IMG/VR virus record: IMGVR_UViG_3300045988_166916
DNA length: 43,624 nucleotides
Reading direction: 5' to 3' (one strand)
DNA from: a virus
The notes under the pieces are model-generated. The model saw only the letters and a program-made list of their open reading frames with translations. It searched no databases and was not told the DNA's origin. Made by a program: the position numbers and the translations under genes. This document shows, one piece after another, positions 1 through 43,624 of this stretch. The first letter of the stretch is position 1. The number at the start of each line of letters is the position of its first letter.

Positions 1-55
1 GCCGTGCACGGATGTAGAATCGACGGGCACGTTCAATATCGGAGATCTCCATACT
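1..55. repeat. Terminal direct repeat, copy 1 of 2. It is an exact 55-bp duplicate of 43570..43624, i.e. the overlap of a circular molecule.
   Basis: Compared base by base: gccgtgcacggatgtagaatcgacgggcacgttcaatatcggagatctccatact occurs at both ends. A single ORF is continuous across the join. Confidence 0.95.
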
Positions 56-352
56 ATCTTCTGCCCAGCTGTGATCGAACTCTTCTTCTGAGTAGGGTGT
101 CAGACGAAGCCCCCGTACAAGTTCTGCTTCGTGGTCGCGCAGCTGACAGAAGAAATTGGTAACTTCTCCGTTGATTTCGTTCGCTGTGCGAATGACTTTT
201 CCGCGATAGTTTATTGAGACGACCATCGAGCCGGCGAACAGATCGACCAGGTGCGAGAATTGCGCAGGAAAATTTTGGTAGAGGTTGTCGAGCCATGTGA
301 ATTTTCCGCCGAAATAGTTGAATGCGATTTTTTTGTTGGAATTTCCGCTCAT
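1..352 (-). CDS. N6-adenine DNA methyltransferase (D12/Dam class), N-terminal part. It continues across the circular junction into 43046..43624.
   Basis: Hand translation from the ATG at 352..350: MSGNSNKKIAFNYFGGKFTWLDNLYQNFPAQFSHLVDLFAGSMVVSINYRGKVIRTANEINGEVTNFF... This matches the Dam N-terminal Y/F-GGK and F-x-G-S AdoMet motifs. It is in frame with MEISDIERARRF at the window end. The ATGA overlaps the stop of the upstream gene. It is absent from the ORF track because it runs off the window edge. Confidence 0.85.
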   Translation of the reverse strand, partial: MSGNSNKKIAFNYFGGKFTWLDNLYQNFPAQFSHLVDLFAGSMVVSINYRGKVIRTANEINGEVTNFFCQLRDHEAELVRGLRLTPYSEEEFDHSWAEDSMEISDIERARRFYIRAR

Positions 353-846
353 CGTCTTAATTTTTTGAAGTGTTCGATGATCTCCTCTTTGGTCGCTTTG
401 TGCGAAAGTTGGTTCGGACACCCTGCCGCCATCCATTTCGCGCGGATATTGTTGGCTCGCGGGATCAGGACTTTGAACCAGTCACCGGCCATAATCAGTC
501 GCTCTCCGGTTTCGGTCTGCACCGTGTCTTTCAGCCGGTCGAAGCGGATTACGACGTGAGCGATGAACCATTGTTCGCGGTCGTTGTCGCTGTTCATCGC
601 CGCCAGGGCTTTGAACATTTCGATATTTTCGCCGCAATCGTAGTAATCTTGGCTGAAACATGCTCGGGCACCCCTGTCCAGTTCCAACCACAAGGCGGCG
701 TTTTGGTCGGTATCAGCCACGAGAAAGCAACGTTTGCTGTCTCGTCCTCCGAGGATTCGCCATCCGATACCGTTCATCCATTTTTGGATTTCGATTTGCT
801 GTTGCTCGTCGGGTACGAACACCATGCACGAGATATGAAAATTCAT
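349..846 (-). CDS. Hypothetical protein (165 aa).
   Basis: Track ORF 349..972, trimmed to the internal ATG at 846 (MNFHISCMVFVPDEQQQ...). That ATG forms an ATGA overlap with the stop of 843..1253. No recognisable motif. Confidence 0.6.
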   Translation of the reverse strand: MNFHISCMVFVPDEQQQIEIQKWMNGIGWRILGGRDSKRCFLVADTDQNAALWLELDRGARACFSQDYYDCGENIEMFKALAAMNSDNDREQWFIAHVVIRFDRLKDTVQTETGERLIMAGDWFKVLIPRANNIRAKWMAAGCPNQLSHKATKEEIIEHFKKLRR

Positions 847-1253
847 TGCCGACCTCCTCTCTTTGCATAAAGTTCGACCATGCGATCTGCGTAATGGGCT
901 GCCGATTTTTCCGGATAATCGACATCTTTCGCTATTAGTGCGTGGAGCGCAGTTCCGGCGAAATATGCCCACGGCGTAAGTCTTGCCGGTTCCGTTTTTT
1001 CAATTAGCATCGGGCCGTCGCCGGTTAAAAGCCAAAGTTTGCTTACTTCGGAAAACTTTGCGACGATGCGGTTGGCCAGGTCAAGAGACACGCCGTTATT
1101 CCCTCGTTTGATTTGGTAGAGGTTTTCGCCTCGGGGCAGTCCGATGTGGCGTGCGAATGCGTTCGTCGTCATCTGGGCCATGTTGATTACGGCCTCGATT
1201 CTGTTCCAGCAGGCTCGCTTTGAGCGCGGAGTTTCTGCGTTGTCTTTGTACAT
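843..1253 (-). CDS. Helix-turn-helix DNA-binding protein (Bacteroidetes-type XRE-like HTH).
   Basis: MTTNAFARHIGLPRGENLYQIKRGNNGVSLDLANRIVAKFSEVSKLWLLTG is a typical HTH_3-like segment. ATG verified at 1253. Confidence 0.6.
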   Translation of the reverse strand: MYKDNAETPRSKRACWNRIEAVINMAQMTTNAFARHIGLPRGENLYQIKRGNNGVSLDLANRIVAKFSEVSKLWLLTGDGPMLIEKTEPARLTPWAYFAGTALHALIAKDVDYPEKSAAHYADRMVELYAKRGGRQ

Positions 1254-1270
1254 AGGATTGAGAATTTTGG

Positions 1271-4200
1271 TTAAAATGGTTTGTCTTCAGTTTCGACGGA
1301 GGCGTCCGTTTCGTCGCTTCCGTCACCGTATGCAATCATTGAGAGACTGATGTCATATTTTTCTTTGAGAGCTGTGTAGTCGAATACCATCGCCGATGTG
1401 ACCTTGCTCTGTGCTGTTTCTGTCGCGGAAACGGCACCGCCAACGCCGAGGTGCGGAAGGAAGCGCACGCCGGATTTCGTGCCCATAAATTCCTCGGATT
1501 TTTGCAGGTATTCTTGGAGAGAGGATTTCGGAAGGAATTTTATGCCGAGATTCTTGCTGTGCATCGTGTAGAGGTCGGCCGCCGGGCCGAAATAAAGTAG
1601 GAGGTACTCGCGGCCACCGGGGAGTTCCTTGCGCTCTTTCTTTTTGGCAAAACACCAGTCCGGGCCGGATATGATTTTATATTCGCCCTTCATTTGGATT
1701 TTGCCGAGGCTGGCCAGCGAGTCGATCGACGACCAGAAGCCGGCGAGTTCGTTGGTTTGCTCGGCTTTTTCATTTTGTATCTGACAGAGCCGTGCGGCGA
1801 TTTCGAGCGTCTCGGCGTAGGTGAACGGCAGTTGCAGCCGTGTTTCGAGGATTCGGAGCGTTGCCAGCAGGGCGCTCCAGTTCTGAAGTATTCGGTCTAT
1901 GACGCCGCGCGTCAGAGTCCGGAGATCGGCGTTTGTCTGGTCGTAGGCTTCGCGGTAGCCTATTTTTACCTTGCGGCGCTCTCGGAGGAGTTCGTGTGTG
2001 AGGTGGGAGAGTCCGCGGTTGCACATGGTCTTGAACTGGTCGTAGCGTTGTTTCTCCTCCTCGCTATGTTTGGATTGGTAGAAGGTCAGCATCACGATTC
2101 GGGACATGAGGGCGTTGTCGGAGGTTGTCATTTCCTGGCCCGTGAGCACGAGTCCGCAACTGATCGCCGTCATGGTCCGCTTTTTCTTGCCGTCCATGCT
2201 CATTTTACTCCGGCCGCTGTTGTCCCATATACCTTTGAGAAATTCGACTTTCTTCGGGTCGATGTCCTCCTTGAACTCGTCGATGTGAACCACGGCATTC
2301 GATACCTCGGCGATCGCTTCGCCGAGCGAGGCTTGTGTCGCGTTCCGAAGGTTGATCGACTCGGCATTGACTTGAAAGGGAGCGACGATGGCGCGCGCCA
2401 TTTGGGTTTTTCCAGTTGCCGGTGGCCCGAACATGTCGAGAATCGGCATGTTCTCGATCGTTGCGCGCACGATGTCCGAAAATAGGGTCGTGAAGTAGAA
2501 ACAGAGGGCTATTTTCGCGTTCTCCCCGAACACGTCGATACATTGTCGGGCGTATTCGTAGAGCGTCACGGTGCTCTGCTGAACGAACACGAATTTTCGG
2601 TGCAGGTTGTAGGTGGTGGTGTCCTCGCGGGCTTCCTTGGATGCGGCCGGGAGGTAGTAGAGTTTGTCGCCGACTTTGATGAGCCCGTAGTCGTTGGCCG
2701 GGATGAACACCTCGCCATCGAAGGCGCCATTGCCCCACGCGAAAAATTCGCCTTGCTTTTGCCATCCGAGTTGCTGTATTTCGCGGGCCGTCGGCGTCTG
2801 TTCGTAGATGTATTTCTTGAGCTGCGTGTATTGCTGTTTCGCCACGACGGCTTCGATGATGTAGTTGCCTTTGCCTTCGATGTTCTTCTGGAAGTTGTCG
2901 AGTGTCGTTACCTGGTCCTGCGGTAATGTGATAAGGCATTTTTCACGGTGGATGTTCTCGATCTCGAACATGCGGTAGGAGGCAGGTCCGTCCCAAATCA
3001 GCACGATCGGGCGGATGATGAAATTCGTCCACGGCATCGCGTTCCCGACCTTAGAGATTTGTCCGTAGTAGCAGTTGTTCTTGACGTAGAACCCGTATTT
3101 TTCCACCAGGTCGGCCTGCTCCTGCTTTTCTTCGCGGATTGCTTCGACCTGGCGCTTGTTTTTCAGCCGGTAGTAGGTCTCGTTCCATATTTTACCCTGC
3201 TTGTCCTCTTTGCCGAATTTGTCGAGGTACATGCGGGCGAGTGTCTCGTCGTAGAAAATGAGCAGGCCACAGATGTAGTTGATGACATCGAGCCGGTCAT
3301 TCTGCGACATGACGCTCCCGACCTTGGTCTGATACATGAAGTCCACGAAGTCGGCCGAATTTTCGGCCATACACTCGTCATAGGATTTTGCGGCCTCGTA
3401 TTTGAAATACTCGTCGGCATCCTTGGCGTCTTTTCCGGGGAGTATCATCACCCGCACGTTCAGCCCTGCCGCCGTGAGAGCTTCGCCATGGCTGACGACC
3501 GCCTTCTGTCCGGCTGTGTCGTTGTCGCCGATGATGACAACTTTCGAGACGATGCGCTTTATCATTCCGATTTGGGTACTCGTGAGGGCGGTTCCCATCG
3601 GTGCGACGGTGTTCTGCTGGCCGATCTTCGCCATGCGGATCACGTCGGGATTCCCTTCGACGAGGTTCAGCACGTCGCGTAAGGCGGCGATGCGTTGTGC
3701 CTCGAAGTACCCGAATAGAATGTCGCCCTTCTTGAAGATGGGCGTTTCTTTGGTGTTGATGTATTTGGGCGGCTCTTTCCCTTCGGCGTTCTTCTTTGAG
3801 TTGATGGCCCGGCCGGTGAAACCGATGACGTTGCCCGTCTGGTTGCGGATCGGGAACATGAGGCGCTGGGTGAAGGCGTCGTATATGTCCCCGTCTGCGT
3901 CGCTGACTTTGATGAGTCCGGCCTTGATGAATATGTCGAGGTTTTCGTGCTGGTCTCGGATGTGGCGGAGTAGAGTTTTCCGGCCGGGGGCGTAACCGAT
4001 GCACCACTCCTCGATGGTTTCCTCGTCCCAGCGTCCGGTGGCGTATTTCTGCGCCGGGTCAGATTGTCGGTACATGGACCGGAAAAATTCGAGTGCGATG
4101 TTGTTGGCGCGAAAGAGTTGATCGCGTTCGAACCGCTTTGCCAATTCTTCGGGTGTCGGCTCTTTCTCCTCCCATTTGATGTCGTAGCGGTTTCCGAGGT

Positions 4201-4453
4201 GGCGGCATGCTTCTACAAAGTTCATCGCGTACCGTTCCATGACGAAGGAGATCGGCCCCCATGTTTTGCCGCACCCGAAGCAATGTGCGGTTCCCCGGGT
4301 TGTCGATACTTTGAAGGAGGGTGTTTTCTCGCCATGAAAGGGACAGCAGCATTCGTAGTGAGTGCCGGCCCGTTTCAGTTCGAGCCCCTCGTCCTGGAGC
4401 ACCCGGAGAATGTCGAGACCGTTGAGCTGTTGTATTGTTTCTTGAGGTATCAT
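1271..4453 (-). CDS. DNA primase/helicase fusion: CHC2 zinc finger, TOPRIM domain and C-terminal P-loop NTPase.
   Basis: CCCPFHGEKTPSFKV...HCFGCGKTW is a CHC2 zinc finger. LVEGNPDVIRM and VVIIGDNDTAGQKA are the TOPRIM E and DxD motifs. MFGPPATGKTQMA is a Walker A. Start set at the ATG at 4453 (MIPQETIQQLNGLDIL). The 83-codon upstream extension in the track is Arg/Pro-rich and looks non-coding. Confidence 0.9.
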   Translation of the reverse strand: MIPQETIQQLNGLDILRVLQDEGLELKRAGTHYECCCPFHGEKTPSFKVSTTRGTAHCFGCGKTWGPISFVMERYAMNFVEACRHLGNRYDIKWEEKEPTPEELAKRFERDQLFRANNIALEFFRSMYRQSDPAQKYATGRWDEETIEEWCIGYAPGRKTLLRHIRDQHENLDIFIKAGLIKVSDADGDIYDAFTQRLMFPIRNQTGNVIGFTGRAINSKKNAEGKEPPKYINTKETPIFKKGDILFGYFEAQRIAALRDVLNLVEGNPDVIRMAKIGQQNTVAPMGTALTSTQIGMIKRIVSKVVIIGDNDTAGQKAVVSHGEALTAAGLNVRVMILPGKDAKDADEYFKYEAAKSYDECMAENSADFVDFMYQTKVGSVMSQNDRLDVINYICGLLIFYDETLARMYLDKFGKEDKQGKIWNETYYRLKNKRQVEAIREEKQEQADLVEKYGFYVKNNCYYGQISKVGNAMPWTNFIIRPIVLIWDGPASYRMFEIENIHREKCLITLPQDQVTTLDNFQKNIEGKGNYIIEAVVAKQQYTQLKKYIYEQTPTAREIQQLGWQKQGEFFAWGNGAFDGEVFIPANDYGLIKVGDKLYYLPAASKEAREDTTTYNLHRKFVFVQQSTVTLYEYARQCIDVFGENAKIALCFYFTTLFSDIVRATIENMPILDMFGPPATGKTQMARAIVAPFQVNAESINLRNATQASLGEAIAEVSNAVVHIDEFKEDIDPKKVEFLKGIWDNSGRSKMSMDGKKKRTMTAISCGLVLTGQEMTTSDNALMSRIVMLTFYQSKHSEEEKQRYDQFKTMCNRGLSHLTHELLRERRKVKIGYREAYDQTNADLRTLTRGVIDRILQNWSALLATLRILETRLQLPFTYAETLEIAARLCQIQNEKAEQTNELAGFWSSIDSLASLGKIQMKGEYKIISGPDWCFAKKKERKELPGGREYLLLYFGPAADLYTMHSKNLGIKFLPKSSLQEYLQKSEEFMGTKSGVRFLPHLGVGGAVSATETAQSKVTSAMVFDYTALKEKYDISLSMIAYGDGSDETDASVETEDKPF

Positions 4454-4500
4454 CTTTTCGCGTTTTGGAGGGGCCCCCTCGGACACCCCCCCCGATTGTA

Positions 4501-4707
4501 TTATTCGAGAGTTTCGATTTGGCGCAGGATTATCCCTGCACGGTGATATTGTTCGTAGGTTTCGCTTTGAGGGGCGAACCCGGCTGGCAAGCGATTTTGG
4601 AGCAGCCCCGTTTTGAAGGCCATGATCGCCCGGCGGATCGTGTCGAACTCGTCGCTCGTCAAATCCATGATTGAGACGCGGCCGTTGCTGTCTTTGTCGC
4701 AATACAT
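4501..4707 (-). CDS. Hypothetical small protein (68 aa).
   Basis: The track start at 4713 is GTG. The ATG at 4707 lies 2 nt after the stop of 4710..4919. Confidence 0.5.
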   Translation of the reverse strand: MYCDKDSNGRVSIMDLTSDEFDTIRRAIMAFKTGLLQNRLPAGFAPQSETYEQYHRAGIILRQIETLE

Positions 4708-4709
4708 GG

Positions 4710-4919
4710 TCACGAGAATTTGAGTTTGACGGCGTATGTTTTTTCGGCGTAATCGGCCAATACCGGCTGTTTCAGTTTCGGCAGTTGGCGATACCCGCGC
4801 AGATAGTAGACCGCCGTTGTGGGGGAGACAAAGAGCTGTGCCCCGAAAAAGCGGATCATGTTTGCTTGCTCGGTCGGATCGAGCGTTGTGTAGAGTTCCT
4901 TCAATGTTTGTTCTTTCAT
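4710..4919 (-). CDS. Hypothetical small protein (69 aa), possibly a small DNA-binding protein.
   Basis: Track ORF trimmed to the ATG at 4919 (MKEQTLKELYTTLDPTEQANMIRFF...). The upstream part of the track ORF is low-complexity N/R-rich sequence. Confidence 0.5.
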   Translation of the reverse strand: MKEQTLKELYTTLDPTEQANMIRFFGAQLFVSPTTAVYYLRGYRQLPKLKQPVLADYAEKTYAVKLKFS

Positions 4920-4930
4920 GGCGGTATTGG

Positions 4931-5122
4931 TTATTTGTAAATTATCCGGGAATTGAGTGTTGTGGCATGGCAGCGCAGGTTGCTGCTCCATAACTCCAGA
5001 TCGGATTCCGTCTTTTCGCAGACGTCGAGATGACGGTGCGCCTTGTTGAACCTGTCCAGGGCGTTGCTGGCCTGTTTCATTATTTCGATGATTTCCTTTG
5101 TTGTTGGTGTTGTCGTTTTCAT
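4931..5122 (-). CDS. Hypothetical small protein (63 aa).
   Basis: Trimmed to the ATG at 5122 (MKTTTPTTKEIIEIMKQASNALDRF...). The longer track start would lie inside the terminator hairpin at 5145..5200. Confidence 0.45.
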   Translation of the reverse strand: MKTTTPTTKEIIEIMKQASNALDRFNKAHRHLDVCEKTESDLELWSSNLRCHATTLNSRIIYK

Positions 5123-5144
5123 TGTTCCGGTGTTTGGTGGTTTG

Positions 5145-5200
5145 AAAAAAAGCAAGGAGGGCGCCCGGCTCTGCCATTCAAGGGGCTGGGCCCCTCCTTG
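5145..5200 (-). terminator. Rho-independent terminator read on the minus strand.
   Basis: CAAGGAGGG (5153..5161) pairs with CCCTCCTTG (5192..5200) around an inner GGGGC/GCCCC hairpin. On the minus strand it is followed by T7 (the A-run at 5145..5151). Confidence 0.6.
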
Positions 5201-5252
5201 TCGCCTTGGCGGCCCTCCCGGGTGGCTTCGGCACGAGTGCGTGGTGTAGCGA

Positions 5253-5555
5253 CTATCCTAATCTCTGGGCACTCGATTTTTTCGCTGTCTTATTCGCCAG
5301 CCGTGCGGCGTTGGCGAAATTCAGCAGGTTCAGCAGGTTCGGCCAAATCCGCGATTCGTCCCAGGCGAAGAGAGCGATCAGCGAGAGGCAGAAATAGAGC
5401 CCGTAAACCTTGTGACGGGTCGAGAGTTCCATGAACTCGCGTCCCAGGGCGGCGGTCAGCAGTTGACGAACTTTTCCGACGATGTTTTTCTTGGCCTTTG
5501 TAATGTCCGGTAGTTGTGATACATAGCTCGGGGCCTTTTCAATACTTGTGTACAT
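5253..5555 (-). CDS. Small membrane protein. It is the first gene transcribed divergently from the repressor.
   Basis: 100 aa with one hydrophobic span (VYGLYFCLSLIALFAW). ATG verified at 5555. A terminator follows. Confidence 0.55.
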   Translation of the reverse strand: MYTSIEKAPSYVSQLPDITKAKKNIVGKVRQLLTAALGREFMELSTRHKVYGLYFCLSLIALFAWDESRIWPNLLNLLNFANAARLANKTAKKSSAQRLG

Positions 5556-5588
5556 AGAGTTGAATTTTGAAATGGTTAAAATTGTTTT

Positions 5589-5656
5589 ATATTTGCAATT
5601 ACAAATGCGTTACTTTTGTAATTACAAATGCAAATATAACTTATATAAAAGTTATA
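5589..5656. promoter_or_regulatory. Operator/promoter region of the divergent lysis-lysogeny switch.
   Basis: A 17-bp direct repeat TTTG[C/T]AATTACAAATGC occurs at 5592..5608 and 5615..5631 (period 23 bp). The second copy contains a perfect 14-bp palindrome, TTTGTAATTACAAA. An outer inverted repeat is ATATTTGCA / TGCAAATAT. A further inverted repeat, TATAACTT-N6-AAGTTATA, lies at 5635..5656. All sit in the 142-bp AT-rich gap between divergent genes. Confidence 0.6.
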
Positions 5657-5697
5657 TACAAGTTCTTCGTGTTGAAATTTTGTAAATTTATTTTTAT

Positions 5698-6084
5698 ATG
5701 TTTGATTTTAAGTCGTTTAGAAAAATAAATAATCTGAAACAAAGCGAGGCTGCTGAATATTTCAGTTGTACGCAGGCTTTTATTTCACGGATTGAGAGGG
5801 GAATAAGCCCGGTTCCAAGCCATTTTATAACTAAAATAGAATCTGAGGGGCGTTATAAGATGCCGGATATGGTTCCAAGTCTGAACACGGATTTGAAAAT
5901 TGAGATGCCGCGCGAGGTTTTTGATAAGATGGCTCAGTTGATCGACACGGTTTGTTCGCAACAGGATGTTATTGCGCAACAGCAAAGTGTTATAAATAAG
6001 GTACTTAACCCCCCCCCTCGCAATGAGGCTTCCGTGGATGGCGCAGATTCAGAGGGAAATAGAGGCGCTTCCGCAGTTGGATAA
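5698..6084 (+). CDS. XRE-family HTH transcriptional regulator, candidate CI-like phage repressor.
   Basis: NNLKQSEAAEYFSCTQAFISRIERGISPVP is an HTH_3 motif. The gene is divergent from the early operon and co-oriented with the integrase. Confidence 0.7.
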   Translation: MFDFKSFRKINNLKQSEAAEYFSCTQAFISRIERGISPVPSHFITKIESEGRYKMPDMVPSLNTDLKIEMPREVFDKMAQLIDTVCSQQDVIAQQQSVINKVLNPPPRNEASVDGADSEGNRGASAVG

Positions 6085-6163
6085 TCGAATCTGGGAGATA
6101 TAAGATTACCACCCATATTTTCCGGATTTATTCGATTGAACACAATCTTAAATCTTTGAAAAT

Positions 6164-6745
6164 ATGGCTTTAATTAAATGTACAGAATGTGGAAGGGATG
6201 TCAGTGAAAATGCTGCCAGTTGTCCTAATTGTGGAAATCCGATTTCTGTATCTACTACACCAAGTGTTGACGAGCAGGAAGAATATTTATGTTGTCCTCG
6301 GTGTCGGTCTAAGAATTTAATATCTAATAAGCAGGGCTTTGGTGCGGGGAAAGCCCTTGCTGGAGGTCTAATTGCAGGACCTATTGGGTTGTTAGCCGGG
6401 GGTATTAATAGTAATAAAATTGTACTGACTTGTCAGAATTGTTGCAACCAATTTCCTCTGAATAAAGCAAAGGTTATCTTGCTGGGTAAAACAAAGGAAG
6501 ATTTTGATAGAAGAATTGTTGGAATAGTGAAGAAAAGAGGTGGAGGATCAATGCAAATTAGCTTAGCCTGCGAAGAAATAAAAAAGAGACTTCACCTAAC
6601 CGATCATGAAGCATTAGACTATATTCGTCGATTAGAGGTCGAATACCACTTTAAGGCGAATCGGAAAACCTCTACTGCTGATTGGATCATCGGGGTTGTG
6701 GTGGGTATTTTATTTTTACTGTTCTTTTTTTGGATTTTCTTTTGA
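6164..6745 (+). CDS. Double zinc-ribbon membrane protein (lysogeny-module moron).
   Basis: CTECGRDVSENAASCPNCG is a zinc ribbon. A second CxxC...CxxCC pair (CCPRCRS...CQNCC) flanks a glycine-zipper segment, GFGAGKALAGGLIAGPIGLLAGGI. The C-terminal TM is WIIGVVVGILFLLFFFWIFF. The gene is visibly AT-richer than the rest of the genome. Confidence 0.7.
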   Translation: MALIKCTECGRDVSENAASCPNCGNPISVSTTPSVDEQEEYLCCPRCRSKNLISNKQGFGAGKALAGGLIAGPIGLLAGGINSNKIVLTCQNCCNQFPLNKAKVILLGKTKEDFDRRIVGIVKKRGGGSMQISLACEEIKKRLHLTDHEALDYIRRLEVEYHFKANRKTSTADWIIGVVVGILFLLFFFWIFF

Positions 6746-6750
6746 TATAC

Positions 6751-6941
6751 CCGGGACAGATACGGGACAAAATGTGATTTTTAATTAAACTTTCTGATTC
6801 GTATATTGTTGAAAATCAAGTAGAAGTTTTGCGAGAAATAGAGGTGTAAAATCCCCTATCCACTACTGAGATTCTCGCAAGTTATTGGTAATCAATATAT
6901 TGCGAGAATTTTCGTAAATATGCCGGGACAGAAACGGGACA
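6751..6941. other. Candidate attP / integrase-binding region.
   Basis: CCGGGACAGATACGGGACA (6751..6769) and CCGGGACAGAAACGGGACA (6923..6941) match at 18 of 19 positions. Each contains two CGGGACA units 11 bp apart. Between them lie TTGCGAGAA (6829..6837 and 6900..6908) and its inverse TTCTCGCAA (6872..6880). The region sits directly upstream of the integrase gene. Confidence 0.35.
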
Positions 6942-7010
6942 TAGTTTCTTCTTCTTGGCGGGCTGATTTTCAATGATATACATTTTTACTTCGGTGAAAA
7001 TGTAAAAAAA

Positions 7011-8192
7011 ATGTTGTCAGTTGAAACTGCGCGAAATTCCGCGCTAAACGAAATTCTTTCTTTCACTTATCCGAAACTACACACCGGCTCCTGCTGGTTC
7101 ATTTCCTTTTATGCGTTCGACCCGGCGAAGGGTGAAATGCGGCGCAAACGGATCAAGATAAATTCGGTGGGGAATGCCTCACAGCGCCGGCGGTATGCTG
7201 CGCAAGTTTGTCATCGTCTTTCTACGAAACTCGAAACGGGGTGGAATCCGTGGGTGGAGGCAGAGGCGGATTATACCTATAAACTATTTTCGGATGTATT
7301 GGTGCACTACCGAAATTACCTCCGGAAGTTACAGGATGACGGTGTTCTCCGAAAATCGACCGTACATGGCTATAATTGTTCGGCGGGTATCATGGAACGT
7401 TGGAATGCGCAACAAGCATCGCCCATTCGTTATGTCTATCAGTTCGACCGTTCGTTTTGTGTGCGCTTTCTGGATTACGTCTATGTTGAACGGGGCAATT
7501 CGCCGACTACGCGCAACAACAATCTGGCGTTTCTCCGGGAGTTCTCGTCATTTCTGGTTCAACACTTATATCTGAAAAGTAAACCGACGGAAGGGCTGAA
7601 GAGTATCGGAAAGGGTGCTGGCAGTAAGAACCGGACGGTCATCGCGCCGGCGGATATGCAACGTCTCCATGACTGGCTTGACGCACACAACCGGCCGTTC
7701 CTGCTGGTCTGCTATTTCCTACATTATATGCTTATCCGTCCGAAGGAGATATGTCGTCTTCGCTTGCAGGACATTAATGTCGCTAAACAAACGGTCTATA
7801 TTGACGGCCAGATTTCGAAAAATAAAAAATCGGGGGTGGTTACGCTTCCGACGCCGATTCTGGAAATGCTCGTCGATTTGGATTATTTCAATGCTCCGAC
7901 TTCGTATTATATTTTCTCTACCGGGTTCCGGCCGGGGCCTAAGTTGTGCAGCGAACGGAGTTATCGCCACTATTGGAATAACGAAATTGTTCCGGCGTTG
8001 AAATTCCCGAAGGAATACAAGTTCTATTCGCTGAAGGATTCGGGTATCACGGATATGCTTCGGTCGGGACTTGACCCTCTTTCCGTTAAGGAGCAGGCGC
8101 GGCACTCGTCGCTTCAGATTACGGATGCCTATACACCACGGGATGTTTTGAACGCTAATCCACGCCTTCAGAGTTACAAAGGTATCTTATAA
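7011..8192 (+). CDS. int: Tyrosine recombinase / phage integrase.
   Basis: 393 aa. LIRPKEICRLRLQDI fits the first catalytic Arg region. EQARHSSLQITDAYT fits the R-H...Y C-terminal catalytic region. The N-terminal SAM-like domain is typical of Bacteroidetes integrases. Confidence 0.9.
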   Translation: MLSVETARNSALNEILSFTYPKLHTGSCWFISFYAFDPAKGEMRRKRIKINSVGNASQRRRYAAQVCHRLSTKLETGWNPWVEAEADYTYKLFSDVLVHYRNYLRKLQDDGVLRKSTVHGYNCSAGIMERWNAQQASPIRYVYQFDRSFCVRFLDYVYVERGNSPTTRNNNLAFLREFSSFLVQHLYLKSKPTEGLKSIGKGAGSKNRTVIAPADMQRLHDWLDAHNRPFLLVCYFLHYMLIRPKEICRLRLQDINVAKQTVYIDGQISKNKKSGVVTLPTPILEMLVDLDYFNAPTSYYIFSTGFRPGPKLCSERSYRHYWNNEIVPALKFPKEYKFYSLKDSGITDMLRSGLDPLSVKEQARHSSLQITDAYTPRDVLNANPRLQSYKGIL

Positions 8193-8195
8193 GTG

Positions 8196-8232
8196 GAGAA
8201 GAGGGCGGTCAACACCGTCCTCTTCTCTTTTT
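8196..8232 (+). terminator. Rho-independent terminator after int, between convergent genes.
   Basis: GAGAAGAGGGCGGT-caac-ACCGTCCTCTTCTC followed by TTTTT. Confidence 0.75.
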
Positions 8233-8259
8233 GGGGTCTCAATCGGTTGAGATTTGCTG

Positions 8260-8733
8260 TTATGCGAAATATTTGTTTTTGAGGGCAATTAGTTTGTCCC
8301 AATACGTGACTATCAGTCCGTCCATGTGGTAGTGGTATTCCCCTTTGTAGTTGGGTATTCCTCCGAGCCGATTTGCCGACCTCTCGGTATAAAAATGGTA
8401 GTAGTTAGCCGCGCGACAGAAAAGGCAATGCAGGCCGCTCGGAATGGCGAATACGGGCAGCCACAGCCATCCCCACCGTTTCGATTGTCTGACATGGCCG
8501 AACTCGTGATCGTATACGGGTTCTCGGGCTATGTTCTTGGGAGAGATAAAAACATAGCGTCCCATCGTCATTCCTCCCCGGACGTGCTTCGTTGCGTAGA
8601 ACACCGCCCCGCCTTGCTTGGTGATCTTCACGCGGTCGAAGCAGAATGCCAAGTACACAAGGCCGATTAGGTTCTGCGGGAGCTGCCATAGGTAGAGCAA
8701 CACCGCCCATACGATTCTCAGAAATTCTTTCAT
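8260..8733 (-). CDS. Membrane protein with an HExxH zincin-like motif. It is the last gene of the lysis operon.
   Basis: 157 aa with hydrophobic spans (IVWAVLLYLWQLPQNLIGLVYLAF and WGWLWLPVFAIPSGL). YDHEFGHVRQS contains HEFGH. The ATGA overlaps the upstream gene. Confidence 0.6.
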   Translation of the reverse strand: MKEFLRIVWAVLLYLWQLPQNLIGLVYLAFCFDRVKITKQGGAVFYATKHVRGGMTMGRYVFISPKNIAREPVYDHEFGHVRQSKRWGWLWLPVFAIPSGLHCLFCRAANYYHFYTERSANRLGGIPNYKGEYHYHMDGLIVTYWDKLIALKNKYFA

Positions 8734-9410
8734 CGTGTTTTCTTGGTAAATTGGATGTATTCAGTATAAACGATCTGTGTGTGCGGGTTCGACGACACGA
8801 CCTCCTGCCGGATTGCTTTCGTGCCCCAGCGGATAAATAGGAATCGCCGCGGAACCCGGTGTACGATTTGCCGGAGGGTGTCGATGCTTGTAACGTGGCA
8901 GCTCACCGAATCGGTCCGGATTATGCCGTCTACGCTCACATGCCGATCCGCCCATCTGAAAATCTTCGCTTCGGGGACTTTCGGCAGTCCGGAGAATTCC
9001 CGATCGAGGGCGGCCTTTACCGAATCGGCAGCCCTTCGCACCCCTGCGCCATATTTCTCCCACGCTGTCGGCTGCGGACCTGCGGGTTCCAGGGGCGCCG
9101 TGATCTGCACTTCGGTCCGCGTGGCCGTCGTGGCCGCCGCCTCCAGCCGCCGGACCTTGATCCGCAGCTCCCGGACTTGCGCGGTCAGTTGTGCGTTGTA
9201 GCGTTCCATCTCCGACGCCCTGAGTTCGAGCACTTGCCGGGATGCGGCGTGTTTTCCGCTCTCGGTTCGATAGAACTCCACGCTGTCGGTCAAGACCTCG
9301 TTGTTGGACTGGACGCGCCTGCGCTCGGCCCGTTCGCCCCGCAGGCGGACCGTTTGCAACCATAACAACCCGCCTATCACGAGCAGGGTGATAATCAGAA
9401 TGCGTTTCAT
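8730..9410 (-). CDS. N-terminally anchored coiled-coil protein, candidate spanin-like or lysis accessory protein.
   Basis: N-terminal TM is ILIITLLVIGGLLWL. A heptad-like Arg/Glu-rich helix follows (RASEMERYNAQLTAQVRELRIKVRRLEAA). ATGA overlaps occur at both ends. It lies downstream of the holin and endolysin. Confidence 0.5.
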   Translation of the reverse strand: MKRILIITLLVIGGLLWLQTVRLRGERAERRRVQSNNEVLTDSVEFYRTESGKHAASRQVLELRASEMERYNAQLTAQVRELRIKVRRLEAAATTATRTEVQITAPLEPAGPQPTAWEKYGAGVRRAADSVKAALDREFSGLPKVPEAKIFRWADRHVSVDGIIRTDSVSCHVTSIDTLRQIVHRVPRRFLFIRWGTKAIRQEVVSSNPHTQIVYTEYIQFTKKTR

Positions 9411-9715
9411 AGTACCTGCCAGTCGTCAGCGAAAATATCCTCCCATGTGGGGATGTAGGACGTTGCATGGGATTTCGAGCAGTCGTCGTTTACTTCGATG
9501 ATCAGCACCTGGTCGTGATACGATATGCTGCCGTCCCCTATTGTTCCGATAACAGCTTTCGCACGATCCGGTAAACTGGTCATGCGGGGAACGACTTCCG
9601 CTGGTACTGTCTGCGGAATCTGTTTGACGATGAACTTACCAGCCCATGTAGGGCTTGAATAACGGCTGAACGCCTCTCCCTCGTTAAGCCGATCGATGAT
9701 TTCGGAGAATTTCAT
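9407..9715 (-). CDS. DUF2829-like small protein (Tad2-like candidate).
   Basis: 102 aa. The N-terminus MKFSEIIDRLNEGEAFSRYSSPTWAGKFIV and C-terminus SYIPTWEDIFADDWQVL match the DUF2829 hallmark: F-x-E-A-x-x-L-x-x-G...R...W near the start and W-x-P-(S/T)-x-x-D-x-x-A-x-D-W-x-V at the end. Confidence 0.55.
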   Translation of the reverse strand: MKFSEIIDRLNEGEAFSRYSSPTWAGKFIVKQIPQTVPAEVVPRMTSLPDRAKAVIGTIGDGSISYHDQVLIIEVNDDCSKSHATSYIPTWEDIFADDWQVL

Positions 9716-9732
9716 ACGTTTTGATATTTAAG

Positions 9733-10272
9733 TTAGAGTAAACCTTCTGTCTTTGCGATCCGCGCCACGTTGTCGATCACCGAGGCCATCACTTCGGCAT
9801 AGTCCGGCGCCGTGGCGTACTTCGCACCCGTCCCGTCCATCAGCCGGCGGGCAAACTCTTTCGGATCATCGCGGTAGGGCCACGCATCGGCATAGCCCGG
9901 TTTGCGGAGCAGTTCCAGGTGATTGTCGAGACATTCATCCAGCGACGCGAAATTTCGGAAATACCGGTAGACGCGGTATTTGTATTTTCCGGGGGCCACT
10001 TGCTCGACCGATACGACCCGTTCCGGGGCCTTGAACTTCACATTCGGGGTCTTGAAATATTCGGTCGTCAGTTCCAGCGACACCGGGCCGGTCCAGCTGC
10101 TGCCCTTCGTGATCCCGAAGATGTTGTTGCCGACGCCCTTTATCTTCCATCCGGTTTCGAGGGCTGCCTGCGCCGTCACGAAAAGCGGATGCACTCCGCC
10201 GGAGCGATACAGCCGGGCCGCCGCGGGGTAAATCTTCCGGACAAATTCGATCTGTTCTTTTTTCGTTGCCAT
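9733..10272 (-). CDS. Endolysin, GH73 N-acetylglucosaminidase (FlgJ-like glucosaminidase domain).
   Basis: FVTAQAALETGWKIKGVGNNIFGITKG matches the glucosaminidase catalytic region. The gene is adjacent to the holin. Confidence 0.85.
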   Translation of the reverse strand: MATKKEQIEFVRKIYPAAARLYRSGGVHPLFVTAQAALETGWKIKGVGNNIFGITKGSSWTGPVSLELTTEYFKTPNVKFKAPERVVSVEQVAPGKYKYRVYRYFRNFASLDECLDNHLELLRKPGYADAWPYRDDPKEFARRLMDGTGAKYATAPDYAEVMASVIDNVARIAKTEGLL

Positions 10273-10286
10273 TTTTTTCGGTTATA

Positions 10287-10799
10287 TTATAAAGCCTCGT
10301 TCGTTCCGTCCAAATACTTTTTGGCCTCTTCGACCGGGACCTGCATTTTGCGGGCGACTTCTCCGGCGAGCACTTCACGGAAAATTCGCAGGAACCGCAT
10401 TTTCGGGTTTACGATCAGCGCCGAACCTCCCATGGACCAGAGTTCGACCAGACAGATCAGGGTGCATATCGTCACTACTGCGATTTGCGACTCTATCCCC
10501 GCCATCCGCTCGATCAGGATAAACCCTACGATCACCGAGGCATAAAGGGCGAGTTTTGAGAGCATTCCGTGTCGTCCGAGTTCGGATAGCGCGAAATGCC
10601 CGCGTTTGATCTGCGCGGCAATCCCCCATACGGTGTCGAGCGCCACGCATACGACTACGGCGTTGATGGCCCCTTCGTATCCGGCGAAGAAGTTCGCCAC
10701 GAAGACGCACATGGCGACGCACCATCCTTGAATCGTCTGGAATATCTCCGCCAGTTTGCAACCCATGTTCAGGACAGTTCCTGCGAATTTTCCGGTCAT
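10287..10799 (-). CDS. Holin (phage holin family resembling the LL-H / toxin-secretion holin type).
   Basis: 170 aa with multiple TM spans. LDTVWGIAAQIKRG...SKLALYASVIVGFILIE...LVELWSMGGSALIV resembles the holin_4 family pattern. It lies directly upstream of the endolysin. Confidence 0.7.
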   Translation of the reverse strand: MTGKFAGTVLNMGCKLAEIFQTIQGWCVAMCVFVANFFAGYEGAINAVVVCVALDTVWGIAAQIKRGHFALSELGRHGMLSKLALYASVIVGFILIERMAGIESQIAVVTICTLICLVELWSMGGSALIVNPKMRFLRIFREVLAGEVARKMQVPVEEAKKYLDGTNEAL

Positions 10800-10880
10800 G
10801 CTTGTTTTTGTCGTTGTTTCGGTTTGCGCCCCGGGCGCCGGTCAGAGCCCCCCGGGGCAATAGGGTTTAATGTTTTAGAA

Positions 10881-11192
10881 CTAAACTAATTCCGCCTCGA
10901 TGTTTCCGGAGGCAGGGATCGGTCCGAACCAACATTCGCCGTTGTTGCTGGCTTCGATATAGAACCGCTCACCTACATGGTCTGTTAACTCTTGGCCTAT
11001 CATGCTGGATAATTCGTTGAACGAGACTCGAACCGTCAGATCGTCTAATACATCGAACCAGCCAAGCCACGAAGTAGTGAGTTCGAACATAAGCTCTATA
11101 TTTTCGCCAGCTTCAACTCCGCATGCGTGCACGTCGATGATGACCTCCCTTACGTCAGTCCCCCCCCCGACTGGGAGATCGAGATCGTACAC
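10881..11192 (-). CDS. Acidic 103-codon ORF. It is either an independent small protein or the frameshift-dependent C-terminal extension of the fibre at 11150..12451.
   Basis: The track start is GTG (minus-strand gtg tac gat ctc...). The first ATG is at codon 35. The ORF overlaps the fibre by 43 nt, and both frames cross the same G9 tract. Confidence 0.45.
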   Translation of the reverse strand: MYDLDLPVGGGTDVREVIIDVHACGVEAGENIELMFELTTSWLGWFDVLDDLTVRVSFNELSSMIGQELTDHVGERFYIEASNNGECWFGPIPASGNIEAELV

Positions 11193-12451
11193 TGTACGGA
11201 CTCGTCTTCGGCCAAAGACAGCGTGACAGACCCGCTGCGGAGCAATCCCGTATTCTGGGGCACCTCGATCTGTATGGTTCCCGAGGTCTCCGTCGCTTGG
11301 GTTTCTGCGGCCTCTTCCCCTACGATCTGCGCTGAAAGGAACTCCCCTGCGATTGCCGCGATCTGCGGTGTTCCGTTCGTCGTGTATGCGAGCTCCAGCA
11401 TCTGCGCCGTCGAGTCGAGCGAATGGCTTGTGACTGCGAATCCGTCGCCGGTCGCCGTCTTTCCGTCCACGGTCAGGAAGTATTCGTCCGGAACCTCCGG
11501 TTCGTCATCAGCTACCCCCCCCGTGGTTATCTCCTCGATGATTTCCGTGATCACAACGGTCGTATCCGAAGAAGAGTCCGTCAGCCTGATACTGAGCGTA
11601 TCAAAGGCAGCTTCTCTATAAGGATTGTTGTCTTCGGTGGGGTCAACATAATTAGCTGTAACCACAAGTGAGGTGTTGGCCGTCAATGACCGTCTGACAA
11701 TGCCCGAAGCTATAAAGTTTATGCCGTCGGACAACAGACACCCGCATGTCTCGCATGAAAATGCGTATGCTGCATTGGCATTGCCAACGTATCCCCGGAT
11801 AATATAATTCGGTTGGTTAGAAAACGCCCGCATGGGAACGGTGACATTCTTATACTGAACCCCGTCCCACGTTATACCGGAGGCTACGACAGTTCTGCCG
11901 CTTCCGCTTTCCGAGGAACCTCCCGGGGTGTAAACGGCCCAGTCTCCGGCACTGGCGACTCCGCCGACCCCCGGTCCTCCGGATATATGGGCGTATGCCA
12001 TGCTTTTTTCCTCCCCGTCCGTCCGAAAAGCAAGCAGTATGCCCTGACGGTAGGTGTCGTCTTCGGAGCCCTTTATGGCGATGTAGATGCCATCGACGCG
12101 CTCCGCCATACCTCCGAAAGGACCATAGTCTCCATCCACGACCGACCCGTTGGCATACCACGTCACGATGGCCCCGGCCGGAACTTCGTTGAGCGATGTG
12201 AGGTCGTAAATGGCGCCGTATTCGCTGATTTCAACGGGTTCGTAAGTCGCAGCTTCCCCGGAGCCGCCCGTCGTTCCGCTTTGGGCATACCCGAGGTTGT
12301 TCCACGATGTTGTTCCGTCCCCGAACTTGAACTTTCGGGTATCGCTTTCGACGCCGATCTCTCCGCGCAGCAATACGGAGTCCGCGGCGCTCCATTGCGC
12401 CGCGGTCCTGTATTGGGGCAGAAACTTTCCCTTTAGAGTCTTCGTAGCCAT
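11150..12451 (-). CDS. Tail fibre / receptor-binding protein (paralog A).
   Basis: The N-terminus MATKTLKGKFLPQYRTAAQWSAADSVLLRGEIGVESDTRKFKFGDGTTSWNNLGY is the conserved phage-fibre N-terminal motif (GExGxExDT-x-K-x-K-x-GDG-x-T-x-WN-x-L). It lies downstream of the tape measure and baseplate genes. Confidence 0.8.
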   Translation of the reverse strand: MATKTLKGKFLPQYRTAAQWSAADSVLLRGEIGVESDTRKFKFGDGTTSWNNLGYAQSGTTGGSGEAATYEPVEISEYGAIYDLTSLNEVPAGAIVTWYANGSVVDGDYGPFGGMAERVDGIYIAIKGSEDDTYRQGILLAFRTDGEEKSMAYAHISGGPGVGGVASAGDWAVYTPGGSSESGSGRTVVASGITWDGVQYKNVTVPMRAFSNQPNYIIRGYVGNANAAYAFSCETCGCLLSDGINFIASGIVRRSLTANTSLVVTANYVDPTEDNNPYREAAFDTLSIRLTDSSSDTTVVITEIIEEITTGGVADDEPEVPDEYFLTVDGKTATGDGFAVTSHSLDSTAQMLELAYTTNGTPQIAAIAGEFLSAQIVGEEAAETQATETSGTIQIEVPQNTGLLRSGSVTLSLAEDESVQCTISISQSGGGLT

Positions 12452-12456
12452 CGTCG

Positions 12457-13593
12457 TCAGGCGTTGCCGTCCAGAATGAAGACATTCTCCTCGTCGGTGA
12501 GATAGGCTTCGGCAGCGGCCTTTGCCCGGGCCTCCGTGTAGTAGAGGTTGTCACCCTCTGCAAGATCGGTCGTGCTCTTTGCCGCGAATGCGGAATTGAA
12601 CCGTGCCTGCGTCCAGTAGAGATTCGTGCCACCCTCGGCGATGTTGTCCGTGGAGAGCACCACGACGCCGGTCTTTCCGTTCACGGATACCACGTCGCAC
12701 TCGGGCATGAGGAAGAGTTTCCAGTTGGCCTCCACCGAGGGGTCGTTCCCCGCAAGGATGTAGGTCTTGCCCTCGTCGGTGCGTCGACAGACATCGCCCT
12801 GCTGTGCCGTGAGCGCGAGCATCGCGTCCTTCGAGTCGGCGTCGAAGATGTCGGTGATCGCCACCTGGGGTATGATGGAGGTGTCGAGTTTTCCGTCGGC
12901 GCCGATCAGAGGCACGTTTCCGGCCGCTGCCCCGGCGTTTTTCTGCGCTGCGGTTCCGAGTTCGAGCAGGGTGCGGACATCGGCGGGAGCCATGGCGGAG
13001 ATCTTCGTGATGCGGCCCTTGGCGTCCACGGAGATCTTCGGAAGCTGGACATCGGACTGCGCTGTGAGGATCGAGGCGAGGGTCAGGGCCAGCGAGAGAT
13101 TCGCGGAGCCGTCGAACGACCCCGAGGCCGCTGCGTCGCCCGTGACGGCTACGGTCCGCGGTGCTGCGAGCTTGTCGGCTTGCAGGGCGTGATCGACTTT
13201 CCCGCTGGAAGGACCTGCCCCGGCGGCTTTGGCGTAGATCGACGCGAGCATGTCGCCGGCGCCGAGCGCTGCGAGGTCGGAGGCCAGCGCCACCTGCTCC
13301 CAGGCGTTTCCTGCGGTCTTCTTCAGCAGGATGTAGAGTTTCCCTGCGGTCTGATCGTAGTAGAACGTTCCCGGGATGCCGTCCACAGTAGTGGGCGCAG
13401 CAGTTCCGACTTCGAGGCCCTCCGAGCGGTAGGGAAGATCGTTCCAGGCGGTGGTTCCATCGCCGGTCTTCCAATGGCGGGTGTCGGATTCGATGCCTGC
13501 CTCGCCCTTCAGAAGGACGGGATTTTGTTCGGCCCATTCGGCCGCGGTCTGCGTCTTGAGCAGAAGACGCGCTTTTACAGTTTTTGTTGCCAT
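12457..13593 (-). CDS. Tail fibre protein (paralog B).
   Basis: The N-terminus MATKTVKARLLLKTQTAAEWAEQNPVLLKGEAGIESDTRHWKTGDGTTAWNDLPY carries the same motif as 11150..12451. The remainder is Ala/Gly-rich fibre-like sequence. Confidence 0.8.
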   Translation of the reverse strand: MATKTVKARLLLKTQTAAEWAEQNPVLLKGEAGIESDTRHWKTGDGTTAWNDLPYRSEGLEVGTAAPTTVDGIPGTFYYDQTAGKLYILLKKTAGNAWEQVALASDLAALGAGDMLASIYAKAAGAGPSSGKVDHALQADKLAAPRTVAVTGDAAASGSFDGSANLSLALTLASILTAQSDVQLPKISVDAKGRITKISAMAPADVRTLLELGTAAQKNAGAAAGNVPLIGADGKLDTSIIPQVAITDIFDADSKDAMLALTAQQGDVCRRTDEGKTYILAGNDPSVEANWKLFLMPECDVVSVNGKTGVVVLSTDNIAEGGTNLYWTQARFNSAFAAKSTTDLAEGDNLYYTEARAKAAAEAYLTDEENVFILDGNA

Positions 13594-13611
13594 GATGATA
13601 AGATTGAAAGG

Positions 13612-14334
13612 TTATCTGTTGTTGTCCAAAATGAGTTCGTCTTCGTCGTCTATTCCGACTCCGATACATTTGTAGCAAAGTCCGGTTTCGTCCCATCGGT
13701 AGGATTTGTCGGCTGTGGTATCGATGTAGAGCACTTCCGGATTTCCTACGGCCGGGAATTGAAGGTATGATCCGAAATGCAGGGACTCGGCCGTTCCGCC
13801 GGCAGCATCCATATCCTGCCATTGTAGATCGTAGTCTTTGTCGGACTTTTTCACGAGGACCTGGCCGGCGCTGCCGCCGGATGGGATTCCTATGCCCCGG
13901 AGCATCCTCTCCAGAACGACCGTTGCGGCTGCCGGCGTTTCCGAGTCGGTTCTCCCGGCCCAAAGTTCCCATCCGGTTAGCTGCGGGAGCACCTTCTTCT
14001 GCTCTCCGCTTTCGAACAAGTCATTGGGAACGTTGCGCAGCAGCCGGAAACAGAGCTTCCCGGGAGGCAGGCGGTGGTCTTTGAACTCTATGAGCATCGC
14101 ATCCGGCGTATCGTCCACGGGGCGGCAGTTCATGTATTGTTTTCCGTCGAACGCCGCCGTGAAGGATGTTCTGGACTTGTTCGGGCCTTCGTAGGTGTTG
14201 AAAACGATCTTCCAGGGATATTCCGGACGCTTGCCGTCCGGGAACCGGAAGATGAAGGGGAAATCCTCTTCGAAATTCTGCCGGAACAGGGCCGTGCGCT
14301 GCATGGCCATTATTTCTGTAATCGATGTGTTCAT
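13612..14334 (-). CDS. Tail/fibre-associated protein sharing a C-terminal module with 14374..15066.
   Basis: The C-terminus LHFGSYLQFPAVGNPEVLYIDTTADKSYRWDETGLCYKCIGVGIDDEDELIL aligns with IHFGPRELFPETGIAGTLYIDTANERAYRWDEAAAVYRCVGWGIDSSDEIIL in the next gene. Confidence 0.65.
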   Translation of the reverse strand: MNTSITEIMAMQRTALFRQNFEEDFPFIFRFPDGKRPEYPWKIVFNTYEGPNKSRTSFTAAFDGKQYMNCRPVDDTPDAMLIEFKDHRLPPGKLCFRLLRNVPNDLFESGEQKKVLPQLTGWELWAGRTDSETPAAATVVLERMLRGIGIPSGGSAGQVLVKKSDKDYDLQWQDMDAAGGTAESLHFGSYLQFPAVGNPEVLYIDTTADKSYRWDETGLCYKCIGVGIDDEDELILDNNR

Positions 14335-14373
14335 CTGTGCTTCTGCGTTGATGTTTATCGTATCGGTCGGTGT

Positions 14374-15066
14374 TTACGCCTCGTCCTGCGCGGAGAGTAT
14401 TATTTCGTCGCTGCTGTCGATGCCCCATCCGACACAGCGGTACACGGCCGCCGCTTCATCCCAGCGGTAGGCCCTCTCGTTTGCCGTGTCGATGTAGAGC
14501 GTTCCGGCAATTCCGGTCTCCGGAAACAGTTCCCGGGGGCCGAAATGGATCGGTTCCGCCCGACATCCCGTATCTTGGTTTCCTATCCACCAGTTCCCGT
14601 TCTCTCCGATGTGGGGCGTGACGCCGTCTTTGCCGCGGTATACCGTGCCGATGAATGCTTCGATCTCTGCCGACGCTTTCACGTCGTCGCTGGGTCCGTT
14701 CCAGAGCCAAATCCCGGGACAGGAGGGGATGCAGATATTCCTCGCGGTGTTGTTCCAAAACGCATCGGGCGAGCTGATCCATAGCTTCTGGCAGAGCCAC
14801 CCGCTGCCGAGGAAACATTTGGACAGGGGGACATATACGCAGAGCCTGTTGTCGTCGAGTTTTTCGCAATGATCGTATATGCCGTTTCTGCGGGACACCT
14901 TGAATCGGACGCCGTTGTCGGCGAAGAATTCGATTTCGAAATCTATGCTGTCCTCGGGAACGGGAGCCGGGACCGGATTCCCGTTGTCATCGGATTCCTG
15001 AAACTGTTCGATGAATGAAAAATCGGTTTGGTTGTTGAGTCGTATTTTTGCGGCTTTCGTTTCCAT
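14374..15066 (-). CDS. Tail/fibre-associated protein (230 aa).
   Basis: The track start at 15120 is TTG, so I chose the first ATG at 15066 (METKAAKIRLNN). It contains GKDGVTPHIGENGNWWIGNQDTG, a motif common in phage fibre proteins, and shares its C-terminal module with 13612..14334. Confidence 0.65.
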   Translation of the reverse strand: METKAAKIRLNNQTDFSFIEQFQESDDNGNPVPAPVPEDSIDFEIEFFADNGVRFKVSRRNGIYDHCEKLDDNRLCVYVPLSKCFLGSGWLCQKLWISSPDAFWNNTARNICIPSCPGIWLWNGPSDDVKASAEIEAFIGTVYRGKDGVTPHIGENGNWWIGNQDTGCRAEPIHFGPRELFPETGIAGTLYIDTANERAYRWDEAAAVYRCVGWGIDSSDEIILSAQDEA

Positions 15067-15123
15067 GTGCAGGTCGTTTGAGGCAAAATTAGGAGGTCGG
15101 CGTCCGCTTTGAAAGGACAAATC

Positions 15124-16260
15124 TTATCGTCTTTCGGGGAAAAATTCTCCGGGTATGATCTGCGGTTCGGGAAGTTCTGCCCGCTCGTAAAAACGCTGCT
15201 CGTTGCGTTCTGCGAGGTGGTATTTGAAGGTATACGCATTCAGTTCGCGTGCCGCGTGTTCGACTTTGTATTCATCCACAATGATCCGATGCCATTGGCC
15301 GTCGCGGTAAACCCAGCGGTCGCGGCTTTTGATGAAATCCTGGTATTGTGCGGCCATGCGCTCCGAATCGATATAGCCGGTGGAAGTCTCCCAGTAGGAG
15401 GTATAGTTGTTGGTCAGTTCCTTTTCGACCTCGGAGTTGGTGAAGGTCTCGACATCTCCCTCTGGCTTGAGAATGGTCTTTCCTTGCATCATCAGCGTGT
15501 CGAAGCCTCCCATGCCATTCACGAACCCGAAGCATTGATCGTCCATACGGTCCTTGCGCAGGAGATAACGCTGCCCGATCGGGTGGTTGGGCTTGTCGAT
15601 CAAAGTCGTGACCCCTCCCGATATTTGGGCCTTTTGGCTGGTTCCGAAGACATCGTAGGCGATGGGAATGAGGCCCTTTTCTTCGCAGAATTCTTGCCAG
15701 CAGGCGCCGAAGCTCGTGTCGATCTGATTATATGTGTAGGAACCGGGGGTCTCCGAAATCTGTTTGGTGAATGTACGGCCGTCGGCGGTATAAAGCGTGG
15801 TGTGAAGTTCCATTGTCTGGTAGGGGTACGGCCGGACAAATGCCAGCCATTGCGGCTGCCGGGGTGTTGTTTCGATGATCTGCGGCTGGTGCGTCAGGAA
15901 GTTCCGGGCAAAGAAGTCGATGATTTCAGACGCCGTATCGAAAGGTTTCGATAGTCCTCCCGGCATTAAGTAGCTGCCCAATTTCATACTTTCGCCACCT
16001 TTGTTAGCACTCCACGCAACCTGTGGGAGATTTTTGGTGGTTGTGTATGGACCGGCCAGCGAAGGGATAAGCCGAACCAGTTGGCGGACGTGGATGGTGA
16101 CCTCCCCGTTCGCATCCGGGTGTAGTTCGACATTATCGACTATTACGTTGTCGTCTATGAAATACGATATGCGCATCGGACTCTCGACTTCGGAGAAAAC
16201 GATATTGCTGGCATTCTCCGTAAAGGAGACCGCATAGTGACCGCGAATTGTGAATCCCAT
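15124..16260 (-). CDS. Tail / baseplate structural protein (hypothetical).
   Basis: 378-aa ORF with a verified ATG, positioned between the distal tail genes and the fibres. No diagnostic motif. Confidence 0.6.
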   Translation of the reverse strand: MGFTIRGHYAVSFTENASNIVFSEVESPMRISYFIDDNVIVDNVELHPDANGEVTIHVRQLVRLIPSLAGPYTTTKNLPQVAWSANKGGESMKLGSYLMPGGLSKPFDTASEIIDFFARNFLTHQPQIIETTPRQPQWLAFVRPYPYQTMELHTTLYTADGRTFTKQISETPGSYTYNQIDTSFGACWQEFCEEKGLIPIAYDVFGTSQKAQISGGVTTLIDKPNHPIGQRYLLRKDRMDDQCFGFVNGMGGFDTLMMQGKTILKPEGDVETFTNSEVEKELTNNYTSYWETSTGYIDSERMAAQYQDFIKSRDRWVYRDGQWHRIIVDEYKVEHAARELNAYTFKYHLAERNEQRFYERAELPEPQIIPGEFFPERR

Positions 16261-16308
16261 GTTTTTTTCGTCAAATGTATGGTTTCAGAAATCGGGATGA
16301 AAGGACAA

Positions 16309-18117
16309 TTACACCTCTACGAATTCGGCATTGGCGAATGCTACCGTCGCCTTGTCGGAGAGCGTGATTTCCATGGTCTTGATGAGAAAGAGCCGGTTGT
16401 AAAGCATGATCTTGCGCCAGAGTTTGAGCTGCGCGATGTCGGCGGGAGAAAGTACCATATCGGCCTTTACGGAGTCTTTCTTCTTCACCTGCCATTGCGC
16501 AAATGTCTCGTGGAATTTGGCATAGAGCCCGTTGGTGCCTCCGATGGCGATGGAATAACGTGTGTTCGCCATCTCGGAGCCTCCGTCGATGTAGGGCTCG
16601 GGGCGTGTGAAATAGTTTCCCTGATCGAAGAAGTTGTTTTCGATCAGTAACCCGATGTATACGTCCGAAGGGCGGTTTCCGCCGACGGTGGGGATATCGA
16701 CGACGGGTGCCATGGTGCGGAGCGTCACTTGTGCGTCCGTGGATTCGACATTGATGAGCGTTGCGACATTTGCCGGGATGCAAGGGGTACAGATGAATCC
16801 GATGCTGTTTTCGTAGCTTTGGCCGTCGCCTCCTCCTTCGGACAACTCGACCTTGTTGACGTTGGCCTGGAATACGATGTCGATGAGCGGTATTGTAGTT
16901 TCTGTCTTATTGAAAACGATCTCCCCCATAAGTATCGTTCCTATCCAGTCCCAGACCCGTTTCCAGTACAAGTAGGCTTTCACAGCTTTTCCCGAATAGA
17001 CGTTCCCGGAGAATGTCACACGAACATCGACATAGTTGTCCGAAGTCCGGAATTTGGAGATCAGTTCCTCGTAGTTGGATGCGGAATAGATGCTCTGTGC
17101 GAGTTCTTCGTCGAACTCCTCCTCTTTGGCCGGGTCGTAGTTCTGCTCGCCGTTAGCGTATTCCAGGGAGTAGCTTCCGGCCTCTCCGGCGACGATGGCA
17201 TAGATGTCCGATACTTTCTGCGTCCAGTCGATAAATGTCTTGTCTTGGAGTATCGAGCTGTTGGTGCGTACATCGTAGTATCCTTTCTCGGGGAATATCG
17301 TTGCGCAGAACATTTTGAGGATGTTGGCGATGAACTCCGCCTTCGTCATCTCGGGCAGGGCCTCCGCGGCGTTGAATCCGGTTCCGATACACAGATTATC
17401 ATCCGTGCCGGAGCCTGTATAGGGGATGCCGTATCGGTCGTTCTGCCACGCTTCGGGCTTGTAGGTTCCGAGTATGGCCATACGATCGAGATAGTCCTGG
17501 ACCTGGGATGGGAAGATCAGCCCGGGGTGGATCTTCTCCAGCAGATAAGCTGCCTTGATTGCCGGGATGATATAGGGCGTATCGGTGTAGAGGTAGTTGG
17601 CGTATTTGTCGATCGAAGAGCATTCCGCCTCTCCTGCGGCCGTGGGGTATTCGATCTTTGCGCTGTTGGCCTTGCGGACGATCATCGGGAGTCCGATATC
17701 GGGATAATCTCCTTTGCGGGCGTTCTGCACGAATGTTGACATTGCCATGCCTCCGTAGTCCCGGCACGCTATTTCGTGGATATTCCCGGAGAATGCCTCT
17801 GTCGCATCGGCACCTACGAATGTGTATTTGAGCGTTTGGTCGGAGAATTCGTCGAACTGGAGTTCCCCGGAGAATAGTTCGAAACCCTCGAAGATGATGG
17901 CGGCGGGAATCTTTTGCACGGCGGGCGGAATCATCATGACATCGACGAACCGGAATTCCACCTTGTTTGTCGGGGAGAGCGGGAACTCGATGCCCGTTGA
18001 GACGGCCACAGGCATGCGGTCGTCTGCGAAGAGGGGATTCTCGAGGGTGAGCGTTATCTCCTGCCCGGGTGTGATGTCGAGCGTGCGTCCGGATTCGAGA
18101 CTTTTGATCAGTAACAT
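16309..18117 (-). CDS. Distal tail / baseplate hub-like structural protein (hypothetical).
   Basis: 602-aa ORF beginning 2 nt after the tape measure stop. The call rests on position only. Confidence 0.6.
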   Translation of the reverse strand: MLLIKSLESGRTLDITPGQEITLTLENPLFADDRMPVAVSTGIEFPLSPTNKVEFRFVDVMMIPPAVQKIPAAIIFEGFELFSGELQFDEFSDQTLKYTFVGADATEAFSGNIHEIACRDYGGMAMSTFVQNARKGDYPDIGLPMIVRKANSAKIEYPTAAGEAECSSIDKYANYLYTDTPYIIPAIKAAYLLEKIHPGLIFPSQVQDYLDRMAILGTYKPEAWQNDRYGIPYTGSGTDDNLCIGTGFNAAEALPEMTKAEFIANILKMFCATIFPEKGYYDVRTNSSILQDKTFIDWTQKVSDIYAIVAGEAGSYSLEYANGEQNYDPAKEEEFDEELAQSIYSASNYEELISKFRTSDNYVDVRVTFSGNVYSGKAVKAYLYWKRVWDWIGTILMGEIVFNKTETTIPLIDIVFQANVNKVELSEGGGDGQSYENSIGFICTPCIPANVATLINVESTDAQVTLRTMAPVVDIPTVGGNRPSDVYIGLLIENNFFDQGNYFTRPEPYIDGGSEMANTRYSIAIGGTNGLYAKFHETFAQWQVKKKDSVKADMVLSPADIAQLKLWRKIMLYNRLFLIKTMEITLSDKATVAFANAEFVEV

Positions 18118-18119
18118 GT

Positions 18120-21100
18120 CTATTTGAGTTTTCCGCGGTTCATCATACGTTCGTATTCGCGCTGCTTCTCGATCAGCCCGGCCTTGCCCATCAGGGACAC
18201 ATCGGCGCGGATGGGTTCGTCGAGGCGTTCGGTGAGCCTGACTACCGCCGTGTAGAGCAGCCTGACGAGTGCCGGATCAGAACCTTCGGATGCGGTGGAA
18301 ACCGTCGGACTTGCATTGATCGTGTCGATTGCTTGTCCCGGGGAAATGGCTCCGCCTGCGGCATATCCGGTTGTTCGCATCATAGCGGGTAGCGTCTGCG
18401 TGAAATCGAAATCCCGGAGGCGTCCTCGCCGGCGCACCGCTTCGAACGTGTTGATGATCGGCGCGGCCGTGGGGTTCTTCATGGCCTCGTTGGGAATGAC
18501 GTACTCCATGCCATTTTCGCCAACGAGTACCGTGGGCCGGTCGATGTAGCCACGGGCATCGGGGTCGAGGTGGGCATTGAACCTCTTGCCGTCTTGCGCC
18601 CGCTCTACGGGGAAGCCGCCTTCCTCGGCGCCGGTGATTGGCGTTGCTGCGATCATGGCGATTTGTGCAGCACCCATCGCTGCCATAATGCCGGCTGGGA
18701 TAAGTCCCCAGGGTATTCCCCACTCCGAGAGGGTTTTCACAACACCGGCTGCGGTGTTGATCGTTGCCTGGATAATACTCTGCTGTTTCTGACGTTTGGC
18801 CTGCTTGATTTGGAGTTCTTCCTGCTTGCGCTCGTACTCGGCCTCCATCTGCTCGACGGCCTGGGTGTGCTGTTCTTCGGTCATCAGCCCGGCATCGAGT
18901 CGGGATTGCAGTTGTTTTTTCTTGGTGTCTTGGTTCTTCTTGTACTTTTTGAGTTCGGCGTTCTCCTTGGCCGTCATCATTTTGTCGTAACTGGCATATA
19001 GGTCCATTGCCATATTAGCGGCTTCGGCTGCGGCCATGAGTGCCATTGCCATTTCTTCGGCTCCGAATTTCCCGGCGGAGATGTTATCGAAGAACAGCGC
19101 CCAGTCATCCTGAGAGAATCCGAAGAAATTCCCGCCCCGGTTTTGTGTGAAGGAATAGCCAACTTCTTCCACCTTGTTGGCCGCTGCGTCAATAGCTCCT
19201 TCCACCTCTTTGATGCGGCGAATGAGGTCATTTTTCTCCTGCTCGGAGAGGAGTGACGTGTCGAGATCAATCGTTTGGAGCACGCCTTTCAGGTCCCGAA
19301 AGGCCATCATCCCGGAACCGCTCAGCGCTTGGAGCTGCGTGAGCGTCGAGCGCAGGTATTCCTCGTCGAAGGCTTTGAGTTCATTGATTTGTTGCTGTTT
19401 GAGCCGGGCTCGTTCCGTTTTGGAGAGTGTGGCGGTTTGAAGTTCTGCCTTGTGGCGTTCCTGCATCACCTGGCGGCTCTGTTTGTATTCGTTTTCTTCC
19501 TGCTTGAGAGCGTCCGTTGCCCGTTGGAGTTCGATCTTCGTGAGGTTCCGATTATGAGCAAGTGCAAGTTGTTCCAGCGCCGCGGCGTTCCCGGCGTACT
19601 GCTTTTTTTTCTGTTCATACTCGGCATTTTCGCGTTTGGTGGCGTCGGAGATGTTCTGGATGCGGAGATTCTCGGCGGCTTCGGTTTGTTGTTGCTCTCT
19701 TTTTTTCTGCTCGATGATTTTGTCGGCGAGCTGGATTTCGAGTTTGGAGCGCGCCGCACCGGATTCTTTGTTTGTGGCCAGCCGGGCTTGAAGGGATGCG
19801 ATTTCGAGCACGAGTAGGCGGTCCTGGTACGTTTGCTCTGATGTGATCTCTCCATCAGCGTATTGCTGGCGGAGTTTCTGTTTCGCGGCAAGATAGGAGG
19901 TGTCCGCATCGAGACTCCAGGATGTTTTCTTCGTGTTTTTCCCGGAACCGGTTGTCGCGGTCTTTTTTCCGGAGCCGTTCGGATCATCGGAATTTTCGAT
20001 TTCGGGGGCCGGGACGATGAGTTTCTTGGCTTCCAGTTCGGCCTGGGCGTCCGCGATGAATTTGTCGAGGTCGGCGATCTGTCGGTCGATGTTTTCTTGG
20101 TACTTCTTTTTGTTCTGCTTCTCAGCCTCGGCGATCATCGTGTTGTAGTCGAGGGTACCGTAACTGTTTGCCGCGGCGTTTGCGAACATTGCACGTTTGA
20201 ACCATCCGACTTTTTTATCGTCGCCTGTCAACTTGTCTTTGCCTGCCTGCTCGATGATTTCCTCTTTCTTCTGAAGTGCGGCTTTGATGGATGCCTGAAG
20301 AATGAGCTGGTCGGTGTAGGCTTTGACGGCCGCCGCAGCTTTGCCGTTGGCGATCGTTTCCTGGTTGATGAGTTCGATGCCGCCGGGTATCAGCCCTTGG
20401 AGTTCTGCGATTGCCGCCGTGCGCCGCTTTTCGGAGGATGCTTCGGCCTCGACGACCCGCATGAGTTGCGAAATTTTTTCGGCTTTGCTGACCAGATTGA
20501 CGCCGTGCTCGTCCTCGATGTCAGCCGCGGCTTTCGTGATTTCGTTGAAGGTGCGCTGGGCGCTGGTCGCTTCGTTGGCTCGCGTCTTGAAATAGGTGAA
20601 GGCTCCGACCACGGCACCTATGGCCACCGCAACCACACCAAGAGGAGAGGCTTTGAGTGCAAGCCCGAATAGGCGTGTGGCTATGGTTGCGGCTTTGGTC
20701 GCTCCCGTTTCGGTGACGGTGGCGGTTGTGGTTGCCCGAACGGCCAGCAGATAGGAGAGTTTGAGGCTTCGAAGTCCGGCGACGGTAGCCGCATAGGCTT
20801 TCTTCGCAGTGTGTGTACCTACGATGACGGTCTTGTATGCGGCATAGGTTGCCAGCAGTCCCAGCACGATTCCGCGGTTTTGGATGAGCCATTCAACGAG
20901 GATGCGCGTTGTTCGGATGAGTGCGGCTTTGGCCGAGAGGCCCTCGTGGTAGGCGGGGACAAGGGATTTTCCGAGGTCGGCGGCCTCTGCGGCGATTCGT
21001 TTCTGGAGTTTTTCCGTCGTGGCTTCGGTCGTGGTGTTCATAATGTTGAACTCCTGGAGGCACGAGGTTCCCTCCTCGAAGGCGCGGTTGGAGATCTCTT

Positions 21101-22406
21101 GCTGCTGGCGGAGTTTGTCGGTGTTTTGCGCCAGCGCCGTCAGCACGCCCGTTGCGCGGGTGCCATCCAGTTTGAGCGAATCAAGTGCAGCGACGATCCC
21201 GGACATTCCGGCGCCGTCTTTCCCCATGCCTTCGGCCAGGCGGATAATCGCTTCGTTCATATCATCGACCATCAGCTTCTTGAACTCCGAGACGCTCATT
21301 TTGGCCGCGGCCGCGAAAGCATCCGTGCGTTTGAACATGCCGGTGATGACCTGCGACATGGATGTTCCTGCCACCTCCATCGTTTGCCCGAGGTCGTCGA
21401 GGGTGGCGCCCAAGCCGGCGATGTTGGCCAAAGACATTTTCGCCGAATAGCCGACACCTCCCACGCGGCGCATGAACTCGACGATGTTGGCCTCGTTGGC
21501 TGTCGATGATTTCCCGAGTTCGTTCACCGCTGCGGCCGTTTTCATCATGCCCTGCTCAATGCCGAACTCCTTATTGAGCTGGAATACATTTACGAGTTTT
21601 CCGATTTGGCCGATGGTCTCTTCGACATTATCCCCGAGGTCTTTGCCGAGGGATATTTTGATAACGTCTGCCGCGCGTGTAAAGCCTTCGATGTCCTGCT
21701 TGGCGATGCCCAGTTTGCCGCCGATGCGGGCCATGCCGAGGAGTTCCTCTTGGGCGGTGCGGGTGTCTATTTTGCCGAGGCTTGCATTCAGGTCTTCGAC
21801 CTCCTCGCGGGTCATGCCGGTAGTCTTGCGGGCGTTCGACATTGCTTCGTCCAGTCCCGAATAGGTTTGTACGGCCTTGTAGAGCCCCGAACCGACCATT
21901 GCGAATGAGGCGAAGGTTGCCGTTACGGTTCCGATATACTTATTGACCCGAGAAGCCATGTGGCACATAATGCCTTCGGTTGAAACAGTTTCAGCGCGAA
22001 GTTGCGCCATGCGGCTCGTTACGGCCTGCAATTCGTTCCGCAGCTGTCGCCATTGGGGCGTTCCGGGTATGACGTTGCGCATGGCATTCCGTAGTTCGGC
22101 GTGTCGCTGACTCAATTCGGAGGTCGTCATTGATGTCAGTTTCATTTGGGATTGGAGCTGCTTTACCCGGGTTTCGTTGGCCTTGATCGTCTCGTTGTTG
22201 CGTTTGAGCGCGGCGGAGATCTCCTCGATGCGGGCCTTGTTTGCGCCGCCTTCGGTGCGGAGTTTCTTCTGTTCTGCCCGGAGCCGTTCGTTTTCGGCTC
22301 GCAAGTCGCGGCTGTTGCGGGTTAGTTGCAGGATTTCCTTGCGTGCGGGATCGCCGTTGACGATGATATTAAGGCGCAGGTTTTCCTCTTTGAGTGTCTT
22401 TGCCAT
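18120..22406 (-). CDS. Tail tape measure protein.
   Basis: 1428 aa with long coiled-coil stretches and central hydrophobic segments. It contains a core resembling the TP901-family tape measure (GMARIGGKLGIAKQDIEGFTRAADVIKISLGKDLGDNVEETIGQIGKLVNVF). Confidence 0.9.
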   Translation of the reverse strand: MAKTLKEENLRLNIIVNGDPARKEILQLTRNSRDLRAENERLRAEQKKLRTEGGANKARIEEISAALKRNNETIKANETRVKQLQSQMKLTSMTTSELSQRHAELRNAMRNVIPGTPQWRQLRNELQAVTSRMAQLRAETVSTEGIMCHMASRVNKYIGTVTATFASFAMVGSGLYKAVQTYSGLDEAMSNARKTTGMTREEVEDLNASLGKIDTRTAQEELLGMARIGGKLGIAKQDIEGFTRAADVIKISLGKDLGDNVEETIGQIGKLVNVFQLNKEFGIEQGMMKTAAAVNELGKSSTANEANIVEFMRRVGGVGYSAKMSLANIAGLGATLDDLGQTMEVAGTSMSQVITGMFKRTDAFAAAAKMSVSEFKKLMVDDMNEAIIRLAEGMGKDGAGMSGIVAALDSLKLDGTRATGVLTALAQNTDKLRQQQEISNRAFEEGTSCLQEFNIMNTTTEATTEKLQKRIAAEAADLGKSLVPAYHEGLSAKAALIRTTRILVEWLIQNRGIVLGLLATYAAYKTVIVGTHTAKKAYAATVAGLRSLKLSYLLAVRATTTATVTETGATKAATIATRLFGLALKASPLGVVAVAIGAVVGAFTYFKTRANEATSAQRTFNEITKAAADIEDEHGVNLVSKAEKISQLMRVVEAEASSEKRRTAAIAELQGLIPGGIELINQETIANGKAAAAVKAYTDQLILQASIKAALQKKEEIIEQAGKDKLTGDDKKVGWFKRAMFANAAANSYGTLDYNTMIAEAEKQNKKKYQENIDRQIADLDKFIADAQAELEAKKLIVPAPEIENSDDPNGSGKKTATTGSGKNTKKTSWSLDADTSYLAAKQKLRQQYADGEITSEQTYQDRLLVLEIASLQARLATNKESGAARSKLEIQLADKIIEQKKREQQQTEAAENLRIQNISDATKRENAEYEQKKKQYAGNAAALEQLALAHNRNLTKIELQRATDALKQEENEYKQSRQVMQERHKAELQTATLSKTERARLKQQQINELKAFDEEYLRSTLTQLQALSGSGMMAFRDLKGVLQTIDLDTSLLSEQEKNDLIRRIKEVEGAIDAAANKVEEVGYSFTQNRGGNFFGFSQDDWALFFDNISAGKFGAEEMAMALMAAAEAANMAMDLYASYDKMMTAKENAELKKYKKNQDTKKKQLQSRLDAGLMTEEQHTQAVEQMEAEYERKQEELQIKQAKRQKQQSIIQATINTAAGVVKTLSEWGIPWGLIPAGIMAAMGAAQIAMIAATPITGAEEGGFPVERAQDGKRFNAHLDPDARGYIDRPTVLVGENGMEYVIPNEAMKNPTAAPIINTFEAVRRRGRLRDFDFTQTLPAMMRTTGYAAGGAISPGQAIDTINASPTVSTASEGSDPALVRLLYTAVVRLTERLDEPIRADVSLMGKAGLIEKQREYERMMNRGKLK

Positions 22407-22409
22407 GCG

Positions 22410-22778
22410 TTATTTGTTTTCGAGTTCAGCACGAATGCGTGCGGCGACATCCGGAGTGAGGTCGTTGGCGAGGCGTGCGGCGATGGAGTTGAAATGTCCC
22501 CAGATGAACCGATTGTGGATTTTACGGTTGCGGCGCACGACTTTCGAGCCGTACTTCATGGCTTTGAGGTCGAGAAAACGTTGGTATGCGGTGTGGGAGA
22601 CGGCCAGTTTGCCGGAATATCCGTCGGCGGCCGAAACTTCGGTCCGGCGGTGTTCCAGAATGCGTTTAGTGTGGAAGTGGAGCCGTGCAGCGAACGCAGC
22701 TCCTTGATTTTTCAGAAGGCGGGCGCCTTCGGATGTGAGAATTTCTTCTACGAATCGTTGCTCGACGAGTGATGCCAT
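22410..22778 (-). CDS. Hypothetical protein upstream of the tape measure (possible tail assembly chaperone, by position only).
   Basis: 122 aa with a verified ATG. A TATTTTTG -7 motif lies 12 nt upstream. Confidence 0.55.
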   Translation of the reverse strand: MASLVEQRFVEEILTSEGARLLKNQGAAFAARLHFHTKRILEHRRTEVSAADGYSGKLAVSHTAYQRFLDLKAMKYGSKVVRRNRKIHNRFIWGHFNSIAARLANDLTPDVAARIRAELENK

Positions 22779-22794
22779 TTCATTCGTTTTGCAA

Positions 22795-22820
22795 CAAAAA
22801 TAGCCGCCCGAAGGCGACCA
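22795..22820 (-). terminator. Terminator of the toxin-antitoxin transcript. Its T-run doubles as the TAnnTTTG promoter motif for 22410..22778.
   Basis: The minus strand reads tGGTCGCC-ttcg-GGCGGCtaTTTTTG, a UUCG-loop hairpin followed by a T-run. Confidence 0.55.
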
Positions 22821-22862
22821 TTAAAGGACAAAAATAGAGCTTAGAATCGGCATGGCATTATC

Positions 22863-22943
22863 TCACCATCCGTTTTTTTCACGCAGGGCTCCAATATAGC
22901 AGGCCCCAAGAAAAATCAATATTCCTATTGCGAGTAGTATCAT
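22863..22943 (-). CDS. Unannotated 26-codon hydrophobic ORF immediately after the antitoxin gene.
   Basis: Hand translation: ATG ATA CTA CTC GCA ATA GGA ATA TTG ATT TTT CTT GGG GCC TGC TAT ATT GGA GCC CTG CGT GAA AAA AAC GGA TGG TGA gives MILLAIGILIFLGACYIGALREKNGW. The ATG begins 1 nt after the antitoxin stop. The ORF lies inside the transcript, upstream of the terminator at about 22800. Confidence 0.3.
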   Translation of the reverse strand: MILLAIGILIFLGACYIGALREKNGW

Positions 22944-22944
22944 A

Positions 22945-23235
22945 TTACAATTGAACGTCGATATGTAATTTCCCTCCCAATCCGCGCTCTACAATATCGA
23001 ACAGCGTTTTGAGAGTAATGTTCCCTCCGTCGTTTTCGACCTTTGAAATGAACGTGCGCTTTTTGTCGATTCGGTCGGCCAGTTGTGCCTGAGTCATCTC
23101 TTTCTGTTCCCGTGCCGTTCGGATTTTCAGCCCGATCCGCAATGCGTCGAGATCGCGTTCGATACGGTCGCGTTCCGGCGTGCCTATTTCGCCGTAATAT
23201 TTTGTTTTGATCTGGTCTAAAGTTTTCGTTTTCAT
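22945..23235 (-). CDS. HTH XRE-family antitoxin (HigA-like).
   Basis: Trimmed to the ATG at 23235 (MKTKTLDQIKTKYYG...), which forms an ATGA overlap with the toxin stop. MTQAQLADRIDKKRTFISKVENDGGNITLKTL is an HTH_3 motif. Confidence 0.75.
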   Translation of the reverse strand: MKTKTLDQIKTKYYGEIGTPERDRIERDLDALRIGLKIRTAREQKEMTQAQLADRIDKKRTFISKVENDGGNITLKTLFDIVERGLGGKLHIDVQL

Positions 23236-23588
23236 TTTTTTGTCTCCTTTCTTTTTTCGTCGTAGTATTCCGACATAATTTTTTCGGCTTTTTTGATCTC
23301 TCCTGGTGGAGTTTTCTGTGTCTTCTTCTGGAAGCCGCACAATAATACTACCATTTTGTTGCCATCGAAAAAGCAGAAAATCCGGAATATGTCGCTTCCG
23401 AGTTGTACCCGTATCTCGAATAGCCCATTAGTGCCTTCGATATATTTCAAATATGTAACGGGGACTCGCTCGATCTGCTCGATGATGTCGAGTACCTTGA
23501 TGATTTTATCCCGTACCTTCTGTGATTGTTTTTCGAAAAACTCTTCGAAATAATCTTTGTAGGTAACGACTTCTCTTGCCTTTTTCAT
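23232..23588 (-). CDS. RelE/ParE-superfamily toxin of the phage Gp49-like / HigB-like type.
   Basis: GLFEIRVQLGSDIFRIFCFFDGNKMVVLLCGFQKKTQKTPPGEIKKAEKI is the characteristic Gp49-like core. The toxin-first gene order is typical of HigBA. Confidence 0.7.
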   Translation of the reverse strand: MKKAREVVTYKDYFEEFFEKQSQKVRDKIIKVLDIIEQIERVPVTYLKYIEGTNGLFEIRVQLGSDIFRIFCFFDGNKMVVLLCGFQKKTQKTPPGEIKKAEKIMSEYYDEKRKETKK

Positions 23589-23592
23589 ACTA

Positions 23593-23624
23593 CAAAGGTA
23601 ATTTATAAATTACATTCTTGCAAA
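23593..23624 (-). promoter_or_regulatory. Bacteroidetes-type promoter with an embedded palindromic operator for the toxin-antitoxin operon.
   Basis: The minus strand reads TTTG-N20-TACCTTTG-N4-ATG. A perfect 16-bp palindrome, GTAATTTATAAATTAC (23598..23613), fills the spacer and overlaps the -7 motif. Confidence 0.55.
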
Positions 23625-23634
23625 TAAATTGCCG

Positions 23635-23672
23635 AAAAAATTAGCCCTCGACGAGTTTTTATCGTCGGGGGC
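23635..23672 (-). terminator. Rho-independent terminator after the orphan Dam-like MTase.
   Basis: The minus strand reads AGCCCCCGACGA-taaaaac-TCGTCGAGGGCT (12 bp, one mismatch) followed by AATTTTTT. Confidence 0.7.
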
Positions 23673-23690
23673 TTTGGCAGGTAGTGTGAT

Positions 23691-24512
23691 TTACGCCCGA
23701 TAAATCATTATATCGGTGTATCGTGCATTGTAGGTGATTGTGTTGTCTATTTCCTTTCGCGTGGCTTTCTTGAACGGAGAACCGAATCCGTGTGCATCCA
23801 TCCAGTCGAAGAACTCGATGACGGAGGACTTGTTCGAGGTGAAATAAAAGAAAGGGTGCTCCATGATGGTGGAGAAAACGTCAAGATAGTCGGCCAAACG
23901 CCAATATCCGTTATAATGTCCGGCTTGGGTTGAAAGGTACGGCGGATCGACGAGAAATACTACACCCGGGGTATCTTTGTATTGGGAGAATAGTTCGCGG
24001 TAGTCGGCCTTGACGATTTCCAGTCCGTCAAGGTATCCGTCGCAGGCATAGGGTGTCTGCTTGGTAGTATTGTAGAGCGTTTGCTTTTCAATCTCGCGGA
24101 TGTTTGTTGCGTAATTCCCAGAGAACAGAATTGAGGAGGAGATCGTAATGTAGTCAACGAATCCGGTGTGTTCGTACCGTCTCAGCAGATCGATGATTGT
24201 CTGCCGTTTGGGCTCGGATACTTTTTTCTTACGTGGCAAGCCGTCGAGTATTGTGCGGATTTCAGCGATGATGGTGTTTGTCCGTTCGACATTCTCGATA
24301 CGGTGATGGAAGTCGTCGTAGTCATTATAAACGACGTGAGCGTCCGGCCTCTGGCGTTTTACGACATGCGATAGCAGTCCGGAACCTCCGAACAGATCGA
24401 CGAATGTCGTTGCGGTGGGGAACTCTTGCAGGGCTTCGCGGAACAGTTTGACAAAATTGCGTTTTTGTCCCATGAACGGGAGCGGGGAGGTGTTGTAAAC
24501 TTTTGCAGACAT
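23691..24512 (-). CDS. Second N6-adenine DNA methyltransferase (D12-class, orphan).
   Basis: FVDLFGGSGLLS is the AdoMet motif I. FLVDPPYLSTQ is the DPPY catalytic motif. No adjacent restriction endonuclease candidate. Confidence 0.75.
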   Translation of the reverse strand: MSAKVYNTSPLPFMGQKRNFVKLFREALQEFPTATTFVDLFGGSGLLSHVVKRQRPDAHVVYNDYDDFHHRIENVERTNTIIAEIRTILDGLPRKKKVSEPKRQTIIDLLRRYEHTGFVDYITISSSILFSGNYATNIREIEKQTLYNTTKQTPYACDGYLDGLEIVKADYRELFSQYKDTPGVVFLVDPPYLSTQAGHYNGYWRLADYLDVFSTIMEHPFFYFTSNKSSVIEFFDWMDAHGFGSPFKKATRKEIDNTITYNARYTDIMIYRA

Positions 24513-24545
24513 TGGTGGTGTGTTTTGGGCCTGCGAAAGTCCGAC

Positions 24546-24821
24546 TTATTGCTGTGTATGCCAACTATTCGGGGGGGGTATCACTGCACGTTCCGTGCAG
24601 TCCTTTTCGAGGTGAGCGATGATGTTGTAGACCTTCCGTTCGCTCACAGCATACCTTTCAGCGAGTACCGCGACGATATAGGTCATTTTTTCGCGGCGGG
24701 CCTTCATGGCCCGGTAGTCGTTATATAGTGGAAGGTGCTTGTGGTCGTCGGGACGGATGCCTATTCGTTCGAAACGGTCGAGTATTTCCCGGTTGAATGC
24801 GATGATCTCGTATATTTTCAT
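24546..24821 (-). CDS. Mor/C-family transcription activator-like protein.
   Basis: 91 aa. The C-terminal HTH MTYIVAVLAERYAVSERKVYNIIAHL resembles the Mor transcription activator family as found in Bacteroidetes elements. Confidence 0.55.
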   Translation of the reverse strand: MKIYEIIAFNREILDRFERIGIRPDDHKHLPLYNDYRAMKARREKMTYIVAVLAERYAVSERKVYNIIAHLEKDCTERAVIPPPNSWHTQQ

Positions 24822-24833
24822 TACTTTTGTATC

Positions 24834-24929
24834 TCTGACTTACATGCAACAAATTGAACGCTCGACATGGAGCCTTGAGGTTTTGTCCCCGGCTATCCGT
24901 GTCGAGCGGTGTGTTGTATGTAAGTCAGA
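24834..24929. other. 96-nt rod-like imperfect inverted repeat (structured RNA or DNA element).
   Basis: TCTGACTTACATGCAACA (24834..24851) pairs with TGTTGTATGTAAGTCAGA (24912..24929): 18 bp with one G-U. An inner stem pairs CGCTCGACA (24859..24867) with TGTCGAGCG (24900..24908). A further GGAGCC / GGCT(A)TCC pairing lies inside that. Confidence 0.6.
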
Positions 24930-24992
24930 AGATATGCAACGGTCGGGGACTTTTTAATTATCCCCTTTTATATAAGTGTCTTGCCATTATCT

Positions 24993-25472
24993 CTATTTGA
25001 GTGTTAATGTCGCGGCCCATCCGTCCCATCCGCCGAACCGTCCGGCTTCCGGCAGGATTACTGCTTCGACGAACTCCATTCCTCTCAGTAGGGGGCATGG
25101 CCCGGAGATGTTCGCTCCGCATATATCGTTGATAAATTTGGTGAGCAAGGCTTGCAAGACATTGAGAGTTTCCAGATAGAGCCAGTCGGTTTGTTCCTGC
25201 GTGCGTGTTTGCTCCTTACCTTTTTCGAGAACGAAGATGATGAGCGTGTGCGGCCCTTTGATGTTATCGCAGTCTCCGGTGAGCGTTGCCTCCGGGAGTG
25301 AGATCACGATTTGACGAGGTTCGCGTTTGGGAGAGTTGAGCACGAGCGTTCCTTGGTCCTCGTTTGCCACGAGGAAAGGCGCCGGAACATCGGTCATGCC
25401 TTCGTGGATGTTTCGGCAGTACTTAATCAGTCTTGTGATTTTTTCGAGCATTGTCGGCGTTGTATTTGTCAT
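24993..25472 (-). CDS. Hypothetical virion-module protein.
   Basis: 159-aa ORF with a verified ATG. No motif recognised. Confidence 0.55.
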   Translation of the reverse strand: MTNTTPTMLEKITRLIKYCRNIHEGMTDVPAPFLVANEDQGTLVLNSPKREPRQIVISLPEATLTGDCDNIKGPHTLIIFVLEKGKEQTRTQEQTDWLYLETLNVLQALLTKFINDICGANISGPCPLLRGMEFVEAVILPEAGRFGGWDGWAATLTLK

Positions 25473-26301
25473 TGAGTAATAGGAGAAGCACGTCGATTAT
25501 GTTTGTCGCGGATGTCTCCTTCATGTCGCCGAAGGTTCGGCGCTCGGCCATGTTGAACAATGTCCCGAGCCATCCGAGTGATTTCCCGGGGGGCTCGTTG
25601 TCGTTAAACAGCGGCGCAAATGATACCTCGCGGCCGTTGATCGTGAAGGTGCCGCGCTGGAGGTTATCGACGCATGCAGCGTACCAGAGCAGGAACAGAT
25701 GTTTTTTCCAGGATGGCACAAACCGGAAGATGCGGGCGGTGCGTTCCGTGCGGTCGATGTCGAGCGGTTCGACTCGCCGGCCGGCCGGTTGCTGTGGTCC
25801 GGGGCGGCGGTAGAGCGTGGCGAGCAGGTTGTCTATGTGCCGGGAGTCCTTAGTTGCTGTATAGAGCGTCAGTTCGGCGTCGGCCGCGATCAGCTCTTCG
25901 AATGAAATATCCATGAGGGCGTCAGCCGGGCCGACCAACCGGCGCCATCCTATGCGCAGGGTTGGCAAGTGGTTCTCCAAACAGTCGAATGCGGGGAGGA
26001 GTTCGTCGTTATTCGTTGAAAAGAGGAACCCGAGGAGTTCTTCGGCCAGGAGTACTACTTTCTCCGCTCGACGATGTGCTGCGGCCGGATGCAGGCGTTC
26101 CCAGACGATGCTGCGCACGGTACGCTTTATTCCGGCGAGTTTGTAAAGCACACGTATCCGGAACTCCGTGAGAGATATGCGACCGCATTGGAGTGCGTGA
26201 AATTGCCGCATGACGTGGAAGAGTTGCGGTCGGGTCATCTCGGCGTAGGAGGACGGAATGTTGACCGCAATTCCAGCTTCGGGTATTTCAATGCGGTTCA
26301 T
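25423..26301 (-). CDS. Hypothetical virion-module protein.
   Basis: 292-aa ORF with a verified ATG. It overlaps the next gene by 50 nt. Confidence 0.55.
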   Translation of the reverse strand: MNRIEIPEAGIAVNIPSSYAEMTRPQLFHVMRQFHALQCGRISLTEFRIRVLYKLAGIKRTVRSIVWERLHPAAAHRRAEKVVLLAEELLGFLFSTNNDELLPAFDCLENHLPTLRIGWRRLVGPADALMDISFEELIAADAELTLYTATKDSRHIDNLLATLYRRPGPQQPAGRRVEPLDIDRTERTARIFRFVPSWKKHLFLLWYAACVDNLQRGTFTINGREVSFAPLFNDNEPPGKSLGWLGTLFNMAERRTFGDMKETSATNIIDVLLLLLNDKYNADNARKNHKTD

Positions 26302-27254
26302 CAGGTTAAGCAGTATTTTTTCGACGGATCGTTATCCGGCAAGAGTGCGACATGCCGTGCCGGATTTCGGCGGTTGGTCACGGCTTTTTGAAGTTCTGTT
26401 TTCGCGTCGGTGGCTTCTTGCTCCAATGTGCAGAGCAGTTTTCGTGTTGCGGCATCGTCGATATTGCCGCCTCGGCCGCCTTGGAAAGAGTCGGAGAATC
26501 GGCGCACGATCATCGTCGGCAGAATCTTGACCGACATGCGTTTCACCGCGGTAATGACGGCATAGAGGGGGATGCAGAGTTTCGCGGTTGCAAATTGCTC
26601 GGCCAAATCCTCGCCGATGTCGCCGGCCTTCATGCGTTCGAATGCTTCTTCGCCAACGATAGGCCGGATAATGCGGTCTTGCGCCTCCAGCATGAACGGC
26701 ACGAGGATATAGAACATGCGGGGTGAATCTTCGAGCGGGAATACAGCCTGGAAGGTGTCGAGGTCTTTGATAAAGCACTCGGCGAGTTTTTGCCGGAGCG
26801 GGGAGGTCTTCCATTCTTCGATCTGTTCCTCCTCCAAAAAGGTGTAGAGTTCATCGAGCGAACGGTAGTATTTGTCGAGTAAAGCCTGGTCGTCGCGGTC
26901 GTACTGCCATTGCCAAGGCATTTTTTCGCTTTCTTCGTGGATTTTGACTTTGCGGCCGCCGTCCTCGTGCGAAAGGATGTTCTGTTGGTAGAAGCGCACC
27001 ATGGCGAGTTGTGCGATAGCTGTTTGTATCGCAGTTACGAGCTGCGAGTCGATCCCGCCGTCTTGTGCAGTGAACTCCGGTGTCCGGTAGTATTTCTCAG
27101 CCCGGTCGAAAATTCCGGGTCCGATGAGTTTTCGGATGGTCCGGCTTGCGGAATTTATTTCCGATTCGATGACTGCGAAGTCGTTGCTCTGGAAATAGGT
27201 GCCGACGAGAGTCTGGATTTCCTTGGCGCCGTCATTGTCTTTATTGAAAATCAT
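26301..27254 (-). CDS. Hypothetical protein downstream of the portal (possible head completion or adaptor protein, by position only).
   Basis: 317-aa ORF with a verified ATG. Confidence 0.55.
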   Translation of the reverse strand: MIFNKDNDGAKEIQTLVGTYFQSNDFAVIESEINSASRTIRKLIGPGIFDRAEKYYRTPEFTAQDGGIDSQLVTAIQTAIAQLAMVRFYQQNILSHEDGGRKVKIHEESEKMPWQWQYDRDDQALLDKYYRSLDELYTFLEEEQIEEWKTSPLRQKLAECFIKDLDTFQAVFPLEDSPRMFYILVPFMLEAQDRIIRPIVGEEAFERMKAGDIGEDLAEQFATAKLCIPLYAVITAVKRMSVKILPTMIVRRFSDSFQGGRGGNIDDAATRKLLCTLEQEATDAKTELQKAVTNRRNPARHVALLPDNDPSKKYCLT

Positions 27255-27258
27255 GGTT

Positions 27259-28629
27259 CTAATTGTTTCGGATTCGATCTTCTGGGGCTGTTTCCTCCTG
27301 CGTCATGAGGCTCTGGTGGTAAAATCCGAGCTGGAGATCTGTTTCGGGAAAGTTGAAACGGATCGCCTGGTTAATGGGGTCAAGGATGACCATTTCGGGG
27401 ATCGCCACGTCGGAGAGTTTGTAAATTTGATGCGCATAGAGCATCTCCGATCCGGAGGCGAGTTTCCCGTTGACCATGATGTTCGTGAGCGATGGGTGGA
27501 GTTGCATGCCCGAGGTGATCGCGGAATTCGCCGCTTCGCCGATTTTAAGCTGCGATTCGACGAAATCCTTGATCTTTTGGTCTACGGCTTCTATTTTCCA
27601 TGTGCAGAGGTTCCCGTCGGGATCGTAAAAGTCGATGGATTCGAAAAATTTGCCCGCATTCTTCTTGCCGGAGAGCACTTCGGTAATTGTACCCATGATT
27701 TTGTCTTTCAACACGGCGACCATTGCGTCGAGTTCCGTTTCCTGGGCATCCGGGTGTTTTTCACGCAATACGTCTTTTTTGCGCTCCCAGTAGAGAGCCG
27801 GCGAGTGGATGTGGTATGCGAGGTTGAGTCCGTTGTCGGTAACGTATCGGAATATCGTGGGGATGTCGGAACCGCGCAATATCCATCGGATCGCCCCCAT
27901 GAAGGCCGGTGTCGAATAGAAGTTGCGACCGAACGAATAGGAATAGTTGTACGATGCCGACACGGGATATTTTCCCGGGTCGAACGGATCGTACACGGGG
28001 AAAGTCCTCACGCCTGATGTGAGGCAATCGTTTTCGAAGTCTCCGACGAAAATGTGCTTTACATCTTCCAGTTGCCGGCTCTCGGCCCATTCGAGGCGGG
28101 CGTTCGTTGCCTTGACGAATTGAAGGCGTGCGATGCGGGGTTTGCGGCCGAGACGGTCGCCGAGGCGCTGACCGCGTTCGAGGATGTGCAAGGCGAAGAA
28201 TCCTTGCAGGTGGAGGTAATCGACCAGCGCTTTTTCGATGAACCGTTTGGCGTCCCAGGAGCGGAGCCATGCGGAAATGTTCGGATCGTCATCGTATTCG
28301 CGGATAATGCGGCCGTCTTTCACTCGGTGCCGGTAGAGAAATGCTCCCTGCCCGTAGAGCAGACCTTTCTGCCGTTGGAGAATCCCGGGCGCGAGGTTAT
28401 TGTCCTGCACCAGATCGCGCACCATGACGGGCATGTCGTTCCCGGGGCCGAAGGCCACGATACGCTTGCCCATGACATTCTGGTAGGAGTACTCCCAGTT
28501 CGGATTGCGTGCGGCGTTGAATATCGTCATGTCGCCGCCATAGCTTCGTCCGGTGGAAATTGAATAGGCCATTTGTCCGGCTTCCACGACAAATGACGAA
28601 GGGGAAATTTTATGTATTTTCGTTTTCAT
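27259..28629 (-). CDS. Putative portal protein.
   Basis: 456 aa. It is the first large ORF after the terminase large subunit. The call rests on size and position; I have no diagnostic motif. Confidence 0.55.
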   Translation of the reverse strand: MKTKIHKISPSSFVVEAGQMAYSISTGRSYGGDMTIFNAARNPNWEYSYQNVMGKRIVAFGPGNDMPVMVRDLVQDNNLAPGILQRQKGLLYGQGAFLYRHRVKDGRIIREYDDDPNISAWLRSWDAKRFIEKALVDYLHLQGFFALHILERGQRLGDRLGRKPRIARLQFVKATNARLEWAESRQLEDVKHIFVGDFENDCLTSGVRTFPVYDPFDPGKYPVSASYNYSYSFGRNFYSTPAFMGAIRWILRGSDIPTIFRYVTDNGLNLAYHIHSPALYWERKKDVLREKHPDAQETELDAMVAVLKDKIMGTITEVLSGKKNAGKFFESIDFYDPDGNLCTWKIEAVDQKIKDFVESQLKIGEAANSAITSGMQLHPSLTNIMVNGKLASGSEMLYAHQIYKLSDVAIPEMVILDPINQAIRFNFPETDLQLGFYHQSLMTQEETAPEDRIRNN

Positions 28630-28895
28630 GCGTAGACTTTCTCTCCGTTGAACGACATCAGAAGGGGCTGGTAGAAATGACGTGCCCGGCCGGTGTCGAT
28701 GTCGATGTATTCTTCGATGATTTCGGCATGGCGGTGGTGCGTGTCCTGTGCCCTGGCTCGGAGGCGGGCGTGGCGTACCTCGACGATTCCCTCGCTCCGG
28801 CCGGCGGAACTATTGTAGGACATGAACGAGAAACTGAAGGTTTCGTTCTTGCGCGAGAGTTCCCGCATGCGTCGTATGGCATCGAATAGTTCCAT
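28626..28895 (-). CDS. Hypothetical small protein (89 aa) coupled to the portal gene.
   Basis: Track ORF 28626..29363 trimmed to the ATG at 28895 (MELFDAIRRMRELSRK...). The upstream part of the track ORF crosses terminator hairpins and is low-complexity. A TATTTTTG motif ends 4 nt upstream of this ATG. An alternative ATG lies at 28868. Confidence 0.5.
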   Translation of the reverse strand: MELFDAIRRMRELSRKNETFSFSFMSYNSSAGRSEGIVEVRHARLRARAQDTHHRHAEIIEEYIDIDTGRARHFYQPLLMSFNGEKVYA

Positions 28896-28989
28896 ACGGC
28901 AAAAATAGCGGTGCGGTGGTGTGGGATAAAGGACAAAAAATGTGAATCCGCTATTGTTTCGGGTATATTTTTTCGTAATTTTGTCCCTG

Positions 28990-29071
28990 TACATAGGGTT
29001 GAATCCGCAGGCGAGAGCCGACGAATTTGATCCACTTTCGGGAGGGAAGGCGTTATTCCCTCCCTTTTTTT
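28990..29071 (+). ncRNA. Candidate small plus-strand RNA of about 80 nt (promoter motif plus intrinsic terminator).
   Basis: TAATTTTG (TAnnTTTG) lies at 28976..28983 on the plus strand. A perfect 9-bp hairpin GGGAGGGAA-ggcgtta-TTCCCTCCC (29040..29064) is followed by T7 (29065..29071). No convincing protein frame. Confidence 0.25.
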
Positions 29072-29188
29072 GCCCGTTTTGCGGGTTGAAAAATCCGTTT
29101 TCAGCTTCAAAAATCCCGATTTTGCGACCTTTTTCGAGTGATATTTTATATTTGTGCTTATAAATCAATTTGTTCTGCGGTTTCGACG

Positions 29189-29215
29189 AAAAAAACGCTT
29201 CACGATGTGAAACCG
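29189..29215 (-). terminator. Second (tandem) minus-strand terminator downstream of terL.
   Basis: The minus strand reads GTTTCAC-atc-GTGAAGC followed by G and T7 (the A-run at 29189..29195). Confidence 0.45.
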
Positions 29216-29320
29216 AAGCCCGCCCCGCCCTCTTCTTCGTTTGCAATCGCACGGGTTCGAAAAGGTGATATATGAGGGGCCATTGTTTCGGATCGGGGAG
29301 GGTGCCGGGGAGGGGGTACG

Positions 29321-29347
29321 AAAAAGAGGACGGCATTCGCCGCCCTC
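29321..29347 (-). terminator. Rho-independent terminator immediately after terL.
   Basis: The minus strand reads GAGGGCGGC-gaat-GCCGTCCTC followed by TTTTT. Confidence 0.65.
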
Positions 29348-29370
29348 TCGATATGCGAGGCAATATTGTT

Positions 29371-31152
29371 CTATCGCACGGAGACGTCGCCGGCCGTGCC
29401 GCCGGGGAGTCCGCGGCCGAGGTTTCGTTTGACGATGGCGATCCACTCCTTGCGCATCATCATATATTTGAATGCGTCCGAAAAATTTGTCGATGTGACG
29501 AGGCGCTTGTGGTCGGAGGATTTTTCGGCACTCTTATCCTTGCCGATGCGGCCTTTCGAGTCTACGATCGTCTTAGCCAGTTCGAGCGATGCTTTGAGAT
29601 TGCGGCAATGTATGGCGTCGATCTGCAATTCGGGCAGGCGCGGATTGTGTCCGGTCATCAGTTCTTGCATGAAGATATACTCGTCGGACATAGGAATATT
29701 CGCCTGACCGAGTGACATGAGCTGTACGCGCCAGCCGGTCGGTGATCCCGTGGCGTTTCGTTCTATGGCTTCTTTGATTTGGACGGCCATAGATTGATTG
29801 CTTCCCTTGTAGTTATTGCCGCTTCGGTCGTAGTAGAATTTAACGACCTTGTGTTTGTGAGGCGCGAAGAAGTGCAGAAACTTGTCGGCCAGTTCGCGCA
29901 CCCACTCGGGCGGGAGACTGAAGAACTCTTTGAGGATGCGCAGCACGCGGCCGTCGTCCTGTGCTATGAGCATGGAGAGCATGTTGCCGAAGTCCATCGA
30001 CATGTCGATTGCACGGTTGGGATTGAGGTGCCGGAGCAGACGGCAGTCCTCGGTGTCATGGAAGCCGAGTGCCTTTTCCACGGCCGCGATGTTCCCGTCT
30101 GTATAGAAGTGGCGTTCGCCCAAGTTGGGGTAGAACTGCTGTCCCTTCTCGATGCGGGGAGGCATCGACAATATTGCGGCATTGACGTCGGAGAGCTGTG
30201 AGGCGAGCGCGTCGGCGAACCATTGCGGGGATAAGATATCAACGTTGACGTAACTCGAAACGATTAGGAACATGCTCTGAGCCTTTTCATGGTGGCGAAG
30301 ATTGTACCAGCGTTCCATCCAGCGGTTCGCGGTCTTGTATTTGTTCAGATATTCTTGGCGGTCGGCATCGGCCTGCGTGCGGTAGAACTTTTCTTTGGCA
30401 GCGATATACTCTTGCACGGCGTCGTTCGCTATGGAGGCCGTTTTCCATACGAGAAGTAAGGTCTCGGGGTCCATTTCCTTGGCTCCTTTGAAAATCCAGT
30501 CGTATTCGCCGGTATTGCCGGTGTTGGGCATGTCGGTCGTGAAGGTTTCACCCAGATAGAAGGGAGAGTGTCCGAATTGCAGACGGTAGCCGCGTCGGGC
30601 TTTGAGGAGGTTGCCGATCTTGGCCTCGGCAAAATATTTCACCTCGTCGCCGAATACATGGACATAGGAGCGTCCGGCAAGGGACGCCGGGCGATCGAGC
30701 GAGCCGAAGGTAATGTTCAATCCGGTGAAAAATACGATTGTCCGCTTGTAGGAGATGATTTTGTTGTAGGGTTTCCAGAAGTAGGGCTTGAGCCATTTCG
30801 GGAGGTCGGCGCATTCCTTTTCCGTGAAGGTTGGCGGTTGTTTCTCTACGACATAGTGGACGCCATCGCGGAACCCTTTGCGCTCGAGGGCCTCGAATAC
30901 CATCGGGAGGACGTTCGCCGTGAGGTTGGCGAAGGTATCGGCCACCCATGCCACCGGGGCCCCCGGCATGTCGTAGACCATTTCTATCAGCCGTTCGACT
31001 TGTATTTCGGTCGTCTTGGCCGAACCTCGTCCGGCGACGAGCCGAAGTTTACGGGGCATAATCATCGCGCAGAATTGGGCGAGCCAGTTCATAAACTGGA
31101 GATCGACATAGACTTTCTTCTCAGGCCCTTTAATTTTCGCTCTGTTTCCCAT
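29371..31152 (-). CDS. terL: Terminase large subunit.
   Basis: 593 aa. Walker A is LRLVAGRGSAKTT. The size and two-domain ATPase/nuclease organisation fit phage TerL. Confidence 0.8.
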   Translation of the reverse strand: MGNRAKIKGPEKKVYVDLQFMNWLAQFCAMIMPRKLRLVAGRGSAKTTEIQVERLIEMVYDMPGAPVAWVADTFANLTANVLPMVFEALERKGFRDGVHYVVEKQPPTFTEKECADLPKWLKPYFWKPYNKIISYKRTIVFFTGLNITFGSLDRPASLAGRSYVHVFGDEVKYFAEAKIGNLLKARRGYRLQFGHSPFYLGETFTTDMPNTGNTGEYDWIFKGAKEMDPETLLLVWKTASIANDAVQEYIAAKEKFYRTQADADRQEYLNKYKTANRWMERWYNLRHHEKAQSMFLIVSSYVNVDILSPQWFADALASQLSDVNAAILSMPPRIEKGQQFYPNLGERHFYTDGNIAAVEKALGFHDTEDCRLLRHLNPNRAIDMSMDFGNMLSMLIAQDDGRVLRILKEFFSLPPEWVRELADKFLHFFAPHKHKVVKFYYDRSGNNYKGSNQSMAVQIKEAIERNATGSPTGWRVQLMSLGQANIPMSDEYIFMQELMTGHNPRLPELQIDAIHCRNLKASLELAKTIVDSKGRIGKDKSAEKSSDHKRLVTSTNFSDAFKYMMMRKEWIAIVKRNLGRGLPGGTAGDVSVR

Positions 31153-32074
31153 AGTTCAGAATTTCGATGATGTCCACGTCCTCTATGAGCGACTCCCTGC
31201 GGAGACGGCTCTTGGTTGCTTCCGGAATGTTGAGTCGCTGAATCTGGTCGTTGATCTCCTGGCGGTTCACGGGCGGGAGGCCGATCACATCGGTCGTCAG
31301 CGAGAATACGCGCAAGGGCCGCATGTACATTTGCGGCGGCAGTCGTTGGATTTCGGGCTCGTCGAGTTTGCGGATTTTCGCAGCCTTGGCAATGATCTCG
31401 CTGACGGCTTCGTAGTCTTTAGGAGTCGTTGCTACGTTCTTCGCAGCGTGAGCCAAATCTTCGAGCAGTTCGGCATATTTATTCCGGAGGGCCTCCTTGG
31501 TCGTGTTCCGATTGGAGTAAAACAGCGCGTCGGCCTGGTTGTAATAGTCCGCGGCCCGGTCATAACTATATCCGAGTTGCTGGGTCAGAAACTTGATCGC
31601 TGCTCGTTTGCCCACCTGGCGATCTATGGAGTTGATGATCGAGAGCAGGTCGAGAAATAGCTTTTCGTTGTTCGAGAGATCATTCGTGCGGCCTTCTGCC
31701 ATGTACTCGTAGACGCGGCGAAAGGCTTTCTCGTTGTCGAAAGTGCCGAATATGTCGAGTTTCGAGGTTTTGAACGACTTTTCGCGCCGGATTTTTTCGA
31801 GGTGGTTGATAGCCGGCAGGTCGCCGGCTTCAGCGTTTCTGAGCAGTTTCTTATTAATCGTTGCCAATGCTTGCAGGCGTCCGCGGGTTATGGCCAGCGT
31901 GATGATGCTCTCGGGATCGTTGTATTCGGCGGTGAATTGGGCGATGTCGAAGCTGAAATAGATGGCCATGTCACGCGGTTCCCACTCTAAGGCCCCGAAT
32001 TGCTGGAGTTCTTCGATTTGCTCACGGGTTAAGGTGTCCCCGATTCTATTTCGCTCGTAGATTTGTTTGGGCAT
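31130..32074 (-). CDS. Putative terminase small subunit / DNA-packaging accessory protein.
   Basis: 314 aa, overlapping terL by 23 nt. The N-terminal region is HTH-like (LTREQIEELQQFGALEWEPRDMAIYF). The call rests mainly on position. Confidence 0.4.
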   Translation of the reverse strand: MPKQIYERNRIGDTLTREQIEELQQFGALEWEPRDMAIYFSFDIAQFTAEYNDPESIITLAITRGRLQALATINKKLLRNAEAGDLPAINHLEKIRREKSFKTSKLDIFGTFDNEKAFRRVYEYMAEGRTNDLSNNEKLFLDLLSIINSIDRQVGKRAAIKFLTQQLGYSYDRAADYYNQADALFYSNRNTTKEALRNKYAELLEDLAHAAKNVATTPKDYEAVSEIIAKAAKIRKLDEPEIQRLPPQMYMRPLRVFSLTTDVIGLPPVNRQEINDQIQRLNIPEATKSRLRRESLIEDVDIIEILNYGKQSEN

Positions 32075-32753
32075 TGGTGTAGGCGTCTATGAGTTTATCC
32101 ACTTCAGCCAGAAGTGTCTCCTTTTGGTGTCGGCGCTTTTCCCGCTCGGCTTGCAGGTAGGGTTTTGTCCCTTTTTTGATTTCGTCATTGATGCGCCAGA
32201 TTGCCGACCGTAGGCGCCGTTGTTCGGCGAGCAGCTCCACGATGTTCAGTCCGTGGAGTTGTTGCCGTTGGCGCAGGTACTCGAAAATCCGATGTTTGCC
32301 GAGTATCGCACCATGTTCTCGATAGTAGTCGAGTTCCTGGAATATCGCGCGGTTTTCCAGAAAGTTCTCGATGGCCTCCCGGGCGGTGGTGTAACACTCG
32401 TTGAGTGTTGTGCAGTCGAACAGCCGTTCGTGTGCCTGGATATACCGTTCGTGTGCTGTGATTTTATCCGCAGCGAGGATTTTTAACTCGGGCGGACAAT
32501 CCGGAGCCCGGAGGAAGGGAAAATCGTCGCGGAATCTTCGTCGCGCAGGGCGTGCCTCTTCGCTTGGGGGTGTTATGCCGGCCAGGGTGCACAATTTTTC
32601 AATCAGCAAGGGCCGGTATTTCGCGGGCTTTATTTTGACGAGTGACGCGAATCGGGTGTTGTTGCTGAATTGAGAAAAGAGCAGGAGGCCGGCTGTGACC
32701 TCGGCTCCTGCTCTCAACCATGCGCGGATTTCCGCCGTCAAGCTATCATTCAT
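32046..32753 (-). CDS. Hypothetical protein.
   Basis: 235-aa ORF with a verified ATG. It is helical and Arg/Glu-rich. Confidence 0.55.
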   Translation of the reverse strand: MNDSLTAEIRAWLRAGAEVTAGLLLFSQFSNNTRFASLVKIKPAKYRPLLIEKLCTLAGITPPSEEARPARRRFRDDFPFLRAPDCPPELKILAADKITAHERYIQAHERLFDCTTLNECYTTAREAIENFLENRAIFQELDYYREHGAILGKHRIFEYLRQRQQLHGLNIVELLAEQRRLRSAIWRINDEIKKGTKPYLQAEREKRRHQKETLLAEVDKLIDAYTNAQTNLRAK

Positions 32754-33405
32754 CCTTTACGAGTAGCGCGAGTCGGCTTTTGATGGCGGCGAAGCCTTCA
32801 CCGTAGGCGCAGATGAAACGCTTTCGGATGAGTGCCTCGGCGACGGTTCCCATGCACTCAGGACACCGTACGGCATAGCTCACGGTGTTGCCGAAAGTCA
32901 TGCCGATTTCCTCGGGCAGCTCTCCGGGGTGGGCGATACCGTTGTACACTTCGAGGAACTCCTCTTCGGTGTAGGTGTCGCCGAGTTTTTCGAGGGCTTG
33001 GAGCACGGCTGTTGCTTCGACGAGGAACGGAAGCCCCGTGCAGGGTGTTACCACCCATTTGTCGGAGTCCGGCTTCGGTTTCATGCGGCGGACGCGATAA
33101 GCCGTGAGGTCGGCGAGATTGACGCGGTGCGTCGGGAAGCAGTTCGCCGGGACGATGATGAACGGGTCGGGGATGTCGTCGTTGGCTATCACCCGGTCGA
33201 TGACTTCGGAGAACGGACCTTCACCGATTTCGACGGGGATGATAATGGCTCCGACGGCTTTCTGCTCCCATACTTTTGTCAGCAGGGGCAGAGCCTCGGC
33301 CGAGCCGAGTACAACGATGGAAATCCCGAGCTGGGGAACGGGCCCGGAAGCGGGAATTGCTCCTGCTTCCGGGGTTTTACGTTCCTGGGAATGATCCTTT
33401 GCCAT
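32746..33405 (-). CDS. Hypothetical protein.
   Basis: 219-aa ORF with a verified ATG. Confidence 0.55.
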   Translation of the reverse strand: MAKDHSQERKTPEAGAIPASGPVPQLGISIVVLGSAEALPLLTKVWEQKAVGAIIIPVEIGEGPFSEVIDRVIANDDIPDPFIIVPANCFPTHRVNLADLTAYRVRRMKPKPDSDKWVVTPCTGLPFLVEATAVLQALEKLGDTYTEEEFLEVYNGIAHPGELPEEIGMTFGNTVSYAVRCPECMGTVAEALIRKRFICAYGEGFAAIKSRLALLVKDE

Positions 33406-33409
33406 GGCG

Positions 33410-33958
33410 TCAGAGGGTTTCTCCGGGTTTGGCCGGTTCGTCCATCACTTCGGGCAGTTCTCCCGTGTAGGTAAGGATGCGGAACTCGTCACGGACATCC
33501 TGCTGGAGCGTGATGGTGTTCTTGGCACCTTCCTTTGTGTCCTGGGTTTCGGACTTCAGCGAGAGCGGATTGCAGGGCGAGCCGACGATCTTGGCGCCCT
33601 TGCCGTCGCAACCGCGGACGATGGCGCCGAGGTTGCGGTTGGTGTTGTACTCGGTGAAGTCCTCCATGTCCGTAGAGGTTCCGGGATGTGCGAACTTCAC
33701 GCCCTTTTTGTAGCCGCGGGCATCCGCCTCGCCTTCGGCTTCCTGAAGGAGCTCGATGCTGTCGGGTGTCGCGTATACGGGCTGGAGTTTGGCACCCTCT
33801 TTCAGTTTGAATCCGTCATCGGCAATCGTGACGCCGACCTCCCGGACGGGATAGCTTTCGACGTCATCCATGTCGAAGATAAGGATGTGCGGATTTTTCG
33901 GGGACGGGTTCCCGGCTCCTCCGGCCGGGCGCCCGATTGCTTTCTTTGTGTAAGGCAT
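33410..33958 (-). CDS. Hypothetical structural protein following the capsid gene.
   Basis: 182-aa ORF with a verified ATG. I cannot tell decoration from tail tube by eye. Confidence 0.5.
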   Translation of the reverse strand: MPYTKKAIGRPAGGAGNPSPKNPHILIFDMDDVESYPVREVGVTIADDGFKLKEGAKLQPVYATPDSIELLQEAEGEADARGYKKGVKFAHPGTSTDMEDFTEYNTNRNLGAIVRGCDGKGAKIVGSPCNPLSLKSETQDTKEGAKNTITLQQDVRDEFRILTYTGELPEVMDEPAKPGETL

Positions 33959-33970
33959 AGCTGTTGGTGT

Positions 33971-35506
33971 TTACATGGTTTCGGGGTCGTTGCTTTCCTC
34001 CGGATTCTCCGGGCTGGGGTCGGATTCCTGATTGTCTTCGACCTTGGAGGTGATCCACTTGCCCGTGGCACCTTCGCGCGTCGAGGAGATCGCAGCCTTC
34101 GGGTCGTAGCCGTCCGGTACAATGGCGAACACGGCTTCGCCGAGCAGGAAGCCGACGCCCAGCCAGAACTCGCAGTAGAAGCGCACCTCGTAGTCGTGCT
34201 TCTGGATGTCGGTGATGAACTGTTCGGGGTTCTTGTGTCGCAGGCCGACGAAGTTCTCCTTCGGCGTTGAGAAGACGATGGGCGAGCCGTAGAGGCTGTC
34301 GAGCACCTGGAGGTAGCAGTTCGAGAAATCGACGCGATCCGCGCCGAAGTTCACCTTCTCCGTCCCGGAACCGGCGCCCCACTTGTTCTTGTAGGCCCGC
34401 TTGTACTTGAGGTAGACATCGCCCGACATGAAGACGGGCATCTGCTTCGATTTGTAGAGCGGTGCGAGCGACGCCACGAAGTCGTTGATGACGGTCAGCA
34501 CCTCGTCGTCGGTCGCTTCGAGCAGGTTCTTGGTGGTGTTGAAGAACCTCATCTGCTTGTCGAGCGATTTTTTGGCTTCAACGAGAATCGTTTCGAAGCC
34601 GTCCATCGTATCCTCCGTTTTCTGGGAGTCTGCGACGTATTTTGCTTTCGAGATCATCACGTTCTCGATGTCCTCGGCAATCTGCGGAAGCATCACCTTA
34701 TCGACGATGTAGCGCGTGATCGGCATCTGGTCGGGCGTCTTGCCCTCGTCGTAGAGGTGGAAAAGCCAGCTTTCGCCGACCTCGGCCGGAATAACCGGGA
34801 AGTTGACCTTGTGGCGAAAATTCTTGATCGTGAGCGGAGGGAATTTCGCACCTCCCCGCGGCGTCCATTTCGCCGTGAACTGCTGAACGACGTGGTCTAC
34901 GGATTCACTCTCGACGGCCTTGTACTCCGTCGCAGCTCTTTTCCACGTGAGATACTTCGACGTAGAGAAGCCCTGGTAGAGCTGCTGGAGAATGTCGAGG
35001 TTGTTGCCCTGCGACAGATACGGGCCGAGTTCCTTGCGGAGATCTCCGACCTCGATCGTGGGGGTGTCGGCCATGACGCCCCGCTGGAGGAATGCGGCCG
35101 CGGCTTTGTTGTGGGCCAGGGCCATGTCGGCCTTGAATTGGCCTCGCTGGAAATTCCTGATCCCCTCGATTGCCGTCGTGGCTCCGGGGAGATCTTCGGG
35201 TTTGGCCGCCAGCGTGGCGATGTCGTTCTGGAGCTGCTTGATCTGAGACGTGAACCGGGCTTCGACCTGCTCGGTGGCGTGGTGGAGGGCCGCTTCGTAG
35301 AGGTCGTTGGCCTGTTCGTCCTCGGTCGAGAAGGTTTTCTCCTTGAGTAAGGATACGAAGTTCGGCCCGAAATGCTCGGTCAGTTTCTGCTCCTCCTCTG
35401 CGGTGAGTACCATCTTGCCCTGCGCGTCAGCCGTCGGTTCTTTTTTGAGAAAGCGAACGACCACTTTGCCCATCTGGGTGTTGGAAAGAAATTGTTTGAA
35501 ATCCAT
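33971..35506 (-). CDS. Putative major capsid protein with an N-terminal scaffold-like (delta) region.
   Basis: 511 aa from the ATG at 35506 (MDFKQFLSNTQMGK...). The first ~110 aa are predicted coiled-coil. It lies directly downstream of the S49 prohead protease. Confidence 0.6.
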   Translation of the reverse strand: MDFKQFLSNTQMGKVVVRFLKKEPTADAQGKMVLTAEEEQKLTEHFGPNFVSLLKEKTFSTEDEQANDLYEAALHHATEQVEARFTSQIKQLQNDIATLAAKPEDLPGATTAIEGIRNFQRGQFKADMALAHNKAAAAFLQRGVMADTPTIEVGDLRKELGPYLSQGNNLDILQQLYQGFSTSKYLTWKRAATEYKAVESESVDHVVQQFTAKWTPRGGAKFPPLTIKNFRHKVNFPVIPAEVGESWLFHLYDEGKTPDQMPITRYIVDKVMLPQIAEDIENVMISKAKYVADSQKTEDTMDGFETILVEAKKSLDKQMRFFNTTKNLLEATDDEVLTVINDFVASLAPLYKSKQMPVFMSGDVYLKYKRAYKNKWGAGSGTEKVNFGADRVDFSNCYLQVLDSLYGSPIVFSTPKENFVGLRHKNPEQFITDIQKHDYEVRFYCEFWLGVGFLLGEAVFAIVPDGYDPKAAISSTREGATGKWITSKVEDNQESDPSPENPEESNDPETM

Positions 35507-35517
35507 ATTTTGAAAAA

Positions 35518-36390
35518 TTAGTGGTTGTATTGTGCCCGGATGGCGGCGTTTTCGATGCACTCGTCGAGGGTCATCATTCCGTTGATGAGTCCGAGGTCTT
35601 GAGCCTCGTCCGGGTGGAACATGGCTCCGGAGAATACACCGGGTGCGTCGGTTTTGATATTCGGCCGTCCGGCCTTCACGTCCTGATGAAATTGTGCGAC
35701 GGTATGGGAGAGTCCTTTCTTGATGAGCGCATATTCGCCTTCGAGCGCTTGGCGGTAGCCGAGGTTTTTGTCTGTGCTTTCATCTGCGTAAACCGTGATG
35801 ACGGTATAGCCTTCCTTTTTCAGTTTTTTCGTGTCGTCAACGATGTGATACAATGCACCGATGCTCCCGACCTCGGAAAGCGGATTGTCGCAGAAAATCG
35901 CGTCGCATTGCGAGGCCGTCCAATAAGCCAGAGACGCACAAAAGTCTACATGTGCGATGATCGGCTTGCCGAGTGCCTGCGTTTGGCCGATGGCCTCTTT
36001 GAGTATGGATACCGCATTCGCGGCGCCACCCCCGGAGTCGATGTCGAGGACGATGGCGCAGATCTCCGGATCATCTGCGGCTCGTTTGATTGCACGGGCA
36101 TAGGTTACGGCTCCTATCGTGAAGCAGGAGTCGTATTTGGTGATTGTTCCGACAATCGGAATGACGGCTACCTTCGACGGCTTGGATTCGGAACCCGGAC
36201 CTACTTGATCCGAAAGGTTGACTGCCGAGGCAGAAAATTCGAAGAAGGGGCGGGCCTCTCCGACTCGTTCGCCGTGAAGAAAAGAAAGCGCCACCGGGAG
36301 CAATGATTCGTAGTCGTGTACGAACCATTGCCCGCGGCGGACATCAGAAAGTAGCTGAAGCGGATTCTGGGTTGTTTCTATGCGGAACAT
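35518..36390 (-). CDS. S49-family (SppA/ClpP-fold) prohead protease.
   Basis: VAVIPIVGTITKYDS...AIVLDIDSGGGAANAV...KPIIAHVDFCASLAYWTASQCDAIFCDNPLSEVGSIGA matches the SppA signature. Start set at the ATG at 36390 to avoid overlapping 36410..36778. Confidence 0.85.
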   Translation of the reverse strand: MFRIETTQNPLQLLSDVRRGQWFVHDYESLLPVALSFLHGERVGEARPFFEFSASAVNLSDQVGPGSESKPSKVAVIPIVGTITKYDSCFTIGAVTYARAIKRAADDPEICAIVLDIDSGGGAANAVSILKEAIGQTQALGKPIIAHVDFCASLAYWTASQCDAIFCDNPLSEVGSIGALYHIVDDTKKLKKEGYTVITVYADESTDKNLGYRQALEGEYALIKKGLSHTVAQFHQDVKAGRPNIKTDAPGVFSGAMFHPDEAQDLGLINGMMTLDECIENAAIRAQYNH

Positions 36391-36409
36391 TTGTGAATTT
36401 TTCACAAAC

Positions 36410-36778
36410 TTACTCGCACCCAGGAGCGATAGAAAGGACTTTTTTAATGGGTCGCGGCGGGTTCTTGGTCTTGTATTCGAGAGTAAATTCGCATAGTTCA
36501 CCCTCTTTAACGAGTGGGCGGCATGGCAAATCTTTCGTGCCGAGGATGTAGTAGCCGGTTGTGAGCCGAATTTTTATGATGCAGGGCTGGTGGAGAAGCT
36601 CGACGTTGCTGAGGAGTGTTGCCGTGACCTTGGTAGTCCAGTATGTGCCGTTGTCATCCTCTTTTGGCGTGATTTCGATGCTCCGGGGGCTGACTTTCGA
36701 AAGAGGCAGGTCCCGGAAAAAATTAGAAGGATCGTTCCATGCTTTGGCCCCGATGCGGGCGATAAATTTCTGTTTCAT
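36410..36778 (-). CDS. Hypothetical protein (122 aa).
   Basis: The track start at 36814 is TTG, so I used the ATG at 36778 (MKQKFIARIGAKAW...). Confidence 0.5.
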   Translation of the reverse strand: MKQKFIARIGAKAWNDPSNFFRDLPLSKVSPRSIEITPKEDDNGTYWTTKVTATLLSNVELLHQPCIIKIRLTTGYYILGTKDLPCRPLVKEGELCEFTLEYKTKNPPRPIKKVLSIAPGCE

Positions 36779-36844
36779 TTTTTTGACATTAAAATTGACA
36801 AAATCGCAAGTCAAATTAAATTATTTTATTATATGTGAATGCGG

Positions 36845-37369
36845 TTACTTTTTCGGAGGTTCGGGTGGCTGTATCTGGCTGAAATGATAACGCGCCTTTC
36901 GATGGATAAGGTCGGCTTTGCGACGGATGGCGGCGAGTGATGTTCGGTAGGCTCGTTTGCCCAGCGTCTCGGCATAGTCGGCCGACACGAGATGCCGGGA
37001 GACTACGAATGCTTCGATGATGTCGCGCTTTGGCATGCCGGCCTGGATGCCTTGCAGGTAGTAGGTGTCGAGGTCGATGTTGAATAGTGCGTCGAGAATC
37101 ATGTTGAGCCGTTTGGTGTCGGCCTCCGTGAAAAAGACGTAGCGTGTCAATGCGGCGTAGGTAGTTTGGTGGCGCGGCAGAATGAGGGTTACGGTGAGTT
37201 CATCATCGGGCCTGCCGATGGGCGTGTCGCTGACCTTGTACAATCCGACGGCCATGCGGCCGAAATCGTTGGCGAGGGATAGACGGATTGGTCCGGGCGC
37301 CGGAGCATTGAACAAGTGGCGCAGGTAGTCGATTGTAAGTTGGTCGTTGGCTCTGAATCTTATTTCCAT
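36845..37369 (-). CDS. Hypothetical protein.
   Basis: 174-aa ORF with a verified ATG. Confidence 0.55.
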   Translation of the reverse strand: MEIRFRANDQLTIDYLRHLFNAPAPGPIRLSLANDFGRMAVGLYKVSDTPIGRPDDELTVTLILPRHQTTYAALTRYVFFTEADTKRLNMILDALFNIDLDTYYLQGIQAGMPKRDIIEAFVVSRHLVSADYAETLGKRAYRTSLAAIRRKADLIHRKARYHFSQIQPPEPPKK

Positions 37370-37641
37370 ATTCGAAAGGTTTTGGTATCATGCGTGCGTA
37401 TGTACATAGGGTCGAGTCGCACGAACTTGTTCTCTTTGATTTCGATAACTGTATAGCCATCTCCGTCCTGGAAATATCCGCGGTTAGCGAGGTGTTGGCA
37501 AATGTCAACGAATCGGATGACATCTTTGGCAATGTCGTCGATGCGGGTCCATTGGTAGGGAGGAACGCGCAATAACCTCGGCACGAGTTTCGTCGTATAG
37601 GTTTGGATTTCCTCCGGGGTTATTTCTTCGTATTCTATCAT
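37360..37641 (-). CDS. Hypothetical protein.
   Basis: 93-aa ORF with a verified ATG. It is the first gene after the iteron field. Confidence 0.55.
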   Translation of the reverse strand: MIEYEEITPEEIQTYTTKLVPRLLRVPPYQWTRIDDIAKDVIRFVDICQHLANRGYFQDGDGYTVIEIKENKFVRLDPMYIRTHDTKTFRIWK

Positions 37642-37657
37642 GGTGACATGTTTTTTC

Positions 37658-37840
37658 GACCTACATGACCTACACGACCTACAAAGTTGAAAATCAATAT
37701 TTTGTAAAATGTGCTTTTGTAGGTTTGTAGGTCATAGTCTTAGAATGTAGGTTTGCGTGTTGGTCGTTGTAGGTCGGTTGTAGGTTCGTTGTGTTGCGTT
37801 ATATTGTTGATTTTTAGTGGTGTTGGTCGATGTTGGCCGA
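37658..37840. repeat. Iteron-like repeat field (candidate replication origin or multi-site regulator array).
   Basis: GACCTACA occurs three times in tandem with a 9-bp period (37658, 37667, 37676). An AT-rich spacer of about 34 bp follows. Five inverted copies TGTAGGT(C) lie at 37718, 37726, 37746, 37768 and 37779. A tandem TGTTGG[T/C]CGA pair lies at 37821..37840. Confidence 0.8.
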
Positions 37841-37879
37841 TTTTTCGTAAAAAGTCATATTCGCGCGTTATATTTCAGT

Positions 37880-38269
37880 TTATTTTCTGCGCTTTCGCTT
37901 CGTCTGGCGGTTCATGCGCCGTTGCAACCGGGTCGGCTGATGCTTGGCCCGGGACCTGCGCGGCTTCGGCCGGGGACGTGCCCGGAGTGGTGGATAGTAA
38001 CACGGTATCCCTCGGAGTGCCTGTATCGCATCGTTTAATTCTTGTATGGTGCAAGATGCTGCCCTTATGGTGGTCGATAATGCTGATAAGTTGGCTAATA
38101 CGTTTTTGAGGTTTTGAGAGAGCGGATAGCAACTGGAGGTCGCTGCAACAATGCCTCCGGGTGTAGTGGTGAGTTGATTACAGGGTTGGGATTTTCGCAA
38201 AATCTCTTGATTCCTATCCATTGCGGCCCATAGATGGAGAATGAAGGCGACGAACGTTTTCATTGTCAT
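37880..38269 (-). CDS. Hypothetical protein with a strongly basic C-terminal tail.
   Basis: 129 aa with an ATGA overlap to the upstream gene. The C-terminus is RARPRPKPRRSRAKHQPTRLQRRMNRQTKRKRRK. Confidence 0.5.
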   Translation of the reverse strand: MTMKTFVAFILHLWAAMDRNQEILRKSQPCNQLTTTPGGIVAATSSCYPLSQNLKNVLANLSALSTTIRAASCTIQELNDAIQALRGIPCYYPPLRARPRPKPRRSRAKHQPTRLQRRMNRQTKRKRRK

Positions 38270-38826
38270 TTATTGGTTTGTAGAGTTTCCGTTATTTGTG
38301 CGGTAATGTCGCGTCGTTTGCAGGGGATGCAATCGAGCAGGCTCGGGATTTTGTAGAGCAGGTCCGCGTATTCAAAATAATAGGTCCGTTCGAGTTGGTG
38401 GTTGTAGCGTTCGATCAGCTGACATGCCGCGTAGAGGAGAGAGACAGCCTCCTCGACACCGTGCAGTCCGTGCCCGCTTTTTATGCGGAAATATAGGTCA
38501 TCTACTCGGTCGAGGAAGCCTCTGGCAATTTCGGGCTTGAACCTGGCAAATATCCGGTAAGCCGGTTCTGCTACGGAAAAAATAATCTCTTCGGCCTGCC
38601 GGTGGCGGCGCTTGATTTCGTGGCGAAATTGTCCGGCTTTTTCCAGTTCTTCTTGGAGGTCTCCCATAATGTAGGGTAACGTTTGGATCAGCACGAGCAT
38701 ATCGACTGCCGTGTCTGCCATGTGTCGTTCGACTTCAGTCGGCCGCTTCGGTAGCCGGTGCGGGGTCATGGCTTGGATGGCCATGCGGTGGCGGAGCTGC
38801 GCCGCTTTGATTTGCCGGGACGTCAT
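38266..38826 (-). CDS. Hypothetical protein.
   Basis: 186-aa ORF with ATGA overlaps at both ends. Confidence 0.55.
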   Translation of the reverse strand: MTSRQIKAAQLRHRMAIQAMTPHRLPKRPTEVERHMADTAVDMLVLIQTLPYIMGDLQEELEKAGQFRHEIKRRHRQAEEIIFSVAEPAYRIFARFKPEIARGFLDRVDDLYFRIKSGHGLHGVEEAVSLLYAACQLIERYNHQLERTYYFEYADLLYKIPSLLDCIPCKRRDITAQITETLQTNK

Positions 38827-39047
38827 ATAATCAGGCGTGAAGGGTAGGCGGCTATTTCGGGACTCGGGGATGCCGTTTCCTGTAATTCCCGTTCAAACTC
38901 TTCGATGCGTGCTTCGTCCCGTCTCACGGCTATCCGGGGTATGAAGCAATGGACTCGGATTCCGGAGTCGGTTTTTCCCTCCCAGATACGGGCCGGAATT
39001 CCGTTCAGGGTAACGATTTTGTCGGTGTTTTCGATTGTGATTTTCAT
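38823..39047 (-). CDS. Hypothetical small protein (74 aa).
   Basis: ATG verified. The sequence looks protein-like (MKITIENTDKIVTLNGIPARIWEGK...). Most of it (38893..39047) is overlapped, out of frame, by the tail of the MTase ORF. Confidence 0.5.
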   Translation of the reverse strand: MKITIENTDKIVTLNGIPARIWEGKTDSGIRVHCFIPRIAVRRDEARIEEFERELQETASPSPEIAAYPSRLII

Positions 39048-40752
39048 AGTTGGACTTTTTGTGTTGTTTTTCAGGTGATTTTATTTCGTCGATAGCTGCG
39101 GCTGTTGCCTCACTCCATGCGGTCGCTACCTGGGTGACGACGGCATTGCCGAGGAATTTCTTCTGTTCCTCCTGCGATCCGATAAGCACGTAATCGTCGC
39201 CGAATCCCTGGATGCGTTTCATCTCGGGGATGCGCAGCATTCGCATCGTGACGTCAACGATGCCATAGAGGATGCAGAACTCTTTCACGCGCACCATTTC
39301 GGGAATGTCGTCCGGTTTGATTGTCCAGGCAGGTACTCCCTGCTCGATGGATACCAGATAAGGCGGACGTTTGTCCATCCGTGCGATCAGCGTGAAACAA
39401 GGCGCATCCACAGAGCCGCCGGCGGACCGGTATTGCGGATTCAGCAGGTAGTGGGCGTTCACGATACGCTGCTTGGGGTTCGTCAGCAGCGCGCCGGTTG
39501 GTTCGTTCACTCCGGAGAGTTGCCCGCCGCCGGAATAGTAGTTGGTGATAAATGGCTGCACCAACTGGAATCGGTCTTTTGTTGTCAGCGTAGGGGCCGG
39601 CCGTTCGACGGGTGAGTTGTATCCGTTTCCGTAGTATGCCGATACGAAGGCGTGGTGGTCGATTGTCGTAACGGTTCCGGCCGGGCCGTCAATGGGGATG
39701 TTCTTGCCCGCAGGCTGTCCGCTGAACTGCTTGGACAGGAAATCTACACGGGCTACGCCGAGCCGGTTTTGTGTCGCCACGGTCGGGCATGGAGCGTCGA
39801 GTCCCGGAGCGATGTATTTGCCGGACTGGTTTCGGGAGTTGTATTTGACGAGGAAAGCGTCTTTGCCTCCTGCGACGAATTTCACCAGCCCGGCGTGGAT
39901 GCGGTCGAGTGTCGCTCCGACGAGTTGCCGGCGGCGATCGAAGATTGACTCACCGCGATCCTCGAAGTCGAGGCATTCCCGCACGGGCCGCCACGGCGCG
40001 AGCGGTTCGGTGAAAAGGTCGCGTGTCTGCTCCGGATTTCGGGCGTGCGTCTGCCGCGGCCACGCCATCGGCAAATCCGGCCGCGCGAACTGCCCGAAAT
40101 ATCGTACCCGGGATGTGTAGGCCCCGAAGTCGGCCGCATTGAGCACACGATGTTCGAACCGGTAGCCGTGGGCGCATACCTCCTCCACCCAGCGGCGGTA
40201 GTGTATTCCCTTGTGTTCGGGGTCGGGAACCCACACCGGGGCGACGGTTGTTATCCGTCGCTTGCGGTCGTGTTTGATGTCGAGCGGACAGAAGGCCGCA
40301 CCGTCTGGGCCGACGCTCTCCTTGACGATGAGTGGCCCCCATTCCATGAACTCAACGACATTTTCGATCTGGATATAGTCGGGGCGCAGCTCCTCGATGT
40401 AGCGGAAAAGGTGATCGGCCAGCGTGCGGCTGTCGGCGTCGCGCGACATGCCGCCTTTGGCCCGGGAGTGGTTCGTGCATTCCAGCGAGGCCCAGAGCAC
40501 GAGTTTCGCACCGGGGTGCTTCATGCGTTCTCGGGCGACGTGTACTTTCATCGGTCCGAGGTCGAGTGTGCGAATGTCCTCGGTGAAGTGGCGCGTGTGC
40601 GGGTGGTTGGCCGCATGCGAGAGGATCGCATTGGCATCGTGGTTGACGCATGCGATGACTTTCGCACACTTGCGACCGTCGATCTGTGCCCGCTCAACGC
40701 CCGTCGAGGTTCCGCCGGCACCGCAAAAAAGGTCGATGTAAAGGAGTTGCAT
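38893..40752 (-). CDS. DNA cytosine-5 methyltransferase (long, 619 aa).
   Basis: From the ATG at 40752: LYIDLFCGAGGTS is motif I. SLECTNHSRAKGG is a phage-type variant of motif IV. IQIENVVEF is motif VI. FLGNAVV is motif X. The last ~60 codons (SPEKQHKKSNYENHNRKHRQNRY...) are low-complexity. Confidence 0.85.
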   Translation of the reverse strand: MQLLYIDLFCGAGGTSTGVERAQIDGRKCAKVIACVNHDANAILSHAANHPHTRHFTEDIRTLDLGPMKVHVARERMKHPGAKLVLWASLECTNHSRAKGGMSRDADSRTLADHLFRYIEELRPDYIQIENVVEFMEWGPLIVKESVGPDGAAFCPLDIKHDRKRRITTVAPVWVPDPEHKGIHYRRWVEEVCAHGYRFEHRVLNAADFGAYTSRVRYFGQFARPDLPMAWPRQTHARNPEQTRDLFTEPLAPWRPVRECLDFEDRGESIFDRRRQLVGATLDRIHAGLVKFVAGGKDAFLVKYNSRNQSGKYIAPGLDAPCPTVATQNRLGVARVDFLSKQFSGQPAGKNIPIDGPAGTVTTIDHHAFVSAYYGNGYNSPVERPAPTLTTKDRFQLVQPFITNYYSGGGQLSGVNEPTGALLTNPKQRIVNAHYLLNPQYRSAGGSVDAPCFTLIARMDKRPPYLVSIEQGVPAWTIKPDDIPEMVRVKEFCILYGIVDVTMRMLRIPEMKRIQGFGDDYVLIGSQEEQKKFLGNAVVTQVATAWSEATAAAIDEIKSPEKQHKKSNYENHNRKHRQNRYPERNSGPYLGGKNRLRNPSPLLHTPDSRETGRSTHRRV

Positions 40753-40754
40753 GG

Positions 40755-40910
40755 CTATAATCCTTTCATTGTTTCTTTGAAAAACTTTTCGTCTTCGATA
40801 CAATCCAGACATCGGCCGTCGCCGATCAAAATTTCGTTGCTTTCTTCTCCGCAGGCCCTGCAATGTCCCGAGGTCAGCTCATCGGGTGTATAAATAGTTT
40901 CTGTTGTCAT
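40755..40910 (-). CDS. 51-aa zinc-ribbon protein (CxxC...CxxC).
   Basis: MTTETIYTPDELTSGHCRACGEESNEILIGDGRCLDCIEDEKFFKETMKGL. The ATGA overlaps the ASCH gene stop. Its own stop lies 2 nt before the C5-MTase ATG. Confidence 0.55.
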   Translation of the reverse strand: MTTETIYTPDELTSGHCRACGEESNEILIGDGRCLDCIEDEKFFKETMKGL

Positions 40911-41269
40911 AATCTTTTTCCTAATTTGATGATAAACGTTGTGTGTTCTGGCGCTCCCCACTCGGGCCGGCCTCGGCCGATCGTGATGCCTTTGCATTCG
41001 AATGTCATCCTGCGACGGGTATAACCATAGGAGAAGCAGACGGCGTTGAACTCCTTGAATCGAGGCCCCATTGCCGCTGTACAACCAGCGCATCGGTTCA
41101 CACCTTCTTCGAGACATTGACCGTCGTCGGTCGGCATATTGAACATAGGGAAACAGTCCAATAATCTTGTCATCCAATACGTCACAATCGCCCGGTATTC
41201 CTCGGGTTTCTCTCCACGCTCGATCATTTCGTACCATTCCTTTTTGAGTGGCAGATAGAGTGTTTTCAT
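40907..41269 (-). CDS. ASCH (PUA-like) domain protein.
   Basis: From the ATG at 41269: MKTLYLPLKKEWYEMIERGEKPEEYRAI...VCFSYGYTRRRMTFECKGITIGRGRPEWGAPEHTTFIIKLG fits the ASCH pattern. The ATGA overlaps the radical SAM gene. Confidence 0.55.
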   Translation of the reverse strand: MKTLYLPLKKEWYEMIERGEKPEEYRAIVTYWMTRLLDCFPMFNMPTDDGQCLEEGVNRCAGCTAAMGPRFKEFNAVCFSYGYTRRRMTFECKGITIGRGRPEWGAPEHTTFIIKLGKRL

Positions 41270-42099
41270 TTTCCGAAATATTTTTTGCAGTTGCAGTAGG
41301 TGATTGTCGGGTTGGCCCATTGCCCTTGGAACTGGCGCCATATTTTGTCGAATTTTCCCTCCCGATCTCGGTAGAGCATGGCGAAAGGCATAAATCCTGC
41401 CCGCCATGCCTCGCCCATCCGCTTCTGGGCTTTCTCGAAGGTATCGCCTTTGTAGCCGATCAGCACATAGCAGCGTAGCCGGTTGCCTGCCTTGGTTAAG
41501 CCTGCATCGAGGAGCATTTTTCCCGCGGCTTTAAGCGGTTCGAGGTCGTTGGGTGTATCGTATGCGAAAAAGAGCGAATCGGGGTGTAACTCGTATAGCC
41601 GTTCGGCCATCGCCGGGGTCATAAGCGCGGCCTCCAGTCCGCCGACAAACTGCGGTCGATGAGGTTGCCGTGCCAGCATGGCGAACACTTCGTCGATATG
41701 TTCGGGCGAGCAGGCAAGCAGATTGTCGTCTTGGACGATCCATCCGTCTCGCACGGGTAACTCCCGGAGCTGACCGCCTTCGCGTTTGGGCACGGCGCAG
41801 AACCAGCAGCGGTTCGGACACCCGCGCGAAGTGATGACGTAGCCCTTCTTCATGTACATTCCCGGAACGAACTCCCCGCCGGGCTCGTTGTAGGCAGGAC
41901 CGCCGATCTTCACCGGGGCAACTCGTTCCCATTGTTTGGCGGCCCACTCCGCCCACGGAATGTCCCACGTGAAAGCGACCGATATATGTACCTCGTCGGC
42001 CTCGTCGAACAGCGACGGCACCTCGTGGATGCGTACCAGTTCGTCATCCGGCGTCGCATTGGTCTTGGTCGGGAATACCCGAATGATTTTTGCCTCCAT
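41266..42099 (-). CDS. Radical SAM enzyme.
   Basis: VITSRGCPNRCWFCAV contains the CxxxCxxC [4Fe-4S] motif. 277 aa. Confidence 0.75.
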   Translation of the reverse strand: MEAKIIRVFPTKTNATPDDELVRIHEVPSLFDEADEVHISVAFTWDIPWAEWAAKQWERVAPVKIGGPAYNEPGGEFVPGMYMKKGYVITSRGCPNRCWFCAVPKREGGQLRELPVRDGWIVQDDNLLACSPEHIDEVFAMLARQPHRPQFVGGLEAALMTPAMAERLYELHPDSLFFAYDTPNDLEPLKAAGKMLLDAGLTKAGNRLRCYVLIGYKGDTFEKAQKRMGEAWRAGFMPFAMLYRDREGKFDKIWRQFQGQWANPTITYCNCKKYFGK

Positions 42100-42101
42100 C
42101 G

Positions 42102-43043
42102 TCAGAATAATTCTTGTGTCTCATCCGGCAGTTCAACACCCATACGCCGGAGGGCGTGGCGGAGTGTGTGGCCGTTGTTGGAGTAATTCATTGCCATTTT
42201 GTAGAGTTTCGGATGCAGGGTGTAAAGTACCCGAAAGCGACTCCCCCCCCCGAGGTGGGCGCCGAAACCGCAGAATACGCAGCCGGTGCGATCTATGCCC
42301 GGTACGTCGTAAATTGGGCAGTATGACACCGACAATTTGCGGATGTAGGCCCAACAGTCCGCATTCGTCCATATCGACAACGGAGCGCTGTGTGTCTTGC
42401 GCGGGTCGTCTGAAAAGGAGTTGCAACCGCCGTGACTGATATATGTAATCTCTCGTCGTTTACTTTCTCCTGCCATAGTTCCAACCATTGGGAGGCTGAG
42501 TGTTGAAGCGTTATATGTTGCAAAAGGTCTTTTTTTCAATATCTCGCAACATTTTTCCGAGGTCATGTACGGTTCTGTGCTTAGATAGCGCCATTTTTTC
42601 GCAAGTATGCCTTGCTGGCGTTTCCCATCGCCATAGAGCCGATAGTTTCTCAGTTTTTCGCTTTTGGATGTGCGGATGTCTCGCACGGCATGCGCCTGCT
42701 CTTTGCTGACCAACGGGAACCCGTATCGGGCGATCACTTCCCGCGGCGTCAGTTGCGGCCGGATGATCGTGACGTTGGGTGTGTGTCGAACGAAGCTGAC
42801 GATTTCCGGCCATTCGTTGCCCGTCGAACAGAACACACCCGGCATATCTGGATCGACGAAGCGTCGGGCGATGTCGAGTAGTACTGTTGAGTTCAGTCCG
42901 CCGGAAAATGAGACGTAGGGCTTGCGGCCGTGCTTTTCACAGTAGTTTATGAACGCCTCGATTGCTCCGACGGTGTGGTCGATTTTCTGCTCCAAAGGCC
43001 ACGCTTGGCGGGCGTGGAGGTCTGAAAGAGTGATTTTGCCCAT
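42102..43043 (-). CDS. PAPS-reductase-like / PP-loop ATP pyrophosphatase family protein.
   Basis: YVSFSGGLNSTVLLDI is a PP-loop (SGGxxS). A C-terminal Cys pair occurs in RTGCVFCGFG. The track start at 43049 is TTG, so I used the ATG at 43043, 2 nt after the Dam stop. Confidence 0.75.
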   Translation of the reverse strand: MGKITLSDLHARQAWPLEQKIDHTVGAIEAFINYCEKHGRKPYVSFSGGLNSTVLLDIARRFVDPDMPGVFCSTGNEWPEIVSFVRHTPNVTIIRPQLTPREVIARYGFPLVSKEQAHAVRDIRTSKSEKLRNYRLYGDGKRQQGILAKKWRYLSTEPYMTSEKCCEILKKRPFATYNASTLSLPMVGTMAGESKRREITYISHGGCNSFSDDPRKTHSAPLSIWTNADCWAYIRKLSVSYCPIYDVPGIDRTGCVFCGFGAHLGGGSRFRVLYTLHPKLYKMAMNYSNNGHTLRHALRRMGVELPDETQELF

Positions 43044-43045
43044 GA

Positions 43046-43624
43046 TCAAAAAAGTTTTTGCGCACGCACGGGCGGTTCATAGTTGCACCATACGCACTCT
43101 TGCATGACCGTTCCCGAGCCGTTCACAATGTTGCTACGAATGTTATTGCGCTTGAACGGAAACTTTACTTTGTGCCAGTCCGCATAGAGCCGATTTGTCA
43201 GCGGGCAATCGTAACTGCTCACCATGGCCATCCCTTCTATCCGGTGTAGGCGTTCGGCCAGTCGCTCGTGATCTTCATCCGTGAAGTCGAAGCGATAATC
43301 GCCATTTTTATTATGGCCGCCTCGGCTTTCCAGAGGATAGGGCGGATCGCAGTAGAAGAAAGCGCCGGGGAAATCAATTCGGTCGATGGCTTCCATGTAG
43401 TCGCAGTTCATGATCTGAAAGTTGTTGCGAATCTCTGCCGCTACTTCATGCAACTTTTCTACTCCGTTTCTCCATCGGGAAACACCCTCGCCTCCTTGTG
43501 CGTTGATATGTTGTTTGCACATGTGCCAGCCTTTTTTCTGTCTTTGGGCCCCGAGTCCGAAAAAGGATTGCCGTGCACGGATGTAGAATCGACGGGCACG
43601 TTCAATATCGGAGATCTCCATACT
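43046..43624 (-). CDS. N6-adenine DNA methyltransferase (D12/Dam class), C-terminal part of the gene that begins at 352 across the junction.
   Basis: FFYCDPPYPLE is the DPPY motif. The frame is continuous with 1..352 through the 55-bp overlap, giving about 291 aa once the duplicate is removed. Confidence 0.85.
   Translation of the reverse strand, partial: SMEISDIERARRFYIRARQSFFGLGAQRQKKGWHMCKQHINAQGGEGVSRWRNGVEKLHEVAAEIRNNFQIMNCDYMEAIDRIDFPGAFFYCDPPYPLESRGGHNKNGDYRFDFTDEDHERLAERLHRIEGMAMVSSYDCPLTNRLYADWHKVKFPFKRNNIRSNIVNGSGTVMQECVWCNYEPPVRAQKLF
43570..43624. repeat. Terminal direct repeat, copy 2 of 2 (identical to 1..55).
   Basis: Same 55-mer as 1..55. Confidence 0.95.

Follow-up and report, generated by a model that had tools for sequence, protein, structure and literature searches.

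The run of nine G residues near the 3' end of a tail-fibre gene is very probably a hypermutable polyG contingency tract, carried by a temperate phage of Alistipes (human-gut Bacteroidota). The gene lies on the minus strand of a stretch of viral DNA of 43,624 nucleotides (IMG/VR record IMGVR_UViG_3300045988_166916), which was analysed as a whole and is referred to below as the window. A second run, of eight G residues, lies further upstream in the same gene; the G8 run is referred to as tract 1 and the G9 run as tract 2. Length variants of both tracts coexist naturally on otherwise identical genes, and give rise to a defined series of fibres. In the phage of the window, the fibre is predicted to end at a BACON-like module, and the C-terminal domain encoded beyond tract 2 would be a silent extension that is one slip away.

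On the coding strand, the 3' end of the fibre ORF reads cag tcg ggg ggg gga ctg acg taa, that is, ...QSGGGLT*. The coordinates of the locus are collected in Table 1. Two polyG tracts of about 7 nt or more are present inside coding sequence, both of them within the fibre ORF. An ORF delimited mechanically from a GTG codon overlaps the end of the fibre ORF in the -1 frame; its codons 1–11 are an out-of-frame reading of the last part of the BACON-like module, and it also reads the G9 run as Gly-Gly-Gly. A sequence-only reading made earlier on this DNA had described the ends of the two ORFs, their overlap, the GTG start and the position of the first ATG, all of which proved correct to the base, and the second tract was found where it had been placed. 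The same reading had predicted that one additional G would give a fibre of 523 aa and that the loss of one G would truncate it after an Asp. When the slip products at tract 2 were computed, G10 joined 431 residues to 92 further residues (523 aa) and G8 gave ...SGGD*, reproducing both outcomes. The fusion peptide across the G10 junction is ...SQSGGGTDVREV..., and the C-terminus of the G9 product is ...SQSGGGLT.

Table 1. Features of the fibre locus in the window.
Feature	Coordinates	Strand	Remarks
Tail-fibre ORF	11150..12451	-	433 aa; tract 1 ON, tract 2 OFF for the last domain
Mtd_N / 'hyaluronate lyase N-terminal' anchor domain, residues 16–48	12308..12406	-	PF18454
PolyG tract 1, G8	11515..11522	-	In frame; Gly linker from fibre body to BACON-like module; ...ITTGGVAD...
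TAGCTGA	11508..11514	-	Directly 3' of tract 1; gives TAG and TGA in two off frames
Inter-tract module	11169..11514	-	Acidic/Pro linker (VADDEPEVPDE), then BACON-like beta domain
PolyG tract 2, G9	11160..11168	-	Codes GGG linker before the C-terminal domain; OFF state in the window
ACTGACGTAA	11150..11159	-	Directly 3' of tract 2; T-D-V when read in the G10 frame
TGA	11155..11157		Closes the G8 frame of tract 2
TAA	11150..11152		Closes the G9 frame of tract 2
C-terminal fibre domain, 92 codons + stop	10881..11159	-	Compact beta-sandwich; out of reach at G9, fused at G10
Mechanical 103-aa ORF from GTG (11192)	10881..11192	-	-1 frame; 43-nt overlap with the fibre ORF
First ATG of the 103-aa ORF	11088..11090		Codon 35
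Adjacent fibre gene	12457..13593		Shares the Mtd_N domain

The fibre consists, in this order, of an Mtd_N anchor and body, tract 1, the BACON-like module, tract 2 and a beta-sandwich of 88–92 aa. In a Pfam profile search the Mtd_N domain (PF18454) scored 33.2 bits against a gathering cut-off of 26.3, and the N-terminus of the fibre was also matched by PHROG tail-fibre families. The inter-tract module matched BACON (PF13004) over residues 384–427 with 19.4 bits (E=0.0011); this score is below the 25-bit gathering cut-off, and the module is therefore named BACON-like only. The match reaches position 60 of the 61 positions of the profile, and ends six residues ahead of the fibre stop. The C-terminal domain was modelled by AF2 with a pLDDT of 95.6, as a small beta-sandwich that begins a few residues past the Gly linker. 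Both tracts are thus located at domain boundaries. The model of the full-length fibre was poor (mean pLDDT 45), with only the BACON-like module moderately confident (pLDDT 70–83). The C-terminal domain had no match to a Pfam or PHROG family, and a fold search against PDB and BFVD gave no match with E < 0.01 and weak, generic beta-sandwich hits. The best fold matches, with E of about 0.01, were Bacteroides DUF3823 proteins and phage tail-collar fibres.

The fibre gene is located directly upstream of a holin/endolysin cassette (holin, glucosaminidase and further genes), which is followed by an integrase. The window is a circular assembly of 43.6 kb with a 55-nt terminal repeat, which suggests that the element is probably active. 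Searching the DNA of the fibre region against the INPHARED phages gave no match, and exact 21-mers gave 0 hits in a set with a single genome for each species. The assignment of Alistipes as the host is thus taken from the names attached to exact protein matches.

On sequence comparison, the downstream ORF is best read as the C-terminal domain of the fibre itself and not as a separate gene. A search with the hypothetical fusion recovered a 405-aa relative that is identical to the window fibre through ...EEITTGGG, after which TDVREVIIDVH... follows at once. The inter-tract module is precisely missing in this variant, and the body is joined in frame to the downstream ORF. The deletion variants (P0002-4, L008-10, L015) have G10 or G9A at the sole remaining tract, and the contigs of the 405-aa variant, 38–43 kb in length, have the same gene order as the window. 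The C-terminal domain is also in frame in a 418-aa protein (P0007) and in a 522-aa protein (P0008). The latter, which is 48% identical, has all three parts (body, BACON-like module, C-terminal domain) encoded in a single frame, and a G9 tract is present at each junction. At further IMG/VR loci (L051-53, L055, L056, L060) the domain is fused in frame after a BACON-like domain without any polyG. These comparisons establish the domain boundaries, and show that the downstream ORF is homologous to the C-termini of fibres. The DNA of the C-terminal domain (279 nt) is 100% identical across 18 contigs, and dN/dS within the lineage could not be calculated for this reason.

To obtain the natural range of tract lengths, the protein expected for each length was generated and looked up as an exact sequence among about 15 billion proteins. 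Seventeen of the 20 predicted sequences looked up were present in public assemblies (Table 2).

Table 2. Natural tract-length alleles. Contig counts are approximate, as one sample may appear via several assembly pipelines; tract-2 counts in tract-1-OFF genomes were taken from the separately called BACON-like ORF.
Tract 1	Tract 2	Product	Contigs
In frame	G9	433/434 aa	107 + 523 = 630
In frame	G10	523/524-aa fusion	5 + 61 = 66
In frame	G8	431/432 aa	2 + 15 = 17
In frame	G12	435 aa	5
Out of frame, G9		314 aa, ...TTGGGS*	242
Out of frame, G10		313 aa, ...TTGGG*	11
OFF	G9	106 aa	at least 1000
OFF	G10	196 aa	83
OFF	G8	104 aa	33
OFF	G11	105 aa	18
OFF	G12	107 aa	2
Deletion variant, sole tract G10 / G9 / G8		405 / 315 / 313 aa	6 each

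Tract 1 occurred as G8 (in frame), as G9 and G10 (both out of frame), and as an 11-nt G9AG allele that is in frame and adds one Gly. The sequence-only reading had proposed that a slipped-strand change from G9 to G10 would create the fusion, and had suggested that tract lengths be compared among related genomes. At tract 2 the lengths turned out to be polymorphic, from G8 to G12, and the exact 523-aa protein that had been predicted exists in 5 contigs. It is WP_256169894.1, from Alistipes shahii, while the 434-aa G9 form is WP_302384023.1 ('MULTISPECIES Alistipes'). The G10 tract was confirmed at the DNA level in eight fusion-encoding contigs, including that of an isolate genome (GCA_024462315.1). 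When the window (G9) was compared with the contig of the A. shahii isolate (G10), 0 SNPs were found over the 2196 nt outside the tract. Similarly, the haplotypes L014 and L036 are identical save for tract 2, and L006 and L017 are identical to L016 save for tract 1. G10 was found on three tract-1 backgrounds, and hence arose more than once.

In the first sample, drawn from IMG/VR and metagenomes, tract 2 was G9 in all 14 of the 14 contigs that carried the module, with tract 1 already varying (G8, out-of-frame G9 and G9AG). This suggested that tract 2 does not vary, an artefact of sampling that the exact look-ups corrected. G10 also seemed at first to be in excess where tract 1 is OFF, a difference that vanished once the G9 denominator had been counted. 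The share of G10 was about 9% (9.3%) of the tract-1-ON contigs against at most 7.3% of the tract-1-OFF contigs (Fisher p=0.14). As the tract-2 lengths are alike whether or not the tract can be translated, there is no sign of selection on the state of tract 2.

We compared the frequency of such runs with that expected by chance. In the window, 6 G/C runs reach 8 nt or more, against 1.2 expected from a first-order Markov model (a five-fold excess), and 3 reach 9 nt or more, against 0.3 expected from the same model. GGG accounts for 17.6% of the Gly codons in the genes of the window, and both linkers are all-G. At the two tracts, 4 of the 4 off-frame states reach a stop in 0–2 codons; this is a post hoc observation, and the background is that 8–10% of the off-frame positions of the fibre gene stop that soon. 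In L011, a relative that is 48% identical, each of the two junctions has a G9 run, and one run is in a different codon phase (CGG GGG GGG GAA). Both tracts look maintained.

The serious rival to a contingency tract is neutral decay in prophages, which we consider unlikely. The tracts would then be homopolymers that simply mutate easily, and the frameshifts would be the first steps towards a pseudogene in a fibre gene that is not selected while the prophage is integrated; the variation would be real and functionless. Such decay would agree with the OFF states being commonest at both tracts and with the tract-2 length distribution being independent of translatability. It would also agree with the nature of the carriers, since many of them are bacterial contigs that reach lengths of 424 kb, and hence integrated prophages. 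In relatives the C-terminal domain is also removed by a TAG codon (L057, L021-24), which fits relaxed selection as well as it fits adaptive switching. Decay does not, however, readily explain why the relative that is 48% identical has preserved a G9 run at each junction, in one case with a different codon phase, why the rare GGG codon is used all through the tracts, or why stops follow immediately in all four off frames. Furthermore, the C-terminal domain, unreachable as it is, is undecayed in the 18 contigs, the in-frame states recur on several backgrounds, and the circular window points to an element that is probably active. The TAG codons of the relatives also raised the question of a suppressor tRNA or of stop-codon recoding. 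This was rejected, as there is no tRNA in the window or in the loci, and L056 has TCG at the position.

The -1 ribosomal slip on the G-run, which the sequence-only reading had put forward beside the change in the DNA, would take the form of a programmed frameshift (or of slippage by RNA polymerase) on G GGG GGG, yielding 433- and 523-aa products in a fixed ratio from one G9 genome. In its favour, tcG GGG GGG gga formally has the X XXY YYZ pattern of a slippery heptamer when read in the frame of the fibre, and the C-terminal domain is in the -1 frame. The commonest allele is G9, and the domain is perfectly conserved and without an evident start (GAG at the ATG of the relatives). Nevertheless, we find this improbable, and the ribosomal slip was left unsupported by the analysis. 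The RNA of 11060..11175(-) folded with -30.8 kcal/mol against -32.9 for shuffled sequences (z=+0.63), giving no downstream structure, and an Rfam search for a known frameshift element had no match. At the same junction the relatives are in -1 (five loci), in +1 (four loci) or in frame 0, and such a spread over all three frames would not be tolerable for a -1 device. G9 is equally modal where tract 1 already blocks translation, and G10 alleles at the DNA level already account for the fusion. Still less probable is an arrangement of two separate genes, the fibre and an independently translated small accessory protein (an assembly chaperone or a tip adhesin), with the G-run incidental. It draws on the 87–88-aa 'MVIIDVH...' proteins that are called downstream of fibres in many contigs (P0081, P0083, P0085), and on the conservation of their Met across most lineages. 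These 'standalone' genes, however, sit behind a frameshifted polyG junction (-1 or +1) or a TAG in what are otherwise in-frame fusions; L056 has TCG where L057 has TAG, so that the TAG is a nonsense mutation. In the window lineage the Met codon is replaced by GAG. Gene callers report the 103-aa ORF in at least 1000 contigs, and in the NCBI annotation the protein begins at the first ATG and has 69 aa (WP_195496994.1); this product would be without strand 1 and part of strand 2. Nor does the domain match a chaperone family in Pfam or PHROG, its fold being a beta-sandwich. An error of assembly or sequencing, the true sequence being G10 and the gene uninterrupted, can hardly be right. Homopolymers are error-prone and G10 versions of the gene do exist, but G9 was recovered in each of the 14 independently assembled contigs of the first sample and in 630 contigs of NCBI, JGI, ENA and Logan, with a RefSeq protein (WP_302384023.1) among them, and tract 1 varies within contigs where tract 2 is constant. 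A fixed G9 and an assembly error were what the sequence-only reading had itself set against its proposal; the tract has G8 and G10 alleles, and the number of G9 contigs speaks against an error.

For the contingency tract that we favour, the following mechanism is proposed. Slipped-strand mispairing during DNA replication would alter the length of either tract by single bases. At tract 2, G10 would be read through to a 523-aa fibre with the C-terminal domain, and G9 and G8 would stop 2 and 1 codons past the linker, respectively, so that the BACON-like module would be the last part of the fibre. Reading would continue through tract 1 in the case of G8 or of the 11-nt G9AG, and would terminate at once in that of G9 and G10, with nothing made beyond the body. 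A recombination or slippage event from one tract to the other would delete the BACON-like module and yield the 405-aa protein, in which the body is joined to the C-terminal domain. At least four versions of the fibre, differing in their distal domains, would thereby be present in a population of this phage or prophage, and switching within a lineage may be fast and reversible. If the distal domains bind receptors, a population of lysogens would release particles of mixed specificities, a mixture that may serve as bet-hedging over variation of the host surface. It is plausible that the switch would alter host range.

A more far-reaching proposal is that the tracts are a selected, combinatorial switch with domain resolution, conserved across a family of temperate Bacteroidota phages. 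The tracts would have been placed in the linkers between domains and stops engineered in every off frame, a single prophage lineage would continuously release virions with at least four tips (body; body with BACON-like module; body with both; body with C-terminal domain), a low level of the long form might be made in every cell via RNA or ribosomal slippage on G9, and the switch would be a main way for gut prophages to track variation in the capsule or surface of Alistipes. We regard this proposal as possible, though doubtful.

Alistipes is an abundant genus of the human gut. The fibre variants are present on well over 2,000 public contigs, indicating that the prophage is common, and in this locus phase variation of a putative receptor-binding protein of a gut phage has already been sampled in nature. 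Both states of tract 2 occur in isolates: A. shahii GCA_024462315.1 has G10, and other isolates of Alistipes have G9. How the length of the tract relates to the fibre tip and to host range is therefore directly testable. For annotation, it matters that fragments of a single fibre gene have separate RefSeq entries as hypothetical proteins (WP_195496993.1, 106 aa; WP_195496994.1, 69 aa), and that the 103-aa ORF of the gene callers is spurious. Prediction of host range from a metagenomic consensus would miss the minority tract states.

Several known systems resemble this locus in part. Mu and P1 (Gin/Cin) also provide alternative C-terminal fibre parts, and with them alternative host specificities, from one genome; theirs are exchanged by site-specific recombinase inversion, and here by homopolymer slippage. 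Phase variation in Bacteroidales is mostly by DNA inversion, and homopolymer slippage is not the usual mode described there. As in the tail genes of the lambda G/GT type and in dnaX, a -1 ORF overlap lies at a slippery run with the potential for a short and a long product; unlike in those, there is no stimulatory structure here, the frame relation is unconserved, and the long product is explained by DNA alleles. With Mtd of the Bordetella phage BPP-1 the fibre shares the Mtd_N domain (PF18454) and the theme of a variable tip, but the variation here is in tract length and not by adenine-directed substitution. The Mtd_N domain, together with changes at A positions at S71/N72 of the C-terminal domain, led us to consider a diversity-generating retroelement. 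As judged by repeats alone, no template/variable repeat pair is present in the window, and this candidate was rejected.

Closer parallels are found among homopolymer contingency loci. Coding homopolymers of C. jejuni undergo slipped-strand mispairing that gives ON and OFF frames and coexisting length variants (PMC10877375, PMC8713573). The polyG/polyC loci of bacterial surface genes (Campylobacter, Neisseria, Haemophilus) have the same ON/OFF frames as the fibre gene, which here belongs to a mobile prophage and encodes a virion protein. In T2 and T4, polymerase slippage at homopolymer contingency loci causes reversible frameshifts that have been read as bet-hedging (Gomez, Barrick & Waters 2025, bioRxiv 10.1101/2025.10.21.683753), and repeats of 6 bp or more are under-represented in the tail fibres of coliphages (bioRxiv 10.1101/2025.10.21.683753). 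Most of the T2/T4 tracts are short A/T runs, found for example in agt and rIIA, whereas those described here are G8–G9 runs in a fibre gene. Invertible fibre segments and polyG tracts have been listed among the possible host-range determinants of gut prophages (PMC12823448). Our literature search, incomplete in its coverage, found no report on this locus, or on polyG fibre switching in phages of Alistipes or other Bacteroidota.

The closest resemblance is to the receptor-binding genes of Campylobacter Fletchervirus. According to the summary in bioRxiv 10.1101/2025.10.21.683753 of the work of Sorensen et al. (2021, Cell Rep 35:109214), these genes have polyG tracts of 7–11 G, which give rise to subpopulations that differ in their receptor-binding equipment and infect hosts without the usual receptor. 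In both cases, G runs lie inside a phage receptor-binding gene (a putative one here) and single-base changes shift the frame. Fletchervirus is a lytic Campylobacter myovirus, whereas the present phage is a temperate one of Alistipes (Bacteroidota). Moreover, two tracts are located here exactly in the interdomain Gly linkers, the OFF states would be nested C-terminal truncations and not the loss of the protein, and a tract-to-tract deletion takes out a whole module. A polyG fibre switch is thus already known from Campylobacter phages, and what distinguishes the present locus is its layout, with two linker tracts, nested truncations and the deletion of the module between the tracts.

RefSeq divides the Alistipes fibre into the separate hypothetical proteins WP_195496993.1 and WP_195496994.1, with the BACON-like piece (106 aa; the module lying between the two polyG tracts of the fibre) and the 69-aa C-terminal domain piece as separate entries. 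WP_195496993.1 and WP_195496994.1 are fragments of a single phase-variable fibre gene.

In two other lineages, the ORF of the C-terminal domain is in frame with the fibre, a single TAG standing between them; this codon reads TCG in the relative L056. In the loci L029-L032 (about 2435-2445), the TAG falls within a BACON-like domain, and this variant is widespread, its protein (P0080) being listed in 118 index blocks. A suppressor tRNA for the TAG-interrupted fibres was searched for and none was found. The features discussed here are collected in the table.

Features of the window and the TAG site of its relatives
Feature	Position	Strand	Remark
Perfect 55-nt direct repeat	1-55 and 43570-43624		two ends of the window
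C8 run (G8 on the minus strand)	4486-4493	+	short intergenic gap
HTH regulator, 128 aa	5698..6084	+	
C9 run coding PPP	6009-6017		near C-terminus of HTH regulator
Integrase	7011..8192	+	
102-aa ORF	9407-9715	-	lysis region
Palindrome CCCCGGGGGG	10844-10853		between C-terminal domain stop and holin start
Codons S71 and N72 of C-terminal domain	10941-10946		...IEASNNGECW...
Fibre-like genes in tandem	12457-13593, 13612-14334, 14374-15120	-	
91-aa ORF	24546..24821	-	phrog_17790
G/C run of 8 coding PPP	24571-24578		near C-terminus of 91-aa ORF
PAPS-reductase-like gene	42102..43049		phrog_424
G9 run coding GGG	42243-42251	-	inside PAPS-reductase-like gene
TAG between fibre and C-terminal domain	about 2490-2503		relatives L021-L024 and L057

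Runs of G or C elsewhere in the window were compared with those of IMG/VR relatives. The C8 run lies between a 70-aa ORF (end 4501) and a primase/helicase-like gene of ~1060 aa, the start of which is likely the ATG at about 4450. Two relatives carry C9 at this position (L034, 6842-6879; L035, 4983-5020), and this non-coding tract is thus also variable in length. For the PAPS-reductase-like gene, the sole relative found (L033, 4835-4874) has a 7-nt run as against the G9 of the window, a difference of 2 nt that would shift the frame. For the two PPP-coding runs, IMG/VR yielded no relatives to the flanks that served as queries.

Among the contigs L036-L041, which encode the fused fibre, a 1-nt length difference was observed ~30 nt past the stop of the C-terminal domain (around 3600-3657). 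It moves the holin start, which is at 3653 to 3657 in the relatives. The palindrome CCCCGGGGGG is likely the site of this difference, and may be a terminator stem whose G run varies.

Given the perfect 55-nt repeat at its two ends, the window is a circular assembly; the genome measures about 43.57 kb and also encodes the integrase. The 102-aa ORF of the lysis region occupies a position at which relatives sharing this gene order have an ORF that matches the Pfam Tad2-like family (PF11195). Tad2-like proteins constitute an anti-defence (anti-Thoeris) family.

As for the tandem fibre-like genes, that at 12457..13593 has the Mtd_N N-terminus in common with the fibre studied. The other two, at 13612..14334 and 14374..15120, have similar C-terminal motifs, visible as a 60-nt repeat (13687-13746 vs 14455-14514, 72% identity). 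A repeat typical of a diversity-generating retroelement was not present in the window. In the close variants P0078, P0079, P0003, P0004, and P0081, the near-sole differences were at S71 (replaced by G, C, or N) and N72 (replaced by D) of the C-terminal domain. Such a pattern suggests that these residues form a surface loop undergoing diversification.

Follow-up and report, generated by a model that had tools for sequence, protein, structure and literature searches.

The six-gene cluster of predicted nucleic-acid-modifying proteins in this 43,624-nucleotide viral sequence (the whole stretch analysed, hereafter the window) is best explained as a mosaic anti-restriction/modification island with a facultative gene pair, one gene encoding a radical SAM enzyme (rSAM) and the other a PAPS-reductase-like protein of the lambda NinC type; we give this reading, taken as a whole, a probability of roughly 55%. 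Of its parts, the division of the island into separable cassettes is quite probable, and DNA modification by the rSAM and NinC-like genes is put forward tentatively. Specifically, the cluster would lie in a temperate phage's early (replication-side) operon, with two orphan methyltransferases (MTases; Dam-like N6-adenine and large C5-cytosine) bracketing single-gene cassettes for a NinC-type PP-loop/[4Fe-4S] protein, a compact rSAM, an ASCH-like protein and a zinc ribbon, which may come and go independently via recombination at short boundary repeats. The island site has primase and HTH genes on one side and head genes on the other. The phage, a phage of a gut bacterium, is considered temperate because it encodes an integrase and a repressor-like HTH protein; its host probably belongs to the Rikenellaceae (Alistipes-like).

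Window bases 1-55 are identical to 43570-43624, so the contig is circular and 43,569 bp long, its ends overlapping by 55 bp. Once this overlap is trimmed, the Dam gene crosses the circular junction (352 to 43046, 291 aa), while an untrimmed end-to-end join breaks its frame. The features are as follows.

352..1 / 43569..43046, minus strand: Dam-like D12-class N6-adenine DNA MTase (PF02086, phrog_56, DPPY in FYCDPPYPLE)
43046..43624, minus strand: 3' part of the Dam-like gene (bases 43570-43624 repeat 1-55, the assembly overlap)
1..352, minus strand: 5' part of the Dam-like gene (ATG at 352; runs on over the circular junction)
42102..43043, minus strand: PAPS-like, NinC-type PP-loop protein, 313 aa (phrog_424, PF01507, SGGLNS PP-loop)
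41266..42099, minus strand: compact radical SAM enzyme, 277 aa (phrog_9298, cluster motif C94PNRC98WFC101)
40907..41269, minus strand: ASCH-like small protein, 120 aa (phrog_625, GxKxxExR motif, variable Cys-rich insert)
40755..40910, minus strand: CxxC...CxxC zinc-ribbon ORF, 51 aa (ORF and motif)
38893..40752, minus strand: large C5-cytosine DNA MTase, 619 aa (PF00145, phrog_116, motif I FCGAGG, ENV)
349..846, minus strand: 165-aa ORF upstream of Dam (4-nt ATGA overlap with the Dam start)
38823..39047, minus strand: 74-aa ORF (other frame, overlaps the C5 MTase 3' tail)
43028..43060, minus strand: direct repeat, left copy, imperfect (Dam end/PAPS start; bounds the PAPS cassette)
42081..42116, minus strand: direct repeat, right copy (PAPS end/rSAM start; bounds the PAPS cassette)

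The preliminary description had reported six minus-strand genes joined by 4-nt overlaps or 2-nt gaps, and both the coordinates and the junction letters agree (from Dam to C5: TGA-TC-ATG, TGA-CG-ATG, ATGA, ATGA, TAG-CC-ATG). More than six genes belong to the coupled run, since the 165-aa ORF joins Dam by its ATGA overlap. At the other end, the last ~50 codons of the C5 MTase overlap the next ORF, the 74-aa ORF, which is followed by ATGA-coupled ORFs at 38826..38266 and 38269..37880. The 165-aa ORF had no PHROG match, and the other three ORFs had no family matches. ATGA-type coupling is ordinary for this phage, with 18 of 47 same-strand junctions in the genome at most 10 nt long or overlapping.

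The domain calls for the Dam, C5, PAPS-reductase-like and radical SAM proteins all stand on profile matches, supplemented for the rSAM by motif and model. Dam matched PF02086 (E 1.7e-20) and phrog_56 (E 1.9e-57), and the C5 MTase PF00145 (E 1.2e-22) and phrog_116 (E 8.5e-71), with the catalytic Cys in LECT. The ASCH/PUA-like call is tentative: the GxKxxExR motif and phrog_625 point to it, but Pfam and PDB matches were sub-threshold. The zinc-ribbon ORF, which had no family match in Pfam, PHROG, NCBIfam or PADLOC scans, is confined to the closest relatives (L008 and L009).

The six genes do not behave as one conserved unit, as the preliminary description had supposed. One relative (L008) carries an exact deletion of the PAPS gene, with blastn identity to the window of 98.9% and 97.2% on its two sides; the two aligned segments overlap by 33 nt, corresponding to the direct repeat, whose copies match at 26 positions (a score reached in 0 of 500 shuffles). 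Another (L088) lacks the rSAM, ASCH and zinc-ribbon genes and joins PAPS straight to a 95%-identical C5 MTase, and two more (L010, L011) have the order PAPS, rSAM, C5 without the ASCH and zinc-ribbon genes. All four keep their neighbouring genes at 95-99% identity. Further arrangements were rSAM, PAPS, C5 (L014-17), Dam, rSAM, PAPS, C5 (L046, L081) and Dam, PAPS, C5 (L090-96).

Across a wider set of relatives, a PAPS-like gene was nearby in 15 of 55 rSAM lineages and clearly missing in 22 (flanks of at least 5 kb), and an rSAM gene was nearby in 17 of 75 PAPS lineages and clearly missing in 32. When one genome per species was considered, a PAPS-like gene lay within 8 kb in 9/80 rSAM loci and any MTase in 27/80, with no constant partner among these 80 loci. 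Nonetheless, at least six independent configurations, drawn from several PAPS subfamilies, place the two genes side by side, and the pair is adjacent in 8 of 15 lineage/order combinations, on the same strand every time. Three PAPS subfamilies that are mutually ~24% identical all lie 0-6 nt from the rSAM, and distant cases include L141 (Dam-rSAM-PAPS) and Dulem virus 39 (C5 MTase-PAPS-rSAM). Adjacency in 6 of 13 events, against a chance expectation of 0.1, gives a binomial P of ~9e-4, although lineages are not fully independent. The pairing is thus above chance, yet facultative, which bears out the anticipated co-occurrence of the two genes as a tendency and not as a rule; the proposed triad with ASCH is not conserved, ASCH homologues being found in only ~5 of 170 loci.

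These observations bear on the model, drawn from the preliminary description, in which the PAPS-like, rSAM and ASCH proteins, accompanied by the MTases, act as successive steps of one pathway installing a single complex DNA hypermodification. Tight translational coupling and enriched rSAM/PAPS adjacency favour it, as does the fact that neither protein matches a characterised metabolic enzyme, the best NCBIfam matches of the PAPS-like protein being archaeal PAPS-reductase-like groups (PRK13795, PRK08557). However, near-identical natural variants lack one or more of the genes, each partner is often found without the other, ASCH is rare, and the window proteins scanned include no base-exchange or glycosylase enzyme. 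We consider such a pathway improbable.

The mosaic-island reading is consistent with the company that these genes keep, since both were seen in islands of orphan DNA MTases in the compared loci. Among 85 PAPS-family loci, N4/N6 (ParB-fused) MTases lay within 10 kb in 37 and were adjacent in 15, and one locus (L142) has the order TerS-rSAM-ParB/MTase-PAPS-SAM synthetase-like-ParB/MTase.

By sequence, the PAPS-like protein (PF01507, E 2.3e-17; phrog_424, E 1.4e-42) can be assigned to the lambda NinC type of PP-loop proteins. It aligned with lambda NinC (nin region orf-290; PHROG 424, 'phosphoadenosine phosphosulfate reductase') at 95% probability (hhalign, E 3e-8), sharing a homologous PP-loop core (VSFSGG...), a TG..PE nucleotide motif and a C-terminal CxxC, and both are non-structural phage genes of an early region. 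Differences are an identity of only ~30% over 173 aligned columns, additional helical inserts and a variant PP-loop in the window protein, and nin-region genes around ninC that include no rSAM or MTase. Whereas the family consensus is an ATP-type SGGKDS, the window allele reads SGGLNS, which could weaken ATP pyrophosphatase chemistry. Invariant cysteines of the family (C165, C166, C207, C255, C258) include an APS-reductase-like iron-sulfur motif, CC(165/166)...C255xxC258.

Phage cysH genes are treated in the viromics literature as sulfate-reduction genes (PMC10914622), and under this common annotation the PAPS-like gene would be a sulfur-assimilation auxiliary metabolic gene and the rSAM unrelated cargo. 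The Pfam PAPS_reduct match agrees with this, as do the PDB matches of the AF2 model (pLDDT 93), of which APS/PAPS reductases were best, followed by the FAD-synthase PAPS domain, TtuA and [4Fe-4S] LarE. Assimilatory APS reductases (P. aeruginosa 2goy, M. tuberculosis 7lhr; E ~1e-6 to 1e-7, target TM ~0.63) have [4Fe-4S] ligands that line up with the four-cysteine motif, C255 and C258 falling on the GCEPC cluster cysteines of 2goy. However, identity is 16-19%, the catalytic Cys of the C-terminal ECGLH is missing (no cysteine follows C258), the family PP-loop is of the ATP type, and NCBIfam scores of 14-35 bits lie far under the cut-offs of 154-254 (CysH, APS-reductase and PAPS-reductase models). 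CysH, APS reductase and CysD were rejected as identities on such scores. Given also a window without other cys genes and a genomic context of DNA MTases, a sulfur-assimilation role is very unlikely.

It is equally hard to credit the pair as a divergent version of the QueC/QueE 7-deazapurine pathway or as a phosphorothioation module of the Dnd/Ssp kind. PP-loop and rSAM pairing generally resembles QueC/QueE; DndC, SspD and BrxP share the PAPS-reductase fold, an ATP-type PP-loop (with an Fe-S cluster in DndC) and a DNA-modification context (phosphorothioation, BREX type 4). Only the N-terminal PP-loop region gave weak PADLOC matches, to BrxP (E 3.7e-10 over 63 residues, 63/779 profile positions) and SspD (E 2e-4), and DndC, SspD, BrxP and QueC were rejected as identities. 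QueC, QueE, DndC and DpdA were unmatched in Pfam, NCBIfam and PADLOC, and the rSAM fold matched AprD4/RimO, not QueE. The preliminary description had seen no TGT/DpdA, which a scan of 20 further window proteins confirmed, also finding no FolE or QueD; DndA/B/D/E, SspA/B/C and BREX partner genes are likewise missing from the window proteins scanned. DndC, SspD and BrxP are host defence genes, unlike this phage-borne, putative counter-defence cargo.

The rSAM matched PF04055 under the Pfam cut-off (E 1.7e-5), and the call was kept because of the invariant C94-x3-C98-x2-C101 and an AF2 model (pLDDT 88.9) matching radical-SAM structures (AprD4, RimO and LAM folds in Foldseek). The model has a small N-terminal flavodoxin-like domain followed by a partial TIM-barrel core; CxxxCxxC and GGLE are invariant, and invariant cysteines are limited to C94, C98, C101 and C130. 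No close characterised relative of this family (phrog_9298) was found. AprD4 (6fd2) and RimO (4jc0) share its small alpha/beta N-domain and CxxxCxxC-bearing barrel (E 3e-6 and 7e-5, probability 1.0), but at a query TM of 0.48-0.58 and 12-16% identity; the phage protein is ~170 residues shorter and lacks a TRAM domain and auxiliary-cluster cysteines. On this model-based resemblance, their function is not transferable to the phage rSAM.

What the two enzymes act on is less clear-cut. The best structural analogues (the methylthiotransferase RimO/MiaB class and, past the reductases, the tRNA thiolase TtuA) act on protein or tRNA, and no DNA- or RNA-binding domain was recognised in either protein, both of which count against the main reading of DNA modification. 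The NinC-like protein and rSAM might instead act on host or phage tRNA/rRNA and merely reside in an accessory-gene island; thiolation or methylthiolation could, for example, blunt anticodon-nuclease defences or tune translation. The combined use of PP-loop, Fe-S and rSAM chemistry typifies tRNA modification and RNA is the usual ligand of ASCH/PUA-like domains, the corresponding island of LoVEphage contains an RtcB-type tRNA ligase, and DNA MTases are missing from the surroundings of many rSAM loci. Against this, neither protein has a fused THUMP, PUA or TRAM domain, the rSAM lacks the second Fe-S cluster motif that methylthiotransferases need, ParB-fused and C5 DNA MTases recurrently adjoin PAPS-like genes, and no tRNA genes were found in the window. 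We regard an RNA target as unlikely.

Alternatively, the rSAM, alone or together with the NinC-like protein, may have a non-nucleic-acid target (a protein, cofactor or small-molecule immune signal) or drain SAM/ATP, as a general-purpose fitness or anti-defence gene of mobile elements in anaerobes. It is 51-81% identical across anaerobe phyla (Bacteroidota, Clostridia, Spirochaetes, Synergistetes, Dehalococcoidia, Planctomycetes), mostly occurs alone, and adjoins topoisomerase-III genes in ICE-like contexts; one homologue carries an intein, an element often hosted by highly conserved enzymes. However, PAPS-like adjacency is enriched, the rSAM frequently lies amid DNA MTases, and nothing in the analysis indicates a specific alternative substrate, making this quite unlikely. 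Still, most rSAM loci have neither a PAPS-like gene nor any detected MTase, and therefore the rSAM's main job may be unrelated to methylated DNA.

Within the mosaic island, the methylases would protect phage DNA from host restriction by methylating it beforehand. The NinC-like enzyme would bind an adenine nucleotide, with its Fe-S cluster activating or thiolating nucleic acid as in DndC or TtuA, and the rSAM would subject nucleic acid to a SAM-dependent radical step; either would be able to work alone and, when both are present, they may share a target. Phage hypermodification islands of the TET/JBP or 5-hmdU type, in which an MTase is the foundation, offer a conceptual analogue only, in that an enzyme beside a DNA MTase could elaborate a methylated base; they differ in that there is no homology, glycosyl/amino-acid transferase and kinase genes are missing from the window, and the rSAM is often found where there is no MTase. 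By this analogy, the rSAM could activate a methyl C-H bond oxygen-independently in phages of anaerobes. The island, with its rSAM and NinC-like genes, is a useful lead toward an uncharacterised nucleic-acid modification, but not the fixed six-gene pathway of the preliminary description.

Six genes on the minus strand, which the preliminary description had presented as one unit installing a hypermodification, proved on direct reading to be joined at every junction by the ATGA overlaps or two-base gaps reported for them. The coupled run is longer than six genes, an upstream ORF being likewise joined to the gene for the Dam-like methyltransferase (MTase):

846..349, minus strand: upstream ORF, 165 aa, ATGA overlap with the Dam-like gene
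352 across the junction to 43046, minus strand: Dam-like MTase, 291-aa ORF
43043..42102, minus strand: PAPS-reductase-like protein (PAPS), 313 aa
42099..41266, minus strand: radical SAM enzyme (rSAM), 277 aa
41269..40907, minus strand: ASCH-like protein, 120 aa
40910..40755, minus strand: CxxC...CxxC zinc ribbon, 51 aa
40752..38893, minus strand: C5 MTase, 619 aa

Across the window genome, 18 of 47 same-strand junctions overlapped or measured at most 10 nt, so close spacing is this phage's usual style and no special mark of the cluster. An uninformative promoter and terminator scan, whose coverage leaves out Bacteroidota promoter types, found no minus-strand promoter- or terminator-like sites inside the six genes; its single weak promoter-like match (37659-37632) lies downstream of the cluster.

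Direct comparison of the window's ends showed that positions 1-55 exactly duplicate 43570-43624. This 55-bp terminal duplication marks the contig as circular and resembles the k-mer overlaps that circular assemblies typically leave; its removal gives a true genome size of 43,569 bp. Any gene across the junction is frameshifted as long as the overlap stays untrimmed: a naive end-to-end join breaks the Dam frame, and trimming restores one intact ORF. Since it carries integrase and HTH genes, the genome is temperate; holin and glucosaminidase genes are also present. The island is placed between the primase and HTH genes and the head genes:

7011..8192, plus strand: integrase
5698..6084, plus strand: HTH
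4702..1271, minus strand: primase
1253..843, minus strand: HTH
36390..35518, minus strand: head protease

Elsewhere in the window, a 433-aa protein (11150-12451, minus strand) matched Mtd_N, the N-terminal domain of the major tropism determinant. Such domains occur in targets of diversity-generating retroelements; neither a reverse-transcriptase YxDD ORF nor a template/variable repeat was found in the window genome. A 60-nt direct repeat in the tail/structural region (13687-13746 and 14455-14514; 72% identity, 768 nt spacing) could stem from domain duplication between neighbouring structural genes.

We compared the island with 80 viral loci collected via rSAM, about 85 collected via the PAPS profile and 80 species-representative genome loci, scoring gene families with an iterated HMM for each family (used instead of single-linkage BLAST clustering of neighbours, in which fused ORFs made the PAPS, C5 and ASCH families merge).

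Gene orders in comparison loci (L-numbers).
L008: Dam-rSAM-ASCH-zinc ribbon-C5
L009: PAPS-rSAM-ASCH-zinc ribbon-C5
L010, L011: PAPS-rSAM-C5
L014-17: rSAM-PAPS-C5
L046, L081: Dam-rSAM-PAPS-C5
L090-96: Dam-PAPS-C5
L088: PAPS-C5

The blastn comparison of L008 with the window showed a deletion that removes exactly the PAPS gene, flanked by identities of 98.9% and 97.2%, and the two aligned segments shared a 33-nt overlap, an imperfect direct repeat ('...LF-stop + ATGG(AG)GCAAAA(A)TCA'). The repeat copies, at the Dam/PAPS and PAPS/rSAM junctions, agree at 26 positions, a score reached in 0 of 500 shuffles. In L088, PAPS (84%) and C5 (95%) were kept and the rSAM-ASCH-zinc ribbon segment was absent. 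With rSAM lineages defined as 90% clusters and absence scored only for flanks of at least 5 kb, a PAPS-like gene was nearby in 15 of 55 rSAM lineages and clearly missing in 22; conversely, 17 of 75 PAPS lineages had rSAM nearby and 32 had none. Among the 80 species-level loci, PAPS lay within 8 kb of rSAM in nine and any MTase in 27, and rSAM had no constant neighbour family. The six genes are thus not one unit, given the losses in L008 and L088 and the mostly unpaired lineages. Nor did the suggested triad of rSAM, PAPS reductase and ASCH survive a survey of co-occurrence, as L010/L011, L014-17 and L046/L081 pair the first two without ASCH. The best-supported interpretation is a mosaic DNA-modification or anti-restriction island, whose cassettes are individually dispensable and swapped at short boundary homologies.

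The pairing of rSAM with PAPS is not random. Where both genes were present, they were directly adjacent in 8 of 15 lineage/order combinations and on the same strand in all 15; at least six independent adjacencies among about 13, with a chance of ~0.1 each, give a P of about 9e-4, an approximate value as the lineages are partly dependent. Three PAPS-reductase-like subfamilies, each with a PP-loop and CxxC and only ~24% identical to one another, were found 0-6 nt from rSAM, on either its upstream or its downstream side. The distant phages L141 (Dam-rSAM-PAPS) and Dulem virus 39 (C5 MTase-PAPS-rSAM) show the pairing again. DNA MTases are also frequent around PAPS: of 85 PAPS-family loci, 37 had a ParB-fused N4/N6 MTase no more than 10 kb away (adjoining in 15), and 22 had C5-type MTases. 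We regard rSAM and the PAPS-like protein, a NinC-like PP-loop protein with a putative Fe-S cluster as described below, as a facultative pair within the island, again as the best-supported reading.

Several individual loci deserve mention. In an unrelated phage (L142, 6764-13027), the order is HNH, small terminase (TerS), rSAM, ParB/MTase, PAPS-like, archaeal-type SAM-synthetase-like and ParB/MTase; a SAM-synthetase-like gene adjoins PAPS in seven loci. In the Bacteroides phage LoVEphage (L003, 3957-4062; OY731433.1, 57700-57805), the deposited annotation has a barrnap '5S ribosomal RNA' separating the PAPS-reductase gene from rSAM. Two database proteins combine island components, P0190 (528 aa; PAPS-like plus C5 MTase N-terminus) and P0020 (352 aa; rSAM plus PAPS2-type C-terminus), and are unreliable as Rosetta-stone fusions, the former looking like a read-through and the latter like a deletion.

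By sequence, the PAPS-like protein is placed among the lambda NinC-type phage PAPS-reductase-like proteins (phrog_424, E 1.4e-42 across residues 13-296; lambda NinC, hhalign probability 95%, E 3e-8). The preliminary description had called it a PAPS-reductase-like PP-loop protein, and this is borne out by the match to PF01507 (E 2.3e-17) and by the AF2 model (pLDDT 93), for which the top 17 Foldseek matches were APS/PAPS reductases (E 2e-7 to 1e-5), followed by the PAPS domain of FAD synthase, TtuA and [4Fe-4S] LarE. The modelled structure has the PAPS-reductase alpha/beta fold, and a common fold is no proof of common function. Viral cysH is treated as a sulfur auxiliary metabolic gene, a routine reading of phage cysH/PAPS reductase (PMC10914622). 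For the present protein, a CysH-type PAPS/APS reductase acting in sulfate assimilation is rejected on two counts. First, it scored 14-35 bits against NCBIfam cut-offs of 154-414 for CysH, APS-reductase and CysD models (NF002537, 34.6 vs 154; TIGR02055, 26 vs 235; TIGR00434, 25 vs 165). Second, there is no cysteine C-terminal to C258, so the protein lacks the ECGLH cysteine that sulfonucleotide reductases use for catalysis. When 41 homologues (53-99% identity) were aligned, five cysteines (C165, C166, C207, C255 and C258) proved invariant. Of these, C255xxC258 falls on the GCEPC Fe-S ligands of the APS reductase 2goy in a profile alignment, and CC(165/166)...C255xxC258 are candidate cluster-ligating cysteines.

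A role like that of DndC, SspD or BrxP in Dnd/Ssp-type systems was likewise rejected: no full-length profile matched, and partner genes were absent among the window proteins scanned. PADLOC matched BrxP over residues 23-85 only (a 63-residue PP-loop stretch) and SspD marginally (E 2e-4, no qualifying stretch), and the DndC and QueC models among the NCBIfam profiles gave no match. The family consensus of the PP-loop is SGGKDS (98 of 124 loci). The window's clade, 15 of the 41 aligned sequences, has SGGLNS instead (window 42893-42910, residues 45-50), so that the ATP-pyrophosphatase signature has lost its Lys as well as its Asp, yet the protein is still conserved; the variant did not correlate with the presence of rSAM.

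The rSAM protein (phrog_9298) scored 25.5 bits against PF04055, under the Pfam cut-off of 29.5. Its assignment to the radical SAM superfamily, made initially from CPNRCWFC, is upheld by the cluster motif C94-x3-C98-x2-C101 and the GGE-like motif G153-G154-L155-E156 (GGLE), both invariant in 38 sequences, together with a partial TIM-barrel fold. The only further invariant cysteine is C130, and hence an auxiliary-cluster motif is absent. The AF2 model (pLDDT 88.9) has a small N-terminal alpha/beta domain and an rSAM core, and matched AprD4, RimO and lysine 2,3-aminomutase in Foldseek with a probability of 1.0 and a query TM of 0.44-0.58, a predicted likeness at the level of fold only. Foldseek against BFVD returned no match at E <= 0.001, and when PDB sequences were searched using the profiles of rSAM and of the ASCH-like protein, all matches were motif-level or sub-threshold. 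A queuosine or 7-deazapurine role was rejected: in agreement with the preliminary description, neither QueC nor QueE models matched in Pfam/NCBIfam at E <= 0.1, and FolE, QueD and TGT/DpdA were absent among the window proteins scanned.

The rSAM family comprises at least 7,908 proteins (1,863 representatives at 50% identity; E <= 1e-3), with 51-81% identity across Rikenellaceae (the closest), other Bacteroidales, Clostridia, Spirochaetes, Synergistetes, Dehalococcoidia and Planctomycetes. It is very conserved, carried by mobile elements and largely limited to anaerobes. The carriers appear to include integrative conjugative elements besides phages. In L214 and seven other genome loci, from several Firmicutes genomes, rSAM lies ~1.2 kb from a topoisomerase-III-like gene, and in seven genome loci it adjoins a second radical-SAM-type protein, Gp37/Gp68-like. 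Long homologues of rSAM, scanned with Pfam for informative fusions, yielded just an intein/HNH insertion: P0367 (550 aa) is interrupted shortly past the cluster motif by an intein that carries an HNH homing endonuclease, as the splicing-domain match covers residues 125-361.

The ASCH-like protein matched phrog_625 (E 1.8e-18) and has the GxKxxExR motif (G19, K21, E24, R26). Pfam ASCH matched one of 37 members, below threshold (E 0.079), and the best PDB match, 1xne, which we take to be an ASCH-superfamily structure, was also sub-threshold (E 0.56) and confined to the N-terminal 28 residues.

Both methylases belong to the classes first proposed for them, and they are ordinary orphan methylases. 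The D12-class Dam-like N6A MTase matched PF02086 (E 1.7e-20; 74 bits vs a cut-off of 22) and has the DPPY catalytic motif, as CDPPYP; its TIGR00571 score (79 bits) is under the subfamily cut-off of 114.85, making it a Dam-like relative rather than an E. coli Dam equivalog. The C5-cytosine MTase matched PF00145 (E 1.2e-22) and phrog_116 (E 8.5e-71), and has motif I (FCGAGG), the catalytic cysteine (LECT, with the Pro replaced) and ENV (in QIENV). Because the C5 MTases of relatives are shorter (566-590 aa, e.g., L046 and L019), the 619-aa form may be a read-through past a lost stop. Its last ~50 codons (window 38893-39047) encode a basic, low-complexity tail and overlap, in another frame, a 74-aa ORF (39047..38823) that starts a further ATGA-coupled run. 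At the DNA level, cultured phages gave only distant matches, confined to this gene (Porphyromonas and Bacteroides phages).

What the facultative pair might do can be proposed from its fold relatives. From DndC, TtuA and APS reductase we infer that the NinC-like protein would bind an adenine nucleotide, and that its predicted cluster would serve activation or sulfur transfer on a nucleic acid; rSAM would perform a SAM-dependent radical step. It is conceivable, and in our judgement rather unlikely, that the two form the catalytic core of a not-yet-described, oxygen-independent nucleic-acid modification. Such a system might thiolate a base or the backbone, or might functionalise by radical chemistry the base methylated by the neighbouring MTases, and would provide restriction escape for phages and mobile elements of strict anaerobes. 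A serious alternative is that both proteins act on an RNA or tRNA target, to which the TtuA- and RimO-like folds, the RtcB-type tRNA ligase gene 1.2 kb downstream of rSAM in the LoVEphage island and the large number of rSAM loci that lack MTases all point. Clean natural deletions of the L008 and L088 types make the question of DNA modification directly approachable by comparing nucleosides in a mass spectrometer.

PHROGs already lists every component family, and gut metagenomes abound in near-identical islands, so this type of island is itself already known; the locus offers an uncharacterised, experimentally tractable enzyme pair and no categorically new system. Phage PAPS-reductase homologues have been said to 'deserve further investigation', with instances in lambda, marine phages, archaeal viruses, type IV-B CRISPR, BREX type 4 and Dnd (PMC11437467), and our literature search turned up no study that characterises NinC, phrog_9298 or an rSAM/PAPS-reductase pair. 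The locus supplies sequence-level grounds against a sulfonucleotide-reductase role for this PAPS-like subfamily, with its gene set in DNA-methylase islands, and it also draws attention to an rSAM family recurrently paired with NinC-like genes. An undescribed modification, if real, would give the lambda NinC or viral 'cysH' family its first function; if the genes modify DNA, an anaerobic route to DNA/RNA hypermodification would be added and a widespread annotation corrected.
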